Shown here: in pieces, positions 1-64,000 of the stretch
How the letters are laid out: the number at the start of each line of letters is the position of its first letter
Numbering within the stretch: position 1 is the stretch's first letter
From: Dendronephthya gigantea
Taxonomy: Eukaryota
Assembly (NCBI RefSeq): GCF_004324835.1
Contig: NW_021163015.1
Span: 3,016,323 to 3,080,322, forward strand
Direction: 5' to 3'
DNA: 64,000 nt
The notes under the pieces: model-generated
What the model saw: only the letters and a program-made list of their open reading frames with translations
Database searches by the model: none
Told to the model about the DNA's origin: nothing
Position numbers and translations under genes: made by a program

Positions 1-545
1 TTAACTATAGATTCTGCCCCTTGCTTGTCAAGGTTTCCCAAAGTTACACGAAATATATATCGTGACGTCATTTGGATATTAATGTCTTTATACTAAAAAT
101 GGACGTTGATTTCATATCGCTCAATATCTTGTGTTTTCTGCAAATTCAGTTCCTGCTCAGCGCTGTAGCTACATATGCTCACTACCTTTATCTGCCACCG
201 AAGGAGTAAAGATGAGGCCTATATACACTTCGTTCCAACATTTTCTCCTTTTGATAGATGCGATCGAGTGAATTTTTGGCGAATGTAATCATATCAATAC
301 TATCCTTATATTATATCCAAACATTTACGTCTGTAAAAATAAAAATCGACATGTTCTCTCTTAGCTTCTTTATAATCGCTTTCATTTACTTTTCAATCAC
401 TTTTTCTTTTGCCAATAAACACAAGTAATATAATTCAACATCCATTCTCTCTTTCCCATGCCTCAGGATGGTAAAACAAGATACCGGAACTGGGCCACAC
501 CCTTCGTAACCACCTAGTTCCGCACTCCATCTTTACAAAATAAAC

Positions 546-3500
546 ATGTCTATCGATTTAAAGACGAACAGTGCCAGCCTTTCAAAGGCTTGGCAAGATA
601 TTTTTGATGATAAATGCGAAACAGATTGGTAAGTAATCACTCGTTAAAGTTTGAACGTTTATTAACAAGTTTATGAGTTTAAATGGCTGATTTAGATGTC
701 TCAATAAATTCGATCTGTATATATTTTCATACTTTTAATAGGGCACTCTTTGGTTACGAAAAGAATACCAACACTCTTAAAGTTGCCGACACTGGAGGTA
801 TTTTTCTTTCTCGATGATGTAAAACTCAATCCAAAAAGCTTTTCCCAAACTTTAACCTGTTTTATTTTGATACAAGATAATTTGTTTACATTTTTAATGT
901 TGCAACATGATTTGGAATATTTCGTTTTGTCCCAGGATTTCGCTTCACAATCGTTATGATATCATTAAATAGAAGCTTTAAAAGCTAATTTATAGTTCAA
1001 AAGAACTCCAAAAATAATATTAGAATGTATCTGTCCATTGGTCTTCAAGGATGAAATCAGTGAAATTGTGTCTGCTGGATTTGCGATTTACTTCCGGTTT
1101 TAATAGTATTTTTAAAAAAAATTTGACTGCTGTGTCTATTACCCAATACTTGAATTTTAATAAATAGTTGATAAACAACTGTTTAAAATGTAGACATCTC
1201 ATAACCTCCAACAATGTGGCGATGGTGATAACAAGCTAGCAAAGTCAGCATGTTGCATCATGATAACCACTACTTCCTAGAGCAAGCTGTAACAATCCTT
1301 GAAGTTATTACTTCATACTTTGTGATATAGCGGACAACTAGTTGAAATATTTATAATAGTAAATACTTCACTATAATGTTTTGTATATCACTGGATTAAA
1401 TCACTTTATGATATTTAGATGGAGGTTTTGAAGAACTTAGTGATGAGTGGAACAGTGGTAAAATGTTGTATGCTGGCTTGAAAGTTATTGATCCTAATAC
1501 AAATCTACCAAAATATGTTCTGATAAACTGGGTTGGTATTCTTAAAATGATATTGTGTTGGTAATATATAAACATTATCACCACATGGAAATGTGATGAT
1601 AATTGTCGCCATTAATAATCATTCACATTATTTTCAGCCTTTGATTAATCCTATCCCACAAACCTTACCTGTATTTATTCATGGTCTTGATACATATAAT
1701 GTCATAAAATCTACAGTTTGCGCTATTCACCAGTACCAACCATAACTATCTTATCATTTTCACATCAAAGGTGGGTGAAGGTGTTCCATCATCAAGAAAA
1801 GGAACATGTGCGAATCATGTCAGAGATGTGGAGAGATTTTTCAAGGTAATATTACTTGAATGGTAACCAGTGGATAATTTGGTAGTACTTGATGGTCGTA
1901 CTCGTTACACAATTCTTTCAGGGACATCATGTGGCAATAAACGCTCGTAATGATGATGATGTTGAAGAAAGTGTTATCATTGAAAAGGTTAAATCATCTT
2001 CAGGTAAAAGGATTTGATATACTCCTACCATGACTTGTACACAGTTGTTTCTCTGCCTAATGCCAGATGCTTTATTTTATAAATGGTAAAGTCAAAGTTA
2101 GTTGTTTATCAGAAAACTTCTCCTTTCTTTAGGAGCCAACTACAGTTACCATAAAGAAAAGGCCAGACCAGTTGAAGCACCCACTGCTGTGGTAAGTTTG
2201 ACTTACTTGATGCTCTTTCTGATGTGCATACTGTGTACTCTAGTATAATTTATATGCAATTTTCTACAATTTTATTTCGTTTTTATCAAATTTCGTTTCT
2301 TTCGACATGCCAGGGTTCTGTTTACCAGAAACAAAATGTACGCAAAGACACGGATATGGCTAAACGAAATCAATTTTGGTCGCAACAGGAAGTAAGGAAG
2401 GACACTTGACAAGTGTTTTCATACATTTTGGGAGTGAAAATTGATGATTTTGTTTACCGTCGACAGATAGATGAAGCAAAACGTCAAGACGAGGAAGCCA
2501 AAAGCAAGACTCAGACGAAAGACGAAGCCGAGAGAAAGCGCAAAGAGAGAGAGGTTAGTTTCCGTTTCTCGACTTTTGTAAAAGAAGATGCAACAAGCTC
2601 GTGAGTTTGCCATTGACGTTTTACGAATAAGTTGGTGTCTGCCAGAATGGTGAACTGTTTCCATCGAGTTTTAGATGGTCTAGTGTTGCTTTTCTCTTTG
2701 TCTCTTGTGCTAAAATCACTTGAATTGTAACCGAATTTCCATGTTCTATTTCATAGCTACGAGAGGCGAAGACGAGAGAAGAACAGTTCAGAGAAAGATC
2801 AAGAAGCATTGACGAGAAGAGGTGACAAATAGACGTTTATTTGCTTGTTTAGGATAACCCAGTAAGGCCGTAAAACCATCGACTAAAATTTTGTGTTTGC
2901 ATGCAGTATTTTACATATGTTCTGCGAATATATATCATGGCCTTTTTCTTACAACTAAGTTTAATTCATGCAGGAAACAAGAACGTGAAATAGCAAAGAA
3001 GAAGGAAGAAGAAAGAAAGGAGAAAGACGCTGCAAGAGCTCAGGCTTATACCAAGGAATACGAAGAAGATAAAGCAAGAGCCGCGGCTGCCGCAGGAAGG
3101 AGAGAGGTTCGCATTACGAGTTTTTGTTCAGCAGAAGCGTTTGAAACGGTAAACAAAATCTTTTCGTTGGATTTCAGGAAGCTGCGGACATGATCAGAGC
3201 CGGGAAGGCAGCCAGACCCCAGCCCCCTGCTCCACAGGCGCGGCCACGTCCAGCTGTGCCCGAGCCGGAACCGGACAATGAACCAGAACCTGAACATGAA
3301 CCTGAACCTGAGCCTCGTTATTCACCAGAGCCTGAACCGGAGCCTCGTTATTCACCAGAGCCTGAACCCGAGCCTCGTTATTCACCAGAGCCTGAACCCG
3401 AGCCTCGTTATTCACCGGAGCCTGAACCCGAGCCAGAACCAGAACCCGATCACCGTTATGAACCGGAGCCTGAACCCGAGCCAGAACCAGAGCTGGTAGG

Positions 3501-4162
3501 TGTCGACCGCGAAATCTCGCTGTGTTGTCAGTGTTTTCATCTTTTTCTAATTCCAACGTTAATGCGTATCCCCAACTCTCTAAGTCATGGCTTTATGTTA
3601 CAGTACAACTGTATCTTCTCTGACTCAGATCTAATCACTTCTTTATTTTGTACCTCGTTAGGAACAAGACAATGAGTATGATATCCCGGAGAGCGGTCCA
3701 GTTACTGGGGATCCGTCAGCTGGATATCAAGACCAACAAGATGACGAGAATCTCTATGACAACGCTGACGCCATAGTGGAGGGTACTGGTCAGGTGAGGA
3801 TTTTCGAATACAATTTGTATTGCAAACAAAGTTAAATAGCACGCTAATGTGTAATGTACTCTCGTTTAATGTACTTTTAGGAAGAGTCAAGTGGCGATGA
3901 TGTTCGTGCGAAAGCATTGTATGACTATCAAGCAGGTATGCTACAAGTCTTCCCCTCCCCTTCCCCCACAAAATTGCATTTTCCTGCGCGTCACCATTAA
4001 TAATTTTGTATAAATTACCTAGCTGACGACAGCGAGATCACGTTTGATCCAGGTGATATAATAACGGAAATCAATCAGATAGATCCAGGTTGGTGGCAAG
4101 GTAGGGCGCCTGATGGTTCATATGGCTTGTTTCCTGCAAACTATGTAGAAATCATTGATTGA
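546..4162 (+). CDS. DBNL: Drebrin-like protein / actin-binding protein 1: N-terminal ADF-H domain, charged coiled-coil linker, Pro/Glu-rich repeat region, C-terminal SH3 domain. 14 coding exons
   Basis: Translated exons align along the full length of vertebrate DBNL (mAbp1) as I recall it: [28 protein letters not shown] / [18 protein letters not shown] / [36 protein letters not shown] / [25 protein letters not shown] / [16 protein letters not shown]... / [19 protein letters not shown] / [26 protein letters not shown] ... final exon [45 protein letters not shown] (SH3). Exons: 546-628, 742-797, 1419-1531, 1771-1845, 1922-2003, 2133-2191, 2314-2391, 2467-2553, 2757-2821, 2974-3106, 3178-3495, 3662-3793, 3881-3935, 4023-4162. 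Every junction is GT...AG and the phases are consistent. Confidence 0.88.
3301..3420 (+). repeat. Perfect in-frame tandem repeat, 4 x 30 nt (CCTGAACCNGAGCCTCGTTATTCACCAGAG), encoding ([10 protein letters not shown])x4 inside DBNL exon 11. Degenerate PE-dipeptide copies flank it across 3262-3495
   Basis: Read directly from the sequence. The four units differ at only 1-2 synonymous positions. Together with flanking PEPEPEP tracts this yields a Pro/Glu-rich stretch of about 75 aa between the coiled-coil linker and the SH3 domain. Confidence 0.95.
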
Positions 4163-4454
4163 AATATGGCATTATAAACAAGAGACCGCCGCATTTTGCC
4201 TGCTCCATGGTTGTAGCATCAAAACTTTATATTTGTAGGTTATTTTTTTACGTTATTCAAATTAATACCAAAACAATAATATAAACAGATAATGGTCTAG
4301 GTCTTGAAAGTTGAAACAGGGCCCGGGGTAGGCTTGTTATCAACTTCCTAAAACCGAAAGTTTGAGTTGATTGAAAATATACACCACCTTCCATTCGTTT
4401 CCAATCAATCAGTTCAATTCATTTATTCGTACTAAAACTCCTTTTTAAGCAGGT

Positions 4455-4610
4455 TTGCCACCGGGCCACTTGTTCGCGCCAAGCGACTTCGAAAACAAAT
4501 TTCGGTAATGTGATTGGTTGAAGAAAAAAAATCCGTTGCAATTTCTTTCTCATTAGCCAATCACATTACGGAATTTATTACCGCCATGCGAACAAGCATG
4601 GCCAGCGGAT
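4455..4610. repeat. Imperfect ~155-bp palindrome (two ~65-bp inverted arms around a ~25-bp A-rich loop), about 300 bp downstream of the DBNL stop codon and probably inside its 3' UTR. Hairpin-forming or MITE-like element
   Basis: Left arm ...GCCACCGGGCCACTTGTTCGCGCC...AAATTTCGGTAATGTGATTGGTTGAAG. Right arm CTCATTAGCCAATCACATTACGGAATTT...GCGAACAAGCATGGCCAGCGG. Reverse-complementing the right arm matches the left arm along blocks TTGTTCGC and (A)AATT(T/C)CGGTAATGTGATTGG. Confidence 0.6.
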
Positions 4611-4768
4611 CACAGCATTGAATTAAAGAGAAGAGATGTCTACTCTTTGATTAATTTATATGCGCGCTTTGTATTTGTAATGGAACAGAAAGTGCAACTG
4701 ACTGCACTTATCTTAAAGCTAATGTCGCACTGTACTATGTTTAAAACGTGATTAATAGTTGAATGCTA

Positions 4769-4774
4769 AATAAA
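4769..4774 (+). terminator. Candidate polyadenylation signal AATAAA for DBNL, about 600 nt after the stop codon
   Basis: First canonical AATAAA hexamer downstream of the DBNL stop on the + strand. There is no transcript evidence. Confidence 0.3.
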
Positions 4775-7708
4775 ACAAAAGTACGAAACAGTAATTGCAC
4801 TGTAAAAAAAGTAATTTTTGATATAGAAAATTAGTTGATAAATGAATGAGTTCTTCTTTGAAAAAGAGTTGTTTGTTTTGTGAATGACACTGTATAAACA
4901 CCGTGTTTGCCTGAATGTAATTTATTACCCTATTTGTACTTGTGGATGTCCTTTCAAGGACGGATTAGCGGAAATATACTAATCCATATTTCATGGTATT
5001 GCTTCTCCATGCAAACTCTGGCTTGACGAGTTCCTGTATCGGTGCTTCCAAGGCGCAGACCATTTTTCACACTTGTCGTTTTTATCTCCCCAAGTGTCAA
5101 TGGTCCTGGAGAGCGCTCCGTACGCAATCTCTGCGCCCCTGCTATCTCCAACCACAAACCTCAATATGACACACTGATTTTGCTTTGAACAAGACAAAAA
5201 TATGCTACCGGATAATGCGGTCTTGCACTGCCTAAAATAGATGAGAAAACTTCTCGACGTTTCGACGCTTGTCAGAGAGAATATGCTTGAATTCTGAAAA
5301 TATATTTTCGATGATAGATAATGCATGTAGAGTGCTGTTGGTTTTGAAATTCCCACGATGTTCTGTATAACCTGCCCACGGCGATAACACCAGCCCACGC
5401 TGATAAAGAACGTGTCACACAAAAATAACACCATAGCCACCGGTCATTCAACCCGGTTCAAGGTAACACAGGAAAGAATGCAGACAATCTATACCAGAAA
5501 TATCAATGATGCATATACCTTGATTTCGTTATCCAGCAATCCATAGATAAAAAATCTCACTTTTCTTTTATTTTCAACTAGTAAGAAGGAATAGAGAGTT
5601 TTGTGGCTAACGACAGGAATTTGACGTTTGGGACAATACGAAAATGGTTTTAGCTCTCTCTCTCTATAGTATATATAGTTCACTCTAATAACTTGGAGTA
5701 CTAGGCCGAGAAATTGAGAGATACAATAGCTTTAGGGTATGGTGCAGGTGTGGTTAGGGGGGATAAGAACAGGGTGTTGAAAAGATTGCAAGTAATGTAC
5801 TCTCTAGTCAAATTTAGTGCCTTTGTAATAATTGCACAACCAAATTTAGCTGTGATATTATCAGAATATCAGCGTATAGTAACCTGTTCATTACACTATT
5901 GTTCACATGCAAGTAATATTATAATTAATTGAATGTATCTAATTATCGCCATATTATATGCATCAGTTTTTCGCGAAAGCGTGTGGTAGCAACCGCGCGG
6001 ATTTTCTGCAGAAATATTCGTTGTTTTAAACGACTTTGTTAAAGAGATAAAACAGCTGACCAAATTGTTTGTACGTAAGCGAGACATTCTAAATCATTGT
6101 TGCTAAAAATGTCACCAGGTTCAAAGGATGCCAACTACTGTGTTAATAGGGTGAATAGAGGTGTGACATGCTGTCATAACGCGTTGTTCTATATTCAATG
6201 TTGAGATAAGGAAATTAGATTTCCCCAGTAACATGTTGTTCAAATTCATTCTGTTCCAAATGCATGCAGTTTTAATCACATAACCAAATTTCCTTATTTA
6301 CTGTAGTCTGTAATTAAAAAAAGGGCGACGGAATGCATATCGCGATGCTTAACTATAGACTCTGTACGTCTGATGAAACTATGCAAGGAATTGCTATGAA
6401 TGTGAGTGGGTGTTATAACAGTATTGTAGATTTTAAAGGGACTATATTTAGAAAATGAACTAGACCTCACAAAACGGTCATACTTCAAGTGACGGGGATT
6501 GTAAATGATATAGGAACGAATATAAATGATAGAGAGGGTCACGGTTAGGGTAGATTTGCTTCAAATGCTTCAGACTGCTTTGAAACTGTAGTAGGTACGC
6601 TTTTCATTATGAAAATAATTAGAACTGGCTCTCATACATGCAGTCTGCATTCAACGTCATATATAATCTCTAGGACTCTTATCAAGACTGAGGTGAATCC
6701 ATTATGAACAATGATTTAAAAGGAGAGGAACTGCTTGCTTGAAAAAGAGATTCCTCTCTTTATATTATTAAGCTGAAACAAATAAATGATTGTCGTTTTG
6801 TCCATGTGCCGACAGCTTGCATTTGTCAGGACCGCGTGTGTTATCGTTTGTGCATACAATGGACAGGCCATTGTGAATTCCTGCATGTCGCCGAGTGGAA
6901 TTCAAAAGCTAATCCAAAATTAGCTCAGCAAACTATACTTGTTTCGTCTTCTTGAAAGAAATCATTGCGAAACATAGCTGTTGAATGTGAGCACACCAAG
7001 CAATCTGACTAACATTCAAAAATAAATGACAAAGGTAAACATATTTTACAATTAGAAACTGTTGACAGGGAATGAATCTTTTCGACAGATTGTTTTTTCA
7101 TTATATCACCTGTGTATATAAACATTGATGCAATAATCATTTAACATTATTTGCGTTAGCTTAACCACTGTTTACCTTTGCAGAAATAAACCGTTTCAGA
7201 TTAAAAGCGTACAGTTAAATATATAACCTAATGTAGTGTGTACTATATTGGGATTTGGGACATAATCATCTACGCTATCAAATGTCACCCAATGTATACA
7301 TATACATGCATGCAGGCGTTATGTTGCTTTGTCTAGCCATATAAAGCGAGGTTTATTCACAATGGGATGTAAGATTTTGGTTATTATTCACGCTGCATTG
7401 TGAACAGACAACACGCATTGTTGTTGCTGTCGCAATTTTAGTCAGTAACTTCTTTATAAGAACATTATTAGCGTGGAGTCCCGCGGTGCTTGTGGGCGGA
7501 GAACTAACCCGTAATACACTTAATAACTCTCGTACATGACAATCGTTGGTTTATTTTCAGCTTACATATCATATTCGTGTACATGCCAGAGAGCAAGATT
7601 GCACGAACATTTTTAGCAGAGTTTGACATTACCGTTACGGTTGACATTTTCGAAATATACTCAGATCTCGGACATCTGATAGAGTTTTGCGAGCACAAAT
7701 ATTTGGAT

Positions 7709-10700
7709 ATGAGACGGAGACGAAGCGGAATGATCTTACAGCATGCTAATGCTATTCGTGTTGTAATACTGGGGAAGAAAGGCGTCGGGAAATCAGGTAA
7801 TTCTTACATTACATTACAATTGTATAAATATGCATGTTCACATTGTGACTTCTCGTTTTTACAAGGATTACGCACGCATTCACAAGGATTTTAACGTTGA
7901 ACTGTAACAGGCTAATGCAATTTTCTAACCCTAATTATCGGGGTTCAAGATATCTTTATCGAATTGTTTCTCCAAACTAAAAAATCGTACAAACTTCGGC
8001 TATTTGTGTACAGTCCTGAATGTGGCTGCATTATCGTGCGTTAGAGTTGGACAGAATGGTAACTACTGTCAGTATCTGTGTGTATCTCTGTCTTCATTGC
8101 ATATGCAGTCGCGTTTTCGAGCGGCAGTGTGCAACCAACCATTTAAACATTTCAACCAAATATTCAAAAAGTTTTGAAGTTAGTACATTAGTACATTAAA
8201 TTGGTCAAGCAGCATTGTCATTTTGGATGCTAGATTTGAATTGCTACTTTCACTCTTCAGAGGAGCATTCTTCTTCTTTCCTAAAAATGTCGAGTGTGTC
8301 TAACGACTGCGGTAGTTCTGTAAATTAACATCCTGTATCGATTTAAAAAGCCTCGAAATCCCAGTATGGTGCTGTGATATTACTTCAAATTGTGGATCGA
8401 GGAATGCGACTAATTATGATTGTTCATTATACCGTAGCTGTTTGATTTTCGTGGATTTTGGATCGCGTCCAATCGCGACGCAACGAGAAAACGCATGAAT
8501 CACACACTCGTGGGTAGACCTTCAAAATGATTTACTGCGACACTCGACAAACAATCTCTTCAGGCCTTGAACCATGCATTTTTTAAGTGCTATTTCATTC
8601 CAGAATGTTTTCGTGCAAACAGCTACAACTTTTCCGACCAGAATCATTTTGGTCTAATTTAAACGTGCTGCATTACGGATAACCAAACGAACAACGTAAA
8701 CATCTTGGTAAAAGACCTAAGTCGATTGCGCTGAGTTTAAAATAATAGTTTGTGTGAGTTTGTTTGAGACAATTTTCTTCAAATTTGGTCTTGTAGTTAT
8801 CAAATACTTAAGATGTCTCGCCAATTTGCTTAAAAGATTATATCCTGTAAAAGTATGTTAATGACCTGTGTCTATGAGTCTATGACGCAGCGTTGCCGAT
8901 CGTTTGTCTTTATCCCATCTTCCGACATTTCATGCGTGTAGATTCATAAATTGTGGAAAGCTTCAAAGAATATAAGTAGAAAAATACACACGGCATTGTT
9001 CTAGTTTCTTGTCTGTCTGCCACAATGTCTCGAAGGCACTTTAACATATTAAAATTAAAAAGCACAGCTCATTAAATATCGGCTATTATCATTTTGATAA
9101 CCTGTGACCTATTCGTTACCTACATTACCTTAATGTAATGAAAACTGCACTTGGCTTTGAAATGCTGGATCAGAAATATTCGTAACTTATCTCAACATCA
9201 TATTGTGAGATTTTTGTGGTTTTTTAAACCCAAATTGCCCATATTTCGCTACGAGGGTTTCCATCAAAGGCATACAACTGCATGTGCATGACCTCAACTG
9301 GTTTTGGGAGTAGGACTTGTCAATTTAATCACTTCGTCTCTAATTTATGACACCCGACAAAAATTTTAATGTTTTTTGGATTGCATGTGCCATATTCATG
9401 CGTGGAAAAGCTGAAGACTGTATTTGTTGTAATATCTTCTTTCAGCTCTGACCGTCCGGTTCATGACGAAGCGTTTCATTGGCGAATACGACAGCAGTGG
9501 AGGTGAGCTTTCGTTGTAATATATATGAAGTAATCATTGCAGATATTGATAAACGGAGACATATACACGTTAAAATAGCGTCATGTTGCATATGCCCGAC
9601 AGGTCACTTCAAAATAACATGATGTACAAAAATCTGAACTCAGACAGAGGTTTTCATGGATTCACTCAAAATCTACGCTCACTCGCAGAGATTTTTTGCC
9701 CCACGTTTATGATGTATAAATTTTTGAGCGTTTCAGACACCAGCATGTAACATGATGAAGCGTGTTTCCTTTGTGGAATTCGATACATTTGATTCGTGTT
9801 TTAAAAATAGTGAAAACCGCGGCTAAATTTGTCCGTGTTTAACAATTAAAGGTTGATATAATGAGTTCATCTGTCAGGCCAACGGTTGAGCTTCCGTTGC
9901 AGAAAATAGAAAAAATCCTTGTATTGTAAAACTTCGGGATTTAGGCAAAGTGTTAAAAACACATGTTATTTAGATCAACAGTTCAGAACAGTTGGACACT
10001 CTTTCTTAATTGCTTGTTCCTCTCGATCGCACCTGAACTTTCTATAGAACCAAGGTGACGGTAGTCGGTAGGAACTCTTCTATTTTTGGCAAACATATCT
10101 TTTTAATCGTTTCTCTCAAAGACCTCAGTGCAAAAATAGCAGCATACCTTCAAATTAGTGGGGCGTAGAGTTCATTCTTTTCTCTAAAAAATGGGTATTC
10201 ACTAAGAGGATCTATAAGATACTTGATCGATAACGGCTCTTTAGGCTGCGAAATTCGCACCATATTCGACTTAACCACGGTGATTTAACCAGGTATGAGT
10301 CTTCCTGAAGGCAGAAGTACAAACACTGGGGTTAAAATATATATGAAATCCAAAAATATATTTCAATTTCAAGAATCATTGATTTCCTTCGACCAATAAT
10401 CATAATTCCACATCAAAGTTTTCCCAGTGGGTTTTCCTGAATCGCGTGGTAAATCAAATGCAACGCAATGCATGACCACTGACTGGGCACTGAGTCTTTT
10501 TAATTATAAAAAAAGGAAAGAAATAAAACCATTAAATGGTTCAAGCAATTCAACAGATTTTCAGTTCGCATGTTTTTCATTATTGTATGACGTTCTTGAT
10601 GACAAATACGTAAGCTGGGTCAATGAAAAAATTAATTTTGTCGTATAGGTTTCCTGGGTAGTGAAAGAACGTCTGTCTGCTCAGGCTATCGTATAGGTAA

Positions 10701-13165
10701 CAAGTATAAATTCATTCAACAACATTAATTGCTCCGTGCTGGATATAAACCGCCTTTGCACGTGCAATATTTAACTGTTAACATGGCGACTTTCATCGAC
10801 TCGTCGATGTCCAATTAATTAAAATTATGGAAAAAATTTCGTTCTCTAAAAACAATGATTATGTGTAGGTTCAGTTTATGAGATTTAGAAGTTTTTTTTC
10901 GCTGGAATTATTTTTTTTTATCAGTCAAGCCACAACTATTCAAGGATTAGAGATGTTTTGGTCTATTATAGTTTTGTCGGATTTTATCGTGGGAAATTTT
11001 CTAGCGTACAAGTGGTTTTAAGACTTGAAGATTTTTCACATTTTTTTTCCAAATTTTACAAATGATCAAGGCTTGTTTTAGGCATAGAGACGTTAAGGTT
11101 GGCACTCTTAGGTACTTAGGTAACATCCTTCTATTCGACTTAACAATAATCTCTGAATAAAGCATTGCAAACTTTATTTGGCAAAACTCTAGAGTGTCAT
11201 TGTGCACGGTGATAACAGCTTTAAAAATATTCCCTTGTGTGGATACATTGAACATTCTCAGCCAACCCAGGGTCTTTCATGGTTCTCAGTCTCAAACGGC
11301 GGGTAATTACCCGCAAATACTCGTCATTTTCCGTCACTGTTCTACGGAAGGTTTTGCAATTCAATAAATAAATAAATGAAAACCTTGGTGCGATTCTCAG
11401 CGCCCCAATTTCCTGTCGCACCTGTCACATTTTATAGCGTTTTAGTTTTTCAGACAAATCTTTCATCGAATAACCTTTGCCCAAGACGTAATCGTTTCCC
11501 TGATCACCTACCTTAACCATGTTCCTAAGGCTTTCTCAAGAAAAAAAAACTCTTCGTTCTAAATTTCAACTCGATCGATCAATATTTCTCACCAACGCAC
11601 AGACTTACCATCGACTTTGTCTGAGAACTATTTCGCAACAAAACCAAATTTGTCTTCTCTGAATTGCATTGTCGCTCTCAAAGTCCACCGCACAATTGAA
11701 AGAAACCCCATTACCAATTTAGAATTAATCAAAACAGAGAAACTATTAAAATAACGGCTCCCAACAAAGCCGGTATGTGAATGATCGTGCTGGGAAAAGA
11801 GTTTGCTGTGTGTGTCAATAAAACACACGCGAGGTAGCTATGCAAGATTCCATTGTGTGTGTTTGAGGGCTGACAATGACCATTTTAGACAACCCAACTC
11901 TTTGTCTCAAAATCTACCGCACGTCTGCGATGGAATATCTGGTATTCCATGTTAAAATCCACGAATATAATCCTAACTTCAATCTTAAATCTGACCTTAA
12001 TTCTTACCCAACTATTAACCCTATAAAAGATAGATAGATTTAAGATCATATTCATAACTCTCTTTCTCCCTAACCACTAACTGATCAAGCAGTCTAAGTA
12101 AACAGTATATGCTCTTGCTGTTTAGATGAAACTTGGAAACATATGGCTTTAATTGACGAAGAACACGTTCCACTTGAAATAAACGACACGACCGGTGAAG
12201 TAAGGCTGCAAACATTTTTTGACATTTCTCCAATTTTAGGAAGTTGATCTTGAATGTGTGCAATGCTTAGAATTCTTAACATTCATTCGGCAATTCCGAC
12301 TAAAGAATATCGTTTAAAATAGCTGCTGTACACCGAGATGGAATACAATAAAACGTGCTTGTTTAGCTCTTTCCTGTCATAGATTTACCAAAATATATCC
12401 ACACATGCAGGCACCACTGGAGAAGAAAAGAGAGTTATTAGATTCCACTCTGTATAAAACAGTTTTTTAACGGTGCATGATAGCATCTTAAAACTGGAAT
12501 TATCTATTAAAATGAAGTATTATATCCACAATACAGACTATATAAGATATTTTATCTTACGCACTTTCCCATAAAACATGCATGAAAACGACGCACTACC
12601 GACACAAACTACTTGATTTTTGGTCCCACAAATGATAACATCGATTCTCAGTGAACTGGTCATCATCTGGTGATAATTCAATATACCTACGATTTCAACA
12701 ATTGCTTGTTTGCCTTTTCAGTGTTCCGAAGAGAAGCTGGACTTGTATGTTGGTTGTGGGGATGTTTTTATTATAATGTATTCAATTACCGACAAGGAAT
12801 CACTAGAACATGCTAAGCATTTGGGCGAATCGGTTCAGCGTAAAAAACCAGACGCGTCGGAGAACATTGTTCTAGTCGGAACCAAAGCGGACCTTGAACA
12901 TTTACGTCGTGTCGACTTCAGCTCTGCGCAGGAAACCGCAAACGAACTCCAGTGCCTTTTCCAAGAAATCTCCATCAGTGATGGTTACGAACAAGTTGAT
13001 AGACTATTCCAGGAATTATTGCGGAGATATTCTAAGAAAATCAGCGCGCAAAAAGCTCCCGTCAAATCGATCTTGAAAAAGAAACAAAAAAGCAAAGATA
13101 ACTTAGGCAAATCATCGTTGAGTCGCAAGAAAAGTATGCATAATTCTGTACCCATTGTAGAATAA
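7709..13165 (+). CDS. Ras-like small GTPase, RERG/RASL11/RASL12 subfamily (paralog A), 4 coding exons, no C-terminal CAAX motif
   Basis: Exons 7709-7796 (MRRRRSGMILQHANAIRVVILGKKGVGKS, P-loop), 9446-9502 (ALTVRFMTKRFIGEYDSSG), 12126-12199 (DETWKHMALIDEEHVPLEINDTTGE, G3 motif is DTTGE), 12722-13165 (...DVFIIMYSITDKESLEH...IVLVGTKADLEH...FQEISISDG...SMHNSVPIVE*). The alignment resembles human RERG ([25 protein letters not shown]...DTAGQ...LVGNKADL) as I recall it. An alternative upstream in-frame ATG at 7583 would add 42 aa. I prefer 7709 because it mirrors the short basic N-terminus of paralog B. Confidence 0.8.
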
Positions 13166-15024
13166 ATTATAGCGTCGTTTGTACAGTACATGCAAATTTG
13201 TAAATATAAATATTCCTATGTATTAGTCTATACTAAGTATAGTTATTGTTTATTGATAAAGTAGTTTTCATATTTAATGACCTGTTTAGGACACTGAAAT
13301 AAAAGGAAATTTTCCTGTAATACTGTTTTTACTCGAGGAGAGAAGAATAATTCAGTAAGCGCAGAAGAGAGTCTGGGAGCAGCTTGATCTTTAAAGAACA
13401 GTTAGAACTTGTTATTCCCGAGAGGCACTCGTGTATTCTTATCTAAACAATACTTTGTTTTTCCCTTCCTGTAGCTAAAACCAGAATAGAAGCTTTTTAG
13501 ACATTTTGATAGGTTCTCGTGTGAGCAAGCTGTTTTCAGAAAACTATCGTGCCATAGCTTATCTGTTCCCAAAAACTACTGCATGGTGTCCACCCGCATG
13601 ACCTGCACACCTGCCACTTGTGGCTATCTAGATACTTTATTTAAGGCGAGATTTGTGTCGCTTTTGACCGCACCTAGCAACAAAAAGCAAAAATAATATC
13701 GTTGAGTAATTGAGTTTATAGGTCACTCGGACAAGCTAGCGTACGTGTTTCTTTCTAGTATGTCGGCAACAAGTTTGTTTTGTTTTCCGCAAACAGGAAT
13801 GACAACAACAACTTGGGAGGATATGACAAAAATAGATCCTCATGTTGGGGTTTTACGTAATGAGATATTATTGACGGTAGCCGAGCTCTTTAATTAAATT
13901 TCAGATAAAACTTTGAGCGTTAAATGCAGTTAGAGTCGATCATTGGTTAGAGGCTGCCAGAGCTATTTTGGAGTGTGGCTCCTTTAAACATCCATGCTGG
14001 CATACATTTCATTTCTTTCTAAGATTTGCACAGTTTTGTTGAGAAAATTACGAAAAATGGATAAAGTTAAATGCCCCAACTATTCCTAAAATGTTGGTTT
14101 GAAATTGTCCATTCACGAGATTTTTCTCCAACATGCACTTGGTGGACTCAAAAATGCTGGAAATTTTAATGAGTTTAGCTTTGATTAATGATCTGTTGCC
14201 ATGGTCCACTTGGAATTGTAGCACGTAAAATAAAGCAGCCACGCTGGTGAATAATATCCAATAATTTACTTACAAGACAGGGAGGATGTCCATCAATCCT
14301 GGACACTTAACACCCTTGCGCAGATTGATTAACATTAAGTGCGCAAATCACGTTTCCAGTGACGTGTTTACCCAGTTATCGTTTGCCACGAGGATATATA
14401 AACATCCCAATACGTACGAGCATGCGAATTGATTAGTTTAGATGAGGTAATATTGTCGTTTTGATAAGAATCGTAAAGTATATTGTGGCGGAACCACTGG
14501 TAAACACAAGGCACTTTGTACAAAGATACCTGATAACCCAGCGACCCTTTTTATATGTGCACCAACCTTATAAAACACAGTGTTTACGACAAGTATTTTG
14601 CCCGAAAATTAGAATTAGAATGATCCGCATTGCTTTTTTGCGTTATCCTACTTGACCGCATCGCCTACGACTTCGCTAATCTGATAAAATAACGGAATAT
14701 CATTAGTCCTGAAGCAGAAATGGCCATTTGAGTTTTCAATGATATATCATTGAAGATATATTAACCCAAAAGGTTTTATAATGTAAACATCATTGGCTGA
14801 TGCCACAAATATTTCGGCACCATGGGTTACAAAGCGTTGCAATAAAGACGAGATTAATAATACTATTATTTATCATCTCAAGTGTTGACGAACAGCCTGG
14901 AGATAATTAAATTACCAGAGCGTTTTGTTGTGTTTAAAGTTTCCTGTAGTTGAAGCGAGAGGGTTAAAGAAAGGCGAAGAAGTGTTCCAGAAGGAAGGAG
15001 GAAGGAAATCATCCCTCAGGGATC

Positions 15025-18000
15025 ATGATGAAAACGAAAAAGCGTTCATCATCAACTACAAAACATGTCAATGTCATCGTACTTGGTCAGGATGGTGTTG
15101 GAAAGTCAGGTCAGAAATTCAGAATTAATGAAATATCGATCAGTCTAATGTAGGTTTATAACTTATAAGCAGATAGCATGTGGTTTATTGGAGCAAAGAG
15201 CCAAAGACGTTCTTGCACCATCAAATATTTTTTTATCAAAAACCATTACGCAATAAAGATTATTAAGCCTCGTTGGAAGTTTGGGGCAAGAAGCTCTCTC
15301 TTATTTTAGTCTATCATAGTGAACGAGATAGACTATAAATAATAATATACTGGGTTATGTGTTGCAAAATTCATGGAAGGCTGTTATTGACTATATTTGT
15401 ACAGTTTGAACTGTGTAAGATGACAAGTAAACGATGGAGTGATAGCACATGATTGTCATTATGCATGCAAATACTGCATATTTGTTCATCTCTCATAAAC
15501 CTCGATTACCTAAAACTAAAGGGTATGTTCTGTTCAGTCTTGCTTTGGTGAATTTCCTTTGTTTTTGTGCGGGATTTCCGCACAAAAGAAGTCATTCAGT
15601 ATACGCGTTGCGGTAATTAACAGAATGATAACGGAGATGAATTATTAAACACCATCCCGCTAGTTCAAGATAACATGCAGCTTGCATCGTGATTACACAT
15701 TCTGTGTCGTTCACTCGTTCTTGTAACCAGACATTTTACGCAATACCGCTTCTAAAACGTCACATTGCGTCATTACATTTTTCTTCTCATCTTGACAGGT
15801 AGAATGGTCTAGTGTTTTACACAATTGTAGCGAAATCTTCAATGACTCTTCATCACATTTCTAAAGTCTACTGCGGTCAAGAAAGGTTAAGGACATTGTT
15901 TTTTTTCCAAATTGCGTTGACACAAGCCGTGATTTCATTTCAAGTTTGATGGCCAGAGCATTATTCTGACCATCTTTCTATTTCAGTTTTCAACGAAGAT
16001 CCGATTTAAATTTTTTTGCAAACTGGTTATAACACAGACTTCATGCATTTATGATTTGATACAAGTTATGACTAAACTACAAATACTATTTGTTTTGTTT
16101 CTTAATTCCACTCATTTTTCGCCAAAAATGGTTAAGAAGAATTCGAGGTTTGCACCGTTTGCTGGAAAATATGGCTGAGAGATCTTACATAAATATCGTC
16201 AATCTGTCGTTGCTGTCAACAACATCTGATAGATGTTAAACGAAACTAGATTAGGTTAAATTGCTTGCATTTTATGATATCCGAATCGGCGAGGATTTCA
16301 CTGCATGAATTGATTTTTGACGATTGAAATAAGCTGATGTTAGCCTGTAGTTAGCCGGAGAACATGCAAAATACAATTACTCTCTTAGATTATTATTATT
16401 TACTGAATATCAAATAAGCATTTAACTTATACACCTGTCAGTACCTAGACACATTGCAACAAGATAAGTACATATATAGCTACATCGCGTTCAATCATAT
16501 AGTTGCAGTGAAAAACACTCCATTAGATCACAGTCATTTTTACTTCGCTGAGAGGAATGAATTAATACAATTATCTGCACTGCATCAAAGGACTCTTTAT
16601 AAGTGAATATAGTTTTCGATTTTTCTTCTTCCAGTTTCTACGTATCATTTGTTTATTTGAGTGTCTCCTGACCTGATAACCTAAAATAATAGCAGATAGG
16701 ATTGCCATATGAGCCACAGATATTCAGTGCATGCAGAGCAAATTGTAAGAAATATCGTTTTATTTTATGCCTCCGTGTTTAATCCACCTTGTCAGTTTAA
16801 TTGGGTATTTGAGACCTACCAAATCAGATTATAAAATACCAAGCCTAAAAACAGTGGCAGAAAATGAAAACAAGGAAGGAAATACGATTCCCGGCACAGG
16901 CAGCAGATTAAAAAATTCCACTTCCAGCCCACCTGCATTGCGAGGCTGTCTTCTCGTAATTTCATGTTTGGATTTTTAATATTTTAACTTAATATAAAAC
17001 TAAACAGATCCTAAAACCAAAAAGATTTTGCCTATAAGTTGGTCCTTATAAGAAAATTCTGGATTGTTTACGTTGATTCATCGTTGCACTGTTTATTTTC
17101 ATTTCAAGTATGTAAATATATAATCGCATTGCAACCATTTAGCGTGCCACGACTGTATTTTTTTGTTTAAGCAGAAAGAGATTTAATATGTACAGGGTTC
17201 AATGGGTTAAGTTAAAGTTAGATATGACTCTCATCGATCTTGGCCCAATTAAAATCTGATTTGCATCTGCCAGTCCAGAGGATTTTCATGCAGCGGAAAG
17301 GAATGAATTGCTAGTTTTTTAAAAAGAGAGCAGACGGCGTGGTTGAGCAAGCAATACAGATTTCACCGGATTAGTTATTTGATGGACCTGTGTAAATTGC
17401 ATAGGCTCTATCGACTGACTCATCATTAAAATTAGCCTTGTCTGTTGACTTTGTTTTTAAATTCGTTGACTCTCTTTCGTTTTCTTCATGTCTTGCCAAT
17501 TGCTCTAAAAATTGTACTTTTATTTTAGCTTTTACAGTTCGTTTGAAAACAAAGCGCTTTATTTGGGAATACAGTAATATTGGTAAGTCTTATTGTTTAG
17601 GCGAGTGATGAAACATTTTGAGGGTAAGCGTTGTACAACTAAAATATTTTGTGTATTTAGAGGACAGTTATAATCACTGCTTAGAATATGAAGGAGAAAA
17701 TGTTTCATTGACAATCACAGATACATCCGGACTGGTAAGATTACTCGCAATTCTTTTAACGATTTTAATGATCAATTCTTTAAAGCTTCGTCTTTGTTCA
17801 CATGATGACATTGGTTGATGCCAAAAAAATGTCTGACTTTAAAGCTTCACTTTGAAACTTATTGGCTTGTTTTAAATGAAATGATTTACACAACTTTTGA
17901 TGAACATATTACGTTACTCAGCTCTTCACAAACATTAAACTTCTGTCTTCAGAAATCTGAGAAAGAACTTGAAGAATATCTTAGAATTGGAGACTTGTAC

Positions 18001-18369
18001 ATAATCATGTACTCAGTCACGGATCGAACATCATTCCTAGAATCCAGACGTCTTGGAAGCTTTCTGCGAGAGAATAATTCTGGGAATTTCGAGATGGCAC
18101 TTGTCGGAAACAAAACTGATTTAGAACATGCCAGAGAAATCATGGAAAGCGAAGGAACTTCACTTTCGGAGGAATTAGAATGCAAATTCTATGAAATATC
18201 TGTGGCAAAAAACTTCTTCGATGTTGAGTACATGATGAATGATGCGGTGAAAGGATTCACAAAAGCGTCAGAGTGTAGATCAAGTAGAACTTCATTATTG
18301 AAAGTGAAGGAAAATTTATCGCGGAACAAGTCTTTTAGATCGTTCAAAAGAAGAATGTCGATTTCGTAA
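15025..18369 (+). CDS. Ras-like small GTPase, RERG/RASL11/RASL12 subfamily (paralog B), 4 coding exons with the same intron positions and phases as paralog A, no CAAX motif
   Basis: Exons 15025-15109 (MMKTKKRSSSTTKHVNVIVLGQDGVGKS), 17529-17582 ([18 protein letters not shown]), 17661-17734 (EDSYNHCLEYEGENVSLTITDTSGL, G3 motif is DTSGL), 17953-18369 (KSEKELEEYLRIGDLYIIMYSVTDRTSFLESRRLGSFL...ALVGNKTDLEHAREIMESEG...FYEISVAKNFF...KRRMSIS*). Intron phases are identical to paralog A, which fits a tandem duplication. Confidence 0.8.
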
Positions 18370-18861
18370 TAGCGAATTCGCAAGAAGAGGCCAGGAGATC
18401 GATGTTGATCAGCGTGTGGGAGGAAGTTAGCAACAGAAGGCGAAGAGGAGAAATTAAAGTCGAGCTAATGCTGTTTTGATAAGCTTCAAAGTTACACGAT
18501 ACCGACTGAGTGATCTTGTAACCAAAGTCTCAAATCAACGCCATCATTAGAGACACTGAATACAAGGGCTCGCATACTCGATTAAATCCTATATTTTCCG
18601 TTTGTGAGTGGGCTCATTACGGCACTCCCGACGATGATATAATTTTAATAATTACTCTGACTGCAGACAATTGACTGGCCGCCCATGCGCGCTTGCATTG
18701 TTCTCGAATGATATCTTTTGACAAGTACTCAACTGCGCAATCGCTTTAATTAAAGCAGATTAAAAAGCCCACGAGATTTTGATTACGAAATGCGTTCATC
18801 ATTTTTATGTAAAAGTAATTAAAATATCAGGTAACAAACAGTTTATCGCAAACATTAATTT

Positions 18862-19569
18862 TTATTTTTTATCGACTCTTTTTACAGCTTTGTATATGTA
18901 AATATCGACATTTTCGTCGTAGTGTACTTTTGAAATCTCGAATTTCTCATTCAGAAGTCCAAGAAAGTTTCTGTCTCTCTTATATCTGATTTTACAGGAT
19001 AGTAACACTATAGTCCTGATATCACTTAACTCAGTGATCGTTTGAAGTAGCTGTGGAAATGTGTCTTCAATGTATACAATATCAGCACCAAGGATGTAAT
19101 CAAATGGGGGTTTAAACGGCGAGACATCTTGTCCCCATTCCAACTCACGGACATCAACAGAAGATGAGTTCAGATTTTTAATATTTCTCTTGACATTATC
19201 ATGAGCTAAGTCCAGAGCCATCCGTCTGTCTGTTATGGTGACTTGTGCTCCAAGGTAACCTGCAACAATCCCAACCAAACCAGTACCTGTACAACAAAAG
19301 GATATCAGGATTAGGATTAAAAGATTAGGATTTATAGATTCATGTGATCCAGTACCTGCTCCAAGCTCAATGACTCTCTTCCCAGTTAAATCCACCATTG
19401 TCTCTAAGTACTTTACTAAAACAAGGGCGGCGTCCCATACAACAGCTGCTACACCATTCGTCTCCCAATCTTGGCTAATATTCACTGTATGACCTGCAAA
19501 CGTGAACTCTCTTGAATCTGTTTGAAAAATTGTAAATAACTTGGGAGGTTCGTAAACTACCAATTCCAT
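18862..19569 (-). CDS. METTL21A: Protein-lysine methyltransferase METTL21A-like (seven-beta-strand methyltransferase), 2 coding exons with an in-frame 69-nt intron at 19287-19355
   Basis: Translation [56 protein letters not shown]...[43 protein letters not shown]...[79 protein letters not shown] aligns end-to-end with human METTL21A as I recall it ([32 protein letters not shown]...ILGADIIYLEETF...[26 protein letters not shown]). The intron (GTACTG...TTGTACAG) splits motif I, GAGTG|LVG. An in-frame ATG 90 nt upstream (19659) would prepend the hydrophobic peptide MLSIVLNKLLFVIAISAMMSCGEKSSSKNN. Confidence 0.85.
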   Translation of the reverse strand: [235 protein letters not shown]

Positions 19570-20186
19570 ATTATTTTTTGACGATGATTTTTCCCCACAG
19601 CTCATCATGGCACTAATAGCAATCACAAATAGAAGCTTATTCAGTACTATAGACAACATTAAATCATTTGTCTTGACTCAAAACTAATTGTAAACGTGTC
19701 CTATTTTTAAACCGCTCCTCGGATGGCGGCCATCTTTGTTTTAAAATATGGTTTATAGATTTTGTAAGTACTTCATGTAAATGGAGAATAGGAATGAGGA
19801 AAATGAATTTATAAACAACATTAGTAAGAAAGTCTGTAAGATTCCTTTAAAACTATCACAAAAAGGTTTAAGAGTTTCTTCACGTGAAGGGAATAAATCT
19901 ATTTGGTTAAATGTGAATTGTCATTTTCACTTTCTTTTTTCCCCTCTGTAATTTTCTTAACATGACTGAAATGTGTGCATTAAATATGGTCAGTGGTTGC
20001 GAACCTGCAACACTTCATTTAATGCTCGCCACAAAAAACGTGTCCAAACTCTAAAGTTCTAAAGTACAGTTTCAATTTGCTGTGTTTCTTGTGGTGGTAA
20101 ATTGTTCAGAAATTAAAGCAGATTCAAACGATTTGTGTGTTATATTAGAAAGGGAAAAGGCTCGAGTATCTCAAGGAGCAGTATAA
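19570..20186. promoter_or_regulatory. Putative bidirectional promoter, about 617 bp, between the divergent METTL21A-like (minus strand) and GPAA1 (plus strand) start codons
   Basis: The two genes are head-to-head. The interval has no ORFs and contains a CpG-containing stretch (CCGCTCCTCGGATGGCGGCC). This is inferred from gene arrangement only. Confidence 0.4.
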
Positions 20187-23100
20187 ATGGCAACAAAATT
20201 ACGAAGATTACTCAATTTGGTCCTCAGACATCATGTTAAAATTGGGTAAATATGATTAATATAAATATTTTATAGAGTTGAAGGCTGTGTACACTGGTCA
20301 AAAGGTTTTCCTCAGGTACACTTGTGCAAGGCAATATACCACCTTAATTTCGACTCTTACTACACCCCCCCTGTCTTGCACAATCGTAACTCATTCCCCC
20401 CCTTTTTTACTTCAGATTTCTGGGTTACATTAGTGGTGTGATTTGGTTTGTTGCGCTACTTCATCCATCATTTATTAGCCGAACATATTTCTCAGAAAAC
20501 GCCCTCCTGCCAGCTATGGTCGACACCCAATACCGTTATGGTCGTGAGGCAAAATCTTTAAAAGCTGAAGTTGAGAATCCTAGTGAAATGTACAGGTGAA
20601 TATAAGCCAAGATCAGGGATTGGACCCAGATTGGGAACATAGTATGTGATCTGTTTGATGATACATCCCAATAAAAGCTCTGACAACATTTACATATGAA
20701 TGTGTTTTAGGGACAATTTTCCACTGTGGTTAATGAATAAAATGACTGCAATTGGTTTAGAAGCATACCAACAGAACTTCACAGTTCATTTTCCCAAAGA
20801 ATTATCCATTCTAAATGATCCAATCAATGGGACGAATGTTTACGGTATTTTGAGAGCACCTCGTACTGCAAGGACAGAAGCATTAGTGTTTTTGGTACCG
20901 TTCAAAACACGAAAGACTGGACCATTTTATGAACTCGTGTTCTTGCTGTCGTTAGCAGAACATTTCAGGCGTAAGTGAAGTGAATTGTTTAGGAATTTTT
21001 ATAATACAATCTAATAAACTGTGTCTGTTTAGATAACATATATTGGTCAAAAGATATTGTATTCTTGGTGGTTGATCAAAATGAAATTGGTGTACAATCA
21101 TGGTTAGATGAGTACCATGGAATACAGTCGAAATGTAAGTTAGATTGGGTCTCTATATGCCACTCTCTAATATCTAGTACTCTCTAGTATCTATAGTTTT
21201 AAGATGATTGGAAATTCTTCAATGTTCTGTAGATGTGAAGTCCTCTCGAATGCTAGGCAGAGCTGGTGAAATACAAGCAGCCATCAGTTTAGAATTAGAG
21301 GACAGAGATATAAGTCACATGCAAGTTATGATAGAAAGTTTGAATGGACAACTTCCAAACCTCGATCTTGTGAACATGGTCATCAGATTATGCAGAAGTG
21401 AAGGCATTTCAGTGGCTTTAAAGAAATTGGTAGGATTATTTTTTGCGAAATGCCAAGAAGGGTATGGGAGTGACTTTGGGGCCATCGTATTCCCTAAAAG
21501 CATCTTCTAAATGAAACTTTAGCTGTATTCGAATATATCAAAATTATTTAAAATAACCACCCTGATTTTTTTAACCATTCAATGTCTATTTCTGTTTAAG
21601 CCTGTTCGGTTTTTCAACGATGGATTCGACGAGTACAGAAGTTCGCTAAGCACTATGGTATCAATGATGTTTGGTCAGGCTTCAGGTCGACCATCAGCCA
21701 ATCATGGCTTGTTTCCCAAATATGGTATTGAAGCTGTTACCCTGTTGGGGAAAAAAGCGGTTGGAGAGGCTCCTGTTGGTTTTGCCAGAGTTGGAAGGTT
21801 AGAAAAGAAGGATGTGGTGGTATATCATATAATTGATGTTTTAAGAAACATCTCTTTCTTTTCCCTAGGGCATTGGAAGGAATGTTTCGTAGTCTGAACA
21901 ATCTTCTTGAGAGATTCCACCAATCCTTTTTCTTCTACCTCCTACCCTCAACGTCCCATTATGTATCCATTGGTCTCTATATGCCCCCTCTCGGCTGTCT
22001 CATGATTGGACCAATTTTAGCTGCAATGGCTTGCTGGATTGCATCTGCTCTGGAGAAAGGTCTGGTTCAGAAATACTGTGATGAAATTTCAATTTTAATG
22101 TTGATGAAATGGTTGCACAAGATTTGTTAAGAGCAGCTCCTAAGCATTTAGTTGGATAAATGGATATTTAAAATACTACCTTTAATGGTTGACTCAATGT
22201 TGGGTTGTACTTTAGATGAAATCATGGATAATGTGGAAGAAGAATTAGAAAATAAACAGGAGAAAAATGGTGACAAAAATGAGGATGGTAAAACACAAGA
22301 AGATGAGAGCTCTGGAAAAACAGATGAATTACCTAAAAAAGACCCCATTGATAATGATGAGGAAGTGAGTGCACTTTAATCAACTATTTCAACCTTTGCC
22401 TTGATCTAAACTGCTCAGCTAACACTTCAAACATTTACTACAGCTAAACTGATCTAACCATCTATTTCTTTATTTAGTTTGCCTTCACTCAAATACCTCG
22501 TCATTTTGGCAAAGTTCTCCGTGTTATCCTTGCGGGACATTTGGTGGGGTTGTTGGTCTACCTCAGTCCATACATGTTACGGTTCAAGCATGTGTTTAAG
22601 GTCAAATGGGACCCTTCAAATTTCACTATTTTTGTTTTATTTGGGGCATTTCTGCTTGGCTCAAATCGAGGATTTATTATGAGGTATTAAAGAGGATAGT
22701 TTTGCAGGGCAGATACACTCTCCCTTTTACTCTGAAAGTGTTATGATTGGGTCAGTTTTAGACATTACAATCTTAGTGTTATTTTTTCAGAATTACAAAC
22801 AATATGGAAAAAAGAGATGTGATCCTGTTAAAATCTATCGCTTTGGTGATATATGTTTGTCAAGTTGGATGTTTGGCAACAGTTAATTTTTCATTTGGAT
22901 TTTTCCTCGCAATTTTCACTGTACCAGCTTTCCTTCTTGTCCAGTCCACAAAAAACAGGTACTGTAGCTACGAATCTAGTATTTCAGAGAGTTTCAGTTG
23001 AGAATAACTGTTTATTCATCTTTTTGTAGGTTTCGTCGTCAGTTGCAAATACTACTAGTGTTTTTGGCCTCTCCCCCCTGTATTTTATTCCTATTGATAG

Positions 23101-23291
23101 TCGTTTACAGTTTCTTTACGACTGAAACAAAACACATTAGTGAGCTGATGCGTAATTCAAAGACATTATTTAGAGACAGTATTCTTTCATCTCTTCGTGA
23201 TTTGGCACTGCTTGGGACTTGGTCATATCCTGTGGTCACTCTGGTTATCTTGCCTAACTGGCTTCTCTTTTGGTCAGTGGCAAACACATAG
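20187..23291 (+). CDS. GPAA1: GPI-anchor transamidase complex subunit GAA1 (glycosylphosphatidylinositol anchor attachment 1), 11 exons resolved
   Basis: Exons at about 20187-20245 (MATKLRRLLNLVLRHHVKIG), 20416-20595 (FLGYISGVIWFVALLHPSFISRTYFSENAL...), 20711-20970 (...GTNVYGILRAPRTARTEALVFLVPF...LSLAEHFR), 21033-21134 (NIYWSKDIVFLVVDQNEIGVQSWLDEYH), 21233-21429 (...MLGRAGEIQAAISLELEDRD...[18 protein letters not shown]...), 21601-21797, 21869-22059 ([42 protein letters not shown]...), 22216-22373 (acidic insert), 22478-22683, 22791-22958 (...IALVIYVCQVGCLATVNFSFGFFLAIFTVPAF...), 23030-23291 (...YPVVTLVILPNWLLFWSVANT*). These track human GPAA1 segment by segment as I recall it (NVYGILRAPRAASTESLV..., QIYWAKDIIFLV..., GRAGAIQAAVALE...[40 protein letters not shown]...[29 protein letters not shown], ...LLFWNVLFWK*). 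Confidence 0.85.
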
Positions 23292-23458
23292 GCTCTTTGG
23301 ATCAGGAGGGAATACAAGGAGTACACAGCCTGTTACAGAATTATCTTCAGTATTGAGGTTTTTTTGTTATTAATTTGAAAGAACAATAGAAAAGATATAA
23401 TTTCTTAGATTCAGTTTATTGCCTATAGTATATAGCTCAGTGGTCTGCGCGATCCAAT

Positions 23459-26400
23459 ATGGCCGCCAATATGGAGGATATAGCTTCAGGTGAAGAAGAC
23501 GACTTTCAAGCAGTAAAAAAGATAAAAATGGGTTCAATATTTGAAAATTACTCACATTCACAACGCATTAGAAACACTAAGGTGAAAAGAGGGCGTTCTT
23601 TGTCGTTGAAATCGACTCGAACTAAAAAGAATGCGTCCAGAAATACGACAATTTTTGAAAGGAGACCGCAAGATGTTACGTTAGATGACAAGAATCAGTT
23701 GATGTTCTGCCCGGTGTGTCAGCTGCCGGTTCATCTCCTAATTGGTCTTTCTCTTGACGGCCACGTTCAAGCGTGTGTAGCCAGTTTTTCAGAGTCTCTA
23801 GGTATTTAAATAGAACATTGTAGTTATCTCAGCAATCAGCCTATATGGTGGTTTAATAGCCGGTGATTAAGAGGGGAATAAATCAATTTCATCCAGAACA
23901 TGATCTTTCTTATTCCATTCCATAGTTAACTATGCCTTTTTCTCCTAGTTCCTTGTCCAAATGGTATAGATTGCAAGTCTATGGTACCTGAACATTTCAA
24001 ACAATTTTCTCACCAGCAGCTTGCCAGTTTGCGTAGTTCTACCATTCCTAAATGTCCCCAAGTTGCAAGCTCTCCCAGTGCAGAAGCAACTAGTACCAAG
24101 CATGATATACATTCCTGTGTAAAAGAATGTTCTCAGAATGCTATAAATACTGGTGAAGATACTTTTCCAATTGATAGATGTGAAATGGATACAGAAAGTA
24201 GTATCAAAAGTCACACCCAGTCGTCAGAGAAAGAGAATTTAGATGAGGTCATAAACCAATGGCTGAATGATGATTCAATTGATTATGAATCAAGTGGTAA
24301 CAATTCTGTACCAACAAAACAGGAATCTGCAAATATGTCAAATGCTACAAAGCATTTTACAAGTACAGAAACCAGTCCTGCTGCAAGCTCAAATACTGTT
24401 TTCACAAATAGTAATATGTCAAACACAGGAACAACTGTTACAGGATTAGGACCAAGTGCAGAAAAGGTCGTTTCCAATAGAATATCCACACAGAGCAAGT
24501 CACCAAGAACCACAAAACTAGATACAAGATGCAAGAAACAAATGGATATTGGCATTTATTTTGGGTTGAAACCAAAACAAAAAGTTACCGAAAATAAAAC
24601 TGAGGGTGCTTCAAACAATGTGTGTGATGTATTACAGCCGACTAATAAACAATTCATTGGTGGTGGAAAATCAACCTTGCAAAACAAGAAGTGCCCATTT
24701 TATAAGATAGTTGAAGGTAATTATGTATATATTGTATCTCACTAAGTTTAAATTTCATTTGTCAAAAAGATGAAGTCACATTCAGATTCTTAAAAGACCT
24801 TTGTGTCCTTGAAAGGTACGTCATTTGCAGTGGACGCATTTTCTTATGGGCATGTACCTGGAATATCTGCTTATTTCCTGAGTCATTTTCATTATGATCA
24901 TTATGGTGGATTAAAAAGATCATTTTCCAAACCAATCTATTGTAGCCAGGTACCACCACTCAAGATTTCAGTCATCACAAAATATTGTTTATTAAATGGG
25001 TTGTGAAAAAGATTATTTTTAATTTTGTTTAGGTGACAGCCAATTTGATTTCACTAAAGATTAAGGTAGCAGCAAAGTATATTCATCCACTTTCTATGAA
25101 TGCACCAACTATGATTGAAAATATAGAAGTCACATTACTGGAGGCAAACCAGTGAGTATTTCAGAATTATCATTTTGATATTTGCATGAAGTTCTGCAGA
25201 ACATGAGGTTTTTATAAGTGGAGATTGGTAAAAATTTGTAGTGGGAAAGTTTTTGTTCGATCTTTAGCTATTCCATATAAAGCCTTCTTCTCTTCTGAAT
25301 TATCTTTAGTTGTCCAGGTGCCGTGATGTTTATCTTTAGACTTCCCAATGGTGTGACGCACCTTCATACTGGTGAGTGAACTTAATTGACAATGTTTTGG
25401 CCATAAATCATAATCGTAGATTGCTAGCTATAAATTATTTCTTGCAGGCGACTTCCGAGCCTCTACAGCAATGCAGGAAATATCTACTCTCAAACAAGCC
25501 TCAATACATACCTTATACTTGGATACAACGTAAGATCAACAGAAATTTCATCTCGATCAGGTCTTTATTAGGATATGTTTGACCAGTCCTCATAGTGCTG
25601 TGTCTTAATTCATCATTACAGCTACTGTGATCCACATTATTCTTTCCCGCCACAATCAGAAACAATTGAATTCTGTGCGTCTGTTGCTGCGAAGGCAATA
25701 AAACGGAATGCCAAGACATTGATTGTTGTTGGAACATACACTATTGGCAAGGAAAAGATTTTTACAGGTATATATATTCCCTGTTTGTATTGAATATTGC
25801 ATTTGGAGAATGCTGATCAAACATTTTCTCATATTTTCCTTACTAAAAATAGCCGTGGCAAACATTCTTCAATGCAATGTGGCTGTTCAAAGAGAAAAAT
25901 ATAATGTACTGAAATGTTTGGAATCTGATCAACTGAAGAAGATTATTGTCCAGGATTACAAAAATGCGGAAATTCATGTTCTACCAATGGCTCACCTGAC
26001 CCATGAGGTAAGAAAGATATTTTAGACTCTCATCTGGTTCAGGACAAATGGAACTTTATATTACTCAATCATATTACTTTTGTATTTCTTTCCAGAAACT
26101 GATAAATCATCTCAAATCGAACAGTGCTAAATACACTGAACTGTTAGCACTAAAGCCAACTGGTTGGACATTTACTGGCAATCGGAATCAAGGAGGTGAA
26201 CTCAAAAGTATTAAACCATCAAAAAGAGGCCAAGTTACAATTTATGGTAAGCTGTGGATAAGCTATTGTTATATGCATTTTTCGTGCTTTCCACCTAAAT
26301 TGGATTAACTTTATGTCCACACTTTCTCCCTCAGGTGTTCCATACAGTGAGCATAGTAGTTTCAGTGAATTGAAAGAGTTTGTTCAGTTCATCAAACCTC

Positions 26401-26486
26401 AGAAGATAATTCCAACCGTGAATAATGGATCTGCCAAGAGAAGAGAAGAAATGACAGCATTTTTCAAGTCCTGGCTCAAAAATTAA
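23459..26486 (+). CDS. DCLRE1A: DNA cross-link repair 1A / SNM1A homolog: N-terminal UBZ-type zinc finger, long Ser/Thr-rich exon, then metallo-beta-lactamase and beta-CASP nuclease domains. 10 exons
   Basis: Exons 23459-23801 (contains [23 protein letters not shown], a CCHC UBZ-like finger), 23949-24716 (S/T-rich, ends CPFYKIVEG), 24816-24949 ([44 protein letters not shown], metallo-beta-lactamase HxHxDH motif), 25033-25151, 25310-25371 ([21 protein letters not shown]), 25448-25529 ([10 protein letters not shown]...TLYLDTT), 25622-25767 ([17 protein letters not shown]...[13 protein letters not shown]), 25853-26007, 26096-26246 (...[10 protein letters not shown]...VTIYG), 26335-26486 ([32 protein letters not shown]...*). 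The blocks are near-identical to human SNM1A as I recall it (YFLTHFHSDHYAGL; CPGAVMILFYLPNG..LHTGDFRAD; YLDTTYCSPEYTFPSQ; CGTYSIGKEKVF; FRPTGWT; [31 protein letters not shown]). Confidence 0.88.
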
Positions 26487-26886
26487 GTATTTTATTTAGA
26501 TGTGTTGAATGTGAAATATATCATTTATACATTTCACATACATCATATATTTTACAATGTGAAATATATTATTATTTTGTATAATCTTTATGTACAGTTT
26601 TTTATAGAAATGCAATTTTTTTATTTTTTCTTGAAATATACTCAAATACATTTGAAACCTAATACAACAATAACTCTATAAATAAGTTATATCTCTCATA
26701 TAGCCATTCCAGTTCAATTTATTTAACATTTTGCTATCAAACTATATATTTTAATCATACTTCTGCATACAGTTCTACACAATGATGTCCACTCTAAATA
26801 TCTTTCAACAGTATACAACCATTGGTCGATACACCTTACACATTCCTGGCAGAAATAATAATTCACTCTTAATGTACTATGATTAG

Positions 26887-26902
26887 ATATATATATATAT
26901 AT
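26887..26902. repeat. (AT)8 microsatellite in the AT-rich region 3' of DCLRE1A
   Basis: ATATATATATATATAT read directly from the sequence. Confidence 0.9.
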
Positions 26903-27269
26903 CTCTTTAAATAATTTGTCATTCTTTTATAATACGGTATACAATTAAATTTCCAAGAGAAGTCCATTAAATACTATGCAGCTAGTTTGTACTTGCTGGA
27001 GATTGTAGTACAACATTAGAGTTGGATTGAACAACTGCATGAGAATTAGACATCGCTTTTTCATCAGCATCATGAGCTCTAAAAAAACAGATGTATTGTT
27101 GGTTGACACTAATTTTAATTGTTTAATTTAGCCCTTAATTGTTCAAACCACCTACTGGTGCCACCCAGCTAGGGGTTAAGTAATCTGGTGATTGACAAGT
27201 CTGGTGAAAGAAATATCTGAACTTAAGCTGATTGAATGCATTTTGAGCTGTTGAACTTGAGTGACCATT

Positions 27270-28230
27270 TCACTTCACATACTTAAGCATGAGATCAACA
27301 CACTCGCATATCTGGAAGTATTCGTAATGTGTTAACTCCACAAGCGCCGGTTTCCACGTTGGTGTGAGATGAAGACAGGACCTTGCAGAAGCCACTGCGG
27401 CTGCTGTCACAACTGATGGTTTGAATGATAGAAATTTATGATCTAAAAACTCCAAGAATGTGATTGTTAGTTGTTTTTAGGTTAATAGTTAGGTGACATG
27501 GTGCTACAGTGAGATCGTAACCTTGCAGCTGGTGAAAGGAAGGGCGGTACCTTGTAATGATATTTCTAGGAAATAGTGAACATATTTTCTAACGTAGACT
27601 CTCGCTTTCGCGCAGTTATTCAGAGGCCGGCCTGAGTGATTGTCATCTGGTAAAACAGAATGAACAAGAAACATTTCAACGAAGCTTGCTGCAGTCGGGA
27701 GATCGACATTCCATGAGAAATGATCCAGTAAAATCAACTCCATCGCATGAAATTCTGATCTTTCAAATGAGTTATGTACGAAAGAGTTGAGCTGCTCGAT
27801 GGTAGGAATTCTATTCTCGGTTTCATCAAATTTTGCTTTAAAATAGAAGAATTAACACATGATTATCCTCAAAAGACAGGCAAATGAATAAACAGAATGA
27901 AATGGGAAGGAATTAACGAAAACTAGCAGAGCACATGGTTCGATTTTTCGCATTACCTGCTAACAGAAAGCAAGTGAGTGCAACCAGATGCAACTGTGGT
28001 TCGGGTATATCGTGATTGTCCATGAAATAATCCATGAGGCTGACGCTCAGATGCAAAATGCCATAAGATGATCCGACTTTCTCAAAGATTATCGCCAACC
28101 AGTCAACGAGATACCGCCGAACAGCGAGTTGTGGAGATGAAGCTTTGAATTTCGCCAAGGTGAGCTCCTTTACGCGAAGTACGGCTAGAATATCGTTTGC
28201 TAATTCGCCTTCCCACCATTCTTTTGCCAT
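27270..28230 (-). CDS. CCNJ: Cyclin J homolog with N- and C-terminal cyclin-box folds, at least 3 coding exons; the 3' end is uncertain
   Basis: Minus-strand exons 27957-28230 (MAKEWWEGELANDILAVLRVKELTLAKFKASSPQLAVRRYLVDWLAIIFEKV...LSVSLMDYFMDNHDIPEPQLHLVALTCFLLA), 27551-27835 (KFDETENRIPTIEQLNSF...MELILLDHFSWNVDLPTAASFVEMFL...YFLEISLQ), and about 27270-27445 (DHKFLSFKPSVVTAAAVASARSCLHLTPTWKPALVELTHYEYFQICECVDLMLKYVK*). Near-collinear with human cyclin J as I recall it ([50 protein letters not shown]...[24 protein letters not shown]...[26 protein letters not shown]...[32 protein letters not shown]..SPTWP). The ORF-track start at 28239 is GTG, so the true ATG is taken as 28230. An unannotated C-terminal exon is possible. 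Confidence 0.8.
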
Positions 28231-28820
28231 CTTTAACACCTCATAGGCAAGGTGAAGCTTGTCCGACGTTTGCAGGGACCATAAAAGAATGCAATCCCTT
28301 TGAAAAACAATATTTAAATACTTTAGTCAAAAATTAAAATCCCCGCCTTTTCTTCCCGCAGTTTCGAGTTTCGGGTTATGCCCATATATGGCAGCAGTCG
28401 GGGGGGGAGCGTTTGAGAAGGTTTGCAAAATGGCTGATTTTCTCGGAATTTTTTGCACATTTATCTAAGAAATAAAATGGCCAAATGGGTAACCATGGAT
28501 CGATGCCATTGCACCACCAATTGTGGAAATTTCTACCTTGCAATTTCGTATTTTATAGTTTTTAATAATTAATATCATACCTTTAAATATATATTTACTT
28601 CCGGCTTTGCGTGTCTTGCAAAATCATGACGCCTTTCACGACGAACGACGGCCTATTTGTTGTTAAAGTTCCTTTTATACGTAGTGTGACGTAAATGAAA
28701 ACATCAGATAACGAAAAAGGGAAATATTTGCATTATTTTGCAAGATAGTCTGACATATTGTTTCTGCAAGTTCGGTTGTTAGATTAAATTTGTACTTGAG
28801 TACACTTGTACAGTAGATAA
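28231..28820. promoter_or_regulatory. Putative bidirectional promoter, about 590 bp, between the divergent cyclin J (minus strand) and MVP (plus strand) start codons
   Basis: Head-to-head arrangement. The interval contains a C/G-rich tract (CAGCAGTCGGGGGGGGAGCG) and no ORFs. This is inference only. Confidence 0.35.
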
Positions 28821-31800
28821 ATGGAGAAAGTTGTACGAATTAGTCCATATTGTTATGTTCATATTCAAGATTTGGTAAGAAAGAATTGAATATCTGCATA
28901 AACAGAATATAATTTTAATTAGTTTTGGAGAAAAATTGTGGTGTTTGAGCACACAGTACATTAGAAGTCCATCTTTTATATATATTTTATGATGTTTACC
29001 AATCCTAGCATTAGTTGGTTCTCATGAAATGCTCATATTAAAAAAGTCTATAGATGCAATCATTAAGGCAATGCTGAGGCAAATCTGTTGTCAATTCCTT
29101 TTATATTATGTAGACAAGTAATATCACAGTCCTTGAAGTTGGACCAAGGACAATAATTCTTCAAGATAATCATAGACTTATTAAAGGACCATTACCATTT
29201 GTTGTCATTCCTCCTGGTCATTACTGTGAAATCAAAGATCCTGTCAAGTAAATGCATTAATAATAATGCTACAAAATTTGTGAAGCAGAGTGAGAGATAT
29301 ATCACATACCAGCAACTAAACATTTAGGTGTATATGTCGTTCATTTTCTTTTCATCTTAATGATATAGCATTTCCGTCCTTTAGGAAACCATGTTCTCCA
29401 GGACAGGAACATGATTTAAAGCATGGTTATGTTGAGATTCGTTTTTACGGGGTAAAGCACATGATGAAAAATTCCTGTTTGTTTATCATATGATTTATCT
29501 GACATTTTCCATTCACAGGAACCATTTCCACTTTATCCAGGAGAGTGTTTGGTTGGAGCAAGAAATGATGGTATGCGTCCAAATCATGTTATTAAATAAA
29601 ATCTTATTTAATCTTTTTCAACTTGTTTCATTTCTCAATGTTAACTAATGGTAGATTTCAAGGCTGCTGTCAAAAAGTTGCCATTTGTTCCCGAGCACAA
29701 AGCCATCAAACTTAAAGCAAATGTGGATTGTGATGTGAATGGTATTGAAAGAAAAGCTGGTGAAATGTGGCAAATTGAAGGACCAACGACCTACATACCT
29801 TCACCTGATGTTGTATGTAACCTACAATTAATGTCAAGATCAGTGAGAGCCAACTATGAGGCAAACTAATGAGTGTGGCATGGCCGTCCCTTACAACCGG
29901 ATTAGTTGAGATTGCAAGAGATTGCTGGTCTTTTTTAAGCTCTCAAGGCCATCGGATGCCCCCCATCCTCCTGTTCAGCTCTGCTCTCTCTGGCCTTGAT
30001 TAGTGTTCATTGTAATATCACTTCCCTTTTCATTTCTGTAAATACAAGATTGCCATATGTAGATAATGACTTCACATGCAGATAAAACTGAATGAATCTG
30101 TCCAGAATGCCTAAAATGGTACTTTCTGTTGCAGAAAACTATGGGTTTTCGTGATGCAATAGTCATAGGATATGGAGAAGCAATTCGCTTAAAGGCAAAG
30201 CAGGATTTAGTTGATAAAAGTAACAGGTATAAAAAAGAGATTCTTTGAGATAATTTAGTTGAGAGAAATACTAAAACTGCTTTGAAAACCTGCAATAGGA
30301 AGAGAGTTACTGGAGAGGAGTGGTTGGTCAGGAAGATTGGAGCCTATTTACCAGGTGTTTATGAGGAAGTAAGAGCGAAGTGATGGAAGTATTTTGCTGA
30401 ATTTAGAAGCATATGTTATAGTAAAAACGTCCTAAAATTTAGGTAGTCACAGTCGAAAGTGCTTACACTTTGAGGCATGATTCTGGGCTACATCTCAAGG
30501 CAACGAAAAACTGTGTTGATGCATTAGGCAAGAAAAGGTGAACGGCTCTTTTTGCTGCGTTTTTTATACACAGAAACTAGTTTTTCTATATTACGCTTAT
30601 TATGGTAAGCGTAAAAAGGCTGCATCTATCATTGATCGGGTCATATTGTTTAGGAGTATTGGTCAAGAGTGGTTGGTTACTGTAGACGACAGTGAGACAT
30701 ACATTCCCGAAGTTGGTGAAGTACGTAATGATATATATCAGCAGCTAATCTCCCTAATCCCTCCCTAATCCCTCACTTAACCAGGATTTACTAAGCTTAG
30801 GATTATCGTAATCGTAAAGGCTGTTGCCTATATTTGCGCTTCCACAAGTGTAATCCAATTTGAGAGGATTTTTTCGCGTTGATGCAAATCTGTAAATAAA
30901 TACGCAAATACGTCTATCCTGGAGGCTTTTTTTTTCGCTGTGTTTTCTTAGGAAGCAGTAGGTGGTGTCCGAAAGACAGTCTTAAGTAAGAATCAGTACT
31001 GTGTTGTTCTGGATCCTGTCGATAAAAATGGCGTGAATCAGCTCGGGTTGCGCCAGCTTCGTGTCGGAGTCTCGAGCTTTTTCTTACACCCTGGTGAGGT
31101 TCTTGAAGCTGGTATTCAGGAAGCTTATGTACTAAGTGATGATGAAGCTCTAGTACTCTCAGCTTTGGATTATTATGAAGATGATACTTCAGGTAATATA
31201 TATTTATAATTAATTGTCGATAGATTGCGGTCAAGACATCTTGAAGATACAATATATCCCATATGATTCATTGGAAGTGTAGAACTGTGAATTTTTCACT
31301 TTATTAAAAAAATTTTTGCCACAGAATGAATGATACAAAACATGTTGTCATTATATATAATTATGTCTGAAAAAATCTTTATAATTGAGTCAAAAATTTA
31401 CAATGTCAACAGTGGTCGTTTAGAGAACAAAGCTAGAGAAAATCTCACATTTTTATTTGCCATCAAATGCAAAACTATCGTGAGTAATGAAAAGAATTAT
31501 CTGGGCTTGTTTACTTTGAAAACTACTGGTAGACCGTCATCGCCTTGTTCACCGGTGAGAACCTCTAACACAGTGACGTCAAATGATGTCATAGCCTTGC
31601 CTGACCGCCTGCCATGCAGGCTAATGATGTCAATGTGGATTTTTTAACATCTTTTAGAAACCAAGAAAATTAGCAGAACGCCCGGAGATCGATGGATGAT
31701 TCATGGACCACGTGACTATATCCCACCAATCGAAGTCAAGGTTGAAACAAAAAGGTTTCGTTGATTTCGTCAACCCCTAGACATCGTATAATACGTACCA

Positions 31801-34800
31801 CAACAATCCTACAAAGTTATTTATATTCTTTTTTTTCTCTAGGAAAGCGATTGCTTTGTCAGAAAACAATGGCATTTATGTGCAAAATGTTCATACTGGC
31901 GAGGTTAGTTGCCCGACATTATGTGATACTGTGAATGGTTACAGAAAATAGTGGAAAAAATTAGCTCTCTTTATAAATGAATTTCCCAGGTGCGTGCGAT
32001 CCTTGGACCCCAGTCGTATTTACTAAAGGAATACGAAGAATTATGGTCTAAAGATCTTTCCACAGAGGTTGAAAAACTGTTGAGGTACTTATGCGGTCAT
32101 TATGAAAACTGTGGTAACGAATAATTTTTGTAACAAATTAATGTTTTTTTAGTCTAGGTGGTGGCTATGGTGATGGTACTGATATCAGAAAATTGGCGTA
32201 TTTTGAGTCAGCGATCAATCCTGATTATACCGATGGAAAAGTAAGAATAGTTGAACCTTTTTTGAAGCAGCATCCGTTAATATCGACAGCTCTTTTTAAC
32301 GAAAAGGAATCTTTTTGGGCGGCTACGATTTTTAGCCTAAAGACTAAAGTATTTATTCTGTTTCCTGCAGCGAGATAAGATGAAAGTTGTTACGTATAAA
32401 TGTCCAAAAGGAACCGCGGTTCAGGTCAGTTCAAACATTCATAATTTCATAATGATTATCATGCACAGGCTTGTGTTTCGCGCTGGAAAAATTCCTCCGG
32501 TTTGCTTATCAGTAGATGTAATATTTAAAAAACAGCTGGTGTTTCCTTCAAAGGTATACAACTATAAAGAAAACACCGCGCGGGTGATCTTTGGACCTGA
32601 TATGGTGAGTCTTTGTATCGTACAAACCAAATATACCAGACGTATTTGGTTAAAATATGATTATGCTAGTTTTTAATTCCCTTCAATAGTTCAAAGAAAC
32701 CTCGGGTCCCTTGTCTAAAAATGTTAACTGAGCACTTCTAAGAAATGCGTATATTGATAGCTATCTGTGATATTTTTCTCGTAATTTCAGGTTATTCTAG
32801 GACCACATGAGAATTTTAATGTCCTCAGTTTAAGTGGTGGGTGATTCATTCAGAATGAAAAAAGTATGACTAAAAATGGCAGAATCGTTTTCTAACTTCT
32901 CTTGTATTTTCAGCTGGAAAACCAAAGAAAGAAGGAGCATTGAAAAGCATATTGTTGATGCTTGGTCCTGATTTTATAACCGATATTATAGAGGTTAGTT
33001 CATCAACAAACTCCTCAGCGATCAGTTGGGTGTATTTCACCGTCAAACGAGTTCTCAAGTGTTGTGTATACGACCAGTGAATCTTTTGAAGATATGGATT
33101 ATACTGACTGCCATCAAGCGATTACGGCCACTTCTGTTTTAGAAACGGTTAATGCTATCGAGTTCAATATTCTGGAAAATTATAGATCTGTATTCCTGCC
33201 TAAGGTCTTTTCTTAAATCTCTGTATAGGTAGAGACGTCTGATCATGCGAGACTCCGGATAAAACTTGGTATGAACAATCATTTTGATGTAGATATGGAC
33301 GACCCGGAGTCCAGAAAGGCTATCTTCTCGATATCCGATTTTATTGGATATGCCTGCAGGAATGTTGGTACGGAAATCGCTAAAACTATTCACAATTTTT
33401 TTTCGTAAACATGAACATCTATTGAGGTTCTCCTTCTGTCTCTTTTAACATGCACCTTTGGCTTTGACACACAGCTTTATGATATGCTGATACAATTTTC
33501 ACTTTCACGGTTTAACCATACAGCCAGTCGAATCAGAGGCATGGTAGCCCAGACTCCATTTGACCAGTTTCATAGATATTCAAACAGTATCATACGAAAA
33601 GCTACCTTCGGTGTTGACAGCGATGGAGAAGTGAAGAAGATGTTAAAATTTGATGCAAATCAACTCGTATGTTTTTTACACATGTATTTCAAGCTAATCG
33701 TGAACTGACATCCAAGTTGAAATGGTATCGTACCAAATTTCACCCTCACTTCGTGCTTTTATGTTCTAGGTTATAACACAAATTGATGTCCAAAGCATCG
33801 AACCGGTGGATGAAAATATGAAAAATAGTTTAATGAAATCCGTGCAGATGGCCATCGAAATATCTACGATGTAAGTATCGTCTTTTGTATTGAATGCAGT
33901 TGGAGAAAAACTTTAGTCTTTACACCAGCGAGAGAAATTTAAAAATCCAGATTTCTATTACCGTTTTCAATGCTGTTATAAGGTGGTTCATTCATTCTAG
34001 GTCGACTGAAAAAGCAGCTGATCACGAAGCCAAACGCCAGGAACAAATCGCGAGAGGTTTGTTGGAAAGACAGAAGCTTTTGAATAAGAAAGAAGCGGAG
34101 GAGTCAAGGAAAACCTTGGCTGAGTTGAGAGCCATTACAGCCGCTGTTGAGTCTACCGGTCAGAGCAAAGCAGAAGCGCAGGTGAGTGTTTAATAAAGAC
34201 GAAGGAAGCCTGAATTGAGGCGTCCAATTTTTAAAAGGTGGCATTTATTGTATAACACAAACGACCGTCTTAAACTTTTAGGCAAAGGCAGACAAACTTC
34301 TGATACAAGGAGAGTCAGCCATTGAAGGTAGGGTAGTTGACTGTACCGAAATATACCACGATCGTTCCTGAACCGATTAGTCTTTTTGACGGATGTGATC
34401 TTACTGTATAAGTTTAAACGAGGCGTGGCTATTGGTTCATAGTCCGATAAAGATGTAGATATAGCTCTACTTTGTCAGGTCACATATGTCAGGAGCAGGA
34501 TTCGGTCCCTGAAATCTACGAAAGTTTCAAGCTTTTTTTTTAAATAAACGTACCAAACTTGTGTTTTAGTTGCCAAACTGAAAGCTGAAGCATCAGCGAT
34601 TGAATTTAAAGCAGAGTGTGATACGAAACAGAAGGTATTATACTTTGGGATGTCCTTGTTTGAATTGTATTCAGTTCACATGGTTTACTGGCCCTCTATG
34701 GCAAGATCTTCAGTCATTTCTGATTTGTATTGTAGAAACATGATAGAGAGATAGAATTTCAAAAAGAAAGAGATGAGATGGAAATTAGGAAGCAAGAATC

Positions 34801-35219
34801 ATTGGCAGCTATTGAAGTAAGTTATATCAAGATGCATTCTTTTCATTATGTTTCTGTTAGTGTCAATTACTCTGTTCCATATTCCACTTCAACACATGTT
34901 GTCTCTAAATGTTTCCAGTCCTCAAAGGTTGCATCAATCATCCAGGCGATAGGCCAGAAGACACTGGCGGAGATTGCTTCTGAGGGTCCTGAATGTCAGG
35001 TAGGTTAGGCTAAAAGTTAGGCCAAAAGTTAGGCCAAATAGACGTTAAAACAAAGAAAAAATTGGAAATTTTCCAGTTTGCTGTTATACCATGAATTACA
35101 ACAAACATGGTATTTTTTAGGCTCAGATGTTAAAAAGTCTTGGTATCCAGAATGTCTTAATCACAGATGGTTCAACTCCAATAAACATGTTGTCAAGACC
35201 TGATCAATGTCTGTATTGA
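28821..35219 (+). CDS. MVP: Major vault protein with N-terminal MVP repeats, SPFH-like shoulder and C-terminal coiled-coil cap helix, about 24 coding exons
   Basis: Translated exons are collinear with human MVP as I recall it: 28821-28874 [18 protein letters not shown] (human EFIIRIPPYHYIHVLDQ); 29114-29247 [44 protein letters not shown]; 29385-29451; 29519-29570 EPFPLYPGE; 29655-29812; 30135-30226; 30299-30368 [10 protein letters not shown]...; 30443-30537; 30654-30720 [22 protein letters not shown]; 30952-31192 ...[52 protein letters not shown]; later exons ...[11 protein letters not shown] / [23 protein letters not shown] / ..[14 protein letters not shown] / [17 protein letters not shown] / [15 protein letters not shown] / ...[27 protein letters not shown] / [30 protein letters not shown] / [32 protein letters not shown] / ...[39 protein letters not shown] / ... 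/ [32 protein letters not shown] (stop at 35217-35219). Coordinates are listed only for the first 10 exons. Confidence 0.88.
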
Positions 35220-37648
35220 TGCATCCAAATATAATCATATTATTCCAAGTAAGTACTGTAATTTAGAAGCTGACATTGCAAATTAAGCCAATGTGAGCTA
35301 TCGCTATTGAACACGAGAATTTGTTTCCAAATGGAAAATAGGGCAAAATGATCAGGTAAAAAGGTATTTTATTTCAACAAGTTCACCATTACTAATTCAA
35401 CCCATTGAACTTTAAAACATTTACTACATAAGCCAGATTTATTAAGAAGCATAAAAAACTACGGACCAACTGGGATAAAACCTTTAATACAATTGTACAA
35501 CATTGTCAATTGTGTCAAAATATACTAATTATGAAGAGTCTCAAGTCCTAGAAAAAACTGAAGCAATTTGGCCACACTAAAGTAAATAAATAGGCATTTA
35601 TCATGTTTTTGAAGAAAGTCTAGTTTTGTCAGGTTTGGATATTTTAGAATGAAATCAGTTTTTTCCATTAAGATGACTCTTCAACTGGTTATATAAATTA
35701 GCTTTCACACAGTATATCATAAATAATGTTGAAATCATGCAAACAAAAACATTGGGAATACTAAAACTAAATACAAGGTAAAAACGACTAACTAATGTTT
35801 ATCTAAAGCTAGGCACAGAGTGTTAACACATGCATGTTTTCATGTTTTTCACTTGGCAGCATTTAAGTAGCTGCCATGGTTGAACATTGATGTACGGACC
35901 ATGATGGTCAACAGAGGAAATAACCATCTTATAACGTGCAAAAAAGTTTGTAACAAGCATGTGTAAACTAAACTCTGATGTCAGTAGTTTTATGTATAAA
36001 TTGAGCAGTTAACATAAACTTATGATCAACTGCTCTCGTCATCATCTACAAGATCCTGTTCTGCTACAAACCATATTCATTTAGACATATATACCAACAA
36101 TCATCTAATTATATATTACTAATTTGTCGAAATACATTTTACATTGTTGAAGCACTAGTCCATGATCTGTATAAAATATAAATATGGTTTGCCCTCAGAA
36201 GTAGAAAAGATTTTTTTGGTCGTTGTAATAAATAGATGTTTTTTATCACTCAGTTTGTTTGTGCTTTTTCACTACAGATAATGAAACTTGAACATTTTAA
36301 TTCAATGTTTTGAGTATGCCAAAAATGTGAATTGCTTCAAAGCATTTTCAAAATATGATTGATACTTTTAGATACAAATGCTATAAATCTGTGGTGCATT
36401 TGTATAAAATACTTAAATTGGTGTTTTGATTAGCAGTGAAAATTCTTACATGAAATTCTGCCACACGTTAAACCACAGTCCTCAGTATTTAAAATACTGA
36501 ATAGTTTTAATAGACAACAGCTATTTCTCGTCATTCTTTAACTTATTTTTCGCAGTGAATATATATGGGCATTTATATGTTAATTACTACCACATGAAAA
36601 CAGGTCATCTATATATTTTGCACAATAGAGTATTCAGACAATAATTAAATCAAATCAACGGTAAGCCGATACTGTATGGTGGAAGTATTTATTTGTAGCC
36701 TGACCATGCCTTTCATCAAGAGCCTTTGCTTGACCAGACATGAATGAATTAATCAACAGAGTTTACATGAACAATTTACCTCAGACCGCCTAATAAATTA
36801 TACTTTGAGAGTTTTTGAGTATATCAGTGCCAATTTACTATGGTCAAATTAAAACCTGAATACTCATAGCCATCAAAAGATCAATAATTAGATTTAATGT
36901 TTAACGTTTGAACTTATCATTGACCATACTTGGAAAAACAAGTTTGAACAAATCTTTTAAAAAACAAACCATTTTACACCATCTCATGACTACCATCGTT
37001 AGACCAGACATAATCGTTATGGTACCATGATTCATGGTGATTTTACTTGGTAATTCAATTTCGGAATAATAGTTTTAAGTTCCGCAAGGAAAATGAACTG
37101 TAATATACTGTCATAAACATTTTGAAATGTAATGACAATAAAACAATCTAGAATCAACTATTGACCTCCAGGTTGATTAAATTATTTCTGAAGTATTCAA
37201 GGAATTTCCTCCTAAGACAAATGAACAAAGAAGTAATCTGGCTCCACAGTGGAAGTTATGTAAACTATGACAAAATAAGCTATCTTGGAACTTAAAATAG
37301 CCGTCTATTTGTGAAAGAATTAACAAAACTGTGTTTTTGTCTAACGCGTAGCAACATTTCATTATTGTATTTGCCCGCAGGTGTCGGCACAGACAAAATA
37401 TCTTTTTTAAATTAAAACGGAAACAGAACTATGCCAAACAAAGGTGTCAAAAGCTCGCAAATATTTCCGATATATTGCTATCGGTCGTCTTGCCTATTCA
37501 AACAATATAAAACAAAAACCTATACTAAAATCTGTTCAACGCAACATGTACACGTTACAATAAATCTGTGTAAGCACCGTAGAGGGAAATTTTTTAAAAT
37601 CGTCAAATCAGTATTACCAGCACTTGCATACCTTTCGTGTTTTGGCTA

Positions 37649-38833
37649 CTATATTCTGTACGCCTTCCCAATGTTAATATTAGTATCGTTCTGCTCAACA
37701 GTTTTCATCATATTTGTTTCAACAATGGGTGAAACACGTTCGTTATTGTTCGATTCATTACTTTTGATAACCGAAGTTTGAACATGCGAGCTGCCATAAG
37801 TCGGAGAGAGTTTTGCATGAGGAGGGGAAGCAGGCATTTCGACTGGCTCTCGTTTAATATTGATCACCCCGTGTTCTGCACCGTTTTCAATCGGCACTGT
37901 CTGTGCGATGGGTTGCGTTACAACATGAACCACTTCGGAGCCGTTTGCAGTTACAGGAGCCTGTTGAACCACTGCAGTCTGGCCGTTTGTCGTGTTGGGC
38001 CTAATAATTACACTCCCGCCTTGTACAAACACATAAGGAGTATTTAAATTGTTTTTTCCAGAGCCCGGGACTTGTGTAATGATCGTCGAGGTAGCTTGAT
38101 TTGTATGTTTCAGCACGGTGACATTAGAATATTGTGTTTCTTGCCAAGGGCTAGGTAGGCCACCTTGCGAGATGTTAGTGTATTGACCATAAGGACGTTT
38201 CATTCCTCGTTGGCGACGTTTTGGTTTGTATTTATAGCCGGGATTATCTCGCTTGTGTTGCTTGTCCAGTTTGGCTGCCTCTTCGACATAGGGCTGTTTC
38301 TTATCAGCGGGTAACATGCGCCATAATTTTCCTAGCATTTTACTCAACTCTGCGTTATGAACGTGAGGGTATTGTTCAGCTAGTTGTCTTCTCATTGATT
38401 GGGCCCAGATCATAAAACTATTCATCGGCCTTTTAATATGCCCTTCTTTGCCGCTTTCTAACGAAAATTGTTTGGCCAAAGCCTCGTGGCGACTCTGGTT
38501 GTCTTTCGCCAACTCCGCTCGGGCGATTGCCTCCATATCGAACGTGGCCGGCCATTTTGTCTTACTTTCGTCTTCTGAAAGAGGTTTTGCTTCGTTGCCG
38601 ATATCGTTAATGTGTTCTCCTTTACCGCTTTCGTGTGCGACGCTCGCTGCTTGTCCGACGCCATTGCTGTGTTTGGCAACATCGGGTCGCGCGATCGCAT
38701 CCATGTCTATGTTCGCTTGCCACACTTTGTTTTCGCCGTCGGTTGCTGAAAGAGGATTGCCTTCTTTCCCGACGTTGTCCGGTCCAATTCCCAGTGTAGA
38801 AATCGTTGGTTTTACATCGCATTCAGTGGCCAT
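37649..38833 (-). CDS. Sox-family HMG-box transcription factor with a SoxE-like HMG domain, encoded in a single uninterrupted exon of 394 aa
   Basis: HMG box at about 38213-38440: [75 protein letters not shown]. Compare SOX9 as I recall it: [75 protein letters not shown]. The shared WAQ..RR.LA.QYPH.HNAELSK.LGKLWR signature is SoxE-type. No recognisable SoxE dimerisation domain precedes the box. Instead the N-terminus carries an internal duplication of roughly 50 aa ([21 protein letters not shown]...SGKGEHI vs [22 protein letters not shown]...SGKEGHI). The ORF-track start at 38854 is TTG, so the first ATG, at 38833, is used. Confidence 0.8.
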
Positions 38834-39207
38834 GATGCTGTCTCTAGCTCGCAATAAACAAAGCGATGACTATTGTTCCAAAGTAAAAGCTATTGTTTTC
38901 GTGTCACGTGGCAAAAGTGTCCCTTTAGGGCTTTTGTCAAACGATACGATCTGTATTTTTAATCAAGTGCTTCCTTTTCTTCTGTTGTTACCGCGTTTAG
39001 CCCAATAAACGTTTCCCTAAATAACCTTCCCCCTCATGGCAAGAAGGCCCAGTTCAGATAGACAGCAAGCAGTTGAAAGCAGCGGAAATAATGGCATTTG
39101 AACCTGAATAGCTCTGAAATAATTAATGCAGGGAACAAAAGCTTGAAAGAGACGCCGAAATCTATTGTCAGTAAGAAAAGACAATATCCTATCGCTAACA
39201 TTAGCGT

Positions 39208-39215
39208 GTTTAATT
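39208..39215. repeat. Target-site duplication GTTTAATT, 5' copy
   Basis: Identical 8-mer immediately outside both transposon termini (…GTGTTTAATT|CAGTGGCG…CGCCACTG|GTTTAATTTCC…). Confidence 0.85.
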
Positions 39216-39486
39216 CAGTGGCGTAGCTACCGGTCCTGCTCGTCCTGCCCAGCAGGACTAAAAATTTCCCCAAAATTTTGAAAAAACCACTCCAAAAAAA
39301 TTTATGAAATATTTTTGAAGCCTAAGCCTTATAAATTCCGCAATTATATTTTTCGATTCGTTTCTAGCAACAGTTACCACTCGGAAGCTCGCGCCCGCAA
39401 ATATAATCGATCCCACGCATTGATGCTTCAGGCCTAATAACATATATGACATATATATGATATATATATATACAGATCAATGGCTC

Positions 39487-39634
39487 ACTCCTGCTATTTT
39501 GCCAAGGCAGGAGCTGCTATAATATTCTATAGAAGAAAATACTCAATTCTGATTGGATAAATGGCCTCTTACTCACTCATAATTGGCTGGTTACAACTCC
39601 GCACTCCTGCTATCTCGACAAGGCAGGAGCTGCA
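39487..39634. repeat. Two copies of a 32-34-nt hairpin motif, (G)CACTCCTGCTAT(T/C)T(T/C)G(C/A)CAAGGCAGGAGCTGC, at 39487-39518 and 39599-39634 in the transposon 5' subterminal region. A related palindrome GGTCCTGCTCGTCCTGCCCAGCAGGAC lies at 39236-39262
   Basis: Read directly from the sequence. Each unit is a 7-bp stem (CTCCTGC/GCAGGAG) around a 13-14-nt loop, and all share a CCTGC...GCAGG core. The GGTCCTGC motif recurs inverted near the 3' terminus (GAGCAGGACC at 43221-43230). Confidence 0.7.
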
Positions 39635-39727
39635 TATTGTATTGCCTTTTCTTGCGAGGTTTCCGCGTGAGTACACACACTTGAGCGTAGTTTGCATAGT
39701 TATTGTCTTTGAGCGAGTGTTTTTGTA

Positions 39728-41889
39728 ATGGCTTCAGCAAGCGTGACGAATCTAGCTTCAACTGAAGCTGATATCATAAATTCTTTGTTAAGAAAATCAT
39801 TTTCTGTTCGAGCAACCGCGGAACAAAATGTTATTGTTAAGCAAAGGCCAATGCCGAATTTGAGTATTAGTGCGAGAGGGAGATCTTTTCAAATGGCTTG
39901 GTATGAAAAGAAGGATTGGCTTTGTGGCAGCACAGAGTTAAAGAGATTATTTTGCTGGCCGTGTCTTTTGTTTTGCCCTGGAAAGTCGCCGACTTGGAGC
40001 AAGAATGGTTATAGCGACATGCATGGCTTCCTCTCTGATTGCAAAAAGCATGAAAAGGCGAAGTCACACATGGCTGCTTTCAAGACCTGGAAGACGTACG
40101 GTTCCGGTGCTCGAGTGGATTCTCTTATCTCCCAAGCAAGAAGAGACGAGATACAACGCCACAATGAGGAGGTAAGGCAAAACAGAGAAATTTTAAAAAC
40201 CATAACCGAGGCTGTTTTGTATTTATCCAAACAGGAGTTGGCGTTTAGAGGCCATGATGAATCTGAAGATAGCTTGAACCGCGGTAATTACAGGGAGTTA
40301 CTCGAGTCCTATGCTAAGTTAGATTCTGTATTTGAACGACGATTGCATGGCAGACTAGCTGAATCTGGTCAGGGTGGAGATTCACGTTTCACTGGGGTCT
40401 CTCCTGAAATACAAAATGATTTAATCTGTTGCCTTGATTCCATTATTGAAGATACTATTTTTAAGGAGATTAACGAGTGTACCTTCATCAGTGTGCAGGT
40501 TGATGAAACTTCTGATGTCTCAACTAAGGAACAGGTAAGCATGATAGTCCGTATGGATAAAGGTTGTGAGATAGTAGAAAGACAATTGGGATTTGGAGAT
40601 GTCAGCACAAAGAGAGATGCTGCTGCCATATCCCAGTTTGTGAAGGATAAGCTTAGTCCCCATTCCAACATCAAGGATAAATTAGTGATGCAAACCTATG
40701 ATGGTGCTGCTGTTATGTCTGGTCATGTTAGTGGTGTCCAGGTTCGAGTGCGTCAAGAATATCCTTTTGCATACTTTGTTCATTGTGCAGCTCACAGATT
40801 AAATCTAGTTTTGTGTCAGTCTGCCTCATCTATAGCCCCTGTTAAAGTTTTCTTTGTTGATATAGGAGCATTTTGTACTTTTACTAGTAATGCCCCTCAA
40901 AGAAAAGCCTTTCTTAATTCTCATCAAATCGAGTTCCCCAGCCCTGGTGATACTAGGTGGTACTATCGATCTCGTGTGATAAGTGTCTTGCATAGAAATT
41001 ACCAGAAACTTCATGACATTTTTCTTGGAGAAGTGGATGAGCCTGGGAGCTGGGATGGAGAATCATTGGGAAAGATACATGGTTTGCTACATAATATTAG
41101 TAGTTTTTGTTTTGCTTTTTGGTCTGTGTTTTTCAACAGATTTTCCAACAATCATCAATCCTATATGAAATTCTGCAAGGCCAACAAACTGACTTTAACT
41201 ATGGTATGGTAAGAATTCAGCGTTTTGTAACCTTTGTTTCTTCTCTTCGTAGTGATGATAAATTTTCTGAATTATACCAAGAAGCAGTAGATATATTGGG
41301 CCCACCAGAAAGCAGACTTGAGAAAAGACACAACCATAAGCAAATTTATTTTGAGATTATCGACTCCATTGTTAGTATGATGAATGAGAGGTTTCAGGAT
41401 ATGAAACAATATGCATTTTTAGATCTTGTCAATCCAAAAAAATTTGCATCTTGGGGTGGGGTGGTACCACCTGAGAAAATTAATTTACTAAAAGAGATGT
41501 ATGGGCCCCTTTATGATATCTCCATGCTTGAGAGCCAACTTTCTTTCATTTACAGGGATCAGGATTTTCATAAAGACACATGTAATGAATTACTAACCTA
41601 TATTTTTAAGTTTAATCTCCAATCTAGTATTCCTGAAGCTGTCAAATTAATGAAAATGAATGTTGTCTTGTCAGTAACTAGTGCTTCTGTTGAAAGGTCA
41701 TTTTCCTGCTTGAAAAGGGTAAAGACCTATTTGAGAAATAGAATGAGTCAAGGGCGCCTTAGTTCTCTTTGTAGGATTTCAATCCATAGAGACATTCTAA
41801 AAGAAAAAGAAGATGCCAATGTGCTACATAGTGAAGTTGTGGAGAAGTTTGTGGAGAAGCCAAGGAGACTTGCCTTTCTTTACAAATAG
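39728..41889 (+). CDS. hAT transposase with N-terminal TTF-type (ZMYM1-like) zinc finger, central RNase-H-like/DUF4371 region and C-terminal hAT dimerisation domain. 705 aa, 2 exons with a 44-nt intron at 41209-41252
   Basis: N-terminus RSFQMAWYEKKDWLCGSTELKRLFCWPCLLF (zf-TTF pattern F..W.....WL........LFC..C.LF). Central ...FISVQVDETSDVS...LVMQTYDGAAVMSGHVSGVQVRVRQEYPFAYFVHCAAHRLNLVL (typical hAT catalytic region). C-terminus ...SVTSASVERSFSCLKRVKTYLRNRMSQGRLSSLCRISIHRD (hAT C-terminal dimerisation motif). The ORF track shows two overlapping ORFs (39728-41212 and 41107-41889). A canonical GTAAGA...TCTTCGTAG intron joins them in frame (...LTLTMV-C-DDKFSELYQEAV...), so the reading frame looks intact and there are no internal stops. 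Confidence 0.78.
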
Positions 41890-41939
41890 TAGACAGGTTA
41901 AGTATAAGAGACATTAGCTGTTGAATGTAAGTATAACTA

Positions 41940-42830
41940 TTTCATTACTAGTTCATCCCTGTTAAATGGGTTCAATTTTTATAATTCATTCATCATAAGC
42001 AGTCCTTTGTGCACTCTTGCACCTTATTGTAATAGCCTGTTATATAAAATATTAAAACTTAAAAAAATTATTTGTATATCATTTAATTGGTCCAAGGGGA
42101 GATATTCACTGCTGGTGTGGTGACCCCATGGGCCATCTGTTCACACTGTATTGAATAGTTACTATTCATTAATTGCTTATGAGTTATGAGCAGTTTTTTG
42201 TGCACTCTTGCACCTTTTCACTTCATGTAATATATGTGTTAAAGAAATATTAAAATCATAAAAATATATTCTTCTAATTATAATAATAATAAAAAATCTT
42301 TACAGAGGAAAGCTTCCATCACCAATAGTGCTTTTCAGGAAGGTCCTCTAAATTGGTTCTAGGGGAGATATCCACAAGTGTGGTGACCCCAATATATAAA
42401 TAATGGGCCATCCCTGTTCATATTGAATTGAATATTTACTTTAAATTCATGTATGAGCAGTCCTTTGTGCACTCTTGCACCTTTTCTTGTAACCTATGTG
42501 TTTAAGAAAGTATTAAAAACATATAAAATCTTATATATTTTTTCTCTTAATGGGGAGATACCCACACTTAAGGTGTGGTGACCCCAATAAATATTCATTC
42601 ATCATGTATGAGTGGTCTTTTGTGCACCCTTGCATAGTTGCACCTTTTCACTGCAATATACATATGTGTAATGTGTTTAATAGTTCTTAGTGACTTCTTA
42701 CTTCTTTTGCATTTACCATTCTGTTCATACTGATACTGTATTAGATATTATCTATATTCTTACTTTTCATCATGTATGAGCAGTCACTAGTGCATTGCGC
42801 ACTATTGTACGTTTCATTGTTTTCCGTTTC
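41940..42830. repeat. Degenerate tandem array (about 5 units of ~150-270 bp) inside the transposon, 3' of the transposase gene
   Basis: Recurrent blocks ATGAGCAGTCCTTTGTGCACTCTTGCACCTT (near 41995, 42185, 42455, 42607, 42777) alternating with GGGGAGATA(T/C)(T/C)CAC...GGTGTGGTGACCCCA(T/A) (near 42096, 42361, 42553). AT-rich spacers contain ...TATTAAAA...ATAAAA... Confidence 0.7.
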
Positions 42831-43257
42831 TTCATTCTCGTTAAATGATATTGAAAACAAGTGACATCGTCTTTGTCAATCGTGAGCCAATTTGCGCTAA
42901 GTGTGTGTACTTGCAATTTGAAAATAAAACGAGGAGTAATGGGCCATGGCATATTTAGTTGCAGCAATACAGAAATGCAATTATGCAACTCTTTTACTTT
43001 CTGGCTATGATGAGCGTTGTCTATTTGACTTCTACAGTGCAAAAGCTTTATTCTCTGAGCCATTTATGGTCTATCAGAGTTGCAGGGTTAGGGCAAATTT
43101 TTTGTTGATACTGCCCCCAGAACGCCGCAAATGCTGTTTCCAGGCTTCCAGATATCAAAAATTTTCTGGGGGAGCATGCCCCCAGACCCCCCTGGGATGC
43201 TCGCACCTTCGGTGCTCGATGAGCAGGACCATCACCGAGGTGCTGGCTACGCCACTG

Positions 43258-43265
43258 GTTTAATT
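43258..43265. repeat. Target-site duplication GTTTAATT, 3' copy
   Basis: See the 5' copy. Confidence 0.85.
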
Positions 43266-46200
43266 TCCGTCTTGTTCAAATAGCGGCCTGAACGTTGGGA
43301 AAATTTCGCAAGAAAATGCTTGGAATAGAACAAAACAAAAGGTTTAGTGTTTCGCGCTGTTCTCTTGCTGAGAAATCGCAGTCTTTTTCTAATCCCTGTA
43401 ATTCTATAAATATTTTTCGAGAGAATATAAGAGAATACTTAGCATTTCAATCGTGTCTTTGTGTGGGCGATTTGAATTAGTAACAGACGAGGATTAAGAA
43501 GTTTTTCTTCGAAGAATATAATGAAATATTATTAAATATACTAACAAAGTCAAAGACAAATTATTGACTGTAGAACCATAATTAATTCCTGGTAAGCGAG
43601 ATCTCGAGAAGAGGTGCTTGAGTTTACAAGAGTACTACAGATTCATTGAATTCTTACTCGTAAAAACAAAACAGTTTTTTATGCCATCAGGCGTCTATGG
43701 TTTGGTCATTAGCAAAAGGAGACAATATGTTGTCCCGAAAACAAAGACATTTGCAATTAAATGTGTCGCAAACAGCGTCAAATTCCGTTTAATTATTTAT
43801 CACTTCTGTCGGGAAAGGTTGGCTATATTTATCAACAATACACTCCAAGACCATAGCTTTTGTTTTGGCTGATTTGCCAACATGAGCAAGCGCATGATTT
43901 GCCTTGTAATTGTAATTGTATGGTGTAATCGGTGTAATTTGGATTCGGCAGAGATTGCCATTCGCCTATCCCCTTTGTCCTTGAACGTATTATTTTACCA
44001 ATATCTTTTGCGTTTGATCATTTCACAAAGGTCATTCAAATTGAATTGAATTAAAGTGAAATAAATATCAAAGAAAATAGGTTATGAGTTAGTAAGTTAC
44101 CAGTTACAATCAGTTACTACTTTTTGACCCAGGATTTCCAGAACCAAGACGTCGAGTTTAGATCTCGGGCAACGAAGGACTAAGTTCTACAGGAAGTAAA
44201 GGCTTGGTCAATTGAATTTGATAATTGATACATGTACTAGTCAAACTTTCGATGGTAACGGTTTAATTATCGTCCAGTTATCAATGGGTTGAATCTTTAC
44301 TACTTCCCACTACAATCGAAGCTCCTAGGATTGACTTTTCTAAGGGGTTTTTGCGAAAATTCGCTTCACGTAAACCTTGCGTAGAAAGCAGGGTGAAGCA
44401 CTAGGCTTAGGGGCATGTTTCCTTCTAATTTTGAAAGTGTTAAGAACAGATTCTGCTTACTAGAATTTTTGATACCTAGGCTAACACAATTTCCGTGAAA
44501 GATTATTCTGCATTGACTCATTTCAGACAGTGTTTGTGACAAGACAACAACATTTCTGTCGGCTGATGTATTAATAAACTGCCTTTAAACATAAAATTCT
44601 TTAATTTCATTGATTATAGGGCATCCTTTGCCATCCTCTCCCCTGCCGGCAAAAGAGAAAAGGGGCCACCATCGGGGCGATAGAAGCAGGGGCTGCTTCT
44701 TCAACAAATTTTGGTATCCCTGGACATGGGCATCGTCCGTGTCTTTGATCATACCTGCATGCAAATCTCTCTCTTTGCATTTTGTATGAAAATGAAGCCG
44801 TAAAACATATTGCAGGTTTATTCATTTAATTTCAACAAATGAATCCTAGTTTGTTGTCATCTTTCCTAGTGTTTCCAACAGGTGTTTTGCAGGTAACATG
44901 GCGGAGACTTCAGAAACACTACGCGTATTTACAATTTCTGCTTTATATTTTGATTTCAAACAATGATTCACAGCAAATCCAATCGCTTTATGCAGTGGTG
45001 TGTATTGCTGTCATTATTGTCCCTCATGAGCGCCTACTGTTCTGTTGGTGCCACAAGAAATCGTCAAGATTTCAACCGACAAAATGAGATGCGGTTTTTT
45101 GACCGTTCAACAAAACAAATTATTTATTGGCTACAAAAGGACCCGCCTGACGGTAGGACTAACGGGGGAGTGTTTTATATAAAAAAATAAGACTGGTGTA
45201 ACTGTAAACATATATATATATACTAGAAATCCGTCCAACCTTTAAGGGTCTATGGTCCAGGTAAATGTTATCATAACTGGTTGAATAGTTGTGATATAGT
45301 CATGGATTACATGGTCAAACTCCCTGATGGTGGAGTTGATTTCAGTAGATAACTTTATAACGTTTCTCGGCCAGCTGTGATATTTGTGCTAATTTTGGTG
45401 AATATCCTATCTACATGCATGATGGGTAGGTAGATTGTTATTTTGCAATGGTGTGTGTGATCTGTGATTCTTGTCTAAGCATGCTTGCATGCAGATATGA
45501 ATTTAAAAGTATACGTTCCCTTCAATTGATGTACGTTAATTGTCTTCATTAATCAAATAGAAATTTTTAAAGAGGTAATTGGAAACTGGAACAACAACAC
45601 AGTTAATGTTAAAAGCAAGGTAATAATTGGTCTACCACCAAACTTTTTATGTAAGTCTCGATACTGAGCCTCTCTGAACACATTCTTCGCCTCCACTGCA
45701 TTCTCTGACTGCTTTCGTCTTCTTTCTAGATTGTCTTATATGAGTGGCCGTTCATTGCGTTCTCTGGATTCCTCTTTCTCTCCGTTCTCACTACATCCAT
45801 CACTGGCTTCGTCATCCTTTTTTACAAGAAAATTATTAAAGCTAAACCAGACAAGAATTCTCTCGAAACCTCGATCGTGGCTAGCTGCACATCTGGCAAT
45901 CGTGGCTACGTCTTCCTACTTGCTTTCTTGTCCTGTTTCTTAATGTATGTCATTTCATAACGATGCATATAGAAAGAAAAAGAAACCATGCCACCTCTAA
46001 TCCCTACTAGTTTGATATGCAATTACTGCAGCATAGTGCAGCCACGGTATTACACCTTTAGAGCTTTTTTCGACCATTTCAAAGCTATCCTTTCTTATCT
46101 TCCTAGAATTACAGACCTTTGTTTGCTCATATCAAACAACCATCTTTCAGAAGGCCTGCCCCACGCCAGAAGGACGTTGATTAATTCCATTGATAGCCTG

Positions 46201-46291
46201 CAAGATTTTCAAAATAACACAATACAAGTTAGTCGGCTTAAAATATGCAGATTTCATTTTGTACATTACATATGTCGTTTTTCTATTGTAG

Positions 46292-49200
46292 GAACTAGAT
46301 CATATCTTACGAGATAACTTTGACAGCACAATAAGCCGGTCGCTGAATAGGTTTCGAGGTATGTTTTTTGGCCTATGCGGTTGAAATGTATACACCACAG
46401 AAATTTCCTTTATAAGTGAAAGAAATAACAGTACATCATCCTTGTAGTAGCTCTTATATTCCGCAATTCTATAATGCATAGCTTTAATTTGCTTCAAACG
46501 AACTCGGTCTTTCAAATAAACGTATGTCTCGCTTGCAGTTCTTGCTGATTGTAGTCCTGGAGGATTGGATTCGTTGCTAAAGAAGAAGAGAGTCAACTTT
46601 GTTAAAGTTTCTGAACGCGCATCCTCTGGTATTTATTAAAATCTACTGATGAAATTTAATGAGCTCAAGCTTTTAAATATGTCTGGATGAACTTTGTTTT
46701 TTTTTAGATTTGCAACAGACAAGAGTCATTCTATCTCACATCAATATGACATTGGGTGAGTTGTATCGTCTCTCAAGTGGCCTGAGATCTGAGCTTGGGA
46801 AAATGAATCTTTATTTCAAAGAAGCTAAAAGACTCTGTTCTAGTTCTATGAAAATCATTAGCGGTGACGTCTGTAAGAAATTTGCCCGTGAAAAAGATGA
46901 TTTATTGCCTGGCTCCTCCCTTCAGGTATGTAAATGGCAAATACTTTGTTTCATTATGTTCTCAATTTTCGCCCTTTGTGTACAATGTTATAATAGGTTC
47001 CTAACTTTCTTGAAATAACTTCAATCATAATAACTTAAAACATAGTAAATACGCACGCTTCAGATCAGGCCTTGTTGATTAGTACAAAAGGAAATTGAAG
47101 TTCATTGAAAGAATTTCTTTGTCTAGGCGTCAAGGAATCTCTCAGAAACAACTTCAAGGCTTGATAAGTTTCTGAAGCATTTGAACTACTCCTCAGTCAA
47201 AAAGGTGCCTATCATCATTTGATATTATTATACACATGAACTGCAATACTGCATGACTTCCACCTGAACATGCGTCGTTATCTGGCGTTAAAAGACAACG
47301 CCATTGACGTTCACACCATCGCTAGTCTCTCGAGTGGATACCTCAATTTACACCATGAACAAGTGTCACCGCAAACTTGTTTTCTTGTTTTAGTCAGAGC
47401 ACAAAATGCTGTTCTTCGTGGGAGTATTTTTCCGTGTATTATACTAATATGTCTGCTCGTAATCGTTTGCAGGTACTTGAAACCCAGGAGGATGTTGAGC
47501 GTCAGTTATGCGAAGGAAGATCGGCCAAATTAAGAGGTTTGTATTACATGAGTACATAGCTGTTCATGCGTCTTGAAAGTGCCATCATATGTCGAAAAGC
47601 TTCCGTTTGTGGAAGGTTTAGACGGCGGTTCGCAAGCTTGGGCTAGAGCAAAGTGGGAGGTCCCCACTATTTGTCACAAAATTTCAGTCAATTCTATTTC
47701 AAAAGCTGGGAAGAGCTGGTCAGAACTACATAGGCTGACTTTTCCCGTCTTGTTCGAGCAAATGATCTCTGAATGCATACCATGGTAAAGAAGAAAATAA
47801 TGACACATTGGTTGCATTTTTGTAACTTTTATTACCGCCAATATGTGTCTAGTTGTTTACAGTCCTTGTGTCATAATATTCTAATGTTACATATAGTAAA
47901 ATTTACAGTGCCTTGGAAGTTTGAAACCTTAATCTCAGAAAAAATCGTTAGGAAAATACTAACTCTTGTATAGGCACATTTCATTGCCATGTTTTGTGAA
48001 ATATTGCATCACCTTGCTCAGTGGCTATTATAAATACCACTTTTGTAAAATCTTGCATTGCAAAACAAGAATTTGATCCCCAAGTGCGCGCTCCACCAAA
48101 CTGGAATTTTTTTGTCGTCAACATATCGTATGACCAAATTCCTGGAAATCTGGCTAGACCTGAATTAATTAGATTTACTCCATAATTTGATATGGTCCGA
48201 ATTTTTTGTGCGTCAGGCAATTTATATTCATCGTTCGACCCTTCTACCTGTGCCAAGGACTCGGGTTTTCAAAGCGGATCACTCAGACTGTCTGTCAACA
48301 CAAATAACGTAATAAAGTTAATATTATGGCTATTCTGTTGAACACCCAGTTCGTCTACCATGTCTTAGTTGGTTGTGAACAATTTTAATCTTATCTTGAA
48401 ATGAGATCGCAAATATCCATAAGTTCTGGGAGGTCTTCCAATTGGTCCACTTGAAGTTCGCGCTCCAAATAAGTCAACAAACCTTCATCGACTGGCTGTA
48501 AATTTTCAGTGACGTCAAGATTAGTTCCTGGTATATCTTTCATTTGTCCAGAAGTGCTTGGCGAAACATCACGTAGCGACGTTGGAAAGCTGCCCTGTCT
48601 CAATGACTGATAATTAACGGCATCAACATGTTTTTCAGACTTGCATAAACCATAAGCGTTGTTTTGAAGCTCTTCAAATGCACAGAAATCGTCATTATTG
48701 TCATACAATGAAGCACACGGTAACTCCGTGATGTTGTTTAGTTTCCTCGTCATTTCCGCAATGTCTTCGACCGTATTAAACGGGCAAAACAAATCCAAAA
48801 GTACGTCCGTTTCTTCTCGACAGAGTTTGCATCTTTTGCTCTCACACGTGTAAACGATGTAAGCTTCTTGATCATGCACAGTTTCTGAGTTGGTCGTTGA
48901 GCAAAGTTTGCAATTCAAATCTCTACATACAACCACGTTGCAGTCGCTGGACTGAAGCATTGTCGGTTGCAGAAGTTTCACTGAAATCTTTGTAAAACCC
49001 AACGCAGTAGACTCTGTTTTGCATGAAGTTCTGCACGATGATAGTGTGAACAGACGAGACAATGTCCCTTTCTTTTAAACGTGACTATTTACAATTCGAA
49101 GCAGTCCTTGGGGCAATGCGGTCTTCGAAATAGATTACACCGCTTTGCCTGCTCATTAAATCTGTCTGTCAATAAATGCAGTATTTTAAATTCCAGGATA

Positions 49201-52200
49201 TCTCTACAATTATTCACGCCGTTTAGAGTTCTGGACTCCTCAGCAAATCCTAATATGTATGATCCTCTTGCGTCTAATAACTCCTTTTCGGTCCTGTGGT
49301 AATTTGCATTAGTTGCGCGTTTTCCGTAAATTCTGTTGTCCAGGTTATGTTTACCGCGCGCACATCCCCATTAATAGTCAAACGCTCGTGTATATAGACA
49401 CGACTTGCCTATTTATGCTTACCGTGGCGAATAATTAGCCCATCAGGGGGTTATCGTTTTTAATTGTTGACTAGAGGAAGATTGGCGATGCTGCAAAGAT
49501 GATGTAGCAGACATTTAACTTGTGACATCCTGTTCGTGTCAAAATATTTCCTGTTTGGAAAATATCTTTATTGATTTCTTCCCTAAATCGTTCAAACAGG
49601 GCCCTACATGACGTACAAATCTGAAAGTGAGATTACATAATCAATTTTGTCTAATTCTATACAAAGTATTGTTGCGAGGTATACATTAAATAGTTATGGA
49701 AGCGTGGATCGAATTTAGGACACTGAGATTTCGTGGGGATGAATTGAAGAACAATCACATGCAGTCTGACACTAAAAAATATTCTCATACATGTAATTGG
49801 ATTATGTCTGAATATAGAGACTGAGTTCAGCTGTTAATATTAGCTGTCAACAAAAAAAATGGCTAAAATAAAGACGTAGTCACGTCGGCAAATGTGGAAA
49901 AAGAGATTGACTTGAGGAAATTGAAATGGTTCTCGGTTAAATATAGGATGTTTTGCTTTTAAGTGGGAAAAACTGAAGAACTTTGTCTACTGATGCACCA
50001 TCTACTAATTTGTCTAATCCAACGTCTCTCACTGCGGTGCTTGGCTATTTCTGTGCTGTACTTAATTCTAAAATATCAATTTCTAATTCTTATAACATTT
50101 CCGTTTCAACTTTCAAATGATGGAGAGCGGAACGAATATTTAAAACGTCTTATAGGAAAAACTCTCTGGGAATTTGACTACAGGAATCCAGCTCTCTACA
50201 CCGTAGTAGTTAGTAATAGGCTTTTTGACTATTTCCTTTTGCATAAGGACTGAAATGAGTGAAATCATCAACTATGCAATGTCATGCAGTAAAGGTGTTG
50301 ACTGCGTGCAAGGAAATCATAAGGCTTTTCTTGTTATCGCACGAGCCCATCAATCATAGTTTAATGGTGTTTACAGAAAATTGTCTCGTGTCAAGACTTG
50401 TCCGTTGTTCTAACCTCAGTAACCTTGATGGGGTATCCAGCCGTCTTGCTAGAGGGTGCAGGAATTAAATAGTGAGTGCGCTCGAGCACACTAAGTTTCT
50501 AATATATCTTCCTATACGTGCATTAGACGATTCAACGTGAACAACCTGAACTAGTGTGTGTGTGATGCTCGTGAAGTTATAGTGAACATGTTTGGGAATA
50601 CATTGCACGATACTCTTTATTACGATGCGACTAATCCAGTCTACCTTTCTAGATCAAATTTCCTTCGTAAACTTTATTGTGTCTTACTGCGTAATGAAAG
50701 CAATTCCTCGTAGTCGCTAGCATTTATGACCTTCACATTGTCATGGAGAGAATTCTCAGAATATATAAATGAATAATATTCAAATCACGAGCTTGTTCCC
50801 ACATTTTTCTCGGAATTAAAATTTATCACCTGTAGTGTTTAAAGTGCTTCTTAAGTTTTTAAAAGGATGCAGGTATACGTCGGTCAATGTAAGGAAAAAG
50901 ATGAAAGATGTTTTGGGAACCCCCAGCCTTGCTAAGTTTGTGATTCCGATCAAAATTCTGCTCTTAATGGCCACCTTAACGGCCACCTTTGATGTTTGGC
51001 TAAGGTCAATTCCTCTAATGCTTATTCTTGTGTAACTAAACATTGGCAAAAACGTGAATTCCGTTCTCTGTGTATTCATCAACAAACAGCGTTGTCATTA
51101 ATTGATGATTTCTTCCCATTTGATTTAGTTTGATTAAATTACTTATTTCATTTGATTTAAGTGGTTCCTCATAAGCCAATATACCGCCTATATATAGAGA
51201 GAGATTTCTCAGTACATTACCCTAATCCCTCACTTTATATTCTGCAGTTGTTTCACCTTCTGCCGTCTATCACTTGATATTATTCCTATTGCAGAATTGG
51301 AGAAACTTTGCGATGGAATTCAGATGGCAAGAGGTTTTACTCTGGACGTTGTCAAAAAATACTCTAACCAGGTTAGTTTATATCTTTGTTACATGTACGT
51401 CTGGAACAACGTCGTGGTCACGGTTTTAATATAATGCTTAAATATCTCAGCATATATAGTGAAAACTTTCAGTTTATATGAATTTACAGCTGGCTGAGAA
51501 ATCTTTGATTCCAATGAAAAATGAAGTTGACATGACTCTGGCAGACGATGGCAATATTGGGCGATATGAACACAAGAGGTGCGTTATACCACCATTCATG
51601 ATGTGTTTTTGTGCAATTCTTCAACTGCACAACAAAAACAAACAATGAATCTAATGGGAAACAACACTGTTTATGAATAATCCTTCTGTACAAGGTGGTG
51701 GATTTCTTTTTTAATCATCCAAGTCATGCTTATGGCATCGTTGTCAATATTTGGCAGCCTCGTTTTGAACCTGGTTGGTCCGTATGTTTCACGTCTACCG
51801 TTCAACACTTATTACATGATGGAAACGAAAAAATGGCTTCTCTGGTTGCCAAAACGACTTCTTTTAAGGTACATGTTATATGGTGATTGTTGCATGGTTT
51901 TATTGCAGTCACACTCATGAAACCTGAGATTGAAACTTTGGAACTAGAAACTTGTAAAAAAATAATGTATGCATCTTTCATTTTCTGTTAAGTTCTACTG
52001 TTGTTCAACTATCCATGGCCATCGTTGTGAATTTGTGTGCTGGAGTGGCCTTTCTGGTTGTCTCTAACTTGGCGCTCGTCTGTGAGATGTCCTCGCATTA
52101 CGAGAGACTGGATAATGTATGTGGAGTGAATCATGTTTGATATAACTTATTTCACTTGAATCCGCGATAATCACTAAATCATATTCCCACTGTCTTACAG

Positions 52201-54048
52201 ATATTAGACACATCTAAATTCCTTCAAGAATCTAAATTGTTTACCAAGGAACAAAAATCACTTAAACTGTTCAAAAAGATCAGGTTCGTTGCAGACGTTT
52301 TCTAGAGTTCAACCAATTATTCATCATGCTTGTTTACAAAGTTAACACAGAAGCATGCACATAAACTGAAACACTGGATTAAAATTTAACCCAGGGTTAG
52401 CCAGGACACCAGCCTGAGCATTTTCCCTTCTTCCTTTAGCGAATGTCCAGAAGATGGTACCTTGTGGGTGATGTTGAACCTGGATGAAAAATTTAACATC
52501 AACAATAGCGTTAATAAACTGAATGTACGTTAACTGAGACTTCTTTCTTCAGCCTTTTTAATAGTTGAAAGTAAGTATTTCTCGTTTTTTGGCATATGTA
52601 GGAAATTCCTCGCATTGCAGATCGCGTGTTTGGAGACGGAGGTGTTCTACTAGATAAGGGAAGACAAAAGCATTTGCAAGACTTTGATAGAATCTTACGA
52701 GAATGGAGAAACATCGGTTTAGGGAAGGTTAACATTGATGCATTAGCTGAACAGGTGCGCTTTTAGAGTTTGATAGCGCTCACATGTCGAGGTTCAACAT
52801 CAATTTTTTCCAACGGTAGGTGAATAATCCAATATTGGATAAATCTTTCCGAAAACTGAGCAAGAGTTTACTCTCGTCCTATCAACCACACTCAGGCAAA
52901 AAGAAAGAAAATGTGGTAAGTGTTTTATTCGCTTTAAACGGAGAAATTTTCTTTGGAAAAACATGTCCTGAATGTGAGACAAGTAAATCGTAATTTTAGT
53001 GCTGAATTTTAGTTTTCTTTTGTATTGTACAGACCCGCACACCTTTTAAGATGTCCCGAAACTTATCAAATAATGCGCATGTCATTGAAGAAAATTATAT
53101 CAAACTTTATTCAGTGCTGTCGGTGAGGAATGCAATTAATCTTTCAATTTATTGTCTCAGAAATTCCTTTAAAGATTTATGGCCTGTTTCATGTGCCGAA
53201 TCGAATGCAAATGAGCTTAACAACGACTTTAGCTCATTAACATTAGTTTCGGCAGATGGAACGTTGGACGTCTGAAAAAGGCCTAAGATATCAGATCTTT
53301 GACAAGCTCATTCAAAGTTCCCCTTTTTAGAAATTGTTGAATAGACATTTAGAAAGCTTCAACAAGTCAAGAGAGAAAGCTTTTGTGAGTGTAATTATTA
53401 CTAATTAAACATTATTTGTAAATATTAGGTGTAGATTAAACGTTGCATTTTCCCCGAATGCATGCATAAGACAATGGATGATAATAATGAGATGATTGTT
53501 AGGGTTAATGATGTGTCAATTGCATTTGACGCGAGCGAAAAGCCACGTTCAACATCATTATCCGGTATTTATCTTTTTCCTAGACCAAAATCTGAAAGCG
53601 TCAGATGTATTTTCGCTTATTTTATTTCCATTGTAGGAAAGCTTCAACATCATGAGTGATTTATATTCTAATATTGCCAGCGACACTTTGGAACGAACTG
53701 CGCACGAGGTAAAATTGAAGCAATTTATACATTTAATTTTTACTGTCTTTGAGAGCTTTGTGTCCTGTTTCCAACCTTCACATCAGATTGTCGATCGTCA
53801 AGCGGTTCACACTGTTGAAGTGATCAAGAAATTCATAAAAGACAGCGTGAATAAGGTGAGATTGGTGAAATATGCACAGAGTAATAAACGAACATGCAAT
53901 CGTGCTAAGAAAACATGCAGTATAAATTCTAAACCGTACATTTTAGGTGAGAAGTAACGTTGGCAAATGTAGTCCAGTAAAACACGCTTATAACCAAACA
54001 GTTTGCTTATTCTGTCGCGACCTCTTCGGAACATGGGTAGGTTACTAA
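46292..54048 (+). CDS. Uncharacterized multi-exon gene (provisional model). The predicted protein has coiled-coil-like charged segments and one central hydrophobic (transmembrane-like) segment. At least 15 short exons
   Basis: GT-AG-bounded, phase-consistent exons read from the sequence: 46292-46358 (ELDHILRDNFDSTISRSLNRFR), 46708-46925 (LQQTRVILSHINMTLGELYRLSSGLRSELGKMNLYFKEAKRL...PGSSLQ), 47127-47204, 47473-47536 (VLETQEDVERQLCEGRSAKLR), 51295-51371 (LEKLCDGIQMARGFTLDVVKKYSNQ), 51490-51578, 51993-52116 (STVVQLSMAIVVNLCAGVAFLVVSNLALVCEMSSHYERLDN, hydrophobic), 52201-52283, 52440-52524, 52602-52754 (EIPRIADRVFGDGGVLLDKGRQKHLQDFDRILREWRNIGLGKVNIDALAEQ), 52820-52915, 53033-53122, 53637-53708, 53786-53854, about 53947-54048. 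I could not recognise a family. The 5' end is not defined, so exons upstream of 46292 may exist. Whether 46292-47536 and 51295-54048 belong to one transcript is inferred only from phase compatibility. Confidence 0.35.
48391..48960 (-). CDS. Hypothetical single-exon cysteine-rich protein of about 189 aa, on the minus strand inside the long 47537-51294 gap of the provisional plus-strand gene
   Basis: Uninterrupted 223-codon ORF. The ORF-track start at 49062 is TTG, so the first ATG gives MLQSSDCNVVVCRDLNCKLCSTTNSETVHDQEAYIVYTCESKRCKLCREETDVLLDLFCPFN..., followed by an acidic tail (...LQVDQLEDLPELMDICDLISR*). The N-terminal cysteine spacing CxxxxCxxxxCxxC...CxxxxCxxC suggests a metal-binding module. 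I recognise no family. ORF length in an AT-rich context is the only support. Confidence 0.25.
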   Translation of the reverse strand: MLQSSDCNVVVCRDLNCKLCSTTNSETVHDQEAYIVYTCESKRCKLCREETDVLLDLFCPFNTVEDIAEMTRKLNNITELPCASLYDNNDDFCAFEELQNNAYGLCKSEKHVDAVNYQSLRQGSFPTSLRDVSPSTSGQMKDIPGTNLDVTENLQPVDEGLLTYLERELQVDQLEDLPELMDICDLISR

Positions 54049-55657
54049 ATAAACGAAATTTCGAAGCATCCCTTGAGTTAGAACTTCACTTGTTACAACA
54101 CCTGTCCGTCAGTTCCATCTGTGATTCATTCGTCCGTTTTTATAGAATTCTTGGTGGATATTATCGATGTTGTGTGGTTTTCTTACAATATTGTCTATCA
54201 TTCTATGTTTCCTATTATTGGAACGAATCAACTGAATTCATGGGTTTACACTTTGCGTAATGACGGTTAATTTGCTATATACTAATCTTGGTACTCTCCG
54301 GAGATTTGGTATGTATGTTATAACTGTAGTTAGCGGGTTCAATCAGGCCCAGGGCTGTCTATTATGTGTTGCCGTAGCCTTCTTTACAAAATGAATCATC
54401 ATTTTCGCTTTTCGAATCGACATATACAAAACTTGCAATGTCGCAGGTGTTTTCCAAGAACAAAGTCAAGCTGAATTGTCAAGATTCAGCAGATAACACC
54501 CTCTTTTTCTGATTAAACAAAAGAAGTAAAATTTGTCAGAAAAGGAAAAAAAGTAATTACATTTAAAGCAGGCATATTTTGCATATAAATAGGGTGTCTA
54601 GGATGAGAACTCTTAATTGAAACCACGATCTTATATATTTATACTCCATGGAGGTAAAACACTTCCCTTGAATCAACCAGCCGGGTCAGTTCATGCCGTT
54701 TCCAAACAAGCGGTTATATTTATTCATTTCTGGTTTTATTCCATGCATGCGATATTTATGTGAGATTACACAGACAGAACTTGCTTGATAAGATAAGCAT
54801 ACGTGATCTTTATCATTTCAACTATAATAAATGATAATTGCACGCATGTGTTTAGAATAATAATTTTCATACAACCGCGTCAGAACTACGAATATACATT
54901 TATGCATTAACAGAATCGATTTTCTTTCAAGGGCCTCTCAGCCAGCCAGACAAAAATTTCTATCGAATTGAAAGGATTGTAAGGATCGAATGTAATGCGA
55001 TAAGAAACAAACCCGAAGCCTGTCGATACCTTCACAAAGAGCCTTTAAATTAGGCTAACCTTCTCTCTTAGTTTAATTTTTTTTAAATGTTAATTTATTT
55101 GTACAAGCGCAAGGCGACTTAACTTTTTATGAGTAAAAAATAATGGGAAGTTGAATACAAAGAATTTTCCATCCTAATGTTTCGAAATATCCAATTATAA
55201 CATCTTAATTTCTTGGGGTTGAGCAAGATGATTGCGCATTCGAAATGATTACATTTGAAGGGTGAAAACTGAGCTGTTTTAGCATGACTCCACCTCCCAG
55301 CCAATCTTCGAGTCGCGAGATAATTACGCGCTGCGAAAATGCTCCTTTTTTGGGGCTAACGAAATGATTTTTTTTTCAGAAATGACTAATTAACCGTTGG
55401 ATGTGTTTTTCCGCGCATGTGCAATGCCTCCCACGCGGGACTAGCACCTGCTGACGGGCGCGCAGTTGCGCCAAACAAAGAAATGAACACACACGCGCTT
55501 TACTAAGCAGCTGCGTTTAGTGCGTATTATTGCGATTCTTAATAAATAAAGTTAGTTTTATAGACTTAAGCGAGATACGCTTTGTTGGAATACCCATCGC
55601 GGTCTACTTTTTACCAGTTTATGTATAAGGAATAGAGCTGCAGGGAATGGCATGATT

Positions 55658-55675
55658 TGTGTGTGTGTGTGTGTG
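55658..55675. repeat. (TG)9 microsatellite, 130 bp upstream of the K2P paralog A start codon
   Basis: TGTGTGTGTGTGTGTGTG read directly from the sequence. Confidence 0.9.
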
Positions 55676-55807
55676 ATCAAGTTTGTCCGCCCACAGGCAA
55701 CTCTTGATTTTCGAGCTGATAAATAGACAGATGTTGTTACTCGCGTCTATTTAGTGCCAGTTCGCTGCTCATTGCACTGACGAATTCGATGCACATCGCT
55801 TTTCAGG

Positions 55808-58800
55808 ATGAAGAGTATGGACAAAGCACCGGCAACAAGTTCGTCCAGCCTTCTTGTCCAGTTATTCCTGTTTTTTTGTTACTTAATCTTCGGCGCATTC
55901 GTTTTCCGAGCCCTCGAACTGGAGAACGAGGCACGTGAAAGACGACTTCTACTCAACTCAAGAAAGGACTTACAAAGAAAATACAATGTTACAGAGGAGG
56001 ATTTAAGACGCTTCATCAAACTGATACAGGCCATCGCAGATCAGGGATTCTCAGATGAATGGGTCGATCGATGGAACTTCATTGGCGCGTTGTTCTTTTC
56101 AGGCACAGTCGTTACCACTATCGGTAAGTAAACATTGGATCATGTTGAGAATTAATCATTTAGTTTGGCATAGAAGATAGATTGGAGAAACTTTCGTCCA
56201 TTGTTTAATCATCATAGTTATATTATGCATTGACAATAATGGGTAAAAGAGGTTGGGTTGGTGTAAATCAAGTCTATCAACTGCTGCTTCGATTAAATTC
56301 GTCCAAGAAAAGAATACATTTATCCTTAGGGGGCACAATTACCTGTAATTATCCCGATTTTAACAATATCGATTGTTCGTATGTATGTAACTTGACGCCG
56401 AGTAGTATCTTTGCTCCGGAAGTAAATCAATAACCAACTGCCAATTGAAGACACTTTTTCCACATTATTGAAGTTAGAATGAAATAAATTGTTTGATATG
56501 TTTCATTATTCATAAGAGCTAACCTGATGTCAGCAATGTGGTAATATAACATTCCAGTGTCTGCAGAAGACAGTGTGAAACGATATATATAGAGAACATC
56601 GTTATTACCCATGGTAATTGCGGTTTTGTTTTTTGACTAATTGACTTGCAGGTAGTCTTGTGCTTGCAGTGTTTTTCTAATCAGAGATGCATGAGATTCA
56701 GGTGTCCATGTATGCTTTGCCATCGGCATAACGAAATACATCGATAAATATAATCAAGTTTATAAAATTAAAGAAAAGTTGATGTGAACTGTAGCCTCGA
56801 CAAAAGAATGCTGAATGCAATAGAATTCGAAATCTTATCACAAATCAAAAGCCATTTGCTTTTCTTATTTTCGCAATCATTGTCTAATGCATATTAGTAT
56901 TAGCGCATTGGAAGAAGAACAGCAATTATTTTGTGCAATTATTTTGGGCGATTGCATGGTAATTAAAGACTTATAGGCTTATAATGATTTTTACCCTATC
57001 GAACTGAGATGAAGCGAGTATATCGGCTTTTAAAGACGAAAAGGTGTGTTTTGGCAAAACAACAGGAATGTTGACACTAATTCCTTGAGCACACAGGGCC
57101 AGAAAGCATTCGCTGTCATAATATCATTGATTTGAACAATCTCAACATCTGGGAACTAAGGTTCTTCTGCACCGACTGCACGTTGGCGTTGCTGACAAAT
57201 GTTGCCGGACAAGTCTTGAGATGACATCAATGATGTATCTTCTTCAGTCAGTTATCATCTTTATATTACCGACTAAATCGCACTATGTAAACGTGGCCTT
57301 ACTTGAACCATCTGGTTCACAATTTTCACCGCCCTCGATAGCAAAGAAACAGCTAAATATATATACATAACACTGAAAAAACTTGACTTTTTTAATTTTT
57401 AAAGTCTAGACTAAAGCCTTGCGTAGTAGCAACCTTATCTTTGGAAACACTCTTGCGACTTGCGTATTGTAAAAATAGCGACGTCTCGCCTATCGCCTAT
57501 CTTTTTGAGCGATAAAATATTCATGGCAAGGCAAATATTACTCTACTTCCCCGCAGTTAAACAATATAGTATTATTGTGGAAACTCTACGTATATGTTTA
57601 CTGTCGATCCTTTGTTTGCAACTGAACTTCTTTCAACAGGCAGCTGGTAGACAAGAATCTCTTTCTTTGCGAGCATGCAATGTGGATACCGTCCGGACAT
57701 TATTTCGTTTCTTTTTATGCCAAGTTTACTCTATGTAAAGTGATGGCGGTGCGCTTATAGAGCTTCTAAAAGGGAGCGATTCATTAGGGATGATTTCAAA
57801 TGGTAAGGTTTGACCAGACCTCTTTATAAAAGGACCTGACTAAGAAGGCTCAATTTTGAACCAGTTAGCCCAGCGTTAATTTGACTCCTCAGTTTTGAGC
57901 GTGTTAAATTCTGATGAGATTTAAAGGGGATGTACTCATCTGATTGTTTGGCATGACGATCCAGGCCATCATCATTCATCACAACTCTTCGATTCATTCT
58001 CAACTATGATAACTCTCTCCTACCTGACTTCCCTGGTAAGCCCCCAGTTAACATTCATCGATCATGGGTATAGCCTAGTATGTGCCCAGTTTCAAACTCC
58101 AGTCAATAACGCACGTGTCGTAAAATCTTGCTATCTCTTGCAGGTTACGGTCATCTCGCTCCGACGACGAACAGCGGTCGTATATTTTGCATATTTTACG
58201 CACTAATTGGAATACCTCTGACATGGATGTTGCTGGCTCGTTTGGGATACATGATATCATATGGGGTGTCAAGAGCCATATCAGAATTCGAGAAGAGATT
58301 TCTTAAACGTGATCCCAGAAATGTGGGTTTGAAATGCACCCTTGTGACATTTTTAATGGCCTTTACAATGATTCTTCTCATCGCCTGCGTCGCACATTAC
58401 AGTGAACAATGGTCATTTCTCGATGGTATCTACTTTGGTTTTGTAACACTAAGTACTATAGGTAAGTATCTGTGTATCTGATTTATCACCTCATATTTTA
58501 CTCAGCTTCCTAAAAGGGGAAAGGCAGAGGAGGAAGTTTGCCCCAGGTTTAGGAACATCCCCACGATAACGCCCATGGAAAAGCCAACTACCAAACCGAA
58601 GTCTGACTTTCGTACAATCATTTGACTGCGCTTCTTTCGATTCCCAGGATTTGGTGATTTGGTCCCACTCCATCCATGTCCTGGTCAAGACACGGCCGCA
58701 TATGCTGCCCACGTGACTGTATTTACGGTAATGACGTTGCTATATTTTACCATCGGTCTGGCAATCGTATCTAGCATGATGTTATCAATCAGCGCTGCTA

Positions 58801-58877
58801 TGGAAGACCCATCGTTGCTCGGCTTTCACAAAGTAGCCAATACCGACCAATCCTGTCAGGACAGTGAATTCGATTAG
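55808..58877 (+). CDS. Two-pore-domain potassium channel subunit (K2P/KCNK family), paralog A, 3 coding exons
   Basis: Exon 1 55808-56123: MKSMDKAPATSSSSLLVQLFLFFCYLIFGAFVFRALELENEARERRLLLNSRKDLQRK...WNFIGALFFSGTVVTTI (TM1, cap helix, pore loop P1 TTIGYG). Exon 2 58144-58461: GYGHLAPTTNSGRIFCIFYALIGIPLTWMLLARLGY...HYSEQWSFLDGIYFGFVTLSTI. Exon 3 58648-58877: GFGDLVPLHP...TLLYFTIGLAIVSSMMLSIS...* (P2 TIGFGD). The selectivity filters are TIGYG in P1 and TIGFGD in P2, the K2P hallmark. Confidence 0.85.
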
Positions 58878-60062
58878 GATTCTTGTACGCGCCATATGAC
58901 GCCATCAAGTTTCTCTCACCTGATGACGTCATATGGGCAGCGATGTTCCTGGAACCTACTACGTAATCGCTTTCACGGAATTCACGTACCAATAGAGAGT
59001 GAATAGTGTTCATTGATACCCCTCAATTTGCAGGACACTGCAGCTGTGCCAATGTGCCAGCAAATGAATTGAAATTATTTTTAAACAATATTCTTGGCAC
59101 AATCTTGATGAAAAGATATTTTGTTTAAAGTAATTTCAATGTTGTTGGAATTGTCCTTAATCTTGGAGTTATAGATCTCTTGGTACAAAACTATGCTTCT
59201 CTAAAAACGGAGAATTTGAATTAAAGGATCTGCATTAAAATATGGCAGCATTTTTTACCAGGGAGACGTGTGTTCTACCTATAGGAACAACCGAACAAGG
59301 TTTTATTTAGGCAATATGAAAACAAAGTGGTCACAACCCTCTAGTTTACTGTCATCTTTGACTGAAATCCATTCTGTTACAGGCAAATCAAACTCATCAT
59401 CGTATCGTACAGTTAATTTATTATTTTCATTCACGAAAATTCAAATAACACTTTACAGTAATTGCACAGCAATAAATTTATCTTAATTTCATTCAACACA
59501 CACTCGGCTTAGTCCTTAGGAAGTTTAACAAACAAGAAATGAAGAACTAGTAAGTTTCCGTCACCGACCGTAGTTCCTTTTCAGGGAGATACCGACTAGG
59601 AGATCTTGATAATTAAATAAATAACAAATTAGAGAAGAACACTAACAACTACCATCGCCAATGATAAGAATCAATTGGTACAGTTTCGCACTTCAACGTC
59701 ACTTTTTAGAATGAGTTTTGATCAAATTTGTTCACAGCGAATGTTCGTTTACAGCGAATGTTCGAAATTAGGTGAATACTTTTGGAGACGATATTTTAAA
59801 GTTAAGGTCATAATTTTCATGAGTTTTGCATTTTGTTTTGCTTGAAACTTGGTAGAATTCGGCAAACCAGTTAACCTGCGACGCCTCGTCCTAAATTCAG
59901 GCATTTTTAAAGTTCATAGAAACATTCGTAACATTCGTATCCTTCAGAGTTGTCTGAGTGATATAATTTAGAAAGAAAGTTCACTTAATCCGCGAAGAAG
60001 ATACGACGGGTGTTGACCGTGTTGTTTATTAAACTTCCATTACGACGTTTGTTTAAGATTTT

Positions 60063-60634
60063 TCAAGGTGTTTCCGACTTGTCATGTTCACTTTTGCTCA
60101 AAATTAAACTCTCATCCGATTCGGAACATGGTATCTTCATAAATTCCACTGGCTCTTTGCATTCGAACAACCTGCTGATCGACAGTAGGGCACTGGAGAC
60201 TATTGCCAGGCCAACGGTGATGTACACGAATGTCAACACTGTGAACAACACCGTGTGAAGTCCGTTATGCTTGCTTGTATCCGCTGGATGAAGTGGAACG
60301 AAGTCTCCGAAGCCGATCGTGGAGAGAGTGATAAAAGCAAAGTAGAAACCCTCGAAAAATGTCCATCCTTCATAGGCATGCGCAAACGCTGCCAAGGTTA
60401 ACAGTAACAGGGCCATGATGGCGAATACAATGAGTGTCGTCTTGAACTGAATGTTCACAGGCTCTTCTCTCCGTAGAAGTCGTTTTTCCACGCTCGTGAT
60501 CACCTCGGGTAATATCTCCGCCACCTTCTCGCCGATGGATTTTAGCATGAGCCCAGCTATTGGAATTCCTAACAACGCATAGACAATGCAGAATGTACGA
60601 CCCCAGGTGGTTATGGGTGTCATGTGACCGTAGC
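60063..60634 (-). CDS. Two-pore-domain potassium channel subunit (K2P/KCNK), paralog B. Only the 3' portion was found; the 5' exon encoding TM1-P1 lies beyond 60634 or outside the window
   Basis: Minus-strand exon after acceptor TTTTCAG|GCTACGG: (G)YGHMTPITTWGRTFCIVYALLGIPIAGLMLKSIGEKVAEIL...EGWTFFEGFYFAFITLSTIGFGDFVPLHPAD...TFVYITVGLAIVSSALLSIS...SETP*. It shares about 45% identity with paralog A exons 2+3, with the same YGH...P2 TIGFGD...LAIVSS architecture. It is tail-to-tail with paralog A, with stop codons 1.2 kb apart. Confidence 0.75.
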
Positions 60635-63600
60635 CTGAAAAAAGGAAAATGAATCAATTTGACAACAAATTTGAGATGTCTGCCAACTGACTATAAAACC
60701 ACTGTTCAACTATGGTTAGTTAGTGGAGGTAGATTTAACTGGTCACCTTTTGCAACTTTCGATTATTTTGTACACAACTGCTCCAACCCACCCATTTCGT
60801 TTATTCGGATTGCGTCTAGCCTACGTGGATGATTCTTTATTAATTACAAAATTAATCGCAGGAAAGATCATAGATATGAAATGACCAACGATATTGATTC
60901 TAGACACGGTATTAACGGTATCATGGTTACACTATCACATTCTCAAAACTTTCCTAACTCACACCACTGTCATAAACACCTATTGTTGAAAGAGAAGTGT
61001 TAAATACTTGTCGGTATCTCATATTTGAACGTTCGTACATCGGTGATTACTTTGTGGGAATAATATGCCTCTGCACTTTCGCCCACTTGACACAATTTAT
61101 TAACAACAATTAATTACCTTGGAGAGCCCACAATCTGATTGTGAATTCTGATTATTTCGCGTGCCGAAACATGTTTTAGATGAGCAATCTTTTAAATGAA
61201 TAATCAAGTTTAACGGTCCGAAGAAAGCGGTTTCACGAGCAAGGAAAACAAAGAGCAAGGAAACTTAGAAATGGCAGAGAGCCTTTGGTCTTTGGTGGTT
61301 GGTAATAAGCGCAGCATTTGTCTTTGTATAGATTCTGTCTCGTAAGTGTAGTGAAGGAGGTGTTTGTTATATAATTACCATTCAAGCACGTTCACAACGG
61401 CACATTACATCAACTAACGGATCAACTAACGAGTAACACATTAAGAAAAACACATTTTCCTTCTAAGCAAAAATTCTTATTAATGTGAGAAAACGTTTTA
61501 CCATTACCATCAGACATGCACGGTGTCATCACGATATTGGTCGTTCATTAAACGCTGGGAGTTTTTTCATTAATTACAATAACGATAATCATAAGATCTT
61601 TGCCGGAAAAAATGGAAACTTTAATGAACAAAGCCGGCCTGGCCTCGTTTATATTTTTAGTCAAAATAGTTTAATAGAACGTTAGCCACCGTATTTGGAA
61701 GTAAAGGCGTGGTCCCGAGTAAATGTTTGAATATATTTGTGTGCGCTATGCCGAGATGAGATTCACTTTCGAAGAGATCTTGGAGCAAATGGCTGAATCG
61801 AGTTTTCATAGCACATGCATGATTTGCGTTTCATTCCTTTGTTTGATATTTTCTCTCGTTATCTCAAATAGATTATCACATGCACATGGACGGCAGTTAT
61901 ATTAAATCAGGCAGTTCATTTCACCCCTCGCTGCCTCGCACGTCGAACTTGTCCTCGCCTTTTTCTGATCATTTATTTATGTCAGCTTGTCAAGATCTTA
62001 TCTGACCAGTTCTTTTGCGATGATTATATGTCATCGCAGGTTTAAAAATTCCCGAAGAGGTTCATAGGGAAAAATCACAAAATGCCTATCATTTTTGAGA
62101 CTCACGAACGCCCAAATGTTTTTCATGATTGAATTCGAGTAAATGCCCAACGTTCTTATACCGAGTTATTTGTTTGAATCGAAACAAGACCATTTATAAA
62201 ACTTTTACCTGCATTACTTATAGACATTACTTACATTGACTGATTTACATTCTCATTCGTTTTTTTTTTAAATGGATGTTCGATTAATTTCAAATTTTAC
62301 CTCGCTTATCATAACGCATTTTCCATCGGAAATATCGAAATATGACATACTATTTTTACGGACGGTGGTTCACCACGAATCAATTGTGTCTTTGCAATCA
62401 ACTTATAGTTATGAGTAGGTGACGTAACAGAATAACAGAACCTGGCTTTAAATATTGGTTAAAATTCATTGCCACAACGTGAAAGAATAATGCCGGCCAA
62501 AATCATATTTTTATGCATTTGTAAAGATCCATTAAAATGTTTACTACAAAAGTTATTATGTCAATTGATCAGTGTATTTCGAACTACATCTTTCATGAAT
62601 TTCGTTGCATGGCAAAATATTCATAGGTTTGTGGTTATATGCTTGCTTTTACTATGTCAGAAACTACAAGCAGTTCTTCCTAGAATTTTTGAAGCATATT
62701 TCTTAGAGAGGTATATATCAACAGAGACGAGCGTCGACTAGTTATTTAGCCCTCAAAGGAGAAAATCCGATTTGAGGTCGCCTGAAAAATTGCGAAAATA
62801 CCTAAGCTAGTAGGATGTGGTGTATTCAGCATGTTATACATATCAACGCAAAGATATTTGTGAATAAATATTTCAAAAAGCTAATATGTAATGGATACGA
62901 CAGGCATTGTGTGCGACAAATAAACCATTATATTAATTGCGACGCCGGCGATATCATCAATCTAAGATGTCTAACTTTTGATTCCAGTTCATCAGTTTCA
63001 ATAAGCAAATCATCAAAAATATGTTTGAATTCAACATTTTTTGATCGGCAAGATAGATTAAAACCTAGTACAGTTAGCTTAAAACCGATACTTTGTGTAT
63101 GCGAGAAAATAATTCGTTTCGCCAGCGTGCTGAATTAACGGCATCATCGCTGGCTGACAACTTTGGTTTCCTGAAGAAGAAGAAGAGCAGTAACTTTCCT
63201 CTGATTTATTTCACATGACCGTCTGCCAGAATTCCCAATCACAGACATCTTTATTTACTTTTTAAAGTTCTAAAAAATCGCGTCGCGACGCCAAATCGCA
63301 TCGTGTGTGTACTAAATTTTGCTGTTCTGAGTTGCTAGTTTTGAGTATCATAATAATTTCGCAGCGACAATTCTGAAAAATTTTTCCGTTGGTCGTGAAG
63401 TCAGCAGGCAGGCAGTTATATATTGTAGACTGCTGTGGTCGGCATGAATCAGTCCAGCTTTGTCGTGGGAAGCATTTCAGATGATAGTATGTAAGATGCA
63501 TGTATAATATGCAAGCAAATAACTTTCGACGTTATCTGAAGCATCCGCGCGTGGGATTGAAATAGGCTTATATCATCGTCATCGACCTTTTTTTATGCTC

Positions 63601-64000
63601 TCCAAATGCTTAGCTTTTTATTATTTTCAAGTATATTCCCTTCTGAATCTCTATTACGTTCTTCATTGCGTTCAAACAGATCATGGCTTTGTAAAGTGGT
63701 ATCGTTGTATTATCATAAATAAACCGAACAAGACCATTTAGAGTATATATACCGTTCCGTTTAAACGGATAGTTTTGAAGTAGTGATGACGGATATTCGT
63801 ACTAAATCTTTGCTACATTATAAAGCGATAGGCGAGCTTGGAGACTTTCTATAAATATAATTAATATTAAATTTATTTTTGATCACCGCGCGAGATTTTT
63901 GTTGAGATATTGACCGGCACCGCAGAGTATCCTTACGCTCTTCACCCTGTCTTCTCCCTGAGCAAAACAAACTAAAGGACGTCTCGAGATTAGAATTTTC

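Follow-up and report, generated by a model that had tools for sequence, protein, structure and literature searches.

A conserved tandem pair of RERG/RASL-type Ras-family genes with substituted switch residues in the soft coral Dendronephthya gigantea

Introduction

Two adjacent Ras-like genes in which the best-known switch residues are replaced may be recent duplicates, decaying copies, or ordinary members of an unusual family. This question is raised by a window of 64,000 nucleotides from the octocoral (soft coral) Dendronephthya gigantea, the whole stretch of DNA analyzed here, which contains two such genes, A and B, arranged head-to-tail and both intact. The first-pass annotation took them for a recent, lineage-specific tandem duplication with oncogene-like substitutions that lead to GTP-locked or nucleotide-altered proteins. 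We consider it highly probable that A and B instead belong to an anciently diverged, selectively maintained and anthozoan-expanded branch of the RERG/RERGL/RASL11/RASL12 proteins, that they form a conserved octocoral tandem pair whose close relatives in other species are transcribed, and that they act by the mechanism proposed below.

Gene models and transcript-like evidence

Gene A (7709-13165) and gene B (15025-18369) lie on the forward strand and encode products of 220 and 209 amino acids, respectively. Each has four exons (88/57/74/444 nt in A, 85/54/74/417 nt in B), all six introns are of the GT-AG type, and the intron phases are 1, 1, and 0 in both genes. The gene models thus bear out the initial description of two head-to-tail paralogs with identical phases about 1.9 kb apart, the intergenic spacer between the stop codon of A and the start codon of B (13166..15024) measuring 1,859 bp. 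Its counterparts in two other presumed octocoral assemblies, L002 and L005, have 2,058 and 1,417 bp. Neither a tandem repeat nor an ORF with a Ras-like tblastn match was found in the spacer, and no tRNA was found across the whole window.

The first exon of A (7709..7796, + strand) contains the start codon (MRRRRSG...) and the P-loop GKKGVGKS (7772-7795) and ends in phase 1. Exon 2 (9446..9502; ALTVRFMTKRFIGEYDSSG), also ending in phase 1, encodes helix 1 and switch I, which reads EYDSSGDE and has Ser at the Thr35 position; this 57-nt exon is likewise present in L002, L005, Exaiptasia, and Nematostella. Exon 3 (12126..12199; DETWKHMALIDEEHVPLEINDTTGE) terminates in phase 0 at the G3 motif DTTGE (12185-12199), with Glu at position 61, and exon 4 (12722..13165) encodes the remainder of the G domain with the G4 motif TKAD (12881-12892) and S-I-S at the G5 position, followed by a polybasic tail with RKKS and the stop codon. 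The protein equals RefSeq XP_028391162.1 except for a doubtful N-terminal extension of the RefSeq model, which starts at 7583, and the splice junctions match those of XP_028391162.1/3. In the orthologs in L002, L005, and L010, the ATG corresponding to 7709 is closely preceded by in-frame stops, and we therefore regard it as the conserved start.

Gene B, whose model is identical to RefSeq XP_028391166.1, follows the same plan on the same strand. Exon 1 (15025..15109) provides the start codon (MMKTKKRSSS...) and the P-loop GQDGVGKS (15085-15108) and ends in phase 1, as does exon 2 (17529..17582), whose 18 residues include Asn at the Thr35 position. Switch I of B, EYSNIED, is one residue shorter than that of A. 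Exon 3 (17661..17734; EDSYNHCLEYEGENVSLTITDTSGL) terminates in phase 0 at the G3 motif DTSGL (17720-17734), with Leu at position 61, and exon 4 (17953..18369) contributes the remaining G domain with NKTD as G4 motif and S-V-A at the G5 position, a tail ending in KRRMSIS, and the stop codon. All motifs quoted in the first-pass annotation were thus recovered on the forward strand at the positions given.

Two cDNA-like contigs of related species, the B-like L009 and the A-like L010, back the splice junctions of both genes; they are intron-less and were taken as spliced transcripts. Transcript support consists of these contigs and of the agreement of the junctions with the D. gigantea RefSeq models. 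In alignments of L009 and L010 to the window, block breaks coincide with the exon boundaries of A and B. L010 matches A at 12124-12186 (exon 3) and 12720-13164 (exon 4), and the short exon 2, for which L010 yielded no nucleotide block, is nevertheless present in the L010 protein. On B, the first L009 block ends at 15109 and is followed by blocks at 17527-17580, 17658-17734, and 17952-18370.

Family affiliation and predicted fold

A and B are RERG/RASL-type Ras-family proteins with complete Ras-type G domains, in agreement with their original assignment. Both match the Pfam Ras family (E-values 2e-31 and 1e-28, respectively), and among solved structures, human RERG (PDB 2atv; E = 8e-34) is the closest in sequence. 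Structure prediction, which had been proposed as a check of the nucleotide pocket, yielded confident AlphaFold models of the G domains (mean pLDDT 85.3 for A and 84.2 for B) with canonical order of strands and helices, and RERG and RASL12 as nearest structures. Target-normalized TM-scores against RERG 2atv and human RASL12 3c5c range from 0.88 to 0.92, those for RERG being 0.92 with A and 0.90 with B. In the B model, confidence falls in switch I (mean pLDDT 72 over residues 41-50).

Age of the duplication and selection

The adjacency of A and B, their common exon phases, and the presence of the unusual motifs count in favor of a recent lineage-specific duplication. However, the two proteins share only 38% identity and dS between the genes is saturated. 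Moreover, A and B have their own orthologs in several assemblies, and the tandem pair recurs with identical exon structure in L002 and L005, where, as in the window, it is followed by a Methyltransf_16 gene. The neighbor-joining tree places A and B in separate clades of four octocoral sequences each, both with 100% bootstrap support, and therefore speaks against a recent event. The anthozoan clade as a whole received only moderate support (45-61%). On whether A and B separated before octocorals and hexacorals diverged, the tree gave 11% to an exclusive group of A and B and 56% to a group of the hexacoral sequences without A and B; its RASL11A and RERG sequences were entered by hand. The shared phases are uninformative on the age of the duplication, since the same intron positions and phases also occur in the sea anemones Exaiptasia (P0015; 94/57/74) and Nematostella (P0036; 88/57/71). 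Genomic clusters of related genes exist in these animals as well: Exaiptasia has three such genes within 15 kb and Nematostella has two within 10 kb.

These data argue that A and B are old paralogs under purifying selection. Among orthologs, A has a dN/dS ratio of 0.032 and B one of 0.061-0.077, the values for B resting partly on near-saturated dS. This bears on whether one or both copies are decaying as pseudogenes or under relaxed selection, so that the motif changes would represent damage. Catalytic residues are indeed gone in both proteins, and the B orthologs vary at position 12 (Asp or Val) and at position 61 (Leu or Thr). Decay is nevertheless exceedingly improbable and effectively refuted by several observations: in three genomes both reading frames are uninterrupted and the splice sites canonical, dN/dS stays at 0.03-0.08, the contigs taken as spliced transcripts are full-length, the AlphaFold G domains are confident, and Lys16, Ser17, Asp57, Gly60, Lys117, and Asp119 are all retained.

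Active-site residues in the family context

Inspection of the motifs confirmed that Gly12 and Gln61 are missing in both proteins: Gly12 is replaced by Lys in A and by Asp in B, and Gln61 by Glu in A and by Leu in B. In place of Thr35, A has Ser and B has Asn, and position 146 is Val in B (S-I-S being the G5 sequence of A). The earlier contrast of EYSNIED with EYDPTLE is correct insofar as B lacks Thr35, but EYDPTLE is the sequence of human RERG and not of A. Conversely, the residues expected to contact the nucleotide are retained in A and B, namely GxxGVGKS with Lys16 and Ser17, Asp57, Gly60, and [N/T]KxD with Lys117 and Asp119. Inspection of the C-termini agreed with the reported absence of a CAAX box, and neither protein ends in CC or CxC. 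A [RK][RK]xS motif near the C-terminus is conserved in cnidarian homologs and in fish RERGL.

Among 111 full-length RERG-like homologs, Gln61 occurs in one and Gly12 in none, while TKxD is found in 26 and Ile or Val at position 146 in 28. The hexacoral relatives typically have GxDGVGKS, DTAG[E/K/R], TKxD, and S-I-S. The loss of Gly12 and Gln61, TKxD, and Ile/Val146 are thus common in the family and were inherited, not acquired here. The caveat that the changes might be partly family-typical was well founded, and the RASL12 motif DTADL cited in its support is present in PDB 3c5c. An ancestral origin, which the first-pass annotation had itself named as counting against its reading, applies to most substitutions, whereas only the sampled octocoral clades show Lys12 (A) or Leu/Thr61 together with the shortened switch I (B). 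Since most of the unusual active-site residues are ancestral to the whole gene family, the pair is an ordinary one. Recent lineage-specific duplication is thereby refuted on both timing and lineage specificity by the low identity, the tandem orthologs, and the census, and we consider the reading as a whole very improbable.

Predicted biochemistry

The functional part of that reading lacks support. Rac1 natively carries TKLD, so TKAD in A is no sign of altered nucleotide specificity and is compatible with normal GTP binding. In Ras, Q61E increases the intrinsic GTPase activity (PMC2987813, PMC10515638), and Glu61 in A consequently does not predict the GTPase deficiency claimed for it. The crystal structures of RERG, with Gln61, and of RASL12, without it, both contain GDP, and "constitutively GTP-bound" is therefore an unsafe description of A and B.

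A different possibility is that B, and perhaps also A, is a true pseudoGTPase, a scaffold with Ras fold that is independent of its nucleotide state or that binds nucleotide but does so without Mg or fails to switch. Asn35, the switch I shorter by one residue with its pLDDT dip, Asp/Val12, Leu/Thr61, and Val146 of B fit this idea, as does the variation of positions 12 and 61 among B orthologs despite strong constraint on the whole protein. However, all B orthologs have an invariant set of P-loop Lys and Ser, Asp57, Gly60, and NKTD, an argument that nucleotide is still bound, and vertebrate RASL12, RASL11, and RERGL share Asn35, RASL12 binding GDP in the crystal. We therefore regard a pseudoGTPase as unlikely, keeping in mind that Ile/Val146 and Asn35 could impair the binding of nucleotide or Mg to a greater extent than we assume.

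Judging from their motifs, A and B are most likely two conserved, GAP-independent and non-prenylated RERG-like proteins. Lacking Gly12, Gln61, and Thr35, on which the GAP-controlled switching of Ras depends, the two proteins would still bind guanine nucleotide but would not pass through the classical RasGAP cycle of arginine finger and Gln61. Their output would probably be governed by protein amount and might also be tuned by phosphorylation of the basic-Ser motifs flanking the G domain. In A these are RRRRS at the N-terminus and RKKS toward the C-terminus, and in B there is RRMS toward the C-terminus; all are only consensus-like and do without the +2 Pro found in classical 14-3-3 sites. Membrane contact, if any, would be made by the polybasic tail and not by a prenyl group. 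A with its Glu61 may retain appreciable intrinsic hydrolysis; B, owing to Leu/Thr61, Asn35, the shorter switch I, and Asp/Val12 among its orthologs, would be the likelier of the two to be hydrolysis-dead or insensitive to its nucleotide state.

Comparison with known GTPases

The closest named relatives of A and B (37-48% identity) are hexacoral RERG-like proteins from Exaiptasia, Nematostella, Stylophora, Pocillopora, Acropora, and Montipora (e.g., P0011, P0012, P0015, P0018, P0030, P0036). These share the four-exon structure with its phases and the genomic clustering, and they combine an MRRRR-type N-terminus, GxDGVGKS, DTAG[E/K/R], mostly TKxD, S-I-S, and a C-terminal RKKS or RRKS. A differs from them by Lys instead of Asp at position 12 and Ser instead of Thr at position 35, and B by Leu/Thr61, Asn35, and the shorter switch I.

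With RERG, A and B have in common the helix-1/switch-I signature FLTKRFI(G/W)EYD, a residue other than Gly at position 12 (Ala in RERG), the lack of a CAAX box, and a basic-Ser C-terminal tail. Unlike them, RERG retains Gln61 (DTAGQ), Thr35 (EYDPTLE), NKAD, and S-A-C at G5, and identity is only 37-38%. RASL12, RASL11A/B, and RERGL resemble A and B in lacking Gln61 (DTADL in RASL12, DTPGI in RASL11B, DPCSQ in fish RERGL) and a CAAX box, and RASL12, RASL11, and RERGL have Asn at the Thr35 position like B. Furthermore, S-V-S at G5 of RASL11B is similar to S-I-S of A, and the C-terminal KRRKSV of fish RERGL to RKKS of A and RRMS of B. In the G3 motif, by contrast, RASL12 lacks Gly60 and RASL11 has Pro59, and the anthozoan clade grouped with RASL11 in 0% of bootstraps of the neighbor-joining tree with its hand-entered RASL11A and RERG sequences.

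Finally, the RGK proteins (Rem/Rad/Gem), Rnd, NKIRAS, and DIRAS are atypical, GAP-independent GTPases with substitutions at position 12 and/or 61 and often without a CAAX box. They constitute different subfamilies for which no close sequence relation to A and B was found, and Gem structures occur among the structural neighbors of B. The likeness would be one of functional analogy only: these proteins are controlled by expression or phosphorylation and not by a GEF/GAP cycle.

Gene structure

Splice sites read directly from the window place gene A in four forward-strand exons (7709-7796, 9446-9502, 12126-12199 and 12722-13165; 220 aa) and gene B in four more (15025-15109, 17529-17582, 17661-17734 and 17953-18369; 209 aa). 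The genes lie head-to-tail with a spacing of 1,859 bp. All six introns are GT-AG, with phases 1, 1 and 0 in each gene, and exons 1-3 measure 88, 57 and 74 nt in A and 85, 54 and 74 nt in B. RefSeq already annotates both as RERG-like: XP_028391166.1 is identical to the B model and XP_028391162.1/3 is the counterpart of A. The RefSeq version of A (XP_028391162.1, 262 aa) begins at an upstream in-frame ATG at 7583, which adds 42 residues (MPESKIARTF...) over 7583-7708. However, three orthologous A sequences (L002, L005 and L010) have in-frame stops just upstream of MRRRRSG, which argues that 7709 is the conserved start and that 7583-7708 is probably 5' UTR.

Every motif quoted in the first-pass annotation was located at its forward-strand site, although the contrast drawn there between the two switch I regions stands only for B. 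This gene indeed has EYSNIED, one residue shorter and with Asn at the position of Ras Thr35 (HRAS numbering throughout), whereas the EYDPTLE set against it is the sequence of human RERG and not of A, which reads EYDSSGDE and has Ser there. Two short, intron-less contigs with full-length ORFs, one B-like (L009, 1,070 nt) and one A-like (L010, 1,562 nt), are read as spliced transcripts from related species, not from D. gigantea. Their blocks aligned to the window stop at the modelled exon boundaries of A and B, so that no artefact of the models underlies the junctions from which DTTGE, DTSGL and the other motifs arise. The short exon 2 of A has no nucleotide block from L010, yet it is encoded in the L010 protein. 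Beyond A and B the window holds no further Ras-like exons, no tRNAs were detected across its whole length, and a scan of positions 1-20000 revealed no tandem repeats within or between the two genes.

Neighboring features

Directly downstream of B, a lysine-methyltransferase gene of the Methyltransf_16 type occupies the reverse strand (18865-19677), and a forward-strand Gaa1 (GPI transamidase) gene comes next (20700-23288). The order of RERG-like pair and Methyltransf_16 is kept in the compared loci L001-L003 and L005/L006 (regions L002 16747-19327 and L005 12489-13773). The latter gene is followed by Gaa1 in L001-L003; in L005/L006 it is followed by ORFs with Kelch repeats, among them a faint match to an LZTR1-type beta-propeller.

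Upstream of A, a Pro/Glu-rich open frame with several copies of a ten-residue repeat (3145-3672, forward strand) probably forms one exon of a gene for a low-complexity protein; behind it lies a 30-nt unit repeated 4.5 times with 97% matches (3301-3434) and a richer local GC of 0.43. Further downstream, ORF reading alone suggests exons of an apparent DNA-repair-type zinc-finger protein (23429-26305, forward) and an apparent exon run resembling major vault protein (30520-35005, forward); Pfam searches with sampled fragments of both returned no match. The reverse strand carries an ORF with a cyclin N-terminal domain (27916-28326, within 27507-28326) and a single-exon HMG-box (Sox) gene of 394 aa (37652-38869), identical to XP_028390812.1, transcription factor SOX-8-like. 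Two overlapping forward-strand ORFs of 499 and 261 aa (39713-41886) contain DUF4371 and a hAT-family C-terminal dimerisation domain; they resemble either a gene for a hAT transposase-like protein (ZMYM1/ZBED-type) or a domesticated element, interrupted near 41104-41209 by a short intron or a frameshift. Finally, two convergent Ion_trans_2 genes of the two-pore-domain K+ channel type (TIGFGDFVP; 55781-58874 forward, 60066-60653 reverse), about 1.2 kb apart, may be another local paralog pair.

Family assignment and predicted fold

The assignment of A and B to the RERG/RASL family made in the first-pass annotation is borne out by sequence matches, structural models and trees. The Pfam Ras family (PF00071, curated cut-off 21.6 bits) matches A with 109.1 bits (E = 2.2e-31, residues 17-176) and B with 100.4 bits (E = 1e-28, residues 17-171), and human RERG (2atv, E = 8e-34) is the top PDB match by sequence. 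AlphaFold2 models built from 56-sequence alignments have mean pLDDT values of 85.3 (A) and 84.2 (B) and predict a Ras G-domain fold with a six-stranded sheet and five helices, the elements being in canonical order; after it the models show a long C-terminal helix and then a basic, disordered tail. In Foldseek comparisons with RERG, RASL12, M-Ras and Rap, these confident G-domain models reached target-normalised TM-scores of 0.86-0.92, with RERG nearest to both and RASL12 additionally to B.

Our trees are distance-based (neighbor joining on Kimura distances, 169 columns; 500 bootstrap replicates for the outgroup split). The human RERG, RASL11A and HRAS reference sequences in them were entered by hand; the RERG G domain so obtained agrees with the 2atv alignment, RASL12 was checked against 3c5c, and a hand-entered RASL11B is ~96% identical to the database entry. 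The split that sets {HRAS, R-Ras2, M-Ras, Rit2} apart from A, B and every other RERG/RASL-like sequence appeared in 100% of the 500 replicates. Deep nodes within the latter group stayed below 50%, an anthozoan clade joined with RASL11 in 0% of the bootstraps, and no one-to-one grouping of A or B with vertebrate RERG, RASL11 or RASL12 was supported on these 169 columns. An anthozoan RERG-like clade containing A and B was recovered at 45% and 61% in two bootstrap runs, hexacoral sequences without A and B at 56%, and A plus B as an exclusive group at 11%. Affiliations of B with the hexacoral genes of GQDGVGKS/TVRL type (P0015, P0030, P0130; 2%) and of A with hexacoral P0011/P0012 (12%) were not supported. 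With this anthozoan expansion A and B share the four-exon structure, an MRRRR-type N-terminal start, an acidic or basic residue 12, the absence of Gln61 and a C-terminal [RK][RK]xS. A third RERG-like paralog located elsewhere in the D. gigantea genome (P0048, 206 aa), which has GSQNVGKS and replaces DTAGQ by DATSP, clusters weakly with RASL11/RERGL and not with A and B; since it sits apart from them, at least two deep lineages of the RERG/RASL group exist in the species.

Age of the tandem pair

The two genes had been taken for recent duplicates, but to judge from their divergence the pair is old. A and B share 38% amino-acid identity with saturated synonymous sites, and octocoral sequences of A and B type, four each, fall into two separate clades, both with 100% bootstrap. 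The pair itself is conserved: it also occurs in L002 (CATKWK010000823.1, GCA_949826985.1), with protein identities of 92% and 89%, and in the Tara Pacific metagenome scaffolds L005 and L006, with 76% and 69%. Orientation, exon lengths and phases of these pairs equal those in the window, the spacing being 2,058 bp in L002 and 1,417 bp in L005, and a Methyltransf_16 gene lies on the opposite strand 3' of each pair, including that in the window. Their protein identity of 69-92% to D. gigantea and their gene order suggest that L002, L005 and L006 are octocoral. Between orthologs of A the dN/dS ratio is 0.032; for B it is 0.061-0.077, a range that depends in part on near-saturated dS. These values indicate strong purifying selection on both genes.

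The identical exon phases of A and B are no sign of recency either, because the same intron positions and phases are found in Exaiptasia P0015 (exons 1-3 of 94, 57 and 74 nt) and Nematostella P0036 (88, 57 and 71 nt). Clustering, too, is a habit of the family: Exaiptasia has three RERG-like genes within ~15 kb and Nematostella two within ~10 kb. The former (L007 1-14081, LJWW01000180.1) comprise two head-to-tail genes and a third in opposite orientation; the latter (L008 10001-22193, OW051990.1) are convergent and flank a retrotransposon (RVT, RNase H, integrase). Neither cluster has Methyltransf_16 or Gaa1 neighbors, and synteny therefore does not date the A/B split relative to that between octocorals and hexacorals.

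Inherited and lineage-specific substitutions

Canonical Ras switch residues are absent from both proteins: positions 12, 35 and 61 are Lys, Ser and Glu in A and Asp, Asn and Leu in B. The first-pass annotation considered this combination notable, while allowing that some of it might be family-typical. It is the latter caveat that was confirmed when all full-length matches were aligned to HRAS numbering, as most of the substitutions recur among the 111 RERG-like homologs retrieved with A. None of these has Gly at position 12 (Pro in 68, Asp in 28, Lys in 6), and position 61 is Gln in a single sequence (Lys in 87, Glu in 14); Thr occupies position 116 in 26 of the 111, and Ile or Val position 146 in 28. 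Hexacoral relatives have the P-loops GKDGVGKS, GQDGVGKS or GLDGVGKS, G3 motifs reading DTAGE, DTAGK or DTAGR, mostly TKxD at G4, and S-I-S at G5. The DTADL given for RASL12 in the first-pass annotation agrees with PDB 3c5c. Hence the residues reminiscent of oncogenic Ras are for the most part inherited within the RERG/RASL group and not a local innovation.

Confined to the sampled octocoral lineages are Lys instead of Asp at position 12 of A, invariant in four A-type sequences, and in B the shorter switch I and Leu/Thr61. B orthologs vary at both catalytic positions: D. gigantea and L005 have Asp as residue 12, L002 (12446-12530) and P0121 have Val (GQVGVGKS), and residue 61 is mostly Leu, with Thr (DTSGT) in L005 (11060-11133), while overall dN/dS stays at 0.06-0.08. 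Such variability fits sites that have lost their catalytic function while the rest of the protein is under constraint.

Nucleotide binding, hydrolysis and regulation

With regard to a possible pseudoGTPase nature, A and B keep the binding motifs and have lost the catalytic ones. The patterns GxxxxGK[ST] (G1), DxxG (G3) and [NT]KxD (G4) are matched by GKKGVGKS, DTTG and TKAD in A and by GQDGVGKS, DTSG and NKTD in B. In the 56-sequence alignments no sequence departs from Gly10, Gly15, Lys16, Asp57 or Asp119, and [N/T]K at G4 is likewise retained. Because these nucleotide-holding residues persist, continued nucleotide binding seems the likeliest property of both proteins. An altered nucleotide specificity had been proposed from the TKAD of A, but the fully competent GTPase Rac1 natively carries the comparable TKLD. 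Nor need Glu61 make A a dead GTPase, since Ras Q61E shows increased intrinsic GTPase activity (PMC2987813, PMC10515638). A confident prediction of constitutively GTP-bound proteins is also unsupported, the crystal structures of RERG and of RASL12, which lacks Gln61, both having been obtained with GDP. Between the two genes, a hydrolysis-dead or nucleotide-state-insensitive product would more readily be expected of B.

Given the loss of Gly12 and Gln61, classical RasGAP catalysis on A and B appears implausible from established Ras enzymology. As noted in the first-pass annotation, neither protein has a CAAX box; no CAAX, CC or CxC lipidation signal and no Cys within the last ten residues were found in A, B or their orthologs. 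Both are probably GAP-independent, non-prenylated RERG-like proteins, whose activity would be set mainly via expression level and possibly also via phosphorylation at conserved basic-Ser motifs (an N-terminal RRRRS in A and, towards the C-termini, RKKS or RRMS). Docking of 14-3-3 at the flanking RRxS motifs was set aside as speculation, as these lack the Pro at +2 that mode I and II sites carry.

A more far-reaching reading, which we consider improbable, would make the anthozoan RERG-like clade a distinct, undescribed group of GAP-independent Ras-fold regulators and the tandem pair a combination of two kinetic types. Its members share Asp/Lys12, Glu/Lys/Arg/Leu61, mostly TKxD, S-I-S at G5 and basic-Ser motifs at both ends. 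A would then be a self-hydrolysing "timer" using Glu61 as a built-in general base like Ras Q61E, B (Leu/Thr61, Asn35, short switch I) its hydrolysis-dead or nucleotide-state-insensitive partner, and the two would stay adjacent because they are co-regulated. The literature searched on cnidarian RERG biochemistry and on a "pseudoGTPase" class for RERG contained nothing relevant.

Significance and comparison with known GTPases

By itself the result on A and B has little import beyond annotation. The loss of Gly12 and Gln61 runs through a cnidarian expansion, apparently without biochemical characterisation so far, together with TKxD in many members and Ile/Val146 in cnidarian ones. The expansion contains natural variants (Q61E, Q61K, Q61L, G12D, G12K and G12V) that evolve under purifying selection, a set that could serve to compare how Ras-fold proteins work without GAP. 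The only functional hint on RERG-like genes in the literature searched comes from Acropora tenuis larvae exposed to Symbiodinium, in which aten_s0011.g21 was reportedly upregulated and aten_s0011.g24, on the same scaffold, downregulated (PMC7850063). In view of these opposite responses to symbiont uptake, the family may matter physiologically in corals.

A and B are an uncharacterised pair within an already known kind of atypical small GTPase. Their C-terminal basic-Ser motif is common to hexacoral homologs and fish RERGL, and the Asn35 of B recurs in human RASL12 (EYDPNLE), in RASL11A/B and in fish RERGL.

Follow-up and report, generated by a model that had tools for sequence, protein, structure and literature searches.

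The question raised by this locus is whether an intronless SoxE-like gene without a dimerisation domain is a retrogene-derived or rapidly evolving copy of a canonical SoxE gene, as the initial annotation had proposed, or an ordinary member of a subfamily in which such features are inherited. The gene occupies 37649..38833 on the minus strand of the window (the whole 64,000-nucleotide stretch of DNA that was analysed), where the open reading frame (ORF) and its translation give a complete single-exon coding sequence of SoxE2 type, 394 aa plus stop, in agreement with the extent and length first described. All 394 residues of the protein agree with those of RefSeq XP_028390812.1, titled 'transcription factor SOX-8-like [Dendronephthya gigantea]' (100% identity), and so the D. 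gigantea SoxE2 gene is already annotated in RefSeq with the same coding sequence. That the whole protein lies in one coding exon, as had been claimed, is upheld by the RefSeq protein, which matches the uninterrupted ORF in a model with no extra upstream coding exon, by an in-frame TAG at 38872-38870, 13 codons 5′ of the ATG, and by indels of 4 nt and 9 nt just 5′ of the ATG, which break the frame and differ among three octocoral loci. At all three of the loci compared the octocoral SoxE2 proteins begin MAT(E)C. An exact copy of the window protein was sought among the indexed contigs and none was found.

The DNA-binding domain, an HMG box with a basic C-terminal tail, spans aa 133-209 (38207..38437, minus strand) and is delimited by Pfam, by the match to solved structures, by AlphaFold2 and by dN. 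The sole Pfam domain of the ORF is HMG_box, which covers aa 133-201 with 84 bits (cutoff 25) and E=8e-24. Membership in the Sox family was judged by a Sox-type HMG box, the RPMN(A/S)F motif and an identity of at least about 50% to the SRY/SOX HMG domain, all of which the window protein has. Both the SoxE-like signature (WAQ..RR.LA.QYPH.HNAELSK.LGKLW) and the RPMNSF motif that had been reported in it were found. The top solved-structure matches of the HMG box are SOX proteins throughout, with 117 bits for SOX9, 97 for SOX17, 95 for SOX18, 90 for SOX4, 86 for SOX5 and 83 for SOX2. The HMG box is thus nearest to SoxE, and its first description as SoxE-like holds in the sense of nearest group, SOX9 giving the best score. 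It may be noted that the AlphaFold2 model was built on a shallow alignment of 15 sequences; the only confident part of the protein in it comprises the HMG helices at 139-154, 160-173 and 176-196 (pLDDT 84-90). Sox_N, the Pfam model of the SoxE dimerisation domain, was sought in the window protein at E<=0.1 and is absent, while the coral SoxE1 P0107, used as positive control, gives E=7e-10. The reported absence of this domain is therefore confirmed by Pfam, as it is by the profile comparison given below.

Group E of the Sox genes was found by Jager et al. 2011 (PMC3120710) to consist of two sister clades, one of which is cnidarian-only (CheSox5, HmaSox5, NveSoxE2) and the second made up of bilaterian SoxE, the ctenophore genes, CheSox1, NveSoxE1 and AmiSoxE1. 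Both SoxE paralogs are kept in Nematostella and in Clytia (PMC3120710). Using the supplementary alignment of Jager et al. 2011, we matched NveSoxE2 by its N-terminus and HMG sequence to the Nematostella 'SOX-10' protein P0047, and CheSox5 to P0059. The HMG-box phylogeny that the initial annotation had recommended was run as neighbour joining with 1000 bootstraps over 78-80 columns, on the Jager 2011 alignment to which the window protein and group representatives were added; the human HMG boxes of an earlier, smaller tree match the same alignment over the 78 residues used. The result is a SoxE-related gene in the cnidarian-only SoxE2 clade (93-94%). In the larger tree the octocoral SoxE2 sequences form one group with 99.6% bootstrap, this group joins NveSoxE2 and other hexacoral sequences with 93% (82% in the smaller tree), and the cnidarian-only clade that unites octocorals and hexacorals with CheSox5, HmaSox5 and Aurelia-type sequences receives 94% (93% in the smaller tree). 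A position of the SoxE2 clade as sister to canonical SoxE is weakly supported (26% in the larger tree and 68% in the smaller), and a grouping with SoxF instead received 8% in the smaller tree. The canonical clade of sponge, cnidarian SoxE1 and bilaterian SoxE leaves out the window gene with 84% in the smaller tree and is not recovered in the larger one. The window gene is SoxE-related but lies outside canonical SoxE.

The similarity in sequence points the same way. In BLASTP against NveSoxE2 it reaches aa 284, with 49% identity over 181 aa, whereas similarity to canonical coral SoxE1 ends at the HMG box. From the grouping with NveSoxE2 in the trees together with this similarity beyond the HMG box, we infer that the window gene is the octocoral ortholog of NveSoxE2. 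In our assessment it is very probable that the locus represents the octocoral member of cnidarian SoxE2 (the NveSoxE2/CheSox5/HmaSox5 group) and is a functional Sox transcription factor encoded in a single exon. The gene is then no atypical or derived copy of SoxE, as it had been taken to be, but an ortholog of NveSoxE2 within a clade published in 2011. The database search gave at least 14 full-length relatives at 46-95% identity from octocorals including Xenia, one cluster of which takes in the Xenia sp. protein XP_046851006.1. The next-best matches are the hexacoral Exaiptasia 'Sox-8', Nematostella 'SOX-10' and an Oculina protein, and these are followed by a third group of about 390 aa that includes Aurelia gene models; a group including a D. 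gigantea 'Sox-17-alpha-B-like' protein also ranks below the hexacoral matches.

In the gap-free HMG alignment the window protein has the residues of the SoxE2 subgroup, namely the motif ending (R/K)ML and AA(R/K)LD. With NveSoxE2 and its hexacoral orthologs (Exaiptasia 'Sox-8', Oculina LOC144642443) it shares an HMG box of about 80% identity with diagnostic residues including AA(K/R)LDK, the post-HMG motifs KRxYGQ and GGS(V/M)IIRP, the lack of Sox_N and a single-exon coding sequence. It differs from them at the N-terminus, which in hexacorals begins GEVKIEKVEQ..SDQNFNWK and is unrelated to that of octocorals, where a (W)P-containing pre-HMG unit is present and is duplicated in the Dendronephthya/Xenia lineage; one 15-residue octocoral C-terminal motif is also not seen in NveSoxE2. 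N-termini cannot be aligned among the octocoral, hexacoral and medusozoan members. CheSox5 of Clytia and HmaSox5 of Hydra share the 94% clade, AARLD and the lack of Sox_N with the window gene, but have about 70% HMG identity to it and different flanks (SDEALLRLT motif). Canonical SoxE (human SOX8/9/10, AmSoxE1, NveSoxE1) is the nearest Sox group that contains bilaterian genes, at about 62% HMG identity, and has WAQ..RR.LA.QYPH.HNAELSK.LGKLW in common with the window protein. The latter departs from it in having neither the Sox_N dimerisation domain nor EF(D/E)QYL, and in reading YKYKP for YKYQP, SKM for SKT and AAKLD for AERLR. In the larger tree the branch of the octocoral HMG box is longer than those of the hexacoral boxes, because of which some functional change in the octocoral stem is possible.

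Several features that seem odd beside vertebrate or fly SoxE are found throughout this group. Pfam detects no Sox_N in any of four members (the window protein, NveSoxE2, CheSox5 and a scyphozoan member) and detects it in coral SoxE1; in AmSoxE1, VLDGYDWSLIPLPVRVNG stands directly before an RPMNAF HMG box. The Ser of RPMNSF, initially described as unusual, occurs in the HMG alignment in every SoxE2 member and in octocoral SoxF-like proteins, as well as in ten sequences of the Jager 2011 cnidarian alignment including SoxB-type and unclassified genes. Single-exon coding sequences are given by NveSoxE2 (450 aa in a 1353-bp gene), by scyphozoan SoxE2 (384 aa in 1155 bp) and also by the canonical, Sox_N-bearing SoxE1 of Montipora foliosa (409 aa in 1230 bp), while an Acropora-like SoxE1 holds the dimerisation domain and the whole HMG box within one ORF. 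In anthozoan SoxE1, as in every SoxE2 gene checked, a single-exon coding sequence is thus the common state. An intron inside the HMG box is a trait of bilaterian SoxE (SOX9, Sox100B), and the classical site of this intron follows ..GKLW. The uninterrupted ORF of the window gene has no such intron, but in Cnidaria this absence has no diagnostic value, as the intron is missing from hexacoral SoxE1 (including locus L009) too. Several metagenome SoxE loci match only as far as the residue after ..GKLW, and medusozoan SoxE1 ORFs appear to start within the dimerisation region (MPVR.. or ..GYDW). Of the view that metazoan SoxE genes bear introns, the part that stands is the break after ..GKLW in some non-cnidarian or metagenome loci, and the part that fails is its extension to anthozoan SoxE1, which is single-exon. 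Nor are the single exon and the missing dimerisation domain atypical, both being common across the SoxE2 clade. They are, together with the Ser of RPMNSF, inherited traits of an old cnidarian subfamily and not signs of recent retroposition or of decay.

Selection on the gene was estimated by the Nei-Gojobori method against two loci, L002 from a close relative (Tara Pacific metagenome) and L001 from a more distant octocoral. For the whole coding sequence dN/dS is 0.087 against L002 (dS 0.29) and 0.084 against L001 (dS about 1.05). The HMG box shows zero amino-acid changes against L002 (dN=0, dS=0.41), and nearly all of it is invariant across the 15-sequence octocoral alignment. By segment, dN/dS is 0.09 in the C-terminal half, 0.10-0.15 in copy 2 of the duplicated unit described below and 0.27-0.31 in copy 1. 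Purifying selection therefore acts on every segment, and strongly on the gene as a whole, which speaks against a retrogene of recent date or a paralog that evolves fast. A lineage-specific retrogene, or rapidly evolving paralog, that arose from a canonical SoxE with introns and lost the dimerisation domain would fit the single-exon coding sequence without Sox_N, the many short exons into which neighbouring genes of the window are split and the break of some metagenome SoxE loci in the HMG box after ..GKLW. We nevertheless hold this origin to be very improbable, given that octocorals, hexacorals, scyphozoans and hydrozoans all have orthologs built in the same way, that the relatives which would be its 'parent' are single-exon too (Montipora SoxE1, Acropora-like SoxE1), that dN/dS is 0.085 with an HMG box invariant against the close relative, and that two further octocorals show synteny and conservation of the flanks. 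A processed retrogene would be a copy without introns, confined to one lineage, whose parent has introns, and would show a poly(A) remnant or target duplications at its flanks; the window gene does not fit this description. Both parts of the original proposal are thus contradicted, the retrogene by full-length orthologs in octocorals, hexacorals and medusozoans, and the rapid evolution by a dN/dS of 0.084-0.087 and an HMG box nearly invariant within octocorals.

Retroposition could also be placed much earlier, before the anthozoan-medusozoan split, where it would have founded the SoxE2 subfamily or intronless cnidarian SoxE generally and made the window gene a distant descendant. The coding sequences of all SoxE2 members checked are uninterrupted, as this would require, and the starts of medusozoan SoxE1 ORFs together with the HMG-box breaks in non-cnidarian SoxE indicate that intron-bearing relatives exist. 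Hexacoral SoxE1, however, is also intronless, because of which the data are equally well explained by a loss of introns or by their primary absence; no hallmark of retroposition is visible, though none could have lasted over such a time. We rate such an ancient event as improbable, although less so than the lineage-specific one, and keep to an old cnidarian SoxE2 subfamily with a single-exon coding sequence. A separate possibility concerns the other paralog, in that SoxE2 may be the only SoxE-type gene of octocorals and may have taken over canonical functions after a loss of SoxE1. A canonical octocoral SoxE1 was sought by protein searches with AmSoxE1 and with the scyphozoan P0131 and by a scan of JGI metagenomes, and none was present among the matches listed; the best 80-120 of these held no octocoral-like canonical SoxE1, as against the hexacoral, scyphozoan and hydrozoan SoxE1 that were found. 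But these best 80-120 matches are dominated by other taxa, which makes them weak evidence of absence, and Nematostella and Clytia each retain both paralogs. Such a replacement of SoxE1 by SoxE2 is accordingly regarded as unlikely.

The N-terminus contains a tandem duplication, as had been noted, with a unit of about 57 aa in place of the approximately 50 aa first given. Copy 1 (aa 19-75; 38609..38779, minus strand) was found by self-alignment and is absent from the orthologs P0010-P0014, and copy 2 (aa 76-132; 38438..38608, minus strand), seen in both the self-alignment and the ortholog alignment, is followed immediately by the HMG box. The local alignment of residues 19-74 with residues 76-132 scores 91 under BLOSUM62, a value that none of 2000 shuffles reached (23 +/- 4.5, maximum 45). 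The nucleotide trace that had been described at a spacing of about 170 nt was recovered: a seed-based repeat search gave direct DNA repeats 171-174 nt apart across the duplicated unit, and the quoted pattern, a degenerate 17-mer GCGATYGCMTCCATRTC, is present just two times, at 38523 and 38691 with a spacing of 168 nt, where 0 are expected. Tandem Repeats Finder run on the DNA left the duplication undetected, because the copies are too diverged. Two copies are present in 10 of the 15 octocoral orthologs, including those of the window, the close relative and a Xenia-type sequence, and a single copy adjoining the HMG box in the other 5 (P0010-P0014, 350-370 aa long). By this division the duplication of the 57-aa unit belongs to a single octocoral clade, that of Dendronephthya and Xenia with their relatives, and copy 2, which is common to the single-copy orthologs, is the ancestral one. 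As the two copies are about 35% identical to each other, the duplication is old, with both copies retained.

Comparison of the pre-HMG unit with a dimerisation-region profile of 14 canonical SoxE proteins gave an hhalign probability of 0.07%, by which a diverged SoxE dimerisation domain was rejected as its identity. AlphaFold2 places low-confidence helices at aa 100-108 and 113-125 within copy 2. This helical propensity, together with the position, which is that of the canonical SoxE dimerisation domain, raises the idea that the unit could be an interaction or dimerisation module evolved independently, both copies of which are under purifying selection, and that its duplication changed the pairing of the factor on DNA; we consider it a long shot.

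The C-terminal half (aa 210-394; 37652..38206, minus strand) is predicted to be disordered, with pLDDT below 50, yet contains invariant columns in the 15 octocoral orthologs. The invariant short motifs include GMKRPYxQY, YVxVQxGSVIIRP and a terminal GYRV/AYRI, and GGS(V/M)IIRP and KRxYGQ are common to the window protein and NveSoxE2. This part had been called Q/T/V-rich but is rich in V, T and N, with Q at only 7%. The 'DQYL' of the canonical EF(D/E)QYL activation motif, which is present in AmSoxE1, was sought in the window protein and is absent. Taken as a whole, the protein combines an HMG box of SoxE-like sequence, intact and under strong constraint, with flanks that are predicted to be disordered and contain invariant short motifs, and it lacks the dimerisation domain. 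By established Sox biology, the HMG box would bend the DNA on binding to (A/T)(A/T)CAA(A/T)G-type sites in the minor groove. Cooperative binding as a homodimer is typical of SOX8/9/10. Because the dimerisation domain is missing, SoxE2 probably binds instead as a monomer or with heterologous partners, and the conserved C-terminal motifs probably recruit cofactors. CheSox5 was reported in the Clytia medusa, in its nematogenic ectoderm (PMC3120710), which suggests, as one candidate for octocoral SoxE2, a role in stinging cells as they differentiate.

Neighbouring genes within the 64-kb window are divided into many short exons. Conserved blocks at 29.6-35.3 kb were considered as regulatory elements and rejected, because their mismatches show a codon-phase bias; they are exons of a neighbouring gene. 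An Rfam scan of the 64-kb window returned zero RNA families, and for microsynteny with the Ras-family gene adjoining NveSoxE2, tblastn gave no match.

On the 5′ side of the gene, the flanking transposon mentioned in the initial annotation was confirmed and delimited as a DNA transposon of the hAT superfamily, 4,042 bp long (39216..43257, plus strand), inserted 382 bp upstream of the SoxE2 ATG. It was recognised by the empty site at L001 and L002, the target-site duplication, the terminal inverted repeats and the transposase domains. The 8-bp target-site duplication GTTTAATT is perfect and lies at 39208-39215 and 43258-43265, where the empty sites have a single copy. Within the window, CAGTGGCGTAGC, the 12-bp terminal inverted repeat, is found only at the two ends of the element. 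Two transposase ORFs contain DUF4371 (39728-41212; 68 bits) and Dimer_Tnp_hAT (41107-41889; 26.7 bits vs a cutoff of 21.4). The 8-bp duplication, the short inverted repeats starting CAG, DUF4371 and the hAT C-terminal dimerisation domain are all shared with hAT transposons that have DUF4371-type transposases (ZMYM1-/ZBED-like), from which the element differs in that its transposase frame is split into two overlapping frames, through either a frameshift or an intron. Alignment of the window with both orthologous octocoral loci (L001, L002) shows that the insertion is absent from them; it is a recent event private to this lineage, in a 5′ flank that is otherwise conserved. Between the element and the ATG, a conserved non-coding block (38834..39215, minus strand; 5′UTR and/or promoter) has 91% mean identity over three octocoral loci. 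This 382-bp block is more conserved than synonymous sites and holds three ACAATAG motifs and one CACGTG, and conservation picks up again beyond the far end of the element.

New details at this locus are limited to the recent hAT insertion and to the duplication at the N-terminus, which is lineage-specific. What seems an oddity when compared with vertebrate or fly SoxE is a normal member of an old, intronless cnidarian branch that has no dimerisation domain, and octocoral members are hereby added to a subgroup earlier described from Nematostella, Clytia and Hydra. The single-exon state of both SoxE1 and SoxE2 in anthozoans bears on the use of Sox intron positions as group characters. Lying in a strongly conserved 5′ flank, the recent hAT insertion may affect regulation of the gene. 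If octocorals have no canonical SoxE1, the SoxE2 gene would be their only SoxE-type factor, and through the duplication found in this one lineage it may be asked how SoxE-type factors interact when the dimerisation domain is missing.

The 382 bp lying 5′ of the Sox ATG (38834-39215) are 91% identical when the three octocoral loci are compared, despite the near saturation of synonymous sites against L001, the more distant of the two orthologous loci. Conserved within this block are three copies of ACAATAG (38870, 38890 and 39162), all on the gene strand, and the block also has a CACGTG E-box. The ACAATAG motifs are similar to Sox binding sites in sequence, and we may speculate that Sox factors auto- or cross-regulate the gene through them; the motif is not enriched over the window as a whole (13 observed against 11.3 expected). 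Other conserved blocks are present downstream of the gene (35447-35732, 35928-36243 and 36590-36676) and, past the transposon on the upstream side, at 43258-45284 as compared with L002, the closer locus. These contain indels and show no codon-phase bias, and the blocks within 35447-36676 and 43258-45284 are candidates for the Sox gene's UTRs or cis-regulatory sequence. The hAT insertion itself appears to be recent, as suggested by its perfect target-site duplication. Its transposase (39728-41889) is split into two overlapping frames, one with DUF4371 (39728-41212) and the other with Dimer_Tnp_hAT (41107-41889), a split that comes from a frameshift or else from a short intron.

On the downstream side, at least 17 short blocks (55-250 bp) in 29646-35255 align without gaps to L001 at 76-88% identity, and one codon phase holds most of their mismatches. 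This clustering shows the blocks to be exons of a multi-exon gene neighbouring the Sox gene. Regulatory elements, as the other explanation of these blocks, are ruled out by the same codon-phase concentration. Upstream, conserved coding blocks are found on the strand of the Sox gene at 46105-46233, 47115-47206 and in an ORF at 48391-49062, which has 60% protein identity to L001 (1060-1629) and gave no match in the Pfam search. Since this ORF carries no dimerisation-domain motif and is left out of the RefSeq Sox model, it presumably belongs to a separate gene. Further coding pieces in the window are a Ras-family GTPase exon (17815-18369, forward strand), which does not match the Ras/Arf gene adjoining NveSoxE2 in Nematostella, a Methyltransf_16 (lysine methyltransferase) ORF (18862-19659, reverse) and a two-pore-type ion channel exon with Ion_trans_2 (60063-60623, reverse). 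An unsupported 186-aa ORF antisense to the Sox coding sequence (38448-39008, forward) is most likely a by-product of sense-strand codon composition.

In canonical SoxE, intron positions vary from lineage to lineage (L004 5088-6400; L005 3001-4230; P0258-P0264, P0287; L010-L013, L038, L067, L075). Hexacoral SoxE1 is uninterrupted, medusozoan SoxE1 ORFs appear to start within the dimerisation region (at MPVR.. or ..GYDW), and several SoxE loci from metagenomes break inside the HMG box after GKLW. The frame change between the two ORFs of L004, whose contig name gives 1.97x coverage, is probably an assembly error. In the HMG-box tree, the octocoral SoxE2 boxes have a long stem branch relative to the hexacoral NveSoxE2-type sequences, and they are ~96% identical to one another, which together suggest that the HMG box changed in a burst in the octocoral ancestor and has been tightly constrained since then.

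Follow-up and report, generated by a model that had tools for sequence, protein, structure and literature searches.

A fairly recent hAT transposon insertion with a frameshifted transposase gene upstream of a SoxE-like gene in Dendronephthya gigantea

Does the mobile element beside a SoxE-like gene of D. gigantea represent an intact, autonomous hAT transposon, a copy that has lost its autonomy, or a host gene domesticated from such an element? The locus lies in a 64-kb window (the whole stretch of DNA analysed). The original prediction favoured an apparently intact autonomous transposon with an uninterrupted transposase ORF, 705 aa long after removal of a 44-nt intron, and named a domesticated ZMYM1-like gene as the alternative. 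Comparison with related elements and with orthologous loci indicates a genuine, fairly recent cut-and-paste insertion of the hAT type, and the window copy is probably non-autonomous, although it could still be mobilised in trans.

The element extends from 39216 to 43257 (4,042 bp), and both its terminal inverted repeat (TIR) and its target-site duplication (TSD) are perfect. Its ends and non-coding parts are as follows.

39208-39215, no strand: left copy of the TSD, GTTTAATT, 8 bp (direct reading; present as a single copy where the flanks join, GTTTAATT / TTTTAATT, at the empty loci L001 and L002)
39216-39227, plus strand: left TIR, CAGTGGCGTAGC, 12 bp (perfect reverse complement of 43246-43257; the same 12-mer terminates the related elements L003, L004 and L005)
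39216-39277, plus strand: conserved 5' subterminal region; the palindrome GTCCTGCCCAGCAGGAC lies within it at 39242-39258 (comparison with relatives)
39486-39633, plus strand: a pair of direct repeats of 32 nt at 39486-39517 and 39602-39633, 91% identical, each with the inverted motif CTCCTGC...GCAGGAG (repeat search, family D7)
41890-43245, plus strand: 3' non-coding part with four to five degenerate internal repeats and a conserved 3' subterminal stretch (repeat search, BLAST)
43246-43257, minus strand: right TIR, read as GCTACGCCACTG on the plus strand (direct reading)
43258-43265, no strand: right copy of the TSD, GTTTAATT, 8 bp (direct reading and empty-site comparison)

The undegraded TSD and the identical TIRs that had been predicted were both found at these positions. 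Within the window, CAGTGGCGTAGC was matched only twice with at most one mismatch, at the two element ends, where 0.06 matches were expected; the combination of TIR and TSD is far above chance. The 5' subterminal region is 95% identical in L003 and L004, 85% in L005 and 84–96% in 11 of 12 metagenome contigs of the wider family. Metagenome contig L015 is 73% identical, and L012 stops 2 nt past the pattern. TCCTGC motifs cluster in this region, and both arms of the palindrome are altered together in L005 and L007; the region is a putative transposase-binding region. The same motif occurs at 39489, 39507, 39605 and 39623, within the direct repeats upstream of the transposase ATG, and the sequence from 39485 onwards is 79% conserved relative to L003. 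The degenerate 3' repeats (41985-42800, spaced 155–267 bp, families D1-D6) were reported by one repeat search and went unreported by Tandem Repeats Finder; in L005 a related unit is present in many tandem copies. The conserved 3' subterminal stretch (approximately 43096-43231, element positions 3881-4016) is 76% identical to L003 and L004 by BLAST.

Evidence for insertion came from the orthologous Sox loci of two related species (L001 and L002), both of which are without the element. Their flanks meet at a single GTTTAATT / TTTTAATT; in D. gigantea the empty-site junction would read GCGTGTTTAATTTCCGTCTTG. The single target octamer at both empty sites shows that the element truly inserted here and excludes a domesticated gene in synteny. 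The original prediction had regarded a non-duplicated octamer at the empty site as a sign that the TSD was coincidental. This reasoning is inverted, since a real TSD predicts exactly the single copy that was found. Together with related elements that carry other TSDs, the empty sites bear out the view that this is a bona fide mobile copy. The neighbouring features at the insertion site are given below.

37649-38833, minus strand: SoxE-like gene, single exon, 394 aa plus stop (HMG_box E=8e-24; exact match to XP_028390812.1)
38834-39215, no strand: Sox-proximal part of a conserved non-coding block, the remainder of which lies beyond the element, from 43266 to approximately 43500 (three-species alignment, reconstructed empty site)

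The encoded Sox protein has the same sequence as XP_028390812.1 of D. gigantea, named 'transcription factor SOX-8-like'; its closest named relatives are Sox-8 of Exaiptasia and SOX-10 of Nematostella (49–51% identity). Exact matches at the protein level assign the DNA to D. gigantea. By sequence, the neighbour is assigned to the SoxE group with a Sox8/9/10-like HMG box, as had been proposed. Its ATG is at 38833 and the element begins 382 nt upstream in divergent orientation, in agreement with the predicted distance of about 380 bp. In the three-species alignment, identity between approximately −380 and +230 relative to the insertion point is mostly 80–100% for L001 and 55–97% for L002, and falls to about 50% beyond. 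The element thus splits a conserved non-coding block of approximately 600 bp upstream of Sox. Any effect on Sox expression would stem from parting the proximal 382 bp from approximately 230 bp of conserved upstream sequence. It is rather improbable that a young, perhaps polymorphic insertion splits a deeply conserved promoter-proximal SoxE block and measurably alters expression, and that the family, of which a related genome has 99% identical copies with intact 722-aa ORFs, is currently active in octocorals and a potential cnidarian transgenesis vector.

The transposase gene consists of the following parts.

39728-41104, plus strand: transposase CDS part 1, codons 1-459, frame 2, with the zinc-finger Cys/His residues, DUF4371, D259 and D325 (ORF, Pfam, alignment A1)
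41104-41108, plus strand: frameshift site, a run of five T where the frame requires six bases; homologues read AGT TTC TTG (CDS nucleotide alignment)
41105-41889, plus strand: transposase CDS part 2, frame 1, codons 460-720 plus stop, with E656 and the dimerisation domain (ORF 41107-41889, Dimer_Tnp_hAT, colinear with homologues)
41209-41252, plus strand: the 44-nt stretch previously proposed as an intron, actually frame 1 coding sequence (…RIQRFVTFVSSLRS…) that homologues translate

No uninterrupted full-length transposase frame is found in the assembly: the T-run carries a 1-nt deletion relative to all homologues, and frame 2 closes with TAA at 41210-41212, contrary to the uninterrupted ORF described before. 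When the complete CDS is aligned at the nucleotide level with those of L003 and L005, only one indel breaks the frame, a gap of 1 nt in the window copy at approximately 41106. With one T added at 41104-41108, the product is 720 aa long, free of stop codons and equipped with the DDE triad, the zinc-finger Cys/His residues and the hAT dimerisation domain. In the assembled form, 459 residues are encoded, followed by 35 out of frame. The protein is therefore truncated before the catalytic Glu (E656, in frame only once the frameshift is corrected) and the dimerisation domain, and the description of the element as apparently intact and autonomous does not hold.

The zf-TTF, catalytic and dimerisation signatures claimed for the transposase fared unequally. 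Pfam detected DUF4371 (E=1e-18) and Dimer_Tnp_hAT (PF05699, E=5e-6; scores of 26.7 bits for ORF2 and 23.2 bits for the corrected protein, where the curated cut-off is 21.4), and family alignment A1 shows little or no variation at D259, D325, E656 and the zinc-finger Cys/His residues. No Pfam zinc-finger model was significant on the transposase (best zf-C17orf113, E=0.17), though every aligned family member keeps the CxxC...H-x5-H pattern (C76, C79, H108, H114) and one distant relative is named 'TTF-type domain-containing'.

Related copies were found in this and in other genomes. A paralogue on a different contig of the same genome, XP_028413650.1 (P0005), has an approximately 98% identical protein that stays in frame through both 41104-41108 and 41209-41252; it is annotated without its N-terminus and without 56 internal residues. 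In other assemblies, L003, L004 and L005 share the TIR, are flanked by differing perfect 8-bp TSDs and contain uninterrupted transposase ORFs of 720–722 codons; the right ends of L003 and L004 have the TIR with one mismatch. L003 and L004, both from one other genome, are 99% identical, with unrelated flanks and the TSDs TAAACACA and TATACAGT. Near-identical copies with different TSDs, the mark of recent activity, were thus seen in that genome, while the second D. gigantea copy was seen at the protein level only. Transposase identity to copies in other species is 60–79%. Short non-autonomous relatives have the same ends as the autonomous copies, and each protein cluster includes many fragmentary members, as expected of decaying transposon copies. 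A TIR scan of metagenome contigs yielded the 12 contigs of the wider family, none from D. gigantea, with similarity ending after approximately 60 nt. A literature search returned no description of the element's family in octocorals.

The explanation that we consider probable is that the window holds one hAT copy of the 'ZMYM1-like' (DUF4371) clade with a real, recent frameshift, no longer autonomous. The element (39216-43257) inserted 382 bp upstream of the SoxE-like gene, within the conserved non-coding block, after the D. gigantea lineage split from the two sampled related species, and it produced the 8-bp duplication that the staggered cut of hAT transposases is expected to leave. The transposase gene of the family is a single exon of approximately 720 codons; in the window copy a 1-nt deletion in codon 460 leaves 459 residues and 35 out-of-frame ones. 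This frameshift would be a real and very recent mutation that abolished autonomy. The perfect ends and conserved subterminal motifs may still allow excision by the transposase of another copy.

The same transposon might instead be autonomous and possibly active, with an intact 720-codon ORF, if the 1-nt deletion were an assembly homopolymer error; we regard this as unlikely, yet as the most serious of the alternatives. The assembly was made from PacBio reads with FALCON and corrected with short reads (128x Illumina), and multi-copy repeats are where such correction is less dependable. A single base of a T-run is affected, the 720 codons contain no further stop or frameshift, and the frameshifted copy retains perfect TIRs and TSD. 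The approximately 98% identical paralogue also suggests recent activity. Relative to L003, dN/dS is 0.15 downstream of the frameshift and 0.18 upstream; constraint downstream is not relaxed, and equally low values on either side fit both a very young mutation and an assembly error. Against an error, the run is only five T long and the 128x Illumina correction was applied. Homologues read TTTCTTG at this site, which is no homopolymer, so an error would also need an earlier C-to-T change. In addition, an exact look-up in the protein collection retrieved none of the 720-, 705- and 494-aa models of the locus.

An intact autonomous element whose functional 705-aa transposase arises by splicing of 41209-41252 is very improbable. 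The stretch opens with GTAAGA and closes with a pyrimidine-rich tract and TAG, and its removal restores the downstream frame. However, it is translated by all homologues (P0001, P0002, P0003 and the RefSeq model of the same-genome paralogue P0005), the CDS alignment has no gap there, and genes related to the transposase are single uninterrupted ORFs. Splicing would cost 15 conserved codons and read 35 codons out of frame, and the conserved residues F460, F462, F464, Q484 and D489 would be lost or garbled. Of the 35 residues that precede the supposed donor site, only 7 are identical to P0001, compared with 38 of 50 in the same zone in the frameshift-corrected reading. By homologue comparison, the intron model is already contradicted, and the discontinuity lies instead at 41104-41108. 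A GT-AG intron at 41080-41140 linking frame 2 to frame 1 was also considered and rejected on direct reading, being in the wrong phase; the sole in-phase GT would give a 14-nt 'intron'.

A host-domesticated ZMYM1-like gene adjoining Sox by chance has a negligible probability and, judged by the empty sites, is already refuted: databases do call related proteins 'zinc finger MYM-type protein 1-like', but a domesticated gene would be expected to keep its orthologous position and lose its TIRs and TSD, whereas here the element is absent at the exact site in L001 and L002, the TIRs and the TSD are preserved, the reading frame is interrupted, relatives are multi-copy with differing TSDs, and ZMYM1 itself is reported to be eutherian-only with a hAT-transposase-derived C-terminus (PMC3212892), so that the name denotes transposase similarity and not orthology.

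With the frameshifted hAT copy as the preferred reading, the value of the locus is chiefly for annotation, in that octocoral 'ZMYM1-like' gene models are shown to be hAT transposon copies. One such family is now defined by its ends, its target duplication and its single-exon, 720-codon gene. The locus also offers a dated insertion that two related species lack, placed within a non-coding block of strong conservation beside a developmental transcription factor gene. Should the insertion prove polymorphic, it would serve as a natural experiment on soft-coral SoxE regulation; should intact copies prove active, the family could become a cnidarian transposon tool. Neither point is surprising to specialists, and the element is an ordinary mobile-element copy.

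The element resembles members of the hAT superfamily (hobo, Ac, Tam3, Hermes, TcBuster, Tip100) in several respects. It has an 8-bp TSD, GTTTAATT on both sides, with relatives' 8-bp TSDs of other sequence, and a short TIR beginning CAG, the 12-bp CAGTGGCGTAGC, within the hAT pattern of approximately 10–25 bp starting (C/T)A(G/A). The single transposase has an RNase-H-like DDE core (DUF4371, a Hermes profile match and D259/D325/E656) and the C-terminal dimerisation domain PF05699, and autonomous and short non-autonomous copies have common ends. At the N-terminus, where hAT transposases have a DNA-binding zinc finger of BED or TTF type, the Cys/His residues mark a putative zinc finger. The family profile matches the Hermes transposase structures 2bw3/4d1q (E=1e-7). 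The window transposase is more distant from Hermes than a single-sequence match allows: a search of solved structures with it alone gave no match, and Hermes was reached by the family profile only. The superfamily has been grouped into Ac, Buster and Tip (PMC3942097). The six TSDs seen fit neither nTnnnnAn nor nnnTAnnn consistently, and their consensus is too weak for subgroup assignment, and the relatives' Pfam match to 'FAM200-ZBED5_RNase-like' is weak. Mammalian ZMYM1, the source of the database name, also has a hAT-transposase-derived domain; it is eutherian-specific, with this hAT-derived C-terminus fused to MYM zinc fingers (PMC3212892). In contrast, the window element is without MYM fingers by Pfam, keeps its TIRs and TSD and is absent at orthologous loci. 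Octocoral 'zinc finger MYM-type protein 1-like' or DUF4371 proteins (Paramuricea clavata, Xenia sp., and D. gigantea LOC114536504 and LOC114525891) belong to the same protein family. Those entries are bare gene models, whereas the window copy, which has the 1-nt frameshift and no protein-collection entry, is documented with its TIRs, TSD and empty site.

The insertion next to the SoxE-like gene is a real, cleanly delimited hAT transposon of 4,042 bp. The octamer GTTTAATT is found in direct reading at both 39208-39215 and 43258-43265, forming an 8-bp target-site duplication (TSD). Directly inside it, the 12-bp terminal inverted repeat (TIR) CAGTGGCGTAGC at 39216-39227 is mirrored by its exact reverse complement at 43246-43257; the perfect TSD and identical TIRs of the original prediction are thus borne out. 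This 12-mer has two matches in the 64-kb window at one mismatch or fewer, both of them the element ends (0.06 expected). An imperfect subterminal inverted repeat (39232-39256 / 43206-43230, 76%) was also detected by repeat search.

The transposase gene is a single exon with a one-base frameshift, in place of the intact, autonomous and intron-containing gene originally proposed. Two plus-strand ORFs carry Pfam domains: 39728-41212, with DUF4371 (E=1e-18), and 41107-41889, with Dimer_Tnp_hAT (26.7 bits, cut-off 21.4). Full-length relatives (720-723 aa) read …SGLLHYLNSFLFCF.VCVFYKIL.QSSILY..LQ…TDFNYG…IERFKTFVSSLR.DE.F…, and the same conserved stretch is present in the window, but divided over two frames: frame 2 reads …HGLLHNISS as far as 41104, and frame 1 continues FLFCFLVCVFQQIFQQSSILYEILQGQQTDFNYGMVRIQRFVTFVSSLRSDDKF…. 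A whole-CDS nucleotide alignment with L003 and L005, two loci carrying related complete elements, contains only two indels: an in-frame one of 6 nt near 40374, and one of 1 nt, a gap on the window side at about 41106 (AGTTT-TTG versus AGTTTCTTG). One T added to the T5 run at 41104-41108 yields a 720-aa product without a stop codon, colinear with 16 relatives in alignment and 79% identical to the homologous transposase P0001. Residues 460-509 of this corrected product match P0001 at 38 of 50 positions, and the frame-2 tail of the intron model at 7 of 35; the stretch proposed as intron encodes RIQRFVTFVSSLRS. A D. gigantea paralogue on another contig, XP_028413650.1 (LOC114536504), shows about 12 differences to the corrected protein over 550 aligned residues and is in frame through both the T run and the supposed intron, which settles the choice between frameshift and intron against the intron. 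The uninterrupted 705-aa product with a 44-nt intron was therefore rejected on homologue colinearity, the 1-nt CDS gap and the in-frame paralogue. In its annotation the paralogue begins at the counterpart of Met114, and 56 internal residues (186-241 in the numbering of the corrected protein) are missing; either this copy is itself defective or its gene model skips defects.

As assembled, the window gene encodes 459 native and 35 out-of-frame residues. Both E656 and the dimerisation domain are lost, so no active transposase can come from this copy, which is not the intact autonomous element first described. Compared with L003, dN/dS is 0.18 upstream of the frameshift and 0.15 downstream, and the transposase gene has no further defects, which leaves two origins for the frameshift, a very recent mutation or an assembly artefact. 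A very recent mutation is the probable explanation. An artefact in the homopolymer, in an assembly built from PacBio reads with FALCON and Illumina correction (PMC6447388), would account equally for the similar dN/dS values and the otherwise undamaged gene, and is considered rather unlikely. Since the ends are intact whether the frameshift is real or artefactual, the window copy could be mobilised in trans.

In the family alignment, C76, C79, H108 and H114 of the corrected protein are invariant and make up a putative zinc finger of the pattern CxxC…H-x5-H. Also invariant are D259 (VQVDETSD) and D325 (TYDGAAVM); E656 (SASVERSFS) is nearly so, and HCAAHRLNL and TRW motifs are present. The family profile matches Hermes transposase structures (E=1e-7); a single-sequence search of solved structures gave no match to Hermes. 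Of the three protein signatures claimed, DUF4371 and Dimer_Tnp_hAT were recovered. The zf-TTF assignment was not, because no zinc-finger model was significant in a Pfam search of the corrected protein, and it comes from the residue pattern and the name of one relative.

Two orthologous Sox loci were retrieved via Sox homologues: L001, a Tara metagenome scaffold (Sox protein 95% identical, DNA about 84%), and L002, an ENA contig (Sox 83% identical). Their alignments to the window cover both flanks and leave out precisely the element. In L001, 2464-5819 corresponds to window 39215-35940 and 1435-2471 to window 44280-43258, and the two matches overlap by 8 bases, which are the target octamer. The junctions read …CATTAGCGCGTTTAATTTCCGTTCTG… in L001 and …CACTAGCTATTTTAATTTCCGTTCTG… in L002, each with the octamer once, as would be expected of the empty site. 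An unduplicated GTTTAATT at this site, taken beforehand as refutation, is confirmation instead. The alternative of a resident, syntenic, host-domesticated ZMYM1-like gene is excluded by these empty sites, which also make the insertion younger than the divergence from these species.

The Sox neighbour was placed correctly: a 394-aa minus-strand ORF starting at 38833 carries an HMG box (Pfam, E=8e-24), lies 382 nt from the element in divergent orientation and is identical to the Dendronephthya gigantea protein XP_028390812.1, 'transcription factor SOX-8-like', encoded on a contig of 4.15 Mb. When the element was removed in silico and the window, L001 and L002 were aligned, the insertion point fell inside a conserved non-coding block (about -380 to +230), with identity mostly 80-100% to L001 and 55-97% to L002, dropping to about 50% further out.

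Conserved block at the insertion point
38834-39215 and 43266-~43500: conserved non-coding sequence, about 600 bp around the insertion point, conserved in two related species

This block probably represents the promoter or 5'UTR of Sox. The insertion cuts off a conserved upstream segment of about 230 bp from the start codon of Sox and the 382 bp next to it, and by splitting the block the element may possibly affect Sox regulation. Disruption of this Sox-proximal block is one of two mildly notable points. Within the proximal part there are several Sox-like ACAAT(A/G) motifs and one CACGTG. Further upstream lies what may be an uncharacterised gene, a 223-aa ORF at 48391-49062 (minus strand); it has no Pfam match and shows DNA conservation of 68.5% over 661 nt with L002 1047-1684.

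Other features of the window
12710-13165 and 17815-18369, plus strand: two paralogous exons, C-terminal half of a Ras-family GTPase (Pfam Ras E=2e-17, 1e-15)
18865-19659, minus strand: METTL21A-like methyltransferase gene; 242/242 exon residues match D. gigantea protein P0208
60063-60623, minus strand: exon with Ion_trans_2 potassium-channel pore domain (E=2e-20)
3190-3675, plus strand: ORF of Pro-Glu repeats (10-residue units), a low-complexity repeat

The Ras-family exons suggest a tandem gene pair. The METTL21A-like gene and XP_028390812.1 are on the same contig, and their matches assign the window to the octocoral D. gigantea. The METTL21A-like ORF is open through a 69-nt intron, whose 23 residues are not in the D. 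gigantea RefSeq protein.

At E<=1e-10 the transposase has 424 relatives, of which the nearest come from octocorals (Paramuricea, Xenia, D. gigantea) and other assemblies. At the loci of P0001 and P0003, another homologous transposase, there are complete elements that share the 12-bp end and have perfect 8-bp duplications, each of a different sequence.

Related complete elements
L003: 4,701 bp, TSD TAAACACA
L004: 5,205 bp, TSD TATACAGT
L005: 5,327 bp, TSD ATCGGAAG

In each, a single ORF runs uninterrupted for 722 or 720 codons. L003 and L004 share 99% identity and have unrelated flanks, so the family was recently active in that genome; evidence of such activity in octocorals is the second mildly notable point. 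These two copies differ in internal repeat number. The L004 flank (1-4164) contains a non-LTR retrotransposon with RVT_1 and Exo_endo_phos_2 domains, placing that hAT copy in a repeat-rich region. In the 3' non-coding part of the L005 element (4547-6012), a ~32-nt unit that matches a GGGGAGATACCCACA…TGTGGTGACCCC motif is repeated at least 14 times, at a spacing of ~70-80 nt where the copies are tandem. The window element, compared at 42551-42586, has this motif only three times and degenerate.

Scanning metagenome contigs for the element's first 21 nt gave 12 more contigs, two being short non-autonomous elements (1,118 and 1,240 bp, TSD 7/8); many contigs end just inside the element terminus, as repeats do. 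Conservation across the family extends over roughly the first 60 nt, the first 21 being identical by search design. The palindrome GTCCTGCCCAGCAGGAC (39242-39258) becomes GTCCCGCCCGGCGGGAC in metagenome contig L007 and GTTCCGCCCGGCGGGAC in L005, with a matching change on each arm. The element also has a cluster of TCCTGC/GCAGGA, with 9 of the 27 window matches, 7 of these within its first 420 bp. Both are putative transposase-binding motifs.

No published description of the element's family was found in a literature search. The hAT superfamily comprises Ac, Buster and Tip subgroups (PMC3942097), and every testable defining feature was found in the window element: the 8-bp TSD, the CAG… TIR, a Hermes-related DDE core and the hATC domain. 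ZMYM1 is a eutherian-only gene with a hAT-derived C-terminus (PMC3212892), and the database label 'ZMYM1-like' mirrors that C-terminus, not orthology. hAT transposons are well known, and the element's family is an ordinary one among them.
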